The translations under genes were made by a program, and so were the position numbers. Of a DNA stretch of 64,000 nucleotides, positions 1 to 64,000 are shown piece by piece. The stretch's first letter is position 1. Each line of letters starts with the position of its first letter. The stretch comes from Chlorokybus atmophyticus (taxonomy: Eukaryota > Plantae > Mesostigma and Chlorokybus algae): NCBI GenBank assembly GCA_009103225.1, contig RHPI01002714.1, positions 41,329 through 105,328 of the forward strand. Reading direction: 5' to 3'. The notes beneath the pieces were generated by a model. The model was not told the DNA's origin. It saw only the letters and a program-made list of their open reading frames with translations, and did no database searches.

Positions 1-1521
1 CGTCCGGGTCGCACCAATGTGGCGGATCCACTAAGTCGCAGCCCTGCTCTTTTGGCACTTACGCGCTCTCGAAGTACGCGTAATGTACAACAGCCTGAAG
101 ATCCTTTCTTAAAGGAAGTGTCCACAGGTTATAACTCAGATGATTGGTTTAGCAGTCAAACCAACTTGCAACAGCTTACTGCTGTTAGCAATCTGTGGTA
201 TAAAGGGGAGCAGTTGGCAATTCCCAACTCGGGCGACTTGCGTAAGCAATGCTTACATTCAGTGCATGACCCGCCGTATGCTGGGCATTTGGGGAAACAC
301 AAAACACTCAAATCTGCGCAACAGTTATACTGGTGGCCGTCAATGTCAGCTGACGTGGATCAATATGTTCGCACATGTGACGTGTGTCAACGTAATAAGC
401 CACTACGACAAAAACAAGCGGGATTGCTTAAACCATTGGCAATTCCAGAACAAAAGTGGGATAGTGTCAGTATGGATTTGATTACTGACCTACCTGAAAC
501 AGCAGCTAAATACACTGCTATTGTGGTTTTTGTCGACCGTTTGACTAAAATGGTGCATTTTGCCCCGTGTTGCACAACTGTAAGTGCACGGGACTTGGCA
601 CACTTATTTGTGTCCACGGTCTTTCGCGTTCACGGTATACCGCGTGAACTTGTCACAGATCGTGATCCTCGTTTTGTCTCCAAGTTTTGGCGAGAAGTCT
701 GTGAATTGTTGGGGGTAAAACAAAGCATGTCGACTGCTTTCCACCCGCAAACGGACGGTCAAACTGAGCGAGCAAATCAAATACTGGAAGAAATGCTTCG
801 CCACTATGTGGCTCCTAATCATGCTGATTGGGACAGGTACTTGCCAATGGCAGAGTTCGCTGTGAACAACGCGTGGCAAGAAAGTGTAAAGGAAACCCCA
901 TTTTTCTTGAATTATGGGATTCGCCCAAACACACCAGCGTCATTGCGTGTACCTCGCCATGCCGTGACTGTGCCAGCGGCAAAGGAATTTGCCACTAATA
1001 TGCAAGAAAATTTGGCTCGAGCCAAGCTGTGTCTGTCAGAAGCACAGGACAGGCAAAAAGCTTATGCTGATACACATCGAAAAATGGCCACTTTCGATGT
1101 CGGCGATAAAGTTTTGCTTAATGCAAAAAACATAACCATCAAAGGTACGGGTGCTCGCAAGTTGCTGCCCCGATGGTTAGGTCCTTTCTCTATCACTGAT
1201 AGAGTTGGTACGCACGCTTATCGACTGCAATTGCCCCCAAGTGTGCGTATACACAACGTGTTTCATGTAAACTTGTTGAAACCTTACCGCTCAGACGGTA
1301 GAACACAGCCTCCACCACCGCCAATTGAGGTGGACAGCGAGCTCGAATACGAGGTGGAAGCTATATTGAACCATAAGCTAAATGGTCGAGGACGCGCAAC
1401 TCGCTATTTGGTGAAATGGAAAGGGTATGGCCCGGAACATAACAGTTGGGAGCCCGACAGGCATCTTACGCACTGCCGCGAGTTGCTTCGAGCTTATTGG
1501 GATTCATGTCCTGTCCCATAA
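1..1521 (+). CDS. pol: Gypsy Pol C-terminus: integrase (H2C2, DDE core, GPY/F) plus chromodomain
   Basis: HDPPYAGHLG...CDVCQ zinc-binding motif, SMDLITDLP, VTDRDPRF, HPQTDGQTER, WLGPF, and the chromodomain EYEVEAIL...YLVKWKGYGPEHNSWEP. The frame is open from base 1 with no stops. Confidence 0.95.
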   Translation, partial: RPGRTNVADPLSRSPALLALTRSRSTRNVQQPEDPFLKEVSTGYNSDDWFSSQTNLQQLTAVSNLWYKGEQLAIPNSGDLRKQCLHSVHDPPYAGHLGKHKTLKSAQQLYWWPSMSADVDQYVRTCDVCQRNKPLRQKQAGLLKPLAIPEQKWDSVSMDLITDLPETAAKYTAIVVFVDRLTKMVHFAPCCTTVSARDLAHLFVSTVFRVHGIPRELVTDRDPRFVSKFWREVCELLGVKQSMSTAFHPQTDGQTERANQILEEMLRHYVAPNHADWDRYLPMAEFAVNNAWQESVKETPFFLNYGIRPNTPASLRVPRHAVTVPAAKEFATNMQENLARAKLCLSEAQDRQKAYADTHRKMATFDVGDKVLLNAKNITIKGTGARKLLPRWLGPFSITDRVGTHAYRLQLPPSVRIHNVFHVNLLKPYRSDGRTQPPPPPIEVDSELEYEVEAILNHKLNGRGRATRYLVKWKGYGPEHNSWEPDRHLTHCRELLRAYWDSCPVP

Positions 1522-1656
1522 ACTGTGGGCTTGGTTTTATGACAGACTGGCAGTGCAGTTTCATTACCACCCTGTCATTTCCTGCTATCTCACTGGTTAC
1601 AATCACTCGAAATCAAGCCTGATCAACTTGAGTTCAACGAGGACGTTGAAAACTTA

Positions 1657-1668
1657 AGTGGGGGGGAA
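1657..1668 (+). promoter_or_regulatory. Polypurine tract of the chromovirus
   Basis: AAGTGGGGGGGAA-type G-rich tract immediately 5' of the LTR start TG at 1669. Confidence 0.85.
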
Positions 1669-2195
1669 TGTAACGGGAGCAATAATAATAGGGGTATTAT
1701 TGCTACCTAAATAACACATTTTGTATGAATAAGTATTTAAATATGCTTATTTATACCTCTTTTCTACGGTTCCTCGCTTATTAAAGGCTATGATGCTTTA
1801 TCATAGCTTAAATAAGTCCCAATGGGTGTAGAACCGCTTATTCAAGCCTATTTAATGTCACATTTGATATAATGTGATCACTATCTCGTTAGGTACCTTA
1901 CGATAGGTATCTTTGGATAGGTACCTTATCGATAGGTACCTTATCTGAGCTGTGATTGGCTCACGCTAGATTTCCTAACTACCCTATCTGTAGGGTCGAT
2001 GTCTAGTTGTGAGTTAATTATCGAGAGGTATATAATTGATATACTCTTGATATAAAAGGTCACATCAATCTGATGTGGGGACTTTTCAGTTCTCTGCTCA
2101 GGGGCGGCCACGCCGTCGAAAGGCTTGTCATAGGCGGTGTGGGTGTTGGGGTAGAGGATTGAAGGGGCATCACCGGCGACGGTGGTGCTGTTACA
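1669..2195 (+). repeat. 3' LTR of the chromovirus (527 bp)
   Basis: Starts TGTAAC after the PPT and ends GTTACA. The sequence right after it resumes homology with the uninterrupted site at ~51643. Confidence 0.9.
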
Positions 2196-3239
2196 CGCCC
2201 TCTCCTGGCACAATCCCTATGTAGATGCACATATGTTTGGTTCGCCCGCATTGACATAGCGTGTTCGTGCAGGTGCCTCAGCATAGGGATGGAGGTGCGT
2301 GCGGGCTGTTTGTCATGGTTTACCTTGACAAGTTTATAGATGGGATACAAGCTGGTCCAATCGAGCAAAACGCCGATATTTTAGCAGGTACAGCTCATGC
2401 ATTGGAATGTCTCCATATGGCAGCTGCCTTAGTGCAAAGTCGTGTAGGGTGACATGTGTTGAGCAACCAGATGGTGTGGGTGTGTGCAACGCAGATGCAA
2501 AAGGATTGGTTTCGTCCAAAAGAGGCAGACAGCTTAAGGAGACGACTGCGAACACTCATGGACAGCATGCCAGCACAGCAAACGTCACGGCGGATGTGAA
2601 GTAGCAGGCGGTTGGTACATAGCTAAATTGTAGTCAAAAGCACAGGTTCATTGGCCAGCTGTGTAATAGTAGCCCAAGCTAACTTTGTGCTTAATAGAAT
2701 TTAGAATGCAAGAAATTAGCATGCTTGCCTTTTCAATGGCACTTGGGACTTGGTGTAATATCACAGCGGCAGTTTTGCCAAGTGGTGTTGAACATTCAAT
2801 GGCACTTGGGACTTGGTGTTTTTCATGCTATATGTTCCCTGAATATGACGGTGACTATGCAATGGTATTTAGGACTCAGGGTTTTCGCGGCAAGCCGTAG
2901 CCAGCACCACACACGCTGGGTGATTATTCTGCTGTTTGGGCACTGACAATTCATTGTACCATATCGTTCATCAAGTACAACTTGACTGACCTTGAATATG
3001 CACGAAATACTCATTTTGAAATTCAAAGTGTACGGGTTGAAACGAGGTTCAGTGGTATGTACGTTGAATATGAATGCGTCTTGCGGGTTAAGAACGCTGT
3101 TCCTTTTGGCAGGGATGGGACAGAAAGTACAATAACCATTGGATATTCACGGACAAAAGGCGTGAAACGGATCAAGTCATTAATATTCAGACGAAATGGC
3201 GTGTTTAATCAGGACTCGGGGGGTCCCAAAATTCTGGTG
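2196..3239 (+). mobile_element. Right end of a second copy of the En/Spm element (last ULP1 exon, subterminal repeats, degenerate TIR)
   Basis: Colinear with 51643-52690. Contains VPQHRDGGACGLFV and a TIR remnant at 3209-3239. Confidence 0.85.
2261..2452 (+). pseudogene. C-terminal catalytic-Cys exon of the ULP1/C48 protease gene, cut off from its 5' exons by the chromovirus insertion
   Basis: VPQHRDGGACGLFVMVYLDKF matches 51709-51897. Confidence 0.75.
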
Positions 3240-4026
3240 AAATACCCACTGACATCAGCAGGCTCAGATCATTCTTCGGGCTTGTAAACTACTATCGTCG
3301 GTTTGTGAAAGACTTTAGCAAGTTGAACAAACCTTCAAATGACTTGTTGAAGGAAAAAACCCATAGGCAATGATGTAAAAATTGCCAGCAAGCATTGAGC
3401 TGATTAAGGAGAGAAACTCGGCGAAGCACCAGGACTGAGAACATCTGACTACAACTAGCAGTTCATCTTCCATATAACTTGGAGCAAGTTGGGCATCGGT
3501 GCTGTGGTATGCCAGAAAAATAAGTGACGGAGCAGAATATGTGGTTGCATTTGCTAGCGAAAGCAACAACAAAGCTAAAGGCAATTACAGCTCCTATAAA
3601 GGGGAATGTTTGGTAGCAGCATGGGCATTTGTACCATTCAGGCCTCTCGCCTTCGGAAGGCGTTTCAAGCTGTTAACTGACCATCAACCTTTCGAGTAGT
3701 TGCTTACCAACAGCCACCTAATCGAAAAGCATGCTCGCTGAGCATTAATCCTACAAGAGTATACTTCATCATATAGCACCCGGCAGGGTCGGCCAACATG
3801 GACACAAACGGATTGACCAAAATCCTGTTCCTGACATCAAAGATGAGAGTGAGGCTCGGCATGATTACGAGCCAGATACCCGTGTTGCTGCAAATATGGC
3901 AGCACTACTCGTCGTTGCGGGGTGTGCAATGATTGAGTACGAGCAAGTGGTGGACACCCCCACGAACAGTGAGGAGACAATCCGCTGTGCAGTTGAGGCT
4001 GAGGGGGTCACCCCCGTTGAGGACGA
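3240..4026 (+). pseudogene. Old gypsy remnant, part 1 (RT connection / RNase H)
   Basis: PTDISRLRSFFGLVNYYRRFV and RRFKLLTDHQP motifs, with stops and frameshifts. Confidence 0.85.
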
Positions 4027-4481
4027 TGTTGGAATGGACGATGACAAGCACACACATGCACAAGAGCACGCCACAACACCAACGTCAGGAGACCATACAA
4101 GACCATCTATTGCCATCATGTCCACGGGTTTTATACCCGCCAGCTATACATGCTTCTACTCCAAAACTACAGCATCTAGCACACTCAACCATAACTTGCG
4201 TTCGGATTTGCTCCATGTAGCTAGCTTCAAGAGCTTTCCAACAAGCTGCAGCACACGCCAAATAGTCAAGTAACCACCGATATTCAATTATTCTACTACA
4301 GCGCCTGAAAGTCTCCAGACACTAGACTCGCTGACGCGCCTGGACCTTTCGACTTGAGTCGCTGGAACCGTCTAGCGCCTATTCCTATGCAAAAGGCAAG
4401 CTGACCGATTGACCTAGATGTAGGAATATCCTCAACACTCCCACGCGGGCATCTTAGCCTTCACACCTTCACCTTTGTAGC

Positions 4482-6061
4482 TCATGTGCCGCTAGCTCTC
4501 GTACTAGCCTTGCTCCTCTTCTTGTTTGCAATTGCCAAGAAGCCTTTCACCTTCCCTTCTTGCTCCACCTCTTCCACCATGCTTCCCATAAGCGCTGAGA
4601 ATCGGTTCGCCTTGAAGTAGTTATCCTCCACATCACCTTGAGCCTCCCGGTAGACCTTCAACCCCTCGCTCTTTTGCTGCACATGCTCGCTGCCGCCCTG
4701 CGCCTGCTGCACCTCTCTTTTTGAGATAGCAACTCCAACCCTAGTAATAGCTCTTGGCTCTTCCTTAGCCACCTTGCTTTCCACCACTTGCTTGGAGCTC
4801 CTTGGAGCTCCTAAGGGCTCCGAGCTCGTCCGCTTCACAACAATCTTCAGTGCCTCCTTATTGCCTTGACCTTGTGGTGTCTTGAATGCTCCCTTCTTAA
4901 CTACCTTTATCGCTGCAACATCCTTGTGCGTCTTGTCCTCCTCTACGTAGTAGAGTCCGGGCTTGTTAATGCCTACTACATGTGTAACGCCCCCAAGTAC
5001 TATCCTAGCCTTGTCCGCATCGATCACAACTCTAGCACCAACCCTCGTGGCTACACGTACTGAGAACAAACTAGCTGATGCGCCTGGCACATACAGTACA
5101 TCTCCAAGCACAACCTTCTTAACTACACCACCAACCTTGCACCTGAGGTTGGCATCTCCCTTTGCAACAGCGTCCACCATCTTCTTGTTCCCAAAATCCA
5201 CCGTGACTGGCTTGGACAAACGAGTGAGGTTGATGAGCTTGCTCCTGTCGCTTGTGAGATGCTTGCTTGCTCCCGTATTCAGCACCCACCCAGGATACTC
5301 CGCTCCTTCATCAGATGCATGAAAAGCACATACCGCTCCGCACCACCAGCCGTCATTCTCTTCCACTTGGGACACTTGCTCACATGATTACGCTCCGCGC
5401 AATGCCAACACTCCTCGTTGCTGCCTCGAGCGCTCTTCTTCTCATGTGCATGCCTCGATGAAGTCTCGAATGCCACACCACCGGGTTGAGCTCCGTTCTC
5501 TATTTCATCCTCTTTCCTCAAGCGTTGCTCCTTTTGAAGAAGCCGTGGTGTCACCCCATCAAACGTCAAGACCTCCGCTGACGATTCCAAAATTGTGACA
5601 ACAATCGTATACTCTTTGGACGAACCTGAGAGCACAGCCTTAACAAACTCCACCTCTTTAAGCTCATGGCCAACGCAAGCAAATCTCTCCACAACGCGCG
5701 CGCCATGAACTTGACAATGGCCTCTCCGCTCTTATTGCGCAACGAGTTGAGCTCCTCCCTCAGCTGCAGTCACCTCACCATGTTACGCGTCTTGGAGTGG
5801 TTTTCAAGCTTCTTTAGAAGCTCCCTTGCATCCTTGCACTCCCTCACTAGCACCAAGTGATGATTCGCCATGTGCAAGCCAATGAGCGCCAAAGCCTTCC
5901 TCCCTTGACGCCCAAACACTCGCCTCACCAACGGGAGCATTCTTCTTCGGGTCTATATACTTCCACAACTCTTTGTGGGCTAGTAGCAGCTCCATCTTCA
6001 CGCTCCAGGTATTGTAGTTGTCAATGTTTAGTGAGTCGATCGCAAACTTGATGCCGTCCAT
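4482..6061 (-). pseudogene. gag: Copia gag-protease remnant
   Basis: MDGIKFAIDSLNIDNYNTWSVKMELLL (copia gag N-terminus), zinc-knuckle remnant CWHCAERNHVSKC, protease WVLNTGASKH (D to N). Frameshifted; no integrase or RT before the PPT. Confidence 0.8.
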
Positions 6062-6172
6062 GCTTGTGACCTTCGTTGCCCCTCTCCTACTCGCAGACCT
6101 TGCAACCTACTACTCTCACAGCATCCACACCTACTCACACAATTCAACTCAGGACAACCTACACAAGCATGT

Positions 6173-6186
6173 GTGGGCCCATAACC
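6173..6186 (-). promoter_or_regulatory. Copia primer-binding site of the half-tRNA-iMet type
   Basis: Reverse complement is GGTTATGGGCCCAC, directly abutting the 5' LTR. Matches the Drosophila copia/Osser-type PBS. Confidence 0.85.
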
Positions 6187-6604
6187 TGTTGAGATGGACG
6201 ATGACAAGCATACACAAGTGCACGCCACAACACCATCATCGGGAAACTATATAAGACCATCTATTGCCATCATGTCCACGGGTTTTATAACCGCCAGCTA
6301 CACATGCTTCTACTCTAGAAGCTACTGCATCTAGCACACGCAGCTATAACCTGCGCTCTAATTTGCTCCACGTAGCTAGCTTCATGAGCTTTTCAACAAG
6401 CTATGGCACGCCAAATAGTCACGTAACCACCGAGATACAAGCAATCCACCACAGCGCCTGGAAGTCTCTCTCCGGACTCGCCAACGTGCCGCTTGAACCT
6501 TCTCGCGCCTGGACCTCTCGACCGAGTCGCCTGGAACCTTTTAGCGGCTATTCCTATGCAGAGGGCAAGCTGACCGGCTGACCTAAATGTAGGAATCCCC
6601 AACA

Positions 6605-6860
6605 CACGATACCATCAAGGGCGATATCTGACTGGATCCGGAAGCCCTGATGTATCTAAAGACCGGAAATTACCCACCAGCTGCAAGTTTGCTAACAAAG
6701 GACCGCGTTTGACGCCGGTCTCAGTGCTACGATTGGAATCAAGACAAGGTACAAGATAATACAAGACGGCACCATAAAAATGGTGCCACCACTATTCGAC
6801 AGAGAGGCGGTTGTGCGCAAGCTGTATTATTGGGACATTTTGGGGTGAAGCGCACACTGG
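6605..6860 (+). pseudogene. Old gypsy remnant, part 2 (integrase N-terminus up to GHFGVKRT)
   Basis: ggacattttggggtgaagcgcaca encodes GHFGVKRT and ends exactly at the CACTA-type TIR. Confidence 0.75.
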
Positions 6861-6873
6861 CGCTACGTCGCAA
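6861..6873 (+). repeat. Left TIR of the Plavaka element
   Basis: 12/13 match to the reverse complement of 21427-21439; 13/13 in copy B. Confidence 0.85.
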
Positions 6874-7289
6874 ATTTTACACGGTGACTGACTAAGGACT
6901 GAGGGACTGACTGGTGCCTGAGCCTGCCTGAGCCTGCCTGTTGCTGCCTGAAATATTACTTTTGGACTGTTGGGTTTGCCGTTGGCTTAAGTGGACTGAC
7001 GCAGACGGCCGCGGGCCGAAAGTGGTTGTCAGTGGCACTAACCGGCCGAGCGTTGTCAACCAGTTACCCTTTGGTGGATATGCACAGACGGCCGTTACCC
7101 GGTAGTTACGGACAGCTGACAGCAATAGCCGGCAGTTTCTTTGCCGTTACACTGCTGGTAATATGTGACCCTTGCCGTTTGACAAAAGTTGGCAATTCTT
7201 GCCGTAAGCCAACACTAACATGCCATGCAGCTTGTACAAACCTTGGACTGATTATTTGGTCTTGCACCTAAAAGCCCACAATATAAACA

Positions 7290-8390
7290 ATGTACGGGCA
7301 GTGGTGAGAGTATGTCCACTTACAACTGAGCAGCCGACTTGCGCATGAAACTACCCTATAACATTGAGTCTAGCTGTCGAACTCATGCGCAGCTTGTCAA
7401 CCCGTGGTGCCTGCCTCAGAACTCCTCCTCAAACCCCCTCCTCCTGTTCCTCCTCCGACGAGTCTTCTGCTTCAACGCCGGAGTCATCTTCATCCGTTGC
7501 CTCGCTCGCTGACAGTACAGCGGCTACTTCATCCTTCAGCTTGAATGTTAGCGCCTCGCCGTGCACGCGCATGCGCTTGATGGTCGCTTTGAGAGTGACC
7601 ACCTGCATTTGGTAATGCTGTAAGAGTGGCGTGCTGCCAGAGGACTAGCCCATCAGCATACACACGCTTACCTCGTCTTCCGCTTTGTTGCACTCCGCCA
7701 GGCAGACAGTCAGCCTGCCGCGCTGCTCTTGGTTCACTCTGACCAACATGGCAATCTGCAAGCATACTGCTTAATTACCGCTGGAAACATTAAACTAGGT
7801 CATAGATTACCCGTTCGTTTGACTCCGCAGCTTCTCTTTTGCGACTTGTGAGCTCCCGCAAGTAGAAATAGGCTGTGCATTTGCGAGATTGGTCATGCTG
7901 TTCATGTGCATGACACTGGAGGTTGTGCATGAGGGTGTGCATGTCGTATTGACAATGTATGTCAAGTGCAAGATACTTGAGGCTGTGCATGTGCAAGATA
8001 AAAGAACCCTAGCATGTGGCATTGACAGTGCATCGTAACCCACCTTGGTTATGCCAGTCTTGTTTGGTCCCTTCAATCATGTTGCCGTGGTCGCAATTGC
8101 TGGTGGGTCGGATTTTCTTAGAGGCAGTATTGTGGTGTGCCTTTGCCCACTCGCAGGGGGAGCCCTGTAAGATATCGCCCGAGTCACTGTTGTCATTGGA
8201 TGTGCCCTTAGTAGTCTTGGTGGGGTTTGACACCGAGGACACCCCTCCGGCACCCTGCCCGCACTGTGCGAACATGGAATTCATCCCGGACCTCGACCAC
8301 AATGCCCACTACGCCCCTGGCAGCGCCGCCAACGATCCACCAAATGCCACATACTCTCGGCATCACGCCCATGTAAGGGCATAGCTTGGT
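7290..8390 (-). CDS. Probable multi-exon cargo gene of unknown function, divergent from the transposase
   Basis: Coding-like minus-strand segments (e.g. QMQVVTLKATIKRMRVHGEALTFKLKDE...EDDSGVEAEDSSEEEQEEG) conserved in both copies. Exon structure not resolved. Confidence 0.3.
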
Positions 8391-8465
8391 GGAGCTATCA
8401 ATGGTGTTTTCATGCGCAGGGGGACTGACATTGCCAGAGTTGTCAATGGTACGAATTGCCATTGC

Positions 8466-8533
8466 CATTGTACAAAGGTACCATTTCAATGGTACCTTTC
8501 AATGGTACCTTTCAATGGTACCTTTGTACAATG
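8466..8533. repeat. Perfect 20-bp inverted repeat enclosing 13-bp tandem units (TCAATGGTACCTT)
   Basis: CATTGTACAAAGGTACCATT (8466-8485) and AATGGTACCTTTGTACAATG (8514-8533). Lies in the divergent intergenic region upstream of the transposase. Confidence 0.9.
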
Positions 8534-8822
8534 CCTATACCTTTTGGCAAAGGCATCTTCGTACCATTGAAACGGTTCAATCAGAATATATATGTATATA
8601 AAAATATCCAGAGACTCACCCTGGACGTGCAATGGCTCGATCGTACCATTATAATGGTACGACGGAGCCAGTGACTGGCGGCCAAGTTTCCCGCCTCTGG
8701 CATGCAGCGGTAGCGGTAGCGGTGGCGGTGGCGGTGGCGGCGGCGGCGGCGGCGGGTGTGCGTGTTGCTGGATATGATGCAGGTTACATTGGCGACACCT
8801 GTGTCGACGTTAGTAGTGAGAT

Positions 8823-11800
8823 ATGGGAGTCCTTTGTCCGTATTGCCACATGCGCTTCGCCACACGCAGCTCGGTCTACATGCACATTATTAGCAGCAGG
8901 GTGTGCAAGCAGATCAAGCTGTATGTCGGCCAGCGTCCATTACAGTACGATGCGGGTCATGTTGAACCGGGGAGTTCGATCCAGGATGCTCACATGCTTG
9001 ATGCTGAAGGACACACGCACAGCAGCAACAGGAGGAGGAGGAAGTGAACGAGGGCTTTCGATGTGTGCATGTGCCTGAGAAACCTGTGGCACGCCAACAT
9101 GGAAGTGGAGGCGTCCCTTCGCACGCGTCGGAATCCAGGTGGTATGGCTCGGAGCATGCTCTTGCAGTGGCATTCGTGCAGTGCAACAACGGCCAAGGCC
9201 TGTCGGCCTCCGACATGGGGCGGATCATCAAGTGCATCCGAAATGCACACTTCCTGACGGAAGAGCTCCAGTGGGAGACCGGTGTGCATGTGGCCAGCTA
9301 CCTCCGGACCACGATTGCTTTCTCTCAGTCTGAGGTGTGTTCACGGTGTGCGGTGCATGTGCTTCAACCATCAGAGCCATGTCACATATGCACATGCGAG
9401 TGTGCTGCCGTATCAGAACTACGTGACGGCTGACCTGCGCAAGCCTGGAGACCCTGAGGATCAGGACATCTGCGTCACATATATGCCGGCCAAGGTCTGT
9501 GAAATGCAGTACCTAATGCAGTATCAATGCGGTATCTATTCTGAGGCCAGCATAGTAAGTAATGCTCTTGGTCGGAGCAGGTATGGCTCGCGCGGTTGTA
9601 TGGCAATCCACATGCCGCCAATGGCTTCATTTTCAAGTACACTGATGACGAGCACAGCTTTGGCCATCCTTCCACGGGCGATTGGTGGAAGGATGTGGAG
9701 GTGGATTTGAGGAGAGAGGTGGGGGAAGCGTCCTACTTGGCGCCTGCCATTCTGTACAGTGACAAGACCACGCTGGACAGCGCGGGCAAGCGCTCTGGCT
9801 ACCCTCTGATGGCATCGCTTGCCAACTACAGTTGGGACATGTATGCTAGCAACATGGGGGTTGTTATGATAGCGCTTCTGCCGGTGGTTCACGCAGTGGC
9901 CGGGCATCCCACCTGGGCGCAGGGCAAGGAGTCGTTCTCCATTCGAAAACGTGAGAGTTTTCATAACGCTTTGAATGTAGTGTTAGGGGATGTGAAGCGG
10001 GCGAGTTGGGAAGGTCTGCAGCTCATCGACCCGAATGGCATCGAGTGTCGTGTGTTTCCCGCGCTTGCCAACTACATCAGCGATTTGCAGGTAGTGGGCA
10101 TGAATGGTTGTAACCGGATGCAGCCTGCCAGCAAACAGTGCATGGAGGATGTTGTCAGTAGAACATCTGAGTTTGTCGTGTTATAGGAGACTGCCACACT
10201 CGCACGCACTGTGTCGGGCAACCAAACACGACATCCTTGCGATGTTTGTCTCGTCACCAAATCAGATCTGTTGGAGATGGATGAGGACCGGGAATTCAGA
10301 ACCGAGGCCTTCTACACATCAGCAATACGTCAGATGCGGGCGGACCTGCATAGCGGTGTTACGAATGCACGCCAGACAGCCAAGGCTTTCAAAGAGCAGC
10401 ACTCCATGCATGTCGACGAGGTAATGGTCAAATTATCGGCATTCGTGAGGATGAATGGCTTTTCGTGAAACCAGGCAATGTGGTTTGGCAACAGAATGCA
10501 CTGTGGGGTTGGCGACAGTCGCGCGTGCCGGGAGCTGATTGCTACTCTCGTCTTGCCCCTGACGCAATGCATGTGCTGGGAGGCATCATTGACCACCTGC
10601 TTGTGTACGACGCCGCGCAAGAACGAATGCGTCCATCCACGAGACAGATTCTGCAGGCCAGGCACGTCTTTGGTGTTGCTTTTGTGTTGAACACAAAAGC
10701 CAACAACACGTGCTCACGAGCAGATGTGCACAGGCTGAATGCATGCAAGGCGACTCTGCGGGTTTCGCACTTCAAGGCACCCACAAGCACAGTAGATTTC
10801 TTCCTGTCCGACCACTCCTTTCAGGTGGTGGAGAAAGTGGCGGTGCTGCAGCTGCTGCCGGTCCTCGCAGACGGTTTGCTGCTCGACAGTGAGGGCAACG
10901 ATTTCTTTACCATTGCTGCCGCATCGCTTGCCCAGTGGAACAAGAAGTTGCTCAAGGCGCATGAACACACAAGAGAGACCCTGACCACAGCCGACAACGA
11001 GCTGGCTGCCTTCAAAGCTGCAGTGTTGCATCCGCTACTGTCGTCATATTCTGCACAGAAGTCAGGTTGGAAGATCGAGAAGATGCATCAGCTCACTCAT
11101 TTTGGGCTGGCAGTTGTCAGCAGTGGACACCCAGATTGGTTCAGCGCCAACCGCATGGAGCAGACGCACGCCCAAAATATCAAACGGTGGGCGCGTGGTG
11201 GCAACAACCGGGACTACCAGGCACGTATCCTGAAGGCATGGAGCTGTGCGGAATATGTGAGAGAGGATGGCATGGTCGTGGATCCCGAGATGCGCTCGGT
11301 CATGGCGCAGGCGCGGCAGCAGTGCTGTAATGTCATGGAGAAGACGGACAAGTTGCTACGGATGGATGTGCTGACAAGGAGGGAGTCCAGCCCGTACTGG
11401 AGCGGATCTGCGCGTAGTTGCCAAGTCGCCTTGAAGACTCCATTCGTCGACAAGCTGCCTGCCACCCTGGACAGCTGGTTGAGGAGGGAACAACTGGAGT
11501 TGGCCGACGGGTGGCGTGCTGTTCGCGTGGTGAACGGAGGCGCAGCGGTGTACACGACATCAGGAGTCAGCATGGCGCGCGCAACTGGGATGTTCCATGG
11601 GCGGCCTTGGTTCTCTACACTTGAGTTGGAAGGTGATGAGGACGGTGTGAACGTGACGTGGTGGGCTCAGGCACTCCTTTTTCTGCGCGTGGTGGTGTGG
11701 GGTGGTAGCGGCAAGCGCGTGTGGAAGGAGGTCGTGTTTGTCCGCTGGTACACGAAGCTGGATGTGACGAGCGACACAAGGTGCATCGCTCTGGAATGGG

Positions 11801-11946
11801 AAAAGCGTCGAGGCGGTCCACATTTTGATGTCGTGACTCTGGAGCAAGTAAAAGGCATTGTCCAGATGCTCCCCATGTTTGACAAGGACAGCGCCCGTGT
11901 ACAAGAGGGCAAGTATTGGGTGAATGTTCACTGCACTTCCACATGA
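8823..11946 (+). pseudogene. Plavaka-family transposase, intron-containing (copy A, frameshifted near 9010)
   Basis: N-terminal Zn finger LCPYCHMRF...H...C. Motifs HPSTGDWW, ILYSDKTTL..GKRSGYPLMASLAN, RVFPALANYISDL, CDVC, PDAMHVLGGIIDHL, KMHQLTHF...G..DWFSANRMEQTH...K resemble Plavaka/CMC-type transposases. A 13-bp deletion relative to copy B shifts the frame. Confidence 0.8.
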
Positions 11947-12149
11947 CATATGTACTTGTCTTACTACTCTGAGTTTGGAGCATATCAGTCAGTTAGGCAT
12001 TGCTAATCGTATGCTAAGACTTTTGCATGTGGACGTGTACAATACCGGGCAGCTGTCACTGCACAACTGTCACCACAATCGAATGATCCATGCAACATTC
12101 AACAATCAGTCCGCCGTGTGGCATTAAGCATCAATACAGTGCACCACAC

Positions 12150-13877
12150 TCAAGCCTCATAGTTCCATGACACAGGAGGGTAGTCACAGCGCATATCCAT
12201 TGTTTCAAGCATGAGACGCCCTATGCACTCCGCCATTGCGGGAGGAACTGCATTCGCTATGGAAACGGCCGAGGTCATCCATGGCACTCCCAGCGCTGTT
12301 TGCCACGCAACAATGCCGCCCCTGGTGCTTGGAAGGCCATAGACCGGGTACATCTGCTGTGGCGCGTTTGATGTCACAATTGTCTTCTTCGCGCTAGCGG
12401 GCAGGTGCGGCGATAGCATTCCAACTGCCTTGCCCTCGTGCGAGCAGCGTGCTAGTGGGGTAGCTACCACTGGCTGTGTCTCAAACAGACGGTGTCGGAA
12501 AGTTGATAGGCCAAACATCGTGCCACAAAGGGACAGATTGGGTCTGAATGAGGAAGCTGCTCCTGGCACATTCTCAATCACAAACTTGACCTGGCTTGCA
12601 AGCAGCAGACGTCGGACGAGCGGTATCATATCCTGGTGTCTCCAGGATGTGCCATGTGCCGCCCGTTGAGGTGCCGGGATAGCACCTGAATAGGCCTGGC
12701 ATGGTGGACTGGCCCAGATGAGCTCGTACTCGCTCAGCTCTCCTGCACTCAGGGTGCATTCATCGCGGTGTATGAAGGGTAGCGGGTACTCAGAGGAGGG
12801 ACTTATGTCCATCTCGGTCACGTCAAAGCTTGCGTGGTATAGACCGACACTGGCATCGCCACCGCCGCAGAATAGGTCGAGTGCCCTTGGTCTGCGTGTG
12901 CGTCCCAGCTTGTTGTCAAATGGCGTGTATGTGGTCAAGGCTGGCCGTGGTGCTGGCCAGGGACTAACAATGATGCCGTCCGGCTTACTTTGCGACTGAC
13001 GTTCTCCCCTCCAGCGCGCAGAACATGGCGTGCCCCGTCAACTGATGTGTACGCGAATGCGTTGTGCCCTTTGAAGTTGATGGTTTGTGGTCGATCACCG
13101 TCATCGAATACTATACGGTGCTGCCCTGCAAAGACATTTTCCATTGCACCATGCATATATGATGCGTCCTCAATCTCGCACGCCACGAAGCAATGCTGAC
13201 CTGACGCTTGCTTTAATGATTCCACAACGCTCGCATACCATTCCCCATCCAGCGGCCAATGCACCATGACATTCACACCGATCAGCTGCTCGCATCCCAA
13301 CTTAACTGCGTTCCGCAGCCGATGCAGTGCGCTGTCCAACAGTCGATGGTCTGCCTCCTCTACAGCGGCCAGGGGATGGAACTGCCCACGCCCACACCGT
13401 GCAAGACTGCTCTGAATGCGACAACAGCTTCAACATGCATGAAATAAGCATACGCCCAACATAACATGCAGTGATACGTCGCGGTCCACTCTTGTGGATT
13501 ACCTCCACAGCATCCACCACCTGTCCACTAACCACATGTCCCGGTGTTGTCCATGTGAAGAAGCGCATGGGTTCCCCTCGCCACTCGAAGCATGAGCGCG
13601 AGCACGATTCGCACACGCACTGCACGCAATGGAAAAACTCGGGTTCCTTGCACAGCACTTGGCCGAGGCGGCAGCCAAACACGTCGACATTGTGTGTGGT
13701 GTGATGCCAGCAAGCAGCACTAATACCGTGGCACACTGTCTGCACTCGCTGGCATTCGGTCAAGTGTGCTCGCATTTGCTGCCTACGGCCATTGGCACAT
13801 ACGTACGCATTGCGTTGTGGGCACACCAAGCATGGTCTTCTAGGTGAGGGTGATTCAACTGCTGCCGCCGACATCAT
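12150..13877 (-). pseudogene. Cys/His Zn module-Tudor-C5 DNA cytosine methyltransferase, copy A (decayed)
   Basis: MTase motifs DLFCGGG(D), WASPPCQ, IENV, RHRLFE, NAVPP. A 1-bp deletion at ~12980 relative to copy B separates Tudor from MTase, and motif I has G to D. Confidence 0.85.
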
Positions 13878-14404
13878 GCAAAATAGGAATCGGCACGGCT
13901 GCCCACCAACTGAGCGAGACTTTAGGGTACGGGCATCAATTTAGGGTTGCCAGCTTACGAACCCTAAATGGGTCAAACTTCACGTGAAGCACGACTGTAC
14001 CTTATACGCTATTGCAGTACCATGCATGGTACTGCATCAAAATGAATGGTACTCCATCTGTTAATGGTAGTACAGTACAAGGATACTCGCATACTACCAC
14101 GATCGTAGAGACAATACTGTGCTGTCATGCCATGGAACCCAGAGCGCTGTCCGAGTTTGTTGCTGTCAACCACGCTCTAAACCAGCGAGGTATGCAAGCC
14201 ATGCACTGACTCATGCGCCGGGCAGTCATCATACACATGTACAGCCAATGCTTCTACAACAGCAGATCTCCTGTGCAACATGCACCATGCTGCAACTATA
14301 CATGTACCTACATGGTTCACAGGAAGCCAACACAAAACTACAATACATGCACAAATAGCATCAAGGCGGGGGCCAAATCACCGCCGACACGTTGGCGTCT
14401 TGCA

Positions 14405-15373
14405 TCAGGCGTGGCGACCAAAATGGGTGAGGTTGCTTGCAGAATGGACACGCTTGTAGATTCCTTGATTTATTTTTGCCACAGTCTTCTGATGTGCTAT
14501 GATGCAGACATGGCACATCGCTTTCTTGCAACAGGGCGTCTCCCCATCCGCTGGGGGGGGTGGCTCTTCAATGCGACAAATCAGCACACATGGTGCACGC
14601 GGGTGTGCAAGCTGCCTCTGCCACCAAACTCTGTTATCGCGTCGCAGGCGTAGCGACTCCCATCTGAATGGCGCAGCATAACGCTCCACTGCCTGCTCGA
14701 TCACCTGACGCCCATCTGCCGCCATACACCACCTGCTGGTCTTGGTGGTCTTGTCCAGCATGCGTTCATCCAGGCCCTCGACATGGCTGTCGTCACTCGT
14801 GTACTCCCCCGCATCGTCATTTTCTTCGAGCTTCCACAGAATCAGCTCGACGTGCCGTATGACATACAGCCACTGCCAGCCAAAGCATGCCAAGTACAGC
14901 TCGAATGGTTTTACTTGCCACCCAGTATGTTTGCTCAGGTAGTGGCACACATCTCGACCCGCATTAGTCGACATCGACAGGTACATCTGCTGCAGCAGGT
15001 CGAAGTTCTGCTCCGCAGATAGCTCTTGCACATTGCCGGGTTGCTGCGGCAGCAACAACACCATCATATCGAGGACGGCGAGGGGCAACAACGTACTACG
15101 GATGGCCATATCGTGTATGGGTTCCAACCACGGCCAATCCCCAGAGGTCTGCTTAGACCGCATTCCCCGCGTTTGCTCCCACTTATTGCAAACTTTCGTC
15201 ACCCACCTCGAGGCATGCCGCATGCGGTGATGCAGCGCGTCTTGGGCGTACTGTAGGGTGATCAACTCCTTTGCACTACGAGTAAGCCCCCCAAAGCGTC
15301 TGCGCGTCGGTGCTTTGAGCTTAGGCAGCTCGTGCCGCACCGGCTGTCTCTCTGGACGATGCTGAGCAGCCAC
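14405..15373 (-). CDS. Cargo ORF of unknown function (322 aa)
   Basis: Long uninterrupted ORF with protein-like composition inside the TIR-bounded element. No motif recognised. Confidence 0.45.
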   Translation of the reverse strand: MAAQHRPERQPVRHELPKLKAPTRRRFGGLTRSAKELITLQYAQDALHHRMRHASRWVTKVCNKWEQTRGMRSKQTSGDWPWLEPIHDMAIRSTLLPLAVLDMMVLLLPQQPGNVQELSAEQNFDLLQQMYLSMSTNAGRDVCHYLSKHTGWQVKPFELYLACFGWQWLYVIRHVELILWKLEENDDAGEYTSDDSHVEGLDERMLDKTTKTSRWCMAADGRQVIEQAVERYAAPFRWESLRLRRDNRVWWQRQLAHPRAPCVLICRIEEPPPPADGETPCCKKAMCHVCIIAHQKTVAKINQGIYKRVHSASNLTHFGRHA

Positions 15374-15536
15374 TTGACGCTGTAAACCCGCCTGTGCCTA
15401 CTCAGGACACACAGTCAGCCCTAGTGAGGCTTCAAGGCGCTGTGCTTCCAATGTTGTAACGATGCCTCACCTTTCCTTTTTGGGTCCTGTCAGCGTCCTT
15501 TAATCCAACAACCTTCTTCTTTTTTTTTTTGTCACC

Positions 15537-16850
15537 CTACACATCCTGGCAGGCGCTCTCCGTGGCATTGTCACTCAGAGGAGGTAAGGCGTTATCTTCT
15601 TGCTCCACAGCCTTGCGCTTGTTGGTTGCCTCCCGTTCCTCCACGACCTCACGTTGCTTCATGAGGTCGAGCATGAAGCCTTTGTCTTTCAGCGCAGCTT
15701 TTAGGATACCTCGATCAATCTCTTTACCAACAAGACAGGCTGGGATCAATGTGGCAAGCTTAGAGGGAGAGGGCGAGCTACAGCTGCTTCTTGATGGAGA
15801 TGCCTCCGGATGGTCAGAGTGCGGTGGCAAGTGAGTCTCCGCGGCAGGAAGGGAGGGTGCTGAATTGGGATTGCGAGCATGTGGCTGTGGTTGAGGGGAG
15901 GCAGGATGTGCAGAACACTCGGCTACTTCTTGCCTAGCACACGAAGGCGAGGCCTTAGGCGTTGGCGCAGCACTCTGGGTCACCGCCGGTGGTAGCGGGG
16001 AATTGGCAACGCCATTTCGCCACTCTCCGATCAGGTGTGTTACCTCCGGTGGCACTTCATGCATAGGCCACGACCACTGTTCTGTGCTTGCAGGCTTGAG
16101 CAGCCAAAAGTGTGCTTCTGGCTCATCAGAAGCAGTGATGCCCACCACCAGGACTGAGTTGGGGGCTTCTTTATTTCCAACCCAAACTGCGCTGCCGGGC
16201 CGTGGCACCCACTCCCCATGCTCGCGCTGAACGGTCATGCAGCCAATCAACAAGCCCAGCTTGTTGGCAAACATGGTCATCTGCAGGTGCTCGACGTACA
16301 CATCTTTTCTCCGCACGATCTGTCGCACCTTGGCCATGGCTAGGTCAATGTTGCAGTTGATATCAGCCAACATGGTCGCAGGCAGTTTGTCGTAATACTG
16401 CGCCATCTCTCCCGCGGCACCAGTGGCTCTGCAGAGGTCTAGGATTTTGCTCGCCACGCCTGCATCGACAGCCTTGGCGGTGATTTTGCGGAGAGTGTGC
16501 CCCCTGCCGTCGTCGTCCATGGTGTCCAGCATGGCCCAAAATCTGCTCGAGCTGGGGCACTTGTGATCATCCAGGACACTTTGCGCTATGGATGGCCTGG
16601 CGCGAAATACACAATGGTAGAAGCAGTTACCATCCGTTGGCGCATTGAAGTGGTCCCATGAGGCGAGCTGGCCACCTAGCATGACTGATGGCCGTATGCG
16701 GGTTGCGGCCAGCTCCTCTGATGACTCGCTGGCAGGTGGTGACCCCTGCTGCATGCACATACAGCACTCACATGGTGTGTCCAACTGTGGACGGCAAGAG
16801 TCACAGTGACTGATAAAGTACCTGAGTTTGGGGCAGACTGCCGGCTTCAA
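15537..16850 (-). CDS. OTU-like cysteine protease (deubiquitinase) cargo gene; probable upstream exons to ~18275 include a CxxC..H..C finger
   Basis: APTDGNCFYHCV (catalytic Cys loop), VYVEHLQMTMFANKLGLLIG, EAHFWLL (His). Homologous to 40836-41894. Confidence 0.7.
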   Translation of the reverse strand: MKPAVCPKLRYFISHCDSCRPQLDTPCECCMCMQQGSPPASESSEELAATRIRPSVMLGGQLASWDHFNAPTDGNCFYHCVFRARPSIAQSVLDDHKCPSSSRFWAMLDTMDDDGRGHTLRKITAKAVDAGVASKILDLCRATGAAGEMAQYYDKLPATMLADINCNIDLAMAKVRQIVRRKDVYVEHLQMTMFANKLGLLIGCMTVQREHGEWVPRPGSAVWVGNKEAPNSVLVVGITASDEPEAHFWLLKPASTEQWSWPMHEVPPEVTHLIGEWRNGVANSPLPPAVTQSAAPTPKASPSCARQEVAECSAHPASPQPQPHARNPNSAPSLPAAETHLPPHSDHPEASPSRSSCSSPSPSKLATLIPACLVGKEIDRGILKAALKDKGFMLDLMKQREVVEEREATNKRKAVEQEDNALPPLSDNATESACQDV

Positions 16851-18786
16851 ACTTGCAGCGGGTGGGGTAAGGTAGGTGCATAAGCCACATCGGTTGTTGC
16901 ATTGTGCTGTGGTCTCGCCGGTGGCGGCAAGAAGGATTGTTGCCCCGCAATCACCGGTGCTGCTCGCGGAGGAGATGGCAATGCATGAAGGACTGGTGCC
17001 GCGGAAGGTGGTTGCGCTCTGGCTGGGAGGGGAGCAGGAGCTGCACGTGAGACCACTTGTGCATGCAGCAAGGGGGGCTGTATACAGGACCCAGGATAAG
17101 ATGGCTCACAATGTTGCAAAGGACGAATATAAGCTTATGCAGTGCCTGACGCATTGTTACCAAGGCACGAGCATAAATGACAGCGACTTACCACAATGGC
17201 CCGTGGGCTGCATGGAGCAGGGGAAGCCATGGGGGCTGACAAGGTGGTATTTGCTGCACTCTCCCCGCCACCCTCAATGGCAGACTCGTCACGGAGCTCG
17301 TGAGCCATGGGCACAACATGCGCCACTGCCCCAATGGACATGTCGGGATTCAACAGGCCAACATGCATGTTAAATTGATGCCGCATTGCCGCCGCGCCCA
17401 TCAGCAAGTGGGATTGAAGGACCAGTTGATGGGATTGAATCCAGGCTTGCATAGAAGCTCCAAGAGGACCTAGTGCACTGTGGTGCTGTCAACCAATCAC
17501 ATGTGGGTTAGCTGCATGCTTGCGACACTGCAATTGCAATAGTCAACTGCGTCACACCGTCATCTGTTGGTTGCTTCGAACAGTCACCTGCGGCATTGCT
17601 GGTTGATGCACGATTAATTGCATGGACTGCGTCATTGCTGGTTGATGCACTATTGGTTGAATGCCGGACGAATGGCCACGCGCTCCTATGCTTAAACCCA
17701 GCCTACTTCATTCGGCACGCGCGCACGACTTCGCACGCTCACGCACATCCTAGCATGCAGAGGTAGGCATGCATTGGAGCCGACATTGCAGTCAACATGC
17801 ACAGCGAGATTGGCAACAACAAACCGCCGCCCAGCTCTGTCTATCTGTTCTTGCTTCCGCAATGTCGGCTTGATTGTAGGGTGGGTATGGGTGAATAGTG
17901 GAGGCCTACAGCCACGCTACATATATCACATGGACTGCGCTAAAAAACAAATTGCTCTTGCCAGGAAATGCATGTGACTGTTGAGCGTACCTCTGCATTC
18001 CTTTGTGCTTGTTCCCACAGCCGCAATTGGTCCCGCATGATTCTGACAAGGGGCTCCAAGGACTGCAGCTCCTGATCCACTTCCTGTTGCAGAAAGCGAG
18101 CCACCAAGCAGCTCTCTGTGTGAAGATGGTCTTTAATGGCTTGCCTGCTGGTTTGTCCAATGTTGGTGATGCATGTTGGACAGCCCCATTGCTGACGCCT
18201 GCCATGATCCATGACGTGGCGACCGGTAGTAGCTGGCTTCGCTGCTTGAACTCTTACGACCACAACTTCTCGCAAAATGTGCCACGCCGCCGNGCCGCCT
18301 CCTCCAACTCCTGGTCCTCCGCCTCCTAGTCAAACCCCGGCCCATCAAGCCTGACATTCGACCCGTCATCAACCTGGTGCCCATGCGTGCCATCATCCGG
18401 CCATCAATGAAGCGTGTTTGGGTGAGTGCATGCTAACTCCCATTTGGGCTGATCGAGCAATGCCTCTGTCCTACCATGGATGGTACGACAGAGCCATTGT
18501 ACAGCAATCGCTGGGGTTGGACGAGAGATGCCTCTGTCGTACCATAAATGTTACGACACAACCAATGTTACCAATGGTTGTACGAAGCATAGATGGCACG
18601 AATGCATAAGTCGTACCATCAACCATGGGAGCAAGAGCGCACTACAAGTGCGACTCTAGTGCGGGACTCTAGACGTTCAAAACCGCCTCATTTTCGTTTT
18701 CGCGCCTCGTACATTCGAGCGGGCCAACCGGCGGCGGCAGCGCCACTTACAGCTAAACAGGCGGCACCCGACTATCAGTTGAAAAG

Positions 18787-20610
18787 ATGCCTCGTGGTCC
18801 ATCCGTAAGTGCACCTCGTCGTGGAGGTCGGCGCCAGTTGTCCACATTGCCCCCAGTGCTCAACCAGGCAACCGTCGCCAACCAATCGCAGCAAGACCCC
18901 GCGCTAACGCCCAGCACATCACAACAACTCCACCTGACACCGCAGTCGCAAGGGCAAGCTAGACTGCATGCGTTCTTGATGCACTGTGCACGTTGCTTCT
19001 TGCTCAACTTCTAACTTGGATGCTTGCTTCTATCATGACTAGCACAGTGACTCACTGCATGCGTTCTGGATACACTGTGCACGTTGTTCTTTTGCAACTG
19101 TGAGGGTTGCATCTTTCATGGCTAGCAGCATGACTCATGTGGTTGTGCTTGCAGAGGGTCGATTGGAACCCCCAACCCAAACGATTTGGCCGTGACGTGG
19201 TAACCTCGGCCGTCAGCAACCCTTCCCCAAGCAAGTGGAAGATTGGCAACGAGGTAAGCACTGTGTGACACTGTGACACTGTGTGTATGTGTGTAACGGA
19301 CTGTTCTTTCGTGGCCAGCATTTGCGAGATGCCGTCGTTGAAATCATAAACGGCCACTGGGTAGAGAGCCACGTTTATCCCAAGGAGGACACTATTCGTA
19401 ACGTCATGTGTCAGGTGCTGTGAATGCTTCATGACCGCACTGCACCGTGACACTGACCAACCTGCTCGTGACAGGTAGTTGGCTTCGACCATGATGACGA
19501 GGCCGATGCGGCCAAGTTCTATGAGGTGTACTGGACTCCCAAGGAGTGCCCCTTCCACTGGAGTGTCGCCCTGAAGAAAGCTACGCAGGTCCGGTCTGAG
19601 AACGTCACCAAGATCAAGCATGTCCTTGAGAAGGAGTACAAGTGGACACTGTTTAACAGCAACAAGCGCAAGTGAGTTGGGTCCCTCACCACCATGTCTG
19701 CTATGCAACACTGCCTTCTTGCTCAGCCTCCATACACACGTACTCATCTCGCCTATTGTAACCGATTCAATCAGGCACATCGACGCCCTAATGGACCCCG
19801 AGACCCAAAAAGCCCAGATGCGCAACGCGCTCCAACGTAAGTCACAAGCACTATTCTAGCCTGGTGCAGGCTCAACTTGAACTATCTATTTCGTGACTAA
19901 TGCCTTGTCGGTATGACTGTCGCAGACAAGTCATGGCGGAGATTTGAGGTGACCGACACTGCAGACCCGGAGCGGAGGAGATACATCCATGAATGGGGCA
20001 ATCACATAATCTGGCAAATGATCGTGCAATGCTGGTCTTACACCGTCACTACACCTGGTCGCCGGTAGCTGACAGTCAACCACCTCGCATACCTGTTGCT
20101 TACGGTGAGCACTCTGAACTCCAGCATAGGCAATTCAGGAATGCTGTAGCCCCAAACTATAGGCTTGCAGACGCGTTGCAGTGATCAGTGGCTTTCGATG
20201 CCACTAAGACATGCCTGTAAACTACGCAGGTGGAGCGCATCAAAAAGGGCAAGGATGGAGACCCTCTCCTAGCTGCCAGCATAGACACACATGAAGAGTA
20301 CCTCAGCGAAATCAACATCATGATCATGTCGATGAAGCGGAAAATGAGGCAACGGTACGCAGCCCTCCAGCCATTCACCCTTGTGAAACGCCGCACTGCA
20401 TCTTGTGTCGAATACTTGAAAGATCCCAATCGGCGCCGGCCGCAAGAGACAACAACTCGTGACCCGCTCGCTGAGGCAGAAGCGGCATTTGATTGGCTGG
20501 CACAACCGTTTGAGGAGGAAGAGCAAGCTCCGGCGTCTCCTCCACAGGCCCCAGCGCGTGGTGCTTTGTTTCGTAATGACGAGCAAAGCGATGATGGAGA
20601 GGAGCTGTAG
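18787..20610 (+). CDS. Probable multi-exon cargo gene of unknown function (possible TnpA-like accessory protein)
   Basis: Plus-strand coding-like segments bounded by GT-AG (LRDAVVEIINGHWVESHVYPKEDTIRNVMCQ; VVGFDHDDEADAAKFYEVYWTPKECPFHW; ERIKKGKDGDPLL...). Confidence 0.4.
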
Positions 20611-20909
20611 CGCAATTGGTAGTCCATTTAGCTGGTAGTGTACATAGCTACAAGCCTCTAGTGACTGAGTGTTGTGCATCTTAAACCAGCTCAGTCAATC
20701 GTCATTATGCTCATGCACATCAATACTTGCATCCCTATGATATACAACAGAATACTTGCATTCGAGTCACATAATCGAAATACAAGCCTTGGCAAGTGAC
20801 TGAGAGACACTGTACACATTTCAGGTACATGTACACAGCACAGGCACATAACAATGCTGGAAGTCAGTGACAGTCGCGTGTAGTCAAGCTATGCAAATAC
20901 ATATGACGA

Positions 20910-21290
20910 CAGTTAGGCATTAGTCACCTTCAGTTGTTAAAGAATGCCTTATTTTGTCGATAATTACCTAGTTGGTGCTTGTGAATTAGGCTTAGTCGCC
21001 TGCGCTGGACTGGTGTGTAACCTGCAGGTGCCTGTCACATAGGCTGAGTCACCTAAGTAAGACTGATGTGTAACTTACAGGTGCCCGTTGATTAGTTGTA
21101 GTCACCTAATAAGGCCTGATGTGTAACTAACAGTTGCCTGTAAATTACACAAAGTCATTTGTTACGGCCTGGTGTGTGACTAACAGGTGCCTGTTAATTA
21201 TATAAAGTCACCTGTTAAGGCCTGATAGGTAACCAACAGGCGCCTGTTAGTTAGGCATAGTCAACTGTTAAAGACTAAATTGTAATTAAA
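20910..21290. repeat. Subterminal tandem repeat, ~55-57-bp unit x ~6
   Basis: Recurring AGTCACCT...GGCCTGATGTGTAACTAACAGGTGCCTGT...ATTA, 150-500 bp inside the right TIR. Confidence 0.8.
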
Positions 21291-21426
21291 AGGGCCTTAC
21301 AGTAACGGAAGTTGCTATTAGGTCCCTGTATCAAGATTACAGGTGGCCTGAGCCACGACAGTCTAAATTAGTGTCCTCAGGTGCACGGCCGTTGCCAATA
21401 TTTAGTCGGCCGGCAGGGAAAACATA

Positions 21427-21439
21427 TTGCGACGTAGTG
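21427..21439 (-). repeat. Right TIR of the Plavaka element
   Basis: Reverse complement is CACTACGTCGCAA. Confidence 0.85.
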
Positions 21440-22660
21440 ACCACGACATATTGCTGGGCAGGCGTGGCAGCAATGATTGCCGCCATCGTACAACGATCGT
21501 GGAGTGCGATAAGGTGAAGGCTAGCTTCAACACGAAGCATCCACAACTTCACCCACTCCTCATTTAGGGGTTGTTTTATTGTTGGAGTTAAGATCTGGCC
21601 GGAGATTTACCCGTCAACAAAAGAGGTTATTGCTACATCCTAGTAATAATCGAACATTTTAGCGAATGGGTGGAGGTAACCCCACTTGTGAACAAAGACA
21701 GCAACACTATTACATAGGCCTTCCTCAACTAAGTGTTGAGCAGATTTGGAGGATGTGCAGAGGTGCTAACAGGTAAAGGCACAGAGTTTCAGAGATCAAA
21801 TGTGATAACTTGCTAAATAATTGCTTCATTGATCATTGTCACACGCATCGCAACCATCCCCAAGCTGAATAGGACTCACCGAGAGGATGGTGCACACTGT
21901 GAAAGGGGGATTGCACAACTTCTGCCGCAGCCACGACGACATCAACTGGGATCTCCAGCTGCCATAGATTATGATGGGATACAGGTTCAGCCGACAGGCT
22001 GCATTGGGAGCATACAGCCCAAACCTCTTGCTGTATGGCCGCCATCCACATAGCTTCCAGCTGTTATTAGAAAGCCAGCAGAGGCGGTTGTAGATTTGCA
22101 AGATGAGCAAAGCTTTGCAAAAGAGCTCACTGCTAGAGCATTGTTCAAACGCGTTGTACCGATTGCAATGGACAAACTAGTCATTGCACACCACAAAGAC
22201 ACTCAGCGCTACGCTCGAGTGCGCAGCGAGTTCTACAAGCCCCGCATGCAAAAATTTGGAGCAGGGAATATATTTATCTCCACCGTTAAACCAAGGACAC
22301 GTTGGACACTAGTGCCAGCAATATGATTCTTAGAGTCAAAGAGGTGCGCAATAGCGGCGTACTTTTACTCGAGGGCAGTGATGCCAGAACATGCGCAGAA
22401 CAGATGAAAAACTATGCCCATTGCCATCTACCCAATATCGATAGGGCTGTGGACCCCAAGGCAGCTATTCCTGACGCAAGCCATTGATGCGAAGGATGCG
22501 CACGTGCTAACAGAGAAGCAATCATGCTGCCGTATGATACTTGCATGGCTAGCTGGCACATATGGTGCCTGTCGCCACCATTGGACAAGGTTCCAAAAAG
22601 AAATTGGATGTGTGAGGCCTGCCATATGCAGTTGGTCCACTTTGAAGAGTAAGAAGCCAA
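21440..22660 (+). pseudogene. Old gypsy remnant, part 3: integrase core and C-terminal PHD finger
   Basis: TTYCWAG...ECDKVKASFNTKHPQLHPL continues the H2C2 domain. Also DLAG and EHFSEWVE core motifs, and CEGCAR...(Y)DTC...WHIWCLSPPLDKVPKRNWMCEAC at ~22488-22623. Confidence 0.8.
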
Positions 22661-22944
22661 TTAGAGGGTAGGGGAGCTCGCTGTCCTGGTCAACAGCGCG
22701 GGCAGCGTGGAGGCCAACGCCCATGAAGAGGCAGTCAGAGGGGAAGAAGAGCGAAGGACCCTGTGTTGGTGTGGGTATGTGGGTGGGTATGTGGGGGTGG
22801 GTGGGCGTGTTGTTTGTTTACCTGATGGCGCCTGTGGCGAGGTCTGGGTAGATGGCGTAGAGGAGTGTGCCGAATTGGATGAGCTGGGGCCTCTGTGTGC
22901 CACATCAACACAACTCAGCTCATGCACGTGCACGTGCACAAGCA

Positions 22945-23036
<92 letters not shown>

Positions 23037-24262
23037 NNNNNNNNNNNNNNNNNNNNNNNNNNNNNNNNNNNNNNNNNNNNNNNNNNNNNNNNNNNNNNNN
23101 NNNNNNNNNNNNNNNNNNNNNNNNNNNNNNNNNNNNNNNNNNNNNNNNNNNNNNNNNNNNNNNNNNNNNNNNNNNNNNNNNNNNNNNNNNNNNNNNNNNN
23201 NNNNNNNNNNNNNNNNNNNNNNNNNNNNNNNNNNNNNNNNNNNNNNNNNNNNNNNNNNNNNNNNNNNNNNNNNNNNNNNNNNNNNNNNNNNNNNNNNNNN
23301 NNNNNNNNNNNNNNNNNNNNNNNNNNNNNNNNNNNNNNNNNNNNNNNNNNNNNNNNNNNNNNNNNGCGGACCTTCTGGGCGAGAGGGAGGGTGGAGGGCA
23401 GGGTGATGTGGCCAGACCACGCTGTGCCGAGGGTGTTGCCCACCGCCACGCGGATAGCACCGGTGCTGTTAATGTTGGAGAGGGGTGAGGCTGAGTGTTG
23501 CGTGCAAGCGTGTATGTGTGTGCAAAGCATGCGCGCGCACACACATACACACACATACACACACGTGCGTGCACAAGCTTACGTGAGTATGTATGTGGCG
23601 TAGATGGATGTGGTGGCTGAGCCGGATGGTTTGAACGTGGCAATGGAGGGATGGTCCGCCGTGATACCCGAGTCCCCAGCGGCCTGTGACACATGTTTGC
23701 ACGTGAGCATCATGCACATGTGTGCCATTCATTGGTAAGGAGGTAGAGAGTGTTGGGAGGTAGAGTGAATGTGTGCGTGTGTCCTCTCACCTCAATGTTG
23801 ACGACGGCAGAGAAGGACTGGCCATCAGTAGAGGCAATGCTCTGCTGCTTGCGCACGTTGCTCACATTGCCCTGTTGTGGTTGTTGCATACACACGCTCA
23901 GTATGCATGCTGGGCAACAACAACAACAACAAGAACAACAAAGTACTCACGGCGAAGGCGAGGACAATCCCGCGGGGGAGTGGGAAGTTGGCCGCGTCAA
24001 CCCCCTGAGCCACTGCACGCATCACACAATAGGTGAGACACCGCCACAACATGATGGTCTTGGCCAATACACATGACGCACCTCGCTGCATGCATTAGCA
24101 CAGTGACCTGCTCCACACACACACACACACACACACATGCTACCCACCTAGAGTGGCTGCCTGTGAAGCCGGGTGGCTCCCGGGTGTGAGGGATACAGTG
24201 GCGCTCACGTTGGCGACAGCCGCAACAACAAGGAGAAGGAGGAGAGAGCGCATGGCAGCCAT
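22661..24262 (-). CDS. Host-like 7-exon gene for a secreted ~207-aa protein with BNR/beta-propeller-like repeats (possibly 3'-truncated)
   Basis: Exons 24262-24148, 24012-23951, 23871-23791, 23683-23583, 23465-23372, 22892-22822, 22760-22661 are all GT-AG and phase-compatible. Signal peptide MAAMRSLLLLLVVAAVANVSA. Repeated P.L..F...Y..Y...GAIRV.....W blades and STDGQSFS. Confidence 0.75.
22949..23036. repeat. (GA)n microsatellite in an intron, running into an assembly gap
   Basis: Pure GA repeat followed by Ns. Confidence 0.95.
23037..23365. other. Assembly gap
   Basis: Run of N. Confidence 1.
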
Positions 24263-24362
24263 TGTTGGTTGGAGACAAAGGGTGTGAGAGTGTGGGAGAG
24301 AATGTGGGAGAAGAAGAAGAGAAGAGACTACGAGGTTCTATTTGGAGCGGTGAGATGGGAGC

Positions 24363-24369
24363 TTATATA
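24363..24369 (-). promoter_or_regulatory. Candidate TATA box of the secreted-protein gene
   Basis: TATATAA on the minus strand ~100 bp upstream of the ATG at 24262. Confidence 0.5.
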
Positions 24370-27300
24370 GTGTGGGCAGCGCTAGTCTGGGCCGCTAAAT
24401 ATGGTAACGACAAAATCACCACTACGCCTGCACACACGTAGTTTGGAAGCACGTGTTGCCCCTTGTGCAACAACACAACCTTTGTGTGGGGGTAACGGTA
24501 AAGACACGCACATGCACCGTGCCTGTTTTCGGCAATAACTCATATGTCGATAACCGGAAGTGCTTTGGCATGCATGACACATGTGGGGCCCCCACCCACT
24601 TGCCTTATATGTACATGTCTGGCGTGAGGGTATATGATGCTCATTCCAATAAATCTTTCTCTTTGTGTGCAGCCTACTGCACACACTGGATTCCTGTGAC
24701 TGTAGGCTACGCTACACAATGTCCGTGTGGGTGGGAAACTGTCAACTCGGATAACACACACAAACATGGTAAACATTTTGTCCTTTTCCCAACAAGCGTC
24801 AGATGATGCTGACTTGGTGACACAGACTAGGCAGCATTTGCAGTGAGTGTGTGCATCTGTCGCCACACACCTAGGCTATAGAGACATGTTGCATCGTTCG
24901 GAGACAGGCGAGTTCGTTCAACGGTGCATGCACCAGGCATGTCCTTCAATAGCCACTTCCAGTCCTGTGCTTTACCAAAGTCAGTACGTGCAGCACAACG
25001 CATACGCATGCCTGTCACGTCACCCGCGGCTCCTCTGTCTTACCATATGCAGCATGTCCTTATTGAGTAAGATTCCTTGAAGCGGAGGAGGGTGAAAGTT
25101 GTACCGTGAAACCCAGGCTATAAGGCGGCTGTGATACTGTCTATCATGTGCCATCTCATGCGCTTTGGCGGGGTTCCTCATTGGCGTACGAGAACAGTAT
25201 GCTCTCCAACGTTAAAGCAGGAATTATAGTAGTGCGATGTTTTACAGCTTGACATGCATCCAATTGACAATCTGAGGTGTTAATGTTAATATTGTGTTGA
25301 CTTGCATGCAACGTCAGACGCACGCTGAACGCACCTGCATAAACCAACATGCGAAGTGAATACATGCTTATATAAAATTACATAACATGCATATCAGCAT
25401 TGTTGTGTCCCCGTTGTCATAAGGTTGATATAAAACGCCACACCTTGATTAACATGATTGGTTTGTGGGCTGCATGAAAAGGCGTTCATTAGATTGCAAG
25501 CGCCATATGCATGCATCCATCTACACCCCCTCCCTCCCAAAATTACGCCTACACGCACATACACGATATACTATATGACACCAAAGGGACTTGTAAGTTG
25601 CATGCACCTATCATCAAGTTTTTACAACCCGTCATCAACCATTAAATAACCCTTAATTGCATGTAATGCTTTTTTAAGTTCAATAGTTAACACAGTGCAT
25701 ATCGCACGCAACCAGCACCGGGTGCTGCGTGTCATGCCATGAGCACTCATTGCCATGAGCACTTGACATGAGCAGTATTACAACGAACCATTTGCTGAGG
25801 AGCACAGGCATACATATACATACACACTTGTAACAGCCAAAACCATTCTGTACAAGTGAAGGATGTTCTACGCATGCAATGCAACCACTGCACTGCTTGC
25901 AGCCAGTAGGACTAAACAACTACACCATTGTATACAGCAAAGAAGGTCGTGCTATCTGCTGGTCTCAACTCTACTAGCGACTCCCGGTAGATCCCCTTAT
26001 CGATCCAGAGATCAAGGTGGGCAGGCGACCCAATGCATTTCGTCATATTTACGTACACCCGCTCTGCGAGGGCAGCTGGAGTGTACACCCCAGCTGGAGT
26101 GTATACCCCAGCCCCATGTTACTCGGTGTGACCTTCGAGGAGAAGGCGTGCGCAAACGTCACCATCGCTGTTCAGCACCACCCACCCAGACTATAGGCTC
26201 GCAGGAGAAGTAGCGCCCCCAACTAGAGCTATGGTCACGAACATGGTTTTGTCGCCGTTCATGCCCATGCTTGCGGAGGGGAGTCCAGTACATTTGAAGG
26301 GGAGGGTCATCCTCGCTTGCCTCTGGTAGCCCCACGCTCACAGGGACGTCATAGCACTGAGGGTTTACCGTCGCCACGCTGGCAATAAGATCAGCACTCA
26401 CAGCAATAGCCTCCGTGGCTCTGCTTGGTCGCACATAACGCTTAGGCATTGGCATTGCCTTAGCATCATCCATCGCCGCCGCCATCATGCATCATCACAT
26501 GCATGCAATAAAGGCAGCCTTGTCTCAAGATTGCCACCACGGCTATGAGGATGTCGCGTTTGAACCGAATTCCTATTTAGTTTCCTATTCCTGTGCGAAT
26601 CCACCAGACCGGATGTAAGGAGACAGATGGTCACGGCAGTTACAATTGTTGTGACTGAATAGTTGTAGTAGTACTCGACTAACATTCTCATGTAGTCAGT
26701 TAGTAACGCAAGCTCTTTCTTTCTCGCTCATTGGCGATACATTGTTGACTTTTAGCTTCTCCCGTACCTTGTGGTTAGCTGCTTGAAGTTGACATAACTT
26801 GCTTGACTCTGTTGCAACAGCAAGTTGTTCCTAAAATGAAAGAGTGTGAGCGTTGAGATAGTGTGTTGATGTTGTGAGCATAGTGCATGCCTTCGCGAAG
26901 CCTGCCGTTATCTCGCATACATTGCGGCCACCCCAATGCTACTACGCCAGCCAGAGCCGACCGTGTTCTCTCCACACTTGTAACATGTACGGTTTGTGCA
27001 CTGCATGCTCTCAATACTACAGTTAAGTTGCATGCAGAGAGCATTAAGAGTGACTTAGCACCAACTCCGAGTGCTTCGTTCTGTACACCTTCACAGGATC
27101 ACCGTATTGTGATTGCATGATATGCATTGAGTGTTTCCAGTTTGTAAGCTTTACAACTACCAGTGGAACAACCGTTGCGCCTAACTTCATCATTGCTTTT
27201 TCGCACACTTTCTCACCATCCTAGAAAGAAGGGGAGCGAGCTGTGCTGGGCAAGATTCACTTACATTACCAACTGCACAGTGTTACATTTGCTGGTTGTT

Positions 27301-27629
27301 GTAATCTTTTGTGTCTGTCCTCTCAGAGGACTGATGCAAGCAGCTCATATAGGTGACTTGTTGGAGCAGGTATACATTATATTGCGGTCTGAAGGCAAGA
27401 TTAGCAACGATAACTAGTGGCCGGAGCTTCCATCCATAAGGTGGAAGAAGCGCAAGAGCGGTGCGTGGCAGCAGAAAGAAGCTGAAGAACCTACCCACAC
27501 TCAAGCTGCATCATCCGGATGTGAACCTGAGGACGACAGCACGCTCACCATGGCTGCCATGTCGGCAACCCTGAAAGTACTCAATGGCCAGTGCAAAGGT
27601 CAGGAGTTTGATTAATGGAGGGACTCTTT

Positions 27630-30600
27630 TGTTGAAAAAGCTAGCAACACATGTAGCAAAGGCTGATGCTTAACATGAACACACACAAGAGCAACACTTT
27701 CACTTGACTACAACTCAGTCATGGGTTTTATACCCGCTGGAAGTACACCTGTCTACTCTATCAGCAACTGTGTACGGTATACGTCATATTTCATCATGAA
27801 CTTAACTGCATGACGTAGCTAACATCAAGACCTTGTAAACAAGCTAAGCCACGCGCCAAATGGTGACCTAGCTACCAAGTTATGAGTCTTCTTTTGCGCG
27901 CCTGGAAGTCGCGCCCGGAACCTTCTCTTCGGCTGAAGTCTCCGCGTAGAACCTTCTCGAATGGTGTCCGCGCCCGGAACCTTCTGGCGGTCAAACCTTC
28001 GGAATTGAGGCATGTGCCTATATGAAGGGCAAGGCTGACCGCATATAAAAATATCCTCAACACTCCCATGCAGGCAGCTTATCCTCAAGTCTCTGCTCCT
28101 GCATGATCACATGCAAATATCAAGTCCCGAACAACACGCCTGTAACTTGAGCGGTGAGAACGCCTTTATGAAGTCCGCAAGCATGGCCTCGGTGTTGCGG
28201 TTGCACCGGAACTCGACCTCCTTTCTTGTGACTCTGTCACGGACAAAGCGATGCATGACATCAATGTGCTTTGTCCTTGCTGAGGCGATGGGATGCTTCA
28301 GCAACTTGATGGCGCTTTGGGGGGGGGCTGGTTTGTCCANNNNNNNNNNNNNNNNNNNNNNNNNNNNNNNNNNNNNNNNNNNNNNNNNNNNNNNNNNNNN
28401 NNNNNNNNNNNNNNNNNNNNNNNNNNNNNNNNNNNNNNNNNNNNNNNNNNNNNNNNNNNNNNNNNNNNNNNNNNNNNNNNNNNNNNNNNNNNNNNNNNNN
28501 NNNNNNNNNNNNNNNNNNNNNNNNNNNNNNNNNNNNNNNNNNNNNNNNNNNNNNNNNNNNNNNNNNNNNNNNNNNNNNNNNNNNNNNNNNNNNNNNNNNN
28601 NNNNNNNNNNNNNNNNNNNNNNNNNNNNNNNNNNNNNNNNNNNNNNNNNNNNNNNNNNNNNNNNNNNNNNNNNNNNNNNNNNNNNNNNNNNNNNNNNNNN
28701 NNNNNNNNNNNNNNNNNNNNNNNNNNNNNNNNNNNNNNNNNNNNNNNNNNNNNNNNNNNNNNNNNNNNNNNNNNNNNNNNNNNNNNNNNNNGCTGGCAAG
28801 GTCGCTTGCAAAGTCTGAACTGCAGTAGCCTTCCAACTGTGAGCTCCCCCTCACAAACCTGATGTCAATAGTTGCACTCCCAGCAACCGACCAAAGTACA
28901 CCCTTTGCAGCCATCAAATGCTCCATGCTCGGTGCAAACATGTAACGAGCAAAGACTCCAACAGCATGTGCAATGTCTGGACGTGTGCACATTGCTAGAT
29001 AGAGCATGCTGCATACCAATTTACCGTAGGGGTACTTGGCCTTGTCAAGAACCTCCTCATCATTTGCCTTGACGAGATGGGTGCCGAGTGCGAGTGGAGT
29101 AGACTTGGTCGTTGCATCTTTGAGCCCGAATTTGATGAAAAGTCTCTTCACCATCTGCTCCTGACGGATCTTAATGGTGCGCGCCGCTCTGTCGCATTCA
29201 ATCACCATGCCAAGGAACCACTTGGCCCCTCCAAGATCACGCACTAAGAACGCTTGCTGCAGTGCCTTCTTTGTCTCCTCTAAGTCCTTCATGTGCTTGG
29301 CGGTTATAATGATGTCATCTACGTACACCAACAGGTACACCTTCTTCTCAGGGTGGAAGAAGAGTCCACGGTCTGCTGAGGACGCAAAAAAGCTATGTGC
29401 CTTTAACTCCTTTATGAGGCGGATGTGCCACATGCGTGGTGCTTGTCTTGTCAGCCCATGCAACGCCTTTATGAACTTGCAAACAGTGCCTAGCTCCCCT
29501 TCTTCATATCCTAGTGGTTGCTGGATGTAGATCTCTTCCTCACGCTCTCCGTATAGGAAGGCAATCTTTACGTCAAGGTGGTGAAGCGCCAAGTCTTCAG
29601 CCGCAATCAGGGCAAGCAGTGTGCGGAATGTTGCAGGCGTGAAGACCTCATTGAAGTCCACGCCCTCTTATCGCAAGAAGCCCTTTGCAACCAGCCTTGC
29701 CTTGTTACGCTCCATGTTGTCTTGACCGTTTTTCTTCACCTTGAAGACCGTTCCTCTTCACCTTGAGGACTCACTGGACAGGGATTGGTTTCTCGCCTGA
29801 AGGTAGCTTCTACAATACGCAGGTTTTGTGAGCATTGAGTAACACGATTCCCTCGTCTATGGCTTGCTGTCACTGCTCTGCATCAAGTGCTTGCAGTGCC
29901 TCCTGGTATGTACTTGGCTCCTTTGTGCTGTCTCCCTTTTAACACACGCCTAAAAGTGCCTTATGGTAGAAGTCAGGACCTTATCTCTCCCTCTCAAGAT
30001 AGCGACGAACAGACGCCTGCTGCTGCTTGCCTGAACACCTTTCAGGCGGCATTTGAAAGTCCTCTGTAATGATGTCTGCCTTGCCTGAAGCCTCCACTCT
30101 CTCAGGAACGGCTTGTGGTTGTGCCTCATCTTCAACCATTGGAAAAGAAGCCCGCTTCTGTTAGTAAACCCTCGTGGAACACCACCTCTCTGCTGATAAT
30201 GATCTTGTGGCTCTCTTCAAGCAAAGTCATGTACGCATTTGAGCCTGGTTCGTAGCCAACGAAGACTCCCTTCTTGCTAACTGGCTCCAACTTGTGCCGT
30301 AGCTGCTTTGGTACTAGTGCTTATGCTGTGCAACCAAACAAAAGCATACCACTTACATCTGGTGCAGCTTCATAGAAGAACTCCCACCGTGTCTTTTTAT
30401 CAGAGCTCATAGGTGACCGATTGCGGATGTGATAGGCTGTGAGGAGCCTCCTTCCACATTGAGTCCTCCAACTTGCAATCGTCGAGCATAGCCCGCACAT
30501 CATGCTCCAACAGGGTCCGGTTCAGGCGTTCAGCCGCTTCGTTTTGCTGTGGAGTGTAGGGCGATGTTGTCTCATGCCTTATGCCTTTGCTGGCGAAGAA

Positions 30601-31014
30601 GTCCCAAAGCTGGGCGTTGATGTACTCCCCTTCTTGATTACTGCGCATTGCCTTCATTTTCTTGCTTCATTGTGTCTCCAGCAATGTCACGACGTTGCGC
30701 ACAGCTCCTTCAACTTCCAATTTCAGGGACAGAGGGTAGATGATGGATAGCTTACCGTAGTCGTCGAGGAAAGTTGCAAAGTACCTTACCCCTCGCTTCG
30801 CCACAAAGCGCACGGGCCCGCAAACATCCATGTGTACCAGCTCGCTTAGATGATGACTGCTAGATTTAGATGCCGGGAACGGCATCATATGCTGCTTGGC
30901 CATGATACAGGGTTCACGCAGCACGCTTAAAGAAGCCCAAAAGTCTTCCTTGCTGACGCGGATGCCGTTGACCATGTCTTCAGCTACCAGGCGTGTGAGG
31001 TTGTTGTAGCCAAA
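27630..31014 (-). mobile_element. Decayed Ty1/copia element, 3' half (LTR 27630-28062, RNase H, RT, integrase), cut at the En/Spm left TIR
   Basis: KHIDVMHRFVR (RNase H), HLDVKIAFL and YVDDI (RT), VHMDVCGP and TPQQNEAAERLNRTL (integrase). The LTR reads TGTTG...CAACA with an adjacent PPT-like tract. Confidence 0.9.
28340..28791. other. Assembly gap
   Basis: Run of N. Confidence 1.
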
Positions 31015-31046
31015 CACCGGTAATTCTGAGCCCCCCCGATTCCTGA
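31015..31046 (+). repeat. Left TIR of the En/Spm element
   Basis: CACCGGTAATTCTGAGCCCCCCCGATTCCTGA. Confidence 0.85.
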
Positions 31047-31069
31047 AATTTCAGACTATTTGGTCTGAA

Positions 31070-31580
31070 TAGTCAACAAAAACAGGGGTGAATAGCCTAG
31101 AGTATGGCGTCCCTGGCTCCTGCATGTCGAGGTGAATATTCAGACCGTTTGGTCTGAAAGGTGTTAAAGCCTGTTCAATGTAATTGTCGGTGAATATCCC
31201 TGTGGCAATTAAATTGCACACTAGTCCTATATGTGGGGCATTTATTCACTTGCAGTGGAGCTGTACATTCAACCTGTATGGTGTAGTGCTGTGACCATCA
31301 CATGTATTAAACCACTGAATATTCAAGCAGGAATCGTTTGAATACTTGTAGTTAGGCAAGATAGACTCTTGCAAAAGCGTTGAACATTCACAGGCAGGGT
31401 TCGTTTGAATACCTGTAGTATTCCATATGGCAGCTGCAACAGACTTGAATATGCACGCAGGGATTGTTTGAACACTTACAGTCACCCAAAACTTTCACTT
31501 GCAGTAGAGTTGAATATTCACCCTGTATGGTGTGGTGCTGCAACCATCACTTGTACTACACCATTGAATATGCACGCATG
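31070..31580. repeat. Subterminal TGAATAT(T/G)CA-type motif cluster
   Basis: About ten dispersed copies. The same motif recurs inside the right end (52230-52640 and 2780-3190). Confidence 0.7.
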
Positions 31581-32049
31581 TATTGTTTGAAGACTCATAG
31601 TAATCTAGCCTGCACACCAAGTCCTACATGTGAGTAGTTATTCAATGGCAATGAAGTTAAACAATGGTAAGCTGCTGTTTTACGACCATTAATGTTACTA
31701 TAAATGTTCAAGTGATATTGAGTAGAACAAGACCGATATATGCAGTGCTAATGATAATATTCACAGCAGTCCGTCCAGCTAGCCCAACAATGTCAGCTGA
31801 ATGGCAGCCGACTTACAACAACACATTCAATGCTGTCTACAATGTATGTCTGCTACCCAGAGCTGCACTTGCAGGTGGAAATCTCCTGCGGCAATATCTA
31901 CTTCCGGCTGCTTCGCCCCCGACCACCCCGACCACCACGACCACCACGACCACCCCGACTCCCCTTCCCACGGCCTCTCCGCCGCGGTGTGGATGTGCCT
32001 TCCTTTGCTGGCAGCTCCCTCACCTTGATGGTCTTCATCAACCTAGTAG

Positions 32050-34250
32050 GCCAAAGTAGCAACAACCCCGCCTCGCACTATTCACATGCATCAACCACAC
32101 ATGAATACGTCAGACGCAGTGTGTTGTCATAACGCACGCACAGTCAGCACGCAATCATTGTTCACCTCTCAAGTGGGTCACTTGCACTCCAACCCCATCA
32201 CGCTTGAAGCTGATTGGCAAAGGCACAACCTCTTCTTCCCCTGCACCAGGACGTCTGGTCCTCGTGATGTAAAGACTGCGGCTGAACTGGACTACCACGT
32301 TACCCTCTCCAATCTTCTTGCCATAAAACTTGTTGACGGGCTTGATATCGCTTACGTGCGCCTCCCCTACTGGCTCCTTGCGCCCATCGATGAACAACTT
32401 GACTTCATCACCAACCTTCATCGTCGGTGTAGTGTCATCCTTGTCGCTCAGGTCTTCCTGCGCATGCAAGTGACAAACACATCAACTGGCAGACACATAC
32501 ACAGATGCACTCTCCTATATAGCGCTTGCAAAGAAACCTGCCTTTTGGGAGTCGTTGTCGCTGTCGTTGGGGCTGTTCGCATCGTCCTTGGCGCCATCTT
32601 CATCGCTGTCCTCGCTTTTGTCTGTCTTGGATACTTCTGAATACGATGGCTCATCCTGTGCAACCAGGTGGCACGCCGTGTTATCAAGCTTACAATTGAT
32701 AGGCATGCATGCGAGTCTGCTGCAGTGACAGTTTTTCTGCAACCAGAAGGACCCAAGAAGCCTATAAGCGCACATAGATGGTCCTTCATACCTCCTTTTG
32801 CTTGCCCCTCTTTTTATCCAACATCTTCTCCTGCTTGCCAGTCGAGGGGCCTGCCTCCTTAGACTTGTAGGGAGCCGGAATTGAGCGAACAGTCTTTGCT
32901 TTCTTTTGGGGGCTTGACACCTCAGTCTCCTGCCAACAGCATACACATTAGATTGTGAGCCACAACGTAATGCTATGCCATTCGTTGTGAAGCAGAGTGG
33001 TGCGTACATTACCAGACACTTTGCGCTTCCCTTGCCCTCTGCCTTCCTTTTCTTTCATGAGCTCCATGACATTCGCGGCGTCCTGTGTCTACATGTGGTG
33101 CGATTTCGGTTGCAAAAACTGATATGCTTGTTAGATACTTGCTCCAGTCGTTGTTGCATACTTTGAGAGCTGAGCTGGTATCACGCACATCAGCATCCTG
33201 TTTGGCAGGTGCCTGAACACAACAGTCATAAACGGTCATGATGACATGTACAGGGGAGTACAAGCATTTGGCTGCTCGTGTAATGATGACAGACATCTAA
33301 CCTGTGAACCAGTAGCGGGTGCCCTTGTGGGTTGTGGCGCAGTGCCTTCCTTGTTACCTATCGCACGCACAAGGCACCGATCAGAACAGTGTATACACAG
33401 TACCTCCCGCAGCGGCCCGCGCGCGCAAAACATGGCTCACGCTGCGAGGTGACATTTCGGTCGTCGCTGGCGTTGCTGGCGGGAGGTGAACGCGTGGGCG
33501 CCGTGCATGCACAAGGGACTATCATACACACCTCACACCCTGCATACATAAGGCACCATCAAACACAAAGCGTTTCGTTCTCAACATAGTCATTTACCAA
33601 ACCGTAGCTCACCCTGTGAGGTGGCATTCTCGGCGTCGCTGGCAGATTGGTGCAGCGAGGAGCTGTCTCTTGCCTTTGACTTGTCTTTGACCTGCAATTA
33701 TGCACATGGCAAAGGCACTTAAGACATGTAAACATTGCACAGACAACTCAGTCACTGCATGGCACACACCTTGTTATTCTTGTCCATGGGCGCTCCCTTG
33801 CGCTTTCGCTCAACCCCCCCTGCTTCAGCGCGCTCTATCATCTCCTTGTAATGTTCCCTACTCTTCTGTCTCTGCCCTTCTTTGTGCTTGGCGTTGGTAT
33901 ATGCCTTTTTGTTGGTAAGAAAGTCCTGAATTATCGTTTTTGCCTGCACCAGGCCCAGAGTGGTGACTGCCACCGAATGCAAAATCCTTCAAGCTTGAAC
34001 AATGTTGCATGACAGCTGGTGACACTCTCACAACCTTGCCAACCTTTTCAGGACGGAACTCTGGATGAAGCAGATGCCAGCATGTAACTGCAAGAGCAAA
34101 CTTAAGTGGGTCCTGCTTCGTCTGGGTCTTCCCCGGTAGCAAACGACAGTACTCATAGCAAATCCGGCCCTTGTCCGCCAGCTTTGTGATGTCGCGGCGA
34201 TCACTGGTATGATGCTGACCATGCCAATGAAGGACCTTTAGTGCCTGCAC
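32050..34250 (-). CDS. Probable TnpA-like accessory gene (TNP1/Transposase_23-like C-terminal domain), multi-exon
   Basis: MKVGDEVKLFIDGRKEPVGEAHVSDIKPVNKFYGKKIGEGNVVVQF resembles the CACTA TNP1 domain. Further minus-strand coding segments lie at 33009-33296 and 33752-34250. Confidence 0.45.
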
Positions 34251-35420
34251 AGTGCAAGTATCGCATACTAGAGCGCTGTTACAACAATATCAACAGTGTG
34301 AGTTGCTTGTGCAAACCTCAGAAATCGAGACAGACTCCGTCAGCACATGCTGATATCGACAGTGGTTGCTTGCACATCATTGTAAGCTCACTTTCAAGGG
34401 CATCATTGCTGTGGTGTCAAGGTCGCGGAGGTGAGCCGTCTCCTCAGATTTTCCCACTCACGCTGGAGCTGCTCATCTGATGGTGCACCAGCACTTTTGC
34501 CCCACATCTCATCGTCCAAGTTTTCCCAGCCTCCACTCAGGTCGCTAGACCGCCCACCAGACGTCGTGCCTGACATGACCACTGCTCCACCTGTGTATTG
34601 AGTAGGTCAAACTGCTTGTCAAGCTGTGCACAACCGCAACACTGTTCAACCAAAAACCTCAGTTAACTGCCTCAGTTGACTGCAGCTACTTGGCCATGTG
34701 CATGTGCTTCACACATCAAGCAAACCGTACTTTACCTTGCCGAAGCACGTCGTTCAGCTCCCTGCCAGCTGTTAACATGACTTAGTCCATCTGAACAGCA
34801 AGCTAGCAGGCAAATGCCAGTGCATGCACAAACCTTGCCTGCATGTCTACAAGAAAGCTGTGCTTTATGGTCATGAGGAATTGAGCATGAAACCGATAGC
34901 AACAAAGTGAGATCGACAAGTGTGCCGCTAGTAGCCGCTCACCTACCGCCGCCGTCGCCGCCGCCAACACCACGAGCAACAAGCACTGCGTAGGGTACTG
35001 CCGTGCGTATGGAATCAATTGTGCATTCTGCTCGACACGTCAGCAAACGTGCTTATTGGACACCAGTCGCGACTCACGACTCTGTCTCCGACCTACACCA
35101 GTCATGACTCACGACTCACGACTCTGTCTCCGACCTACCATAAGAAATGCCGCCTGTCATAAGCACAAAGATGACAATGAATAATGTTGCATTCGTGTAC
35201 TATAGTGTACCAAATTGCTTATGTGATAATAAAGAATAAATAACTCGAACATCTGTTGAGGCAGAGCTACAACCCATAGTTGTCAACTACTACTGCCAGT
35301 GTGGCTCACGAATTCCACACTGGTGTGGATGTTGCGAGCCCCACTGGTAGTAGTAGCAGCATCTCACCCACAACCATCACAACTGCAGACGCATTTACAA
35401 GAAGAATGCAACCATGCAAC

Positions 35421-36800
35421 CTGGACACCGAGGCCTGACGCACGAGGCTGCCCCAGCGTTTTGCGCCAACCAACTTGTGCAAGGGCACAGGGAAGGACAC
35501 CGAGGCCTTACGCACGAGGCTGCCCCAGCACATACACCAACACATGTCGGGGAATGCAATCTGTGACGGACATCAGCAGACCATGTACACAGCCTAAGTT
35601 GTACTCCCACCATTGCATTCTGTGATGCAGTGCTGCAGACTGATCGCACACATGCATCTACACATACTTACATGCAAGGATATATATACAAGGGCCAAGG
35701 TCACTGCTCGCCAATGTCACTGGCCAAGGTCACTGCTGAACTTGGTAAATGGCTCAGACATCACCACTACGACAGCCTGAACTTGCACAAAACTGTACAC
35801 GCATTGCATGTGCATAGAGTCACTGGGCCTCGGGTAGCTGCATGGGCCAAGGTCCATCCACGATAGGTATGATCGGCCCTGCGCGCAGCACATCCCCCAC
35901 AACTGATCCCGATGCAAGGCTCCAGCCAACTGGAGTCTGGTTGACGGTCTCGATGGTGAGACGCACAGCAGTGTAGCCAATGACGCCAACATCGAAGGAC
36001 GTGAGCAGTGGCATGGAAGCGGGCTCAGGGTCAAGCACAGGGTCGGGTGGCGCCGCCGGGCTGGTGGCTCTCTCATGCTGCGATACATTGCACGTCACTG
36101 GACCCTTCACCACGGTTCGAATAGCCAAAGGGCCAGTATCCTCGTAGCCATGCGTGGATACCGCCCAGTTATCAAGCTTGCACTGCTTGTATCCGTCACC
36201 GATGCTAACCTTCCCCAACCAGCGCTGCACCTTCCCCGGGCGCTTGCCCACCTGGAGAAGTTTGTCAGTCAATTCTGGACTCATGTATGGCAATGGCTGA
36301 GGCGTCTTTAAATGCGTCTTGGGACGCTTTGCCAGGCTTCCGCTCGCGGATGCTTCCATGACCTGCATGTACATGCACGCAGGTATGACTGAGTTCACGG
36401 GCTTGGAATCGAAGGAAACTTACACCACGACAAGCAACAACACAAGCCCAAGCCCCCACCCCCCAACCACCACACACACACACAGACACCAGCACACGCA
36501 CATATGTAAAGGCAAGCAAGTAAACCATCCAAGCAATTGCACCCAAGCGCAGGTGACCACCGCAAAACCATTGAAACTGAAAACCACACGCATAATGCAA
36601 GCATGCAACCTGGACACCGAGGCCTTACACACGAGGCTGCCCCAGCGTTTTCCCCCCACTAACTTGTGCAAGGGCGCAGGGAAGGTCACCAAGGCCTTAC
36701 GCACAAGGCTACCCCAGCGTTTTCCCCAAACCAACTTGTGCAAGGGCGCAGGGAAGGTCACCGAGGCCTTACGCACGAGGCTGCCCCAGCGTTGTGCCCC
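35421..36800. repeat. 72-bp-unit repeats carrying GGCCTTACGCACGAGGCTGCCCC (two at ~35430-35530, three at ~36615-36790)
   Basis: Directly visible tandem units. The same motif occurs inverted at 40120-40445. Confidence 0.85.
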
Positions 36801-37516
36801 AACCACGAGAAGTAACAACACAAGCCCAACCCACCCACACACACACACATGCACCCACACACACACACCGGCACACGCACAGATGTTCAGGCAAGCAAAC
36901 AAACCAAGCAAGCAAGCGCAGGTGACCATCAGCTGCTTACCGGCGAGGGCGGCGGCACAGGACTTCCTCAACAAAGACTAGCACCGGCGGCGGCACGGGA
37001 ATTCCCCACAAGAACATGGGCTCTATCATGGCTAGCCATGGCTATGGCGGCGTGGGTGACAGCGACATGATACCCATCAGGGCTACCCATCAACTCAGGC
37101 TTGTCAGACTCACCGCCACAATCAGCAGAAATTGCAGCCTATTTGCACCGAGTTGATCAAACAGCCGTTTGGCCAGCTGTTACACCCCTCACATGCCTCT
37201 CAATTTGAGAGGCGGGTGTCAGGTAGTAGAATATCGCTCAACAGGACCGATCAGGTACGAATTAGGGTTTGGAGTTGCGGGCGGCGTGGGCGGCGGCAGT
37301 ATCAGCGGCGTGGGCGGCAGCGTCGGGGGTGACTTTGCGACTGTCAATTCTCAGTCCTCTGCTGATGCACTAGGCTTTCAGCAATGGGCTGAGACTTGAC
37401 AGGGTGCCACATTATGAAACCCTCGTCCACGCCGGTTGTGTGCATGTGGGCGTCAAGGTTGTTGCAGTTGTAGTCTTGTTTTCGAAGGCTCCGCCGCCGT
37501 CTCTCTTCCCACAGTG

Positions 37517-38689
37517 CTTCTTCCCTCGCCGCCACGCCCTTTGATCTGGTATTCCACCTCACTGTGTGTAAACCTACTTGTTGTGCAGGCTTGCTCTGGT
37601 TTGCGTATGCACAAAGGTGAGATGCTTCATTGTCTGTGCATGTGTGTGTGCATATGTGTTTGTGTGTTGACTAAGTTAGTCAACGCACGGCCAGCCTCTT
37701 CTTGCCCAGTCTCTGTTGGCATGCGCCGTCGCCTTCTTCCCTCGCCGCCACGCCCTTTGATCTGGTGTTCCACCTCACTGTGTGTAAACCTTCTTGTTGT
37801 GCAGGCTTGCTCTGGTTTGTGTATGCACAAAGGTGAGATGCTTCATTGTCTGTGCATGTGTGTGTGCATATGTGTTTGTGTGTTGACTAAGTTAGTCAAC
37901 CCACGGCCAGCCTCTTCTTGCTCAGTCTCTGTTGGCATGCGCCGTCGCCTTCTTCCCTCGCCGCCACGCCCTTTGATCTGGTATTCCACCTCACTGTGTG
38001 TAAACCTTCTTGTTGTGCAGGCTTGCTCTGGTTTGTGTATGCACAAAGTTGAGATGCTTCATTGTCTGTGCATGTGTGTGTGCATATGTGTTTGTGTGTT
38101 GACCAAGTTAGTCAACGCACGGCCAGCCTCTTCTTGCTCAGTCTCTGTTGGCATGCGCCGTCGCGTTCTTCCCTCGCCGCCACGCCCTTTGATCTGGTAT
38201 TCCACCTCACTGTGTGTAAACCTTCTTGTTGTGCAGGCTTGCTCTGGTTTGTGTATGCACAAAGTTGAGATGCTTCATTGTCTGTGCATGTGTGTGTGCA
38301 TATGTGTTTGTGTGTTGACCAAGTTAGTCAACGCACGGCCAGCCTCTTCTTGCTCAGTCTCTGTTGGCATGCGCCGTCGCCTTCTTCCCTCGCCGCCACG
38401 CCCTTTAATCTGGTATTCCACCTCACTGTGTGTAAACCTACTTGTTGTGCAGGCTTGCTCTGGTTTGCGTATGCACAAAGGTGAGATGCTTCATTGTCTG
38501 TGCATGTGTGTGTGCATATGTGTTTGTGTGTTGACTAAGTTAGTCAACGCACGGCCAGCCTCTTCTTGCCCAGTCTGTATTGGCATGCGCCGTCGCCTTC
38601 TTCCCTCGCCGCCACGCCCTTTAATCTGGTATTCCACCTCAGTGTGTGTAAACCTTCTTGTTGTGCAGGCTTGCTCTGGTTTGTGTATG
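37517..38689. repeat. 216-bp tandem array, ~5.4 copies
   Basis: Unit starts at 37517, 37733, 37949, 38165, 38381, 38597. Near-identical ORFs spaced 216 bp apart in the ORF track. Confidence 0.95.
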
Positions 38690-40119
38690 TCTGTGTTGGC
38701 ATGCATGCTTGTGCATATCGGCTTGGCTGCGCCACGACGTGTGAGAGCTGCGGCAAACCGTTGCCGACTTGCGCAGGAAGGTATGACTTGCACTATCTGT
38801 AAGCTGCTGATATCTGTTGGTAGCATGCATTGTGACCAAACTCTAGCAACGCAGGTGTCTGCACAGCGTTTAGAGATAGACAGGCTTGGTGTAGAACTGG
38901 AGGATGTTATAGCGGAGAATGTACGTGCCGCCCGCTACAAGTACAAGTTTCATTGCATGCGCTATCGCATCCGGAGGGTGCCCGATCTCCCCGATATCGT
39001 GAGGGAGGTTATTTACAACCTCTTCCTGACACTCGCTGCATCCGATAGCGAGCCGTCGGAGTATACCGAGGCCACCATGGGAGACTACGACAGCGATGGT
39101 CACGGCTATGACTACTCTAATTGAGTCAGCAGCAGTTTTCACCTTGTACATAGCTGCTCTATCAAGGCTTGCTGTTGAGGTTCCAGTAGGCCCCTAGCTG
39201 CTCGATCAGTGGGCCATAAGACCAGTTCCAATAGGCCAGTGGCGTTGTATACATGTGCTTCCTGCTTGCCTGCAATGAGAACCTGCTGTTATAGCGGCTG
39301 CTGTCTGTGCATACGGGGTACTCCATCACACGCATGTCTTGCGTATTCTATACGCAACATGCTTACATGACAGTCTGTTACATGTCTAATGCATGCGCAT
39401 ATGCACGCCACATTGAGGAAAATAGCGGCGCCCCAAATCAACACACACCGTGCACCAGCCGTCACATTAACCAGCAACACCAGGCACAACCACAACAACT
39501 ACAGCTAGGGGGGCTGGTCTAGTGCAAGTGCTGGAATTGTATGTGCACTTGTATCACGCACAAAATTACACAACCTTCACATGTGCAACTACTGTCTTTG
39601 TTTCCATGTGGTTGTTCTATAGTGACGGCCTATACCTGGTTGCTGCATATAGGACTACCTGGTGCAATTCATACCCTCTACATGCAGTTTTACAGATGGA
39701 TCGATTGCACCCAATTTGCAATACATCATTCAATGACCCTTGCCCAGTACAGCGCCGCCTGATGCGCGGTACAGGGTTGCTTCAATGAATAGTGCACGGT
39801 TGTAGGGTTTAGAGTTGAGCACCTGCAGTAGTGCAGCATTTTTTGCGTGACGTGGTCTGAGGCGGCGGTTGTGGCGGCGGTGGCGGCGGCCGGTGGTGGC
39901 GGCGGTGTGAGCGGGAGGCGGTGTGGTTGCTGTGGTGGTGTACTGCAAGCCTTTTCGCATCGGTGCTCCAACCGCTTTGTGTAGATCTCTTGCAGCTTCA
40001 TACGCAGCTTGGTAGGGTTTGAAGAATTCGCAAGCCAGGTGTAGTGCATGCCGCGCTCCTCTTTATTTGCGCTTGTTTTGCTGACCGCTCTCAAGGCCCA
40101 TTCTTGCTCATGCTGATCG

Positions 40120-40445
40120 TAGGGGGCAGCCTCGTGCGTAAGGCCCCTGCATGCTCAGGCTATGTTGCAGCAAATTTTGTCTTGCATGTCGTCTTTTGTA
40201 CGCCTCTGTTCATGCTGACCTCATGGGGCAGCCTCGTGCGTAAGGCCCCTACATGCTCATGCTAACCTCATGGGGCAGCCTCGTGCAAAAGGCCCCTGCA
40301 TGCTCATGCTGACCTCATGGGGCAGCCTCGTGCGTAAGGCCCCTGCATGCTCATGCTGACCTCAAGCAAACCTTGTCTTGCATGTTGTCAATTCACGCCT
40401 CTGTTCATGCTGACCTCATGGGGCAGCCTCGTGCGTACGCCCCTG
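40120..40445. repeat. ~47-bp-unit repeats carrying GGGGCAGCCTCGTGCGTAAGGCC (five copies)
   Basis: Reverse complement of the motif repeated at 35.4-36.8 kb. Confidence 0.85.
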
Positions 40446-40835
40446 CTTGCTTAGTTCCAAACTTGGCTCACTTGATCACTTCGTGTCTGCTTGTAAGTTT
40501 CTCTGTGTGTGTCGACACAGGTTGTTCATAATGGCACCAAAGCAGAAGGTCTTGCCAAGTGGTCAGCAGCAGCGTGCAGGTACTCTTGGAATGTGTAAAC
40601 TTTCTCACACCAACTCGTGCTCATATCGGTCATTGCAACCAGGAATAGAGGTGAAGAAGCCGCAGATCCGGGCAAACAAGACCGACGAAGAGGTTTTCAA
40701 TGATTTCAAGGCCCTTTGCGTATGTTATGCAAAAGTATGGAGAGAGGAAAAGGAAGACTGCCCTACATGGGAAGAGCTGGTGGTTAAATACAAGCAGCGG
40801 TTGGAAAAAGCTGATTTGCTCGCCCTCTCGCATGA

Positions 40836-41894
40836 ATGGAGAGTCAAGTTCAATCAGTTCTGCGGCGGCAGCTCAGCAAGCTGTGTGACAAGCAGGCAGT
40901 AGCTGCGAGTATTGACCTTGGGAACTTTGTTGGAGAACCTGAAGCTGAAGTGGGCACATCAACGGGTCGTGCATCTATTGGTGGTCGTTGGGAGTCTGGT
41001 CTACCTCCTCCACAACCGGGCGATGAGGCGAAGCTAATTGGGCTGCTGCTGCATGAGACAAAGCTGCGGCTCTTTGACGCCTATGCTGATGGCAACTGCT
41101 TCTACTCTTGCATTGCCCAGTCGCGCCCTCCCGTCAACGCTGCGTGCCTGGAACGCGTGGGCGCAATCAAGAACGAGGCGTTCTGGCGAAGCATCGTGCT
41201 GGACAACGGCAAAGAGCTGCATACGAGAGATCAAGCTGCCAAGTTGCGCAAGATGTGTGCTGACCAGGTCACCGTTCGTTGGTTACGGACGTATCGTAAC
41301 TACGGGGTCTCTGGTGACATGGGCGAGGACTACAAGAAGGCCGCCAAGAAATTCCGGGTAACAACGATTCTCGATGGAAAAGATGAAGGTGATGCAGCTG
41401 TTGTTGCTCTGAAGAAAGTGATCGGTCATGAGGGTGTTTATGCGGACCAACTACAATTGGCGCTGCTGGCGCACACACTGGGCATTCGCATTGGCACCGT
41501 GCAGCTCAAGGAGGTTGGTGACTGCAAGTACATCCTAGAAGCGGAGGACAAGGGGGTACTCAGCAAAGGGGATGACGGGAGGTATTATAAACTTGATGAC
41601 AAAGGAAAGCTGCAGTATATCAAGCTTGTGGTGCTGATCGGCGAGGATGTTCAGAAAGTGGCTGGCCATGTGATTATTGGCAATACAGACGCGAGCAAGG
41701 CCTGCGCGCATTACATGTCTCTTGGCGATGCGAGTGGTAGGCTCTCATGGCAGCTCTGTGACATGCCACCGGAAGTCTTGCGCTGCATGTACCTTGATGG
41801 TCCTCCGCAATCAGCACCTAGTGCCAAATCGGCGCCACTCCAGGCGCCTACATTTCAAGTAGACTTCCTGTGCAATCGCAAGCTGTGTGTGTAA
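40836..41894 (+). CDS. OTU-like cysteine protease cargo (probable 5' exons from ~40530)
   Basis: AYADGNCFYSCI, VYADQLQLALLAHTLGIRIG, CAHYMSL...SWQLCDMPPEV. Paralog of 15537-16850. Confidence 0.7.
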   Translation: MESQVQSVLRRQLSKLCDKQAVAASIDLGNFVGEPEAEVGTSTGRASIGGRWESGLPPPQPGDEAKLIGLLLHETKLRLFDAYADGNCFYSCIAQSRPPVNAACLERVGAIKNEAFWRSIVLDNGKELHTRDQAAKLRKMCADQVTVRWLRTYRNYGVSGDMGEDYKKAAKKFRVTTILDGKDEGDAAVVALKKVIGHEGVYADQLQLALLAHTLGIRIGTVQLKEVGDCKYILEAEDKGVLSKGDDGRYYKLDDKGKLQYIKLVVLIGEDVQKVAGHVIIGNTDASKACAHYMSLGDASGRLSWQLCDMPPEVLRCMYLDGPPQSAPSAKSAPLQAPTFQVDFLCNRKLCV

Positions 41895-43162
41895 AAGAGG
41901 CTGAGGCCCAGGCCAAGGGAGAAGGCAAGGTTGAGACCCAGGCAATCGCGAAGGTCCAAAAGCCAAAGCTGAGGATGGGTCCAGAGTGCATAAAGAAGGT
42001 CGAGGCCAGCTTGAAGCAGCAAGCACAGGCCAAGGCTAGGCAGGAGCAGGCTGAGGCCAAGGCCAGGCAGGCGGGCGAGGCGAAGACCAAGGCTGATGCT
42101 GAAGCCAAGGCCAGGCAGGAGCAGGCTGAGACTGAAGCCAGGGCCAGGCAAGAGCAGGCTGAGGCCAAGGCCAGGCAGGCGAGCGAGGCGAAGACCAAGG
42201 CTGATGCTGAAGCCAAGGCCAAGCAGGAGCAGGCTGAGACTGAAGCCAGGGCCAGGCAGGAGCAGGCTGAGATTGAAGCCAGGGTCAGGCAGGAGCAGGT
42301 TGAGACTGAAGCCAGGGCCAGGCAGGAGCAGCCTGAGGCCAAGGCCAAGCAGGCACATGTCAACCAAGAGATTGAGGTGGAAGTCCAGAATCAGGCGGAA
42401 CCCATGAGCTCAGCTGATGGACAGGTGAGCACTGTCATGCTGTCTGCGTGCAAGAGCAAGTGTGGAGTTGCGCAATGTGGCACCGAGCTTGATGTTATGC
42501 ATGGCAATGAGAGCTCTTCTGATGAATCTGGCACATCAACCAGTAGTCTTTCCTCTGGTGTTCCTCGTCGTGCCACCACAAGCAAGAAGCGCAAACGCCG
42601 TCGTACTCGCAGCCGAGCTCCTGCGCAGATAGACAACACCCCTGCCGGCGCTTTTAAGAAGCTGCGCCATCTGCGGCAGGCAGGTCGCAAAGTGGAGGAG
42701 TTTCACGCGCAGTTCGAACATTTGTGTATGGTTGCCAACGCGACAGCGCTGCAGGTGGATGATGCCCTCGAACTACAGCTTTTTCTCAAGGGGCTTAGGA
42801 AAGGAGTGCGCAATTGCGTCGCGAAGGGTCCTTTGAACCAGGATTGGCGGGATGACCAGTTCAACGAGCTTGTGCGCACTTGCAAGCAAAACAAAAACGA
42901 GCTGAATGAGACTTTGCAAAAGCACCATCTCAATCGAGAGAATTTTTCCGCACGCAAAGCAAACCCCATCGAGATGTTAAAGTTGCAAAAACGCGAACAC
43001 ATTGATGATCGGCGGCAGAGCAAGAAACTGGCCAAGAAACGTCAACATGAGCGTGAGCGAGCAGTGATAGGTCAGCAACTAACACTCGAGCAGCAGGAGC
43101 AGCTGAAGCAGCAACTCTTTCAGGAGCGTGAGCAGAAGCGGCAGCAACGGAAGCAACAGTGA
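41870..43162 (+). CDS. Ala/Glu/Lys/Gln coiled-coil repeats plus a retrotransposon Gag-like segment; probably the frameshifted C-terminal half of the OTU gene
   Basis: EQAE(A/T)(K/E)ARARQ repeats at ~42030-42350 and LRHLRQAGRKVEEFHAQFEHL...LQLFLKGLRKGVR. Overlaps the OTU ORF end by 25 nt in another frame. Confidence 0.55.
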   Translation: MQSQAVCVKEAEAQAKGEGKVETQAIAKVQKPKLRMGPECIKKVEASLKQQAQAKARQEQAEAKARQAGEAKTKADAEAKARQEQAETEARARQEQAEAKARQASEAKTKADAEAKAKQEQAETEARARQEQAEIEARVRQEQVETEARARQEQPEAKAKQAHVNQEIEVEVQNQAEPMSSADGQVSTVMLSACKSKCGVAQCGTELDVMHGNESSSDESGTSTSSLSSGVPRRATTSKKRKRRRTRSRAPAQIDNTPAGAFKKLRHLRQAGRKVEEFHAQFEHLCMVANATALQVDDALELQLFLKGLRKGVRNCVAKGPLNQDWRDDQFNELVRTCKQNKNELNETLQKHHLNRENFSARKANPIEMLKLQKREHIDDRRQSKKLAKKRQHERERAVIGQQLTLEQQEQLKQQLFQEREQKRQQRKQQ

Positions 43163-43316
43163 TAGCAGGAGAAGGAGCAGCGGAAGCAGCGGCGCGAGCA
43201 CAAAGAGCAGCAGCAGCGGCAACCTTAGTGAAAACTTACCATTCTGCAGGTGTGATCACAAATGAGACCTCTGTGGCAATCAAGAGAGCTTACAACTGCA
43301 AAGTCCTCTACGTGTC

Positions 43317-43632
43317 TCAGTAAAAAGGAGGGTAATCGACATTGAAACCTATCGCTTCCAGCAACAGCCTGCCTACATGTTCAGAGTAAGTAGGTGGAAT
43401 AGCATTCTTGATTTCCGATTCCGCATCCATCCACTCCACCAGCATGGCAAACTGCCACCCTGCAAGCGTACCACGGCAAGATGCTTGGCCGTATACCGGG
43501 TACATTTGCCTCTCCCCAGGTAGCAACTGCCGGCGCTGCTCCGGGTGGGTGGCCAGCTCTCCAAGTGCAGAACCAGTGTGGTTGCATTCTAAGTCTGAGC
43601 GCAGTGGAGGGTTTGTTTCGAAGATGCGATGG

Positions 43633-43678
<46 letters not shown>

Positions 43679-45026
43679 CCAACTTGAACATGCTGCCACA
43701 CAGCTTCAGGTGAGTTGTCATGTGTCCTGACGCGCCTGCGACATTCTCTATCACCCATGCCTTGCCGCTTGACTGCAACTTGGCTCTTATGGGGTCAATC
43801 AGGTTAACGTGATCCCATCGATATCCGTATGCGGACCGTTGTGTCGTGGGAATGGCTCCACTAAGAGCTTGGCATGGAGGACTTGCCCACACTGCATTGT
43901 ATGCTGACAGGTCAGCGCCCATTGCATCCATCTGGGGGAACTTGAATGGATATGCCGGCTGTGGCTTAATGTCTATACCCTCAACATCAAACCCAGCCCT
44001 GTACAGACCCGTAGCAACGCCACCGGCACCACAAAAGAGATCCAATGCGCGTGGCCTGTAACGTCTACCGCTTGAGTCGCATGGTGTGCGAGTTACGAGA
44101 AGGGGTGGTGGCCTGGGCCAACGATCGAGCTCGCGACCAGGCAAGTCTTGCAGTCTCAGACAGCTTTGACCACCAACTCGAACCATCACTGCAACGACAT
44201 CTTGCATGTTGTAACCCTCACGCACAGCTGCGATGTTCCAGTTTTTCAACAAGATGTGGTGCAGCCGCGGATCCTCATCGTAATTGTCGTACTTGATGGT
44301 ATGTTTTCCTGAGCCACATGTTTTACTGAGCCAGTGCTTGCGTGAACACGCGCGCGTACATCACATACTCTGCATTATTTGGACACATGTACCTGTGTTG
44401 GCATTGAAAGTGATCATGCGGCCTGCATACCAGGTGCTCATTCCAGGCCAGTATACCACGACGCGGCTTGCTTCCGAAGACTGCCCCTCATCAACAACCT
44501 CCTTTCGCCACGCAGTTATTATCGCGGTATCGTCAACTGCGTCAACTACTGCTACATTCCCCTTCAACATTGAAGAGTGAGTTGCTTACGTATGAGAGCG
44601 CTGTTTGTGCGCCAGGACAGGACAGTTCAACTCACTTTGTTGTTGTGATCATCTTGGACTGTGGACTTGCCGCGACCGTTGCGCGCGAGCTGACGTCGCA
44701 CCACATCACACTCCTGCCCATCCTGATATGCTCCAGGCCGGGCCCAAGGCAGGTGATCCATGGGCTCGCCGTCCCACTCAAACTTGGAGAGCGAGCATTG
44801 CAGGCAAGTGCATTCCTCGACAAAGAAGTCTGGCTTCATGCATTTTGCTAGAAGCCTGCACTGCCTCACATTATCTCCCCGGGCCTTATGGTGCCAGCAG
44901 GCTTCATAGAAGCCATACCGCTCACTATACAGCTTGCACTTCTCTTCATGCTGTTGCAGCCGTTTCAAGTTGCCGTTTTCTAACCAAGTATGCTCTGCAG
45001 AAACTGCACACCTTGACGCCGCGCAT
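43317..45026 (-). pseudogene. Cys/His Zn module-Tudor-C5 DNA methyltransferase, diverged paralog in the En/Spm element
   Basis: DLFCGAGG, WASPPCQ, IENV, RHRIFE, NAIPP. Tudor VVYWPGMSTWYAG...GKHTIKYD forms after removing intron 44309-44392. Carries a 36-nt (TA)n in-frame insertion and an apparent +1 frameshift at ~44981. Confidence 0.85.
43635..43673. repeat. (TA)n microsatellite inside the MTase coding sequence
   Basis: 39-nt AT run translated as YIYIYIYIYIYIY just before RHR. Confidence 0.95.
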
Positions 45027-45296
45027 ACTGCCGCCACGCAACTTACCATTCAAACCCTAGTAGCTGATGCACTTCACGGAAGAAAAGCTGGAGCACGTAC
45101 GAAAATTACGGAGCACATCCGGATTGAAGCCGCGGCTTATACTTGATCTAGCTTTCAATTTGTGATTGACGGTTCCAAACTCTAGTTCTACAACAGCGAT
45201 GTTAGAGCGGCGGCGAAGGCGGCGGTATCAGCGGCGGCGGCGGCGGTATCAGGTCAGGGCTCTAGATAGTTTGGTGGTTGTATGCCAGGATAATAG

Positions 45297-48200
45297 TTGA
45301 CTAAACATCTTTGTAGCATGAGCTACAATCGCAGGTGTTTCTGCAAAGATTGCCAAGGGAGCAAAGTGTTCACACACAAGCACATCACTAGGGCCAAAAA
45401 CCATGAGTACCATGGCACAAAGATGTGGATGGGCACTCCTAAAGCTGTTGAACCGCAATACTGTGATCTTCTCGAACCCGATGAACTTGAAGAAGCTGAC
45501 GCTGTTATTGCTGCTGCATCCTCGCACATGCTGTCAGGTACAAGAGTAATCTTCCTGAGTTGGTGTACTTCACCAACAGGCTTTCTGATTACCAACCTTG
45601 TCTGCTTCAGATGATGCTGTCCATCACACTGAAACACTTCATGCATGGAACTACGCTGCTGAACAACTGCACCCAGCCACGCCATCGCAAACGAGTGTTG
45701 CATCCCATGTCAATGTTGCACATCACATGCGCCCAGCAGGTTCGACCTAATCTAATTGCAAGTTGATTGCTTACGTCATTGTCCATGCGCCAGTGCATTT
45801 ATTTGCGTTTGCAGGATGTCATCCGTGTGATCATGGGGAACAGAGCGAATTGCACCCAGCATTCTCTGGAAGTGAGCATCATGTATTGCGAGGACATCAA
45901 GGTGCCAGAACTCCAGAATACACAGTTCCGAACGAGCATGATATGCCAGCGCACTCCCCCTCAACCGCTGATCAAGTACATGCGGAGCAAGTTGATGGTG
46001 ATGGTGATGGCGTAGAACAAGACTCCGATACCGATGTGGAGTCGCAGCAGTATGACACTCATGGTGATGACGATGCAATGCTGCTTGACAAGGTGAATGC
46101 TGCGCTGTTGGACAATGCAAGCAACCCTATCGTTGCCGGCTCTCGTACAACCCCCTTGGGCATTTCCATGCTGCTATTGGTTCTCGCTCGGCTACATCGA
46201 ATACCCTTCAACTTTATGAACAAACTGCTAAGGTTGGTGGACAAGAGGTTTGCAAAATTATACAAAACACATTCTGCAAAGACATCAATGTCCAATTTCC
46301 AATTGAACTTGACTTTGTGTGCCAGGTTGGTGCGTGATGTTGTTTTGCCCAAGGAGAATCAGATGCTAGGCAGCATGCAAGAGCTACTAAAATGCCTTGC
46401 AAGCCTCAACATGGGCTTCCACGCGTATGACGCCTGTTGGTGTGACCAGATGGTGTATTATGGCCGACATGCCAACAGGAAATTCTGCAAAGGTCAGCTA
46501 TTGTAGCATTTCTTGTCTGATTGAGTTGTCATGGGATCACCTGTCAGCATGCAAACTTCCTATGGCCTGCAGTCTGCAAGGCCCCTCGCCACCGCAACAT
46601 TGGAGGTCGACAAGTTCCTTGGAAGATTGCACGTTACTTTGACGTGCCTGCTGCTCTGAGGTCTCTTTACCTTAAGCCTAGTGTCGCTTTGGAGATTACA
46701 GAGCACACCAATCGCAGTGAGGATGGGGTTATAAGATTGATACACGGTATGTATATGGCAGTGTGGATTGACAAGTTGATGCCCAATGCAGCCTGAATTC
46801 TTATATGTTTACTATTATTCATGTGGTTGCTGCTGTCAGACTCGCCAATGTTCAAGCATACAGAAGAACGCTACATCCGGTTTATCAAAGAACCGCGTAA
46901 TGTGCGGCTGGCAATGTTTATTAACGGGATGAGCTCTTTCAAAGATCCGCACAAAGGTAGTGATTGTGCCTTTTACCTGTGCTGTCATTGCAGTGTGTAA
47001 ATTCACCGTTGGCATTGATCGAGATGTTTGTGGACTTGCAGGGACTTATGAATTTTGGCTTGTCACAATCTCTGTGCTGAACCTGCCCATTGCCAGAATG
47101 CACAAAACCGACACCTACCTTTCTAGCTACGGTGATACCTGGTCCCAAACAGCCACAGAATCTACAGGCCTATCTCAAGCCAATCATTGACCAATTGGGA
47201 ACCCTTTGGGAAGATATGATTTCAATGTAGTTTGAACAAGCCAGCTCTCAAAAAATTAGACATGCTCTCAAACTGCTTTGGATTGGAATGTGTAGGGCAT
47301 CTCAGCTGCTGGTGTTTGTTGTAGGCATCGACATATATGACAGCCACCGCGACGAAGTTTTCTGGTGCAGATCTATCTTGGAGATTGTAATCCATGATTA
47401 CCCAGGTACGCAAGCAGCAAGTGTTGGCCATCAGTGTCTATGAATGTACTATCTGACTGGTATGGCAACCATGTTTGCCTTCTCTAAAACATGTAATGAT
47501 GGTTGCGCAGCTCTGGCAAAAGCAGCTATGTAGATGGCTCATGGAGCCATCTTTGGCTGTTCCAAATGCGAGTGCAGTGGAGAACATGTGGAACTCCTCA
47601 AAAAGGTGATTTATCAAGGCTATTGCCGGTACTTACCAGATGACCATCCCTACCGAGTTGATGAGCGTTGGCCCCAACCAGAACACAGACCTCCACCTCC
47701 CATGCGGACTGCAGAAAGTGTGTACCGGTGAGCAATCAATCATTTGACATAGCTGAACGTAGCTATGTCAATCAAGCATCACCAATGGATGCCATGTGAT
47801 CAGGTACGCCATGACATCCCGCAACAGCAGCGACCACTTCATTCCAAGAAACATCCTTCAAAGTCCTCCAGAATCCTTGGCCTAAGCTGTTTTCACGACC
47901 TTCCCTATTGGATGCCTTTACAAAAATCTGTAAAAGGTCATGTGATTGGCCCTATGCACATTTTTGCCAATCTCGCAACTAATTTGGCCAATCTGCTTGC
48001 TAGATTGCGCGACAGCAATGAGACTCGAGAAGATCTGCAGCAGCAAGGTCGTATGCCAGAACTCTGGCTACAGGTATTGCAGGCTTATGCGACACTTGTG
48101 ATGACTGCCTGCCAACTCGTGTGACTTTGTGATGATGCGTTGCAGACAGAGATGATGGCGAAAGACGGAAAGGAAGTTGCAGTTAAGGTCAAACCTCAGG

Positions 48201-49968
48201 CTCCATGGGCAATGATGGATGCAGGGCTGGTTGAGCAATTACTCTCATGCGTGAGGGTTCCAAGCACTTTCGGCTCTAAGCTGCAATCTTTCACCAAGCA
48301 TTTAGGTGAGACAACCACCATGGTTCTCAACTGCGTGGAAATCAACTCAGTGTCCTTGCATTGCACATTGTGTCTACTTAACAATCTGATGTAGTGAGCA
48401 CACAGGCTCGATGAAATCGCACGACAAGCACATCTTGTGGACCGTGATTTTCCAGTACGTGCTGCGCTCTGCTCATGACATTGGAGAAGATCAGAAGAAA
48501 ACAATCCTCAAACTCTGCGACATCTATCAGCAGCTGACTGCATTGGAAGTGAAGCAGTCACACCTTGAAGAACTGCAGGTTAGGGCTTTAACTATACCTT
48601 CCATGTGTATGCTTAGCTTCTACAGGTTGCATGACTTGCGGTATTCATCGCAGGTGCTGGTGCATGAGGCACAGTCTAAGGTGGAGCTGCTCTTCCCGCG
48701 GACTTCGCTCACAATGATGCTGCACCTCCTTGGCCATCCACCAGAGCAATGCATGTGGCTTGGTCCGGTGCGCGATCACTGGGAGTGGGCCGACGAACGA
48801 TTTATGCAGTGGGTGAAGCGCATGATTTTTGCCAGGCAGCATGTGGAAGCAAGCATCTGCAAAAGGCAAAGGCAGTCTGGGCCAACTGAAAGTTGCATGC
48901 AACCTTTTTCGTACTCTCGTTCTTTGACTTGTGTTAAATGCAAGTTATGTCTGCAGATACTCCATCCAGCTCATGTTGAACACTTACATGGACACCTTGA
49001 AGAGGCTTTTCGTCGGCATCAGTTTGCGATCGGGCAAGGAGCGAGATGATGATGACTATGTCCTCTGCGGGCGCAGACACCGTGTTGAGTGTGAGAAAGA
49101 TAGCAAGATCAGGCAGGAGCTGGAGTGGTGGTTGGCCGAAAATGACGATGAGTACAGGCAGCTAAAAGAGTAAGTTGCTTTAGCAATCGTTGTTTGGTAC
49201 GCAATGTCCCCTGCATATTATGAGTCCACAATGGGTTGGTAAACAGAGAATTCAGTCGGGCTGTTCAAAAATGGCGGAAGACACGCGAAAAGGCCCAAGC
49301 ACAAGGGAATCTCGTGACCAGTGACATGGAGCACATGACTGAGCTGCATCATTGGCGTGGACCTGATAGGGAGCTTACAAAACACGAGATGGAGCTGTTG
49401 AGTGGTCCCATTTTTCCAAAGTACATCATGAGGTACTACAGAGCGCGCTACAAGGACATTGGCCAGTTCAGAGCGGAGGACACTGAGAAGAAGCTCCGCA
49501 CTATGGACTGCGGAGTGTTTACCGTTGGGCGTGACTCAAATGACCCAACCAAGAAGATCCACTGGTATGGCAGGGTGCAATCTTTTTATGTTGTCGTGGT
49601 AGCCGGTTGGGAGCACCAGCTCCTCAGAGCGAGGTGGTACATGAGCATCCAGGTGCAGCACATGGGAGGCTTTGCAATCCTGAGGAAAGACAAGCCCCGC
49701 TTTGCAGAACAAACCTACCTTGATTGCAACCTAGTAAGTAGGTGTGTTGCAGCAGTTTTTGCGAGTTGATGNTGATGACTGAGTGAGATTGGGTGATACA
49801 TGTCCTTGCTGGCAGGTCAAGGGCCAGTGGTTTGAGGGTATTGACCCGTATGACACCAAAATAACAGTAGCGCTTGTTAAAGACAGACAAAGCCTCATGC
49901 GCCAAGGTGTGCACCGCGACACTCCTGTGAGAGCAGATTTGTTTGTGAGAATCTGGGTGTCCTCATAG
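45297..49968 (+). pseudogene. En/Spm Tnp2-type transposase (Transposase_21, DUF4218-like and DUF4216-like regions), many introns, damaged
   Basis: LPKEN...HAYDAC, RYFDVP, RNVRLAMFING, NLP, GPKQP, GCSKC, RYLPDDHPYR, LPYW, MH..AN, KSHD, HLLGH, LGPV...ERFM, WYGRV...LLRARWY. In-frame TAG at 47531. Confidence 0.85.
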
Positions 49969-50180
49969 TTCCCGGGTCTTGGCATCACATACAACCATCT
50001 TGTGTACATGCACATGACGCAGGGTGACCACAGCGAAACCAACAGCGCTTCGAGCGAGGTGTCATGGACCACACGCCATGACTGGCATTTTGAGTACATG
50101 AGGTACTCTTTGCTATCGTGATGCTGCATATACCTACTGTTGTGTGACTGCAGATCTGGGCACCTGACCTTGATTTGCAG

Positions 50181-50540
50181 GATGAGACCGAGGCTAGAGC
50201 TGGATGCATTGGAGAATCGTGAACACGAAGACTATTGCTTTGTCTGCAAGGATGGCGGTAGCATATTCGGCTGTGATGCAGAAGGCTGCTGGAAGAGCTA
50301 CCACGCACGCTGCGTCACTGTACCACCTGTGGAAGATGACCATTGGGAATGCCCAAGGCACAAGTAAGCTTCAGTATCCAGTGAATGCATGGTGTCTGAA
50401 GTCGACAAGTTCTAAAATGATCACTGGAACGCAGGTGCCATGTGCACAGATGCAATGAACCAGCTCGACAAGTATGCGCGACATGCCCAAACAGCCTCTG
50501 CCAACGTCATGCTGTTGGTAACATCTTTTCGGTCACATGC
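50181..50540 (+). CDS. NSD-type PHD-C5HCH double zinc-finger exons
   Basis: HEDYCFVCKDGGSIFGCDAEGCWKSYHARC...WECPRH|KCHVHRCNEPARQVCATCPNSLCQRH, matching the PHD5-C5HCH pattern of NSD-family proteins. Confidence 0.8.
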
Positions 50541-50777
50541 TCGCAATGCGCTGCGTATGAAGAAGGTGGGGCCCCGGCACAGCTTCCAAAGGATAGCCTC
50601 GCGCGTCGTTCTCTGCCGGGCAGCAGCGGTAGGGTTTCACAACCATCGACTGAAAGCGTGGGTAAAAGCTTTGTTCAAGAGTGCGGGGATGAGGATATGA
50701 GTGGTAAGCAGCAACGTGCTGGCGCTTCTTGGTTTGCGTTGCGGCGTATTGCATAATTCTACCTTTTTACGCTGCAG

Positions 50778-51897
50778 AGCCAGTCCCGATGGAACTTGAT
50801 GATGAGGATGCCAACGGGGAACGTCGCCAGCACCCAAGTCAGGGAACCACGACGGCTGCAGCAGTTGTGGACCTCGTGGACAGCGATGATGACAGCATGG
50901 TGCTGGACGGGTCGGGTGCTGAAGTTGAGGCGTCAACACTTGTGCCCCTGTTCATTTACCCTAGTGCAAATGCACGTGATGCGGTGCCACTGTTTGAAGC
51001 GGACAGAAAGTTGCTGGACGGCAGACAGGAGCTCAACGACACCGTGCTCCACTTCTTTTGCAGGTATGAGCCTTGCGTTGTTGGTGTTGTGCAGCTGTGT
51101 CATGTATGTGTCACGCACGCGCAGATATAAGGAAGAAGAGGTCGTGGGCAGAGCTGACGGCATTCACGTGAGGCTGTTCAACCCGCACTTCTACACCGAG
51201 ATTGTGCACTGCCATGAACAACATAACTGGCACAGTGGCAATCACAGGATAGATAGGTACGAGAACGATCCGTTTTCCAAGAACTTGCTGGCAGCAATTG
51301 TCAACCCACACAGCCGGTGAGAGTGAAGCCAAGTTCTCGCACTGCAGTGCTGCTGTACTTGCTCGCATGGACTCACTTTGAAGTCTGCATGCCACAGGAC
51401 TCACTGGAGTCTGCTGCTGGTGTGCAATCCTGGAGGGGAACTTGGAAGCAACACGCCCCCCTTGATCGTCCATCTCGACTCCCTTGGTCTACATCGCAAC
51501 GTCGACGGATCAATGCGCGCTTATCTAAACTATATGTGGGGCAGGAAGCATGGAAGTGAGTCGCAACAGCGCTTCTCTCCCGCAAACGTCCCGCTACTTG
51601 ATCCACAGGTAGGACATATTGTTTTGGCCTGGTGATGAGGTCACGCCCTCTCCTGGCAGAATCCCTATGTAGATGCACATACGTTTGGTTCGCCCGCATT
51701 GACATAGCGTGTTCGTGCAGGTCCCTCAGCAGAGGGATGGAGTTGCGTGCGGGCTGTTTGTCATGGTTTACCTTGACAAGTTGATAGATGGGATACAAGC
51801 TGGTCCAATCGAGCAAAACGCCCCGATATTTCAGCAGGTACAGCTCATGCATTGGAATGTCTCCATATGGCAGCTGCCTAAGTGCAAAGCCGTGTAG
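50778..51897 (+). CDS. ULP1/SENP (peptidase C48) SUMO-protease exons, spliced in frame to the PHD-C5HCH exons
   Basis: ELNDTVLHFF, FNPHFY, THWSLLLVCNPG (His), HLDSL (Asp), VPQQRDGVACGLFV (Cys). Introns at 50704-50777, 51064-51124 and 51609-51720 are GT-AG and phase-compatible. Confidence 0.85.
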
Positions 51898-52658
51898 GTT
51901 GACATGTGTTGAGCAACCAGATGGTGTGGGTGTGTGCAACGCAGATGCAAAAGGATTGGTTTCGTCCAAAAGAGGCAGACAGCTTAAGGAGACGACTGCG
52001 AACACTCATGGACAGCATGCCAGCACAGCAAACGTCACGGCGGATGTGAAGTAGCAGGCGGTTGGTACATAGCTAAATTGTAGTAAAAAGCATAGGTTCA
52101 TTGGCCAGCTGTGTAATAGTAGCCCAAGCTAACTTTGTGCTTAATAGAATTTAGAATGCAAGCCATTAGCATGCTTGCCTTTTCAATGGCACTTGGGACT
52201 TGGTGTAATTTCACAGCGGCAGTTTTGCCAAGTGGTGTTGAACATTCAATGGCACTTGGGACTTGGTGTTTTTCATGCTATATGTTCCCTGAATATGACG
52301 GTGACTATGCAATGGTATTTAGAACTCGGGGTTTTCGCGGCAAGCCGTAGCCAGCACTACACACGCTGGGTGATTATTCTGCTGTGTGGGCACTGACAAT
52401 TCATTGTACCATATCGTTCATCAAGTACAACTTGACTGACCTTGAATATGCACGAAATACTCAGTTTGAAATTCAAAGTGTACGGGTTGAAACGAGGTTC
52501 AGTGGTATGTACGTTGAATATGAATGCGTCTTGCGGGTGAAGAACGCTGTTCCTTTTGGCAGGGATGGGACAGAAAGTACAATAACCATTGGATATTCAC
52601 GGACAAAAGGCGTGAAACGGATCAAGTCATTAATATTCAGACGAAATGGCGTGAATAA

Positions 52659-52690
52659 TCAGGACTCGGGGGTTCCCAAAATTACCGGTG
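52659..52690 (-). repeat. Right TIR of the En/Spm element
   Basis: Reverse complement is CACCGGTAATTTTGGGAACCCCCGAGTCCTGA. Confidence 0.85.
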
Positions 52691-53475
52691 AAATACCCAC
52701 TGACATCAGCAGGCTCAGATCATTCTTCGGGCTTGTAAACTACTATCGTCGGTTTGTGAAAGACTTTAGCAAGTTGAACAAACCTTCAAATAACCCGTTG
52801 AAGGAAAAAACCCATAGGCAATGATGTAAAAATTGCCAGCAAGCATTGAGCTGATTAAGGAGAAACTCGGCGATGCACCAGGACTGAGAACATCTGACTA
52901 CAACTAGCAGTTCATCCTCCATATAACTTGGAGCAAGTTGGGCATCGGTGCTGTGGTATGCCAAAAAAATAAATGACGGAGCAGAATATGTGGTTGCATT
53001 TGCTAGCGAAAGCAACAACAAAGCTAAAGGCAAATACAGCTCCTATAAAGGGGAATGTTTGGTAGCAGCATGGGCATTTGTACCTTTTAGGCCTCTCGCC
53101 TTCGGAAGGCGTTTCAAGCTGTTAACTGACCATCAACCTTTCGAGTAGTTGCTTACCAACAGCCACCTAATCGAAAAGCATGCTCGCTGAGCATTAATCC
53201 TACAAGAGTATACTTCATCATATAGCACCCGGCAGGGTCGGCCAACATGGACACAAACAGATTGACCAAAATCCTGTTCCTGACATCAAAGATGAGAGTG
53301 AGGCTCGGCATGATTACGAGCCAGATACCCGTGTTGCTGCAAATAGTGCAGCACTACTCGTCGTTGCGGGGTGTGCAATGATTGAGTACGAGCAAGTGGT
53401 GGACACCCCCACGAACAGTGAGGAGACAATCCGCTGTGCAGTTGAGGCTGAGGGGGTCACCCCCGTTGAGGACGA
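52691..53475 (+). pseudogene. Gypsy RT/RNase H remnant, copy B (continues at 56061-56316)
   Basis: PTDISRLRSFFGLVNYYRRFVKDFSKL and LLTDHQP. Confidence 0.85.
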
Positions 53476-56060
53476 TGTTGGAATGGACGATGACAAGCAC
53501 ACACATGCACAAGAGCACGCCACAACACCAACGTCAGGAGACCATACAAGACCATCTATTGCCATCATGTCCACGGGTTTTACACCCGCTAGCTATACAT
53601 GCTTCTACTCCAAAACTACAGCATCTAGCACACAACCATAACTTGCGTTCGCATTTGCTCCACGTAGCTAGCTTCAAGAGCTTTCCAACAAGCTGCAGCA
53701 CACGCCAAATAGTCAAGTAACCACCGAGATACAATTATTGTACTACAGCGCCTGAAAGTCTCCAGACTCTGGACTCGCTGACGCGCCTGGACCTTTCGAC
53801 TTGAGTCGCTGGAACCGTCTAGCGCCTATTCCTATGCAAAAGGCAAGCTGACCGATTGACCTAGATGTAGGAATATCCTCAACACTCCCACGCGGGCATC
53901 TTAGCCTTCACACCTTCGCCTTTGTAGCTCATGTGCCGCTAGCTCTCGTACTAGCCTTGCTCCTCTTCTTGTTTGCAATTGCCAAGAAGCCTTTCACCTT
54001 CCCTTCTTGCTCCACCTCTTCCACCATGCTTCCCAGAAGCGCTGAGAATCGGTTCGCCTTGAGGTATTTATCCTCCACATCACCTTGAGCCTCCCGGTAG
54101 ACCTTCAACCCCTCGCTCTTTTGCTGCACATGCTCGCTGCCGCCCTGCGCCTGCTGCACCTCTCTTTCTGAGATAGCAACTCCAACCCTAGTAATAGCTC
54201 TTGGCTCTCTTCCTTAGCCACCTTACTTTCCACCACTTGCTTGGAGCTCCTTGGAGCTCCTAAGGGCTCTGAGCTCGTCCGCTTCACAACAATCTTCAGT
54301 GCCTCCTTATTGCCTTGACCTTGTGGTGTCTTGAATGCTCCCTTCTTAACTACCTTTATCGCTGCAACATCCTTGTGCGTCTTGTCCTCCTCAACGTAGT
54401 AGAGTCCGGGCTTGTTAATGCCTACTACATGTGTAACGCCCCCAAGTACTATCCTAGCCTTGTCCGCATCGATCACAACTCTAGCACCAACCCTCGTGGC
54501 TACACGTACTGAGAACAAACTAGCAGATGCGCCTGGCACATACAGTACATGTCCAAGCACAACCTTCTTAACTACACCACCAACCTTGCACCTGAGGTTG
54601 GCATCTCCCTTTGCAACAGCGTCCACCATCTTCTTGTTCCCAAAGTCCACCGTGACTGGCTTGGACAAACGAGTGAGGTTGATGAGCTTGCTCCTATCGC
54701 TTGTGAGATGCTTGCTTGCTCCCGTATTCAGCACCCACCCAGGATACTTCGCTCCTTCATCAGATGCATGAAAAGCACATACCCGCTCCGCACCACCAGC
54801 CGTCATTCTCTTCCACTTGGGACACTTGCTCACATGATTACGCTCCGCGCAATGCCAACACTCCTCGTTGCTGCCTCGAGCGCTCTTCTTCTCATGTGCA
54901 TGCCTCGATGAAGTCTCGAATGCCACACCACCGGGTTGAGCTCCGTTCTCTACTTCATCCTCTTTCCTCAAGCGTTGCTCCTCTTGAAGAAGCCGTGGTG
55001 TCACCCCATCAAACGTCAAGAACTCCGCTGACGATTCCAAAATTGTGACAACAATCTTATACTCTTTGAACAAACCTGAGAGCACAGCCCAAACAAACTC
55101 CACCTCTTTAAGCTCATGGCCAACACAAGCAAATCTCTCCACAACGCGCGCGCCATGAACTTGACAATGGCCTTTCCGCTCTCATTGCGTAACGAGTTGA
55201 GCTCCTGTCTCAGCTGCAGTCACCTCGCCACGTTACGCGTCTTGGAGTGGTTCTCAAGCTTCTTCAGAAGCTCCCTTGCATCCTTGCACTCCCTCACTAG
55301 CACCAAGTGATGATTCGCCATGTGCAAGCCAATGAGCGCCAAAGCCTTCCTCCCTTGACGCCCAAACACTCGCCTCACCAACGGGAGCATTCTTCTTCGG
55401 GTCTATATACTTCCACAACTCTTTGTGGGCTAGTAGCAGCTCCATCTTCACGCTCCAGGTACTGTAGTTGTCAATGTCTAGTGAGTCGATCGCAAACTTG
55501 ATGCCGTCCATGCTTGTGACCTTCGTTGCCCCTCTGCTACTCGCAGACCTTGCAACCTACTACTCTCACAGCATCCACACCTACTCACACAATTCAACTC
55601 AGTACAACCTACACAAGCATGTGTGGGCCCATAACCTGTTGAGATGGATGATGACAAGCATACACATGCACAAGTGCACGCCACAACACCATCATTGGGA
55701 AACTATACAAGACCATCTATTGCCATCATGTCAACGGGTTTTATAACCGCCAGCTACACATGCTTCTACTCTAAAAGCTACTGCATCTAGCACACTCAGC
55801 TATAACCTGCGCTCTAATTTGCTCTACGTAGCTAGCTTCATGAGCTTTTCAACAAGCTATGGCACGCCAAATAGTCACGTAACCACCGAGATACAAGCAT
55901 TCCACTACAGCGCCTGGAAGTCTCTCTCCGGACTCGCCAATGTGCCGCTTAAACCTTCTCGCGCCTGGACCTCTCGACCGAGTCGCCTGGAACCTTTTAG
56001 CGGCTATTCCTATGCAGAGGGCAAGCTGACCGGCTGACCTAGATGTAGGAATCCCCAACA
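53476..56060 (-). mobile_element. Non-autonomous gag-protease copia, copy B
   Basis: LTRs at 53476-53884 and 55637-56060, PBS at 55623-55636, perfect 5-bp TSD GACGA. Confidence 0.9.
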
Positions 56061-58189
56061 GACGATACCATCAAGGGCGATATCTGACTGGATCCGGAAG
56101 CCCTGATGTATCTGAGGACCGGAATTTACCCACCAGCTGCAAGTTCGCTAACAAAAGACCGCGTTTGACGCCGGTCTCAGTGCTACGGTTGGAATCAAGA
56201 CAAGGTACAAGATAATACAAGACGGCACCATAAAAATGGTGCCACCACTATTAGACAGAGAGGCGGTTGTGCGCAAGCTGTACTATTGGGACATTTTGGG
56301 GTGAAGCGCACACTGGCACTACGTCGCAAATTTTACACGGTGACTGACTAAGGACTGAGGGACTGACTGGTGCCTGAGCCTGCCTGAGCCTGCCTGTCGC
56401 TGCTTGAAATATTACTTTTGGACTGATGAGTTTGCCGTTGGCTTAGATGGACTGACGCAGACGGCCGCGGGCCGAAAGTGGTTGTCAGTGGCACTAACCG
56501 GCCGAGCGTTGTCAACCAGTTACCCTTTGGTCGATATGCACAGACGGCCGTTAGCCGGTAGTTACGGACAGCTGACAGCAATAGCCGGCACTTTCTTTGC
56601 CGTTACACTGCTGTTAGTATGTGACCCTTGCCGCTTGACAAAAGTTGGCAATTCTTGCCGTAAGCCAACACTAACATGCCATGCAGCTTGTACAAACCTT
56701 GGACTGATTGTTTGGTCTTGCACCTAAAAGCCCACAATATATACAATGTATGGGCAGTGGTGAGAGTATGTCCACTTACAACTGAGCAGCCGACTTGCGC
56801 ATGAAACTGCTCTATAACATTGAGTCTAGCTGTCGGACTCATGCGCAGCTTGTCAACCCGTGGTGCCTGCCTCAGAACTCCTCCTCAAACCCCCTCCTCC
56901 TGTTCCTCCTCCGACGAGTCTTCTGCTTCAACGCCGGAGTCATCTTCATCCGCTGCCTCGATCGCTGACAGTACAGCGGCTACTTCGTCCTTCAGCTTGA
57001 ATGTCAGCGCCTCGCCGTGCACGCGCATGCGCTTGATGGTCGCTTTGAGAGTGACCACCTGCATTTGGTAATGCTGTAAGAGTGGCGTGCTGCCAGAGGA
57101 GCTAGCCCATCAGCATACACACGCTTACCTCGTCTTCCGCTTTGTTGCACTCAGCCAGGCAGACAGTCAGCCTGCCGCGCTGCTCTTGGTTCACTCTAAC
57201 CAACATGGCAATCTGCAAGCATACTGCTTACTTACCGCTGGAAACATTAAACGAGGTCATGGATTACCCGTTCGTGGTACTCCACAGCTTCTCTTTTGCG
57301 ACTTGTGAGCTCCCGCAAGTAGAAATAGGCTGTGCATTTGCGAGATTGGTCATGCTGTTCATGTGCATGACACTGGAGGTTGTGCATGAGGGTGTGCATG
57401 TCGTATTGACAATGTATGTCAAGTGCAAGATACTTGAGGCTGTGCATGTGCAAGATAAAAGAACCCTAGCATGTGGCAGTGACAGTGCATCGTAACCCAC
57501 CTTGGTTATGCCAGTCTTGTTTGGTCCCTTCAATCATGTCGCCGTGGTCGCAACTGCTGGTGGGTCGGATTTTCTTACAGGCAGTATTGTGGTGTGCCTT
57601 TGCCCACTCGAAGGGGGAGCCCTGTAAGATATCGCCCGAGTCACTGTTGGTATTGGATGTGCCCTTGGTAGTCTTGGTGGGGTTTGACACCGAGGACACC
57701 CCTCCGGCACCCTGCCCGCCCTGTGCGAACATGGAATTCATCCCGGACCTCGACCACAATGCCCACTACGCCCCTGGCAGCGCCGCCAACGATCCTCCAA
57801 ATGCCACATACCCTCGGCATCACGCCCCTGTAAGGGCATAGCTTGGTGGAGCTATCAATGGTGTTTTCATGCGCAGGGGGACTGACATTGCCAGAGTTGT
57901 CAATGGTACGAATTGCCATTGCCATTGTACAAAGGTACCATTTCAATGGTACCTTTCAATGGTACCTTTCAATGGTACCTTTGTACAATGCCTATACCTT
58001 GGGGCAAAGGCATCTTCGTACCATTGAAACGGTTCAATCAGAATATATATGTATATATATATATATCCAGACTCACCCTGGACGTTCAATGGCTCGATCG
58101 TACCATTATAATGGTACGACGGAGCCAGTGACTGGCGGCCAAGTTTCCCGCCTCTGGCATGCAGCGGTAGCGGTAGCGGTGGCGGTGGC

Positions 58190-58221
<32 letters not shown>

Positions 58222-58288
58222 GTGTGCGTGTTGCTGGATATGATGCAGGTTACATTGGCGACACCTGTGTCGACGTTAGTAGTGAGAT

Positions 58289-61200
58289 ATGGGAGTCCTT
58301 TGTCCGTATTGCCACATGCGCTTCGCCACACGCAGCTCGGTCTACATGCACATTATTAGCAGCAGGGTGTGCAAGCAGATCAAGCTGTATGTCGGCCAGC
58401 GTCCATTACAGTACGATGCGGGTCATGTTGAACCGGGGAGTTCGATCCAGGATGCTCACATGCTTGATGCTGAAGGATTCCTCCAGGAGACACACGCACA
58501 GCAGCAACAGGAGGAGGAGGAAGTGAACGAGGGCTTTCGATGTGTGCGTGTGCCTGAGAAACCTGTGGCACGCCAACATGGAAGTGGAGGCGTCCCTTCG
58601 CACGCGTCGGAATCCAGGTGGTATGGCTCGGAGCATGCTCTTGCAGTGGCATTCGTGCAGTGCAACAACGGCCAAGGCCTGTCGGCCTCCGACATGGGGC
58701 GGATCATCAAGTGCATCCGAAATGCACACTTCCTGACGGAAGAGCTCCAGTGGGAGACCGGTGTGCATGTGGCCAGCTACCTCCGGACCACGATTGCTTT
58801 CTCTCAGTCTGAGGTGTGTTCACGGTGTGCGGTGCATGTACTTCAACCATCAGAGCCATGTCACATATGCACATGCGAGTGTGCTGCCGTATTAGAACTA
58901 CATGACGGCTGACCTGCGCAAGCCTGGAGACCCTGAGGATCAGGACATCTGCGTCACGTATATGCCGGCCAAGGTCTGTGAAATGCAGTACTTAATGCAG
59001 TATCAATGCGGTATCTATTCTGAGGCCAGCATAGTAAGTAATGCTCTTGGTCGGAGCAGGTATGGCTCGCGCGGTTGTATGGCAATCCACATGCCGCCAA
59101 TGGCTTCAATCTCAAGTACACTGATGACGAGCACAGCTTTGGCCATCCTTCCACGGGCGATTGGTGGAAGGATGTGGAGGTGGATTTGAGGAGAGAGGTG
59201 GGGGAAGCGTCCTACTTGGCGCCTGCCATTCTGTACAGTGACAAGACCACGCTGGACAGCGCGGGCAAGCGCTCTGGATACCCTCTAATGGCATCGCTTG
59301 CCAACTACAGTTGGGACATGTATGCTAGCAACATGGGGGTTGTTATGATAGCGCTTCTGCCGGTGGTTCACGCAGTGGCCGGGCATCCCACCTGGGCGCA
59401 GGGCAAGGAGTCGTTCTCCATTCGAAAACGTGAGATTTTTCATGACGCTTTGAATGTAGTGTTAGGGGATGTGAAGCGGGCGAGTTGGGAAGGTCTGCAG
59501 CTCATCGACCCGAATGGCATCGAGCGTCGTGTGTTTCCCGCGCTTGCCAACTACATCAGCGATTTGCAGGTAGTGGGCATGAATGGTTGTAACCGGATGC
59601 AGCCTGCCAGCAAACAGTGCATGGAGGATGTTGTCAGTAGAACATCTGAGTTTGTCGTGTTGTAGGAGACTGCCACACTCGCACGCACTGTGTCGGGCAA
59701 CCAAACACGACATCCTTGCGATGTTTGTCTCGTCACCAAATCAGATCTGTTGGAGATGGATGAGGACCGGGAATTGAGAACCGAGGCCTTCTACACACCA
59801 GCAATACGTCAGCTGCGGGCGGACCTGCATAGCGGTGTTAGGAATGCACGCCAGACAGCCAAGGCTTTCAAAGAGCAGCACTCCATGCATGTCGAGGAGG
59901 TAATGGTCAAATTACCGGCATTCGTGAGGATGAATGGCTTTCCGTGAAACCAGGCAATGTGGTTTGGCAACAGAATGCACTGTGGGGTTGGCGACAGTCG
60001 CGGGTGCCGGGAGCTGACTGCTACTCTCGTCTTGCCCCTGACGCAATGCATGTGCTGGGAGGCATCATTGACCACCTGCTTGCTGCTGTGTACGACGCCG
60101 CGAAGGAACGAATGCGTCCATCCACGAGACAGATTCTGCAGGCCAGGCACATCTTTGGTGTTGCTTTTGTGTTGAACACAAAAGCCAACAACACGTGCTC
60201 ACGAGCAGATGTGCACAGGCTGAATGCATGCAAGGCGACTCTGCGGGTTTCGCACTTCAAGGCACCCACAAGCACAGTAGATTTCTTCCTGTCCGACCAC
60301 TCCTTTCAGGTGGTGGAGAAAGTGGCGGTGCTGCAGCTGCTGCCGGTCCTCGCAGACGGTTTGCTGCTCGACAGTGAGGGCAACGATTTCTTCACCATTG
60401 CTGCCGCATCGCTTGCCCAGTGGAACAAGAAGTTGCTGAAGGCGCATGAACACACAAGAGAGACCCTGACCACAGCCGACAACGAGCTGGCTGCCTTCAA
60501 AGCTGCAGTGTTGCATCCGCTACTGTCGTCATATTCTGCACAGAAGTCAGGTTGGAAGATCGAGAAGATGCATCAGCTCACTCATTTTGGGCCGGCAATT
60601 GTCAGCAGTGGACACCCAGATTGGTTCAGCGCCAACCGCATGGAGCAGACGCACGCCCAAAATATCAAACGGTGGGCGCGTGGTGGCAACAACCGGGACT
60701 ACCAGGCACGTATCCTGAAGGCATGGAGCTGTGCGGAATATGTGAGAGAGGATGGCATGGTCGTGGATCCCGAGATGCGCTCGGTCATGGCGCAGGCGCG
60801 GCAGCAGTGCTGTAATGTCATGGAGAAGACGGACAAGTTGCTACGGATGGATGTGCTGACAAGGAGGGAGTCCAGCCCGTACTGGAGCGGATCTGCGCGT
60901 AGCCGCCAAGTCGCCTTGAAGACTCCATTTGCCGACAAGCTGCCTGCCACCCTGGACAGCTGGTTGAGGAGGGAACAACTGGAGTTGGCCGACGGGTGGC
61001 GTGCTGTTCGCGTGGTGAACGGAGGCGCAGCGGTGTACATGACATCAGGAGTCAGCATGGCGCGCGCAACTGGGATGTTCCATGGGCGGCCTTGGTTCTC
61101 TACACTTGAGTTGGAAGGTGATGAGGACGGTGTGAACGTGACGTGGTGGGCTCAGGCACTCCTTTTTCTGCGCGTGGTGGTGTGGGGTGGTAGCGGCGAG

Positions 61201-61431
61201 CGCGTGTGGAAGGAGGTCGTGTTTGTCCGCTGGTACACGAAGCTGGATGTGACGAGCGACACAAAGTGCATCGCTCTGGAATGGGAAAAGCGTCGAGGCG
61301 GTCCACATCTCGATGTCGTGACTCTGGAGCAAGTAAAAGGCATTGTCCAGCTGCTCCCCATGTTTGACAAGGACAGCGCCCGTGTACAAGAGGGCAAGTA
61401 TTGGGTGAACGTTCACTGCACTTCCACGTGA
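58289..61431 (+). CDS. Plavaka-family transposase, copy B (no frameshift seen)
   Basis: Same motifs as copy A, but the 13 bp missing in A are present, keeping the Zn-finger exon in frame. Confidence 0.75.
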
Positions 61432-61634
61432 CACATGTACTTGTCTCACTACTCTGAGTTTGGAGCATATCAGTCAGTTAGGCATTGCTAATCGTATGCT
61501 AAGACTTTTGCATGTGGACGTGTACAATACCGGGCAGCTGTCACTGCACAACTGTCACCACAATCGAATGATCCATGCAACATTCAACAATCAGTCCGCC
61601 GTGTGGCATTAAGCATCAATACAGTGCACCACAC

Positions 61635-63363
61635 TCAAGCCTCATAGTTCCATGACACAGGAGGGTAGTCACAGCGCATATCCATTGTTTCAAGCATGAG
61701 ACGCCCTATGCACTCCGCCATTGCGGGAGGAACTGCATTCGCTATGGAAACGGCCGAGGTCATCCATGGCACTCCCAGCGCTGTTTGCCACGCAGCAATG
61801 CCGCCCCTGGTGCTTGGAAGGCCATAGACCGGGTACATCTGCTGTGGCGCGTTTGATGTCACGATTGTCTTCTTCGCGCTAGCGGACAGGTGCGGCGATA
61901 GCAGTCCAACTGCCTTGCCCGCGTGCGAGCAGCGTGCTGGTGGGGTAGCTACCACTGGCTGTGTCTCAAACAGACGGTGTCGAAAAATTGATAGGCCAAA
62001 CATCGTGCCACAAAGGGACAGATTGAGTCTGAATGAGGAAGCTGCTCCTGGCACATTCTCAATCACAAACTTGACCTGGCTTGCAAGCAGCAGACGTCGG
62101 ACGAGCGGTATCATATCCTGGTGTCTCCAGTATGTGCCATGTGCCGCCCGTTGAGGTGCCGGGATAGCACCTGAATAGACCTGGCATGGTGGACTGGCCC
62201 AGATGAGCTCGTACTCGCTCAGCTCTCCTGCGCTCAGGGTGCATACATTGCGGTGTATGAAGGGCAGCGGGTACTCAGAGGAGGGACTTATGTCCATCCC
62301 GGTCACGTCAAAGCTTGCGTGGTATAGACCGACACTGGCACCGCCACCGCCGCAGAATAGGTCGAGTGCCCTTGGTCTGCGTGTGCGTCCCAGCTTGTTG
62401 TCAAATGGCGTGTATGTGGTCAAGGCTGGCCGTGGTGCTGGCCAGGGACTAACAATGATGCCGTCCGGGCTTACTTTGCGACTGACGTTCTCCCCTCCGG
62501 CGCGCAGAACATGGCGTGCCCCGTCAACTGATGTGTACGCGAATACGTTGTGCCCTTTGAAGTTGATGGTTTGTGGTCGATCACCGTCATCGAATACTAT
62601 ACGGTGCTGCCCTGCAAAGACATTTTCCATTGCACCATGCATATATGATGCGTCTTCAATCTCGCACGCCACGGAGCGATGCTGACCTGACGCTTGCTTG
62701 AATAATTCCACAACGCCCGCATACCATTCCCCATCCAGCGGCCAATGCACCATGACACTCACACCGATCAGCTGCTCGCATCCCAACTTAACTGCGTTCC
62801 GCAGCCGATGCAGTGCGCTGTCCAACGGTCGATGGTCTGCCTCCTCTACAGCGGCCAGGGGATGGAACTGCCCACGCCCACACCGTGCAAGACTGCTCTG
62901 AATGCGACAACAGCTTCAACATGCATGAAATAAGCATACGCCCAACATAACATGCAGTGATACGTCGCGGTCCACTCTTGTGGATTACCTCCACAGCATC
63001 CACCACCTGTCCACTAACCACATGTCCCGGTGTTGTCCATGTGAAGAAGCGCATGGGTTCCCCTCGCCACTCGAAGCATGAGCGCGAGCACGATTCGCAC
63101 ACGCACTGCACGCAATGGAAAAACTCGGGTTCCTTGCACAGCACTTCGCCGAGGCGGCAGCCAAACACGTCGACATTGTGTGTGGTGTGATGCCAGCAAG
63201 CAGCACTAATATCGTGGCACACTGTCTGCACTCGCTGGCATTCGGTCAAGTGTGCTCGCATTTGCTGCCTACGGCCATTGGCACATTCGTACGCATTGCA
63301 TTGTGGGCACACCAAGCATGGTCTCCTAGGTGAGGGTGATTCAACTGCTGCCGCCGACATCAT
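61635..63363 (-). CDS. Cys/His Zn module-Tudor-C5 DNA cytosine methyltransferase, apparently intact copy
   Basis: Continuous 396-aa Tudor+MTase frame containing a 75-nt in-frame intron (62612-62686). Motifs DLFCGGGG, WASPPCQ, IENV, RHRLFE, NAVPP are all intact. A Cys-rich exon upstream can be joined in frame by a GT-AG intron (e.g. 62846-62939). Confidence 0.88.
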
Positions 63364-63917
63364 GCAAAATAGGAATCGGCACGGCTGCCCACAAACTGAG
63401 CGAGACTTTAGGGTATGGGCATCAATTTAGGGTTGCCAGCTTACGAACCCTAAATGGGTCAAACTTCAAGTAAAGCACGTGTACCTTATACGCTATTGCA
63501 GTACCATGCATGGTACTACATAAAAATGAATGGTACTCCATCTGTTAATGGTACTACAGTACAAGGATACTCGCATACTACCACGATTGTAGAGTATTAA
63601 TGTGCTGTCATGCCATGGAACCCAGAGCGCTGTCCGAGTTTGTTGCTGTCAACCACGCTCTAAACCAGCGAGGTATGCAAGCCATGCACTGACTCATGCG
63701 CCGGGCAGTCATCATACACATGTACAGCCAATGCTTCTAACAACAGCAGATCTCTGGTGCACCATGCACCATGCTGCAACTATACATGTACCTACATGGT
63801 TCACAGGAAGCCTACACAAAACTACAAAACATGCACAATTGGCATCAAGGCGGGGGCCAAATCACCGCCGACACGTTGGCGTCTTGCATTAGGCGTGGCG
63901 ACCAAAACGGGTGAGGT

Positions 63918-64000
63918 TGTTGAAGGACTAGCATGCACATGTAGTTGAGGCAAGCATAGATGCACAGAGACAGAGCTACCGCCACCAGAGCATACACAAG
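63918..64000. mobile_element. Probable start of another copia-type LTR inserted into copy B
   Basis: Homology to copy A stops abruptly at GAGGT and the new sequence begins TGTTGAAGG, like the other copia LTR ends here. Only 83 bp are visible. Confidence 0.55.

Follow-up and report, generated by a model that had tools for sequence, protein, structure and literature searches.

A gene for a short cytosine methyltransferase lies beside a transposase gene in a contig of the alga Chlorokybus atmophyticus, which raises the question of what this gene is, where its parts came from, and whether it belongs to its mobile neighbor. We analyzed a 64,000-nucleotide stretch of contig RHPI01002714.1 (hereafter the window, numbered from its first letter). 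The reading that we favor, and hold to be a little better than even, is that the gene is a passenger of CMC transposons whose product combines a Cys/His module, a Tudor domain, and a C5 cytosine methyltransferase (C5-MTase) derived from giant viruses, and that this product acts as a reader-guided writer.

Gene structure and domain content

The gene at 61635..63363 (copy B), its predicted parts, and a diverged paralog used to check its splice model are as follows.

61635..63363, minus strand: Zn-Tudor-MTase gene copy B; three exons, 520 codons, apparently intact (open reading frames and splice enumeration)
62989-63363, 62687-62897, and 61635-62611, minus strand: predicted exons of copy B (splice enumeration)
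62898-62988 (91 nt) and 62612-62686 (75 nt), minus strand: predicted introns 1 and 2 of copy B (splice enumeration)
62989..63363, minus strand: Cys/His-rich N-terminal exon, putative zinc (Zn) module; 38% identical to the paralog C exon (E = 8e-19)
62535..62789, minus strand: Tudor-like domain, split by the 75-nt intron 2; matches PDB 7de9_A and is conserved in paralog C
61638..62393, minus strand: C5 cytosine methyltransferase domain (ORF residues ~145-396); motifs I, IV (SPPC), VI (ENV), VIII (RHR), and IX/X (AVPP); short variable region
43317..45049, minus strand: Zn-Tudor-MTase paralog C; introns 44562-44635 (74 nt) and 44309-44392 (84 nt, stop inside)

An earlier note on this DNA had claimed the C5-MTase motifs and a short variable region for 61635-63363, and all of them are present in ORF 61635-62825 (minus strand), which bears motif I as DLFCGGGG followed by SPPC, ENV, RHR, and AVPP. 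The upstream ORF 62788-63363 is Cys/His-rich. The order of modules in copy B is thus the Cys/His-rich exon, the Tudor-like domain, and the compact C5-MTase, with ~265 residues on the N-terminal side of the MTase domain in the 520-codon fusion. Splicing of copy B is a prediction, for which the best sites in the enumeration were the donor GAG/GTAATC and the acceptor TTCAG/AG. The interval 62612-62686 is an in-frame 75-nt GT..AG interval, and its excision yields ...ASGQHRIVFDDGD. Because the codon and the phase of this intron recur in paralog C, whose intron contains a stop codon, the 75-nt intron of copy B is real in the comparative sense. The region had also been called eukaryotic, in agreement with these introns and with the copia and gypsy retroelements among which it lies.

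The MTase domain is the best defined part of the product. AlphaFold2 (AF2) gave pLDDT >90 across residues 145-396, and in Foldseek the model matched M.HaeIII (1dct), DNMT3A/B, DNMT1, and Dnmt2 with a probability of 1.0; a C5-MTase fold is confidently predicted. Homologs of copy B, all found via the MTase part, numbered 4350 at E <= 1e-3 in one search and 3727 in another. With 4350 homologs, this pLDDT, and this Foldseek probability, the features of the domain exceed chance. In addition, all of the invariant and nearly invariant columns of a 95-sequence family alignment (A3) are occupied in copy B. Of the HMM and structure searches that had been proposed for the enzyme, the structure search agrees with this fold, whereas Pfam DNA_methylase (PF00145) stayed under its 22-bit gathering cut-off with 19.4 bits for copy B, matched over the N-terminal third of the model only, and with 21.5 bits for paralog C.

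The earlier claim of a Tudor domain made canonical by removal of the 75-nt intron held for the intron, whose position and phase are common to copy B and paralog C, and in part for the domain. A match to PDB 7de9_A was obtained with the single sequence (E = 0.0014) and with a two-paralog profile of B and C (E = 2.6e-5), in both cases for the first half of the domain only; 7DE9 is the Tudor domain of Arabidopsis thaliana PDS5C bound to H3K4me1 (bioRxiv 10.1101/2022.05.28.493846). The second half gave no match in PDB, Pfam found no Tudor domain in the ORFs or in the exon pieces, and the domain alone as a protein-search query returned zero matches. The AF2 model placed strands at the expected positions with low confidence (pLDDT ~50-60, computed without alignment depth and with intron-coded residues in the input). 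By eye, W, WY, and F/Y positions are conserved in the domains of B and C and form a candidate aromatic cage. For the Cys/His-rich exon, ~10 Cys/His columns are kept between copy B and paralog C. This exon had no Pfam match, its AF2 model from a three-row alignment was unusable (pLDDT 45), and searches of viral and metagenome contigs for its relatives yielded a single match, on a bacterial contig (L008), which looked like a false relative and was set aside. No Tudor or Zn fusion partners occurred among the best matches from 1.84 billion proteins.

Copies of the gene in the window

Self-BLAST showed that copy B lies in a 12.3-kb repeat unit with a second copy in the window.

51642..63922, plus strand: 12.3-kb repeat unit copy B, containing copia debris, the Plavaka transposase, and the MTase gene
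2194..14439, plus strand: 12.3-kb repeat unit copy A, 97.5% identical to the copy B unit
12150..13877, minus strand: Zn-Tudor-MTase gene copy A; one frameshifting indel, no premature stop codon by codon

A tandem unit was rejected as an explanation of the repeat, which has discrete borders and differing flanks. No terminal inverted repeat (TIR) was found at its ends, and since both genes sit in this one larger duplicate without TIRs, copies A and B are not independent insertions. The MTase genes of A and B differ at 6 synonymous and 23 nonsynonymous positions, and on this count their divergence is neutral. Paralog C is far more distant from copy B, with 42% identity in the MTase and 38% in the Zn exon, and its MTase domain holds one in-frame simple-repeat insertion.

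These comparisons bear on the strongest alternative, to which we give an appreciable chance, well short of even: that the fusion was formed once by gene capture, was amplified with the elements, and now survives as decaying pseudogenes, copy B being open by chance and functionless. Such decay would fit the pN/pS of ~1.2 between copies A and B, the frameshift in copy A, the repeat insertion in the catalytic domain of paralog C, the fragmentation of both transposase regions described below, and the lack of homologs of the N-terminal modules in protein, viral, and metagenome searches. It fits less well with the coding sequence of copy B, which is uninterrupted over 520 codons, and with the comparison of B and C, which at 42% identity retain every catalytic motif, the Tudor core, ~10 Cys/His positions, and both intron positions. 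That all of these are kept requires purifying selection to have acted for long on the architecture as a whole.

Linkage to CMC transposases

The MTase genes have the following neighbors; the strand of the motif clusters is not assigned.

58289..61431, plus strand: transposase region of copy B, Plavaka type, tail-to-tail with the MTase gene; coding capacity in four open segments, of which the first three share a frame that the fourth does not
46797..49049, plus strand: remains of a CACTA/EnSpm-type (tnp2) transposase in head-to-head orientation to the neighboring paralog C; divided among several open segments that do not all share a frame
57903..58117: left AATGGTACC-type motif cluster, 8 matches; candidate subterminal repeat region
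63501..63554: right AATGGTACC-type motif cluster, 4 matches; just 5' of the copy B MTase gene

The tail-to-tail arrangement with a Plavaka transposase, as first described for this locus, was confirmed: the Pfam Plavaka domain (PF18759) was found in 59075-59665 (plus strand) with E = 3.6e-23 and 82.8 bits against a 26.3-bit cut-off, and the 3' ends of the two genes are ~200 bp apart. The transposase region of copy A shows the same segment structure, and the interruptions in that of copy B are either introns or decay. Beside paralog C, we found three collinear sub-threshold matches to Pfam Transposase_21 (E = 1e-4 to 4e-3) and a DUF4218 match (E = 8e-9). The Zn-Tudor-MTase gene is therefore physically linked to CMC-group transposases in two diverged versions, each ~0.2-1.7 kb from a different transposase, which makes two independent linkages.

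By contrast, the CACTA-type TIRs that had been said to enclose the gene pair of copy B were not recovered. The termini sought were CACTA/CAC..GTG, or TGT..ACA / CATCA..TGATG as in PMC12730594. An ungapped inverted-match scan around the pair, blastn of flank against flank and of the flanks against the rest of the window, and a search for exact terminal matches with a 2-3-bp target site duplication (TSD) all gave chance-level results, and no TIR or TSD was definable for paralog C by the same kinds of search. One 14-nt CAC..GTG pair of candidate ends for paralog C (42354/51908) was rejected because it falls within a coding repeat, is not accompanied by a TSD, and shows no additional similarity. 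With only two copies, which are not independent, the element ends are not mappable here, and with no definable TIRs or TSDs, co-mobility of the MTase gene with the element is putative. Across the window, the motif ATGGTAC was counted 30 times where 6.8 occurrences would be expected, mostly in five clusters, and the AATGGTACC-type clusters bracket the transposase and MTase gene on both sides in copies A and B alike.

The missing TIRs and TSDs would suit a second alternative, which we regard as quite improbable: a host gene, possibly domesticated, of an orphan DNMT family in a transposon-rich region, adjacent to transposases by coincidence or nesting, with the 12.3-kb repeat as a segmental duplication. 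The window is indeed rich in retroelements, and the 12.3-kb unit also holds copia debris and ends without inverted repeats. Coincidence, however, would have to account for two diverged paralogs at ~0.2-1.7 kb from different CMC transposases and for the recurrence, in copy A as in copy B, of the same motif clusters to the left and right of the paired transposase and MTase genes.

Kinship of the methyltransferase

The enzyme had been likened to bacterial and actinophage orphan MTases rather than to DNMT1/3/5, and the larger part of this comparison stands. The PHROG 363 profile matched the copy B MTase with E = 3e-24, covering residues 6-239 of the 260-aa domain, whereas phmmer with copy B at E <= 1 found no DNMT1/3 chain in PDB, and Pfam found no BAH, RFTS, PWWP, ADD, or SNF2 domain in copy B. 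These sequence comparisons support its membership in a compact prokaryote-type family, not DNMT1/3/5. Grouping with an established eukaryotic DNMT family (DNMT1/3/4/5/6, RID, or ChloroDNMT), which the earlier note had set against its own proposal, was found neither by phmmer nor by Pfam companion domains nor by structural identity, since the Foldseek matches to such families had just 12-20% identity.

The nearest kin, however, are associated with giant viruses and not with actinophages. They are giant-virus methylases of 36-48% identity to the copy B MTase, many with a methyl-CpG-binding domain (MBD) inserted in the variable region, and they lie within a large family of ~220-aa bacterial and phage enzymes. 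Their contigs carry genes for a D5 primase-helicase, topoisomerase II, an RNA polymerase subunit with an intein, and PolB. The Pithovirus LCPAC201 methylase (A0A481Z4Z4) was by far the best viral structure match (35% identity, E = 4e-18). In neighbor-joining bootstrap analysis, B and C were sisters in 162 of 200 replicates; a 21-taxon giant-virus-type clade was recovered in 124/200 and a 13-taxon clade in 114/200, and the three nearest neighbors of B fell inside the 21-taxon clade in 178/200. An xxPVYG motif and a DYPP C-terminal tail are common to the window enzymes and the giant-virus-type clade only. The MBD insertion between motifs VIII and IX is absent from the window proteins, which gave no PF01429 match. 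Taken together, these data place the MTase domain with the giant-virus enzymes, with moderate bootstrap support. The MBD-inserted viral sisters are notable in themselves as possible single-polypeptide maintenance-type methylases.

Two further alternatives concern this domain. The enzyme could resemble Dnmt2 in methylating RNA, could have some other substrate, or could be a catalytically dead chromatin-binding protein; whether an orphan DNMT acts on DNA or on RNA is difficult to establish (PMC12344493), Dnmt2 structures are among the fold matches, and the variable region is very short. We consider this very improbable, given that phage members of the family are annotated as DNA methylases, that the sister enzymes bear a methyl-CpG-binding domain, and that copy B retains an intact catalytic Cys, ENV, and RxR. 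That the locus is an endogenised giant-virus fragment, as its nearest relatives might suggest, is hardly credible and was rejected, since two introns of spliceosomal type interrupt the gene, its reader modules are eukaryotic, its identity to viral enzymes does not exceed 48%, and the neighbors are transposases and retroelements instead of viral hallmark genes.

Proposed function

On the reading that we favor, DNA transposons of the CMC superfamily carry the gene as an accessory passenger in a eukaryotic genome. Its product of ~520 aa would begin with the Cys/His-rich module, continue with a Tudor domain of the PDS5C/MSH6 kind, and end in a minimal C5 cytosine DNA methyltransferase. This catalytic domain would have been acquired horizontally from the giant-virus branch of the ~220-aa bacterial and phage family, with the eukaryotic N-terminal modules and the two short introns joined to it later. 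We infer a writer function: the Tudor domain, possibly together with the Zn module, may tether the enzyme to methyl-lysine-marked nucleosomes, where it would write 5mC, probably at CpG. CpG is a guess made because the sister enzymes carry an MBD and the locus is CpG-depleted (observed/expected 0.71, with an excess of TG/CA; at CpG, the frequency of transitions between copies A and B is doubled), and the depletion itself is a circumstantial sign of methylation here. The element could thereby affect its own or neighboring chromatin, in the sense of self-limitation or of hiding from the host.

A bolder version holds that the 5mC writer is active, is guided by chromatin, came from giant viruses, and is carried by transposons of two CMC lineages, that the MBD of the viral sisters propagates methylation from methylated CpGs, and that all belong to one unrecognised mobile reader-writer family across viruses, transposons, and hosts; we find this speculative and unlikely. 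If the window enzyme is active, it would show that a mobile element may bring along an epigenetic writer with its own targeting, and a virus-to-transposon-to-host route would be added for the spread of 5mC machinery.

Comparison with known systems

The giant-virus C5-MTases (metagenomic P0002-P0006, P0121, P0009, P0010, and P0018, and A0A481Z4Z4) resemble copy B in core layout, xxPVYG motif, and DYPP tail but are intronless, lack the Zn and Tudor modules, and in many cases have an MBD between motifs VIII and IX; they sit in viral genomes, whereas the window genes sit beside transposases. The short orphan C5-MTases of bacteria and phages (PHROG 363, ~210-240 aa) share the minimal domain and tiny variable region at ~40% identity but are single-domain prokaryotic proteins, in contrast to the 520-codon eukaryotic fusion with introns.

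Readers fused to methyltransferases occur in host genes. The bdelloid N4CMT reportedly consists of a reader fused to a methyltransferase. It is an acquired methyltransferase (cited in PMC12344493), and host DNMT5b enzymes carry Tudor/MBD (PMC9998398), so that both join a methyltransferase to a reader of chromatin or methyl marks, as in copy B. However, neither is carried by a transposon: N4CMT is encoded by a host gene and produces 4mC, and DNMT5b is an SNF2-coupled enzyme ancestral in eukaryotes.

To date, the transposons described as encoding a cytosine methyltransferase are retrotransposons and a Mariner element resident in a virus. Retrotransposons with a DNMT are known from Symbiodinium (SymbioLINE-DNMT and SymbioDIRS-Dnmt3) and from charophytes (PMC5890265) and are, like the window element, mobile DNA with its own cytosine methyltransferase. 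They are reverse transcriptase-based, and that paper mentions no Tudor or chromodomain, whereas the carriers here are cut-and-paste CMC elements whose enzyme has readers; the neighbors of copy B are DDE transposases, and the reverse transcriptase and integrase ORFs in the window belong to separate elements. Mariner-1_OLpv, a DNA transposon resident in a phycodnavirus, also encodes a C5 DNA methylase (PMC3627910) but lies in a virus genome, lacks reader domains, and combines the enzyme and an EcoRII-like nuclease into a cassette that resembles a restriction-modification system. Fungal Plavaka/KDZ transposons carry TET/JBP passengers (PMC12730594), and red-algal PAG2 carries a PF01555 methylase and SET (bioRxiv 10.1101/2025.02.11.637652). 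These share with the window the transposase family and a DNA- or chromatin-modifying accessory gene, but their passenger is either a dioxygenase that acts in demethylation or a methylase of the N4/N6 type together with SET, whereas that of the window is a C5-MTase with Tudor.

We found no description elsewhere of a Cys-rich, Tudor-like, and minimal giant-virus/bacterial-type C5-MTase fusion in a DNA-transposon region, whereas a Tudor-DNMT fusion alone is not unprecedented because host DNMT5b has one (PMC9998398). Orphan, laterally acquired eukaryotic DNMTs have been reported without companion domains (PMC12344493); in the window, eukaryotic reader modules and introns have been added to an orphan enzyme of giant-virus type, which travels in the company of two different DNA transposases. 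We read the gene as a transposon-borne orphan DNMT, a kind already known, in a form that is joined to putative reader modules.

Gene model and catalytic domain

In the ORF listing, the Zn-Tudor-MTase gene at 61635-63363 (copy B) is made up of two adjoining minus-strand ORFs, which lie in different frames:

63363 (ATG), minus strand: Cys/His-rich ORF, 191 codons
ending at 61635, minus strand: MTase ORF, 396 codons, containing DLFCGGGG, SPPC, ENV, RHR and AVPP

Splice enumeration gave GAG/GTAATC...TTCAG/AG as the top canonical junction between the two, corresponding to a 91-nt intron (62898-62988). A second GT..AG stretch of 75 nt (62612-62686), in frame and free of stops, was recognized by eye, and its excision brings ...KQASG next to QHRIVFDDGD. 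The predicted model comprises 520 codons in three exons, with a reading frame open from end to end. The opening codons of the 75-nt intron echo those of the next exon (GQHRSV versus GQHRIV), and this in-frame, stop-free interval resembles a short insertion between ~12-nt direct repeats.

Pfam DNA_methylase scored 19.4 bits on copy B, under the 22-bit threshold. Relatives of the MTase domain numbered 4350 in a 5.8-billion-protein set and 3727 in a 1.84-billion representative set; the majority were bacterial or phage-like proteins of ~210-240 aa with ~40% identity, and PHROG 363 ("DNA methyltransferase") matched with an E value of 3e-24. All invariant and nearly invariant columns of a 95-sequence alignment were retained, among them those of the catalytic Cys, ENV and RHR. 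An AlphaFold2 model run with this alignment had pLDDT >90 over residues 145-396, and its top Foldseek matches were M.HaeIII, DNMT3A/B, DNMT1 and Dnmt2 (12-20% identity); no DNMT1/3 chain appeared among PDB sequence matches at E<=1. These results identify the domain as a genuine C5-MTase belonging to the compact prokaryote-type family, which the earlier note had proposed from the same motifs. The overall best-scoring database relatives, P0001 and P0187 (~448 aa), carry the minimal MTase domain twice in tandem.

Probable kinship with giant-virus methylases

The best matches to the copy B MTase (36-48% identity) were longer proteins, not bacterial ones, and several have a PF01429 methyl-CpG-binding domain (MBD) inserted between motifs VIII and IX. 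The contigs that encode these best matches were giant-virus-like: L002 has genes for a D5-type primase-helicase and a PLOD-type glycosyltransferase, L003 for topoisomerase II and kinases, L005 (245 kb) for an intein-containing RNA polymerase subunit and PolB, and L007 for SNF2/RING proteins. In a viral structure library the standout match was the Pithovirus LCPAC201 C5 methylase (35% identity, E 4e-18), with the following matches at <=24% identity. A neighbour-joining tree (202 trimmed columns, 200 bootstrap replicates) placed the window MTases within the giant-virus-type group, with a 21-taxon clade in 124 replicates and a 13-taxon MBD-type clade in 114; the three closest neighbours of the window protein lay within the giant-virus-type clade in 178. 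This clade alone has an xxPVYG motif and a DYPP C-terminal tail. Giant-virus kinship is likely, with moderate tree support.

At L002:2874-3716 and L003:8803-9858, and in P0002-P0006, P0121 and P0122, the MBD of the C5-MTase is inserted at the usual position of the target-recognition region. This is a reader-writer layout on a single polypeptide in giant-virus-like contigs, and no description of it was found in the searchable literature.

A diverged paralog with the same architecture

A Pfam scan of further window ORFs revealed a second DNA_methylase match at 43317-44252 (-). This gene (paralog C) shares 42% identity with the copy B MTase domain (E 2e-78), and its upstream Cys/His-rich ORF shares 38% identity (E 8e-19) with the Cys/His-rich N-terminal exon of copy B, a putative zinc module (Zn exon). 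Between the two, the Tudor motifs recur (VVVYWP...WYAG... and KHTIKYD...). At 44309-44392 lies an 84-nt GT..AG interval. It interrupts the glycine codon that the 75-nt interval of copy B also interrupts, with identical phase, and can only be an intron because it contains a stop codon; the intron that the earlier note had removed from its Tudor domain is thereby corroborated. The Zn and Tudor exons of paralog C are separated by a 74-nt intron (44562-44635) with a consensus GTGAGT donor, and the four introns of both genes measure 74-91 nt. The catalytic domain of paralog C has one simple-repeat insertion, in frame.

Because modules, intron position and phase are common to both genes, the Zn-Tudor-MTase architecture and its intron are ancestral to two lineages that are now ~40% identical, and their retention across this divergence requires long selection on the whole protein. 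Directly 3' of paralog C, ORF 41870-43162 encodes an internally repeated Glu/Ala/Lys/Gln-rich coiled-coil-like segment with a weak Retrotrans_gag match (E 5e-4).

The sole solved-structure match of the Tudor first half was 7de9_A (E 0.0014 with a single sequence, 2.6e-5 with a two-paralog profile), the Arabidopsis PDS5C Tudor in complex with H3K4me1 (bioRxiv 10.1101/2022.05.28.493846). The second half alone had no match in PDB, and the Tudor part had none in Pfam or in the big protein set; AlphaFold2 placed strands at the expected positions, but with pLDDT of only ~50-60. The Tudor domain claimed upstream of the MTase is probable as a Tudor-like royal-family fold. The Zn exon has ~10 conserved Cys/His positions; no known family was recognisable in it, its predicted model was unusable, and no relatives were found in viral or metagenome contigs.

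Transposase linkage and element ends

Transposase regions lie beside both MTase genes, and the copy B gene converges on the Plavaka one:

58289-61431: Plavaka transposase region, Pfam domain within 59075-59665 (E 3.6e-23)
46797-49049, plus strand: remnants of a tnp2-type transposase near paralog C

The tail-to-tail arrangement described previously therefore holds. Coding capacity in the Plavaka region is divided into four open segments, of which three share a frame and the last uses another, the interruptions being either introns or decay. Paralog C lies head-to-head with remnants of a different CMC transposase, comprising three collinear Transposase_21 (tnp2) matches and DUF4218. Since the two transposases showed no similarity by tblastn, the transposase linkages are two independent ones. 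Downstream of the tnp2-type transposase, the open segment 50421-50753 has a sub-threshold match to C5HCH, the Cys-His-rich domain of NSD (E 5e-5).

The CACTA-type TIRs of the earlier note were the one feature not recovered: inverted matches around the copy B transposase-MTase block were all at chance level, and none of the termini reported for these transposon families (CAC..GTG, TGT..ACA, CATCA..TGATG; PMC12730594) was prominent there. The AATGGTACC-type motif occurred 30 times against 6.8 expected, with clusters close to the transposase start (57903-58117) and the MTase start (63501-63554), on the outer side of each, placed as subterminal repeats would be. A fifth, isolated ATGGTAC cluster (18480-18619), distant from every detected transposase or MTase, may be the leftover end of a related element; nearby ORFs at 14405-16850 (-) had no Pfam match.

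A 12.3-kb repeat and its surroundings

A dispersed 12.3-kb direct repeat of 97.5-97.9% identity encloses copia debris, the Plavaka block and the MTase gene; its two copies and other features of the window are:

2194-14439: repeat with copy A of the MTase gene (12150-13877, minus strand)
51642-63922: repeat with copy B
4027-4427, 6187-6605, 53476-53874, 55637-56052: ~400-bp repeats, retroelement debris
19-1521, 28261-29661, 54105-55142: retroelement debris
37517-38689: tandem array, 216-bp period, ~5.4 copies, 97-98% identity, within a 562-codon ORF (37436-39124)
23037-23365, 28340-28791: runs of N, masked or unresolved sequence (single N at 18293, 49772)

The borders of the 12.3-kb repeat are sharp, its flanks are unlike each other, and no terminal inverted repeat was found at its ends; composite-element transposition and segmental duplication are both possible origins. 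Copy A of the MTase gene is broken by a single frameshifting indel. Over the joined predicted exons of the intact gene, the copies differ by 6 synonymous and 23 non-synonymous substitutions (pN/pS ~1.2), a neutral divergence; the transposase segments gave a ratio of ~0.5, somewhat constrained on small numbers. In the whole window, CpG o/e was 0.71, TG and CA ~1.45 and TA 0.69, and transitions between repeat copies were ~2x commoner at CpG than at other cytosines. This deamination-type signature is consistent with CpG methylation in the genome, without specifying the enzyme.

Among the retroelement debris are a chromovirus-type integrase with chromodomain, an RT of copia type, and a copia gag/Pol beta-barrel fragment lying between LTR-like repeats of 81-83% identity. 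Overlapping ORFs on both strands at the two N runs were rejected as artefacts of those runs.

Comparison with known systems

DNMTs carried by transposons have been reported for retrotransposons (PMC5890265). A Mariner element within a phycodnavirus carries a C5 methylase and an EcoRII-like nuclease (PMC3627910), and the passengers of Plavaka and KDZ elements are TET/JBP in fungi (PMC12730594) and a PF01555 methylase with SET in red algae (bioRxiv 10.1101/2025.02.11.637652). Full-text searches of open-access papers and preprints yielded no account of a Tudor-fused C5-MTase on a DNA transposon. Laterally acquired orphan DNMTs, among which is a Pithovirus-like enzyme of Acanthamoeba, reportedly have no companion domains (PMC12344493), and host DNMT5b bears Tudor and MBD modules (PMC9998398). 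The earlier reading of a transposon-linked, reader-fused compact MTase finds partial support and is refined to a probable giant-virus kinship: the copy B locus encodes an orphan DNMT of giant-virus/bacterial type, fused to reader modules, linked to a transposon and present in one apparently intact copy, whose mechanism and activity we infer.
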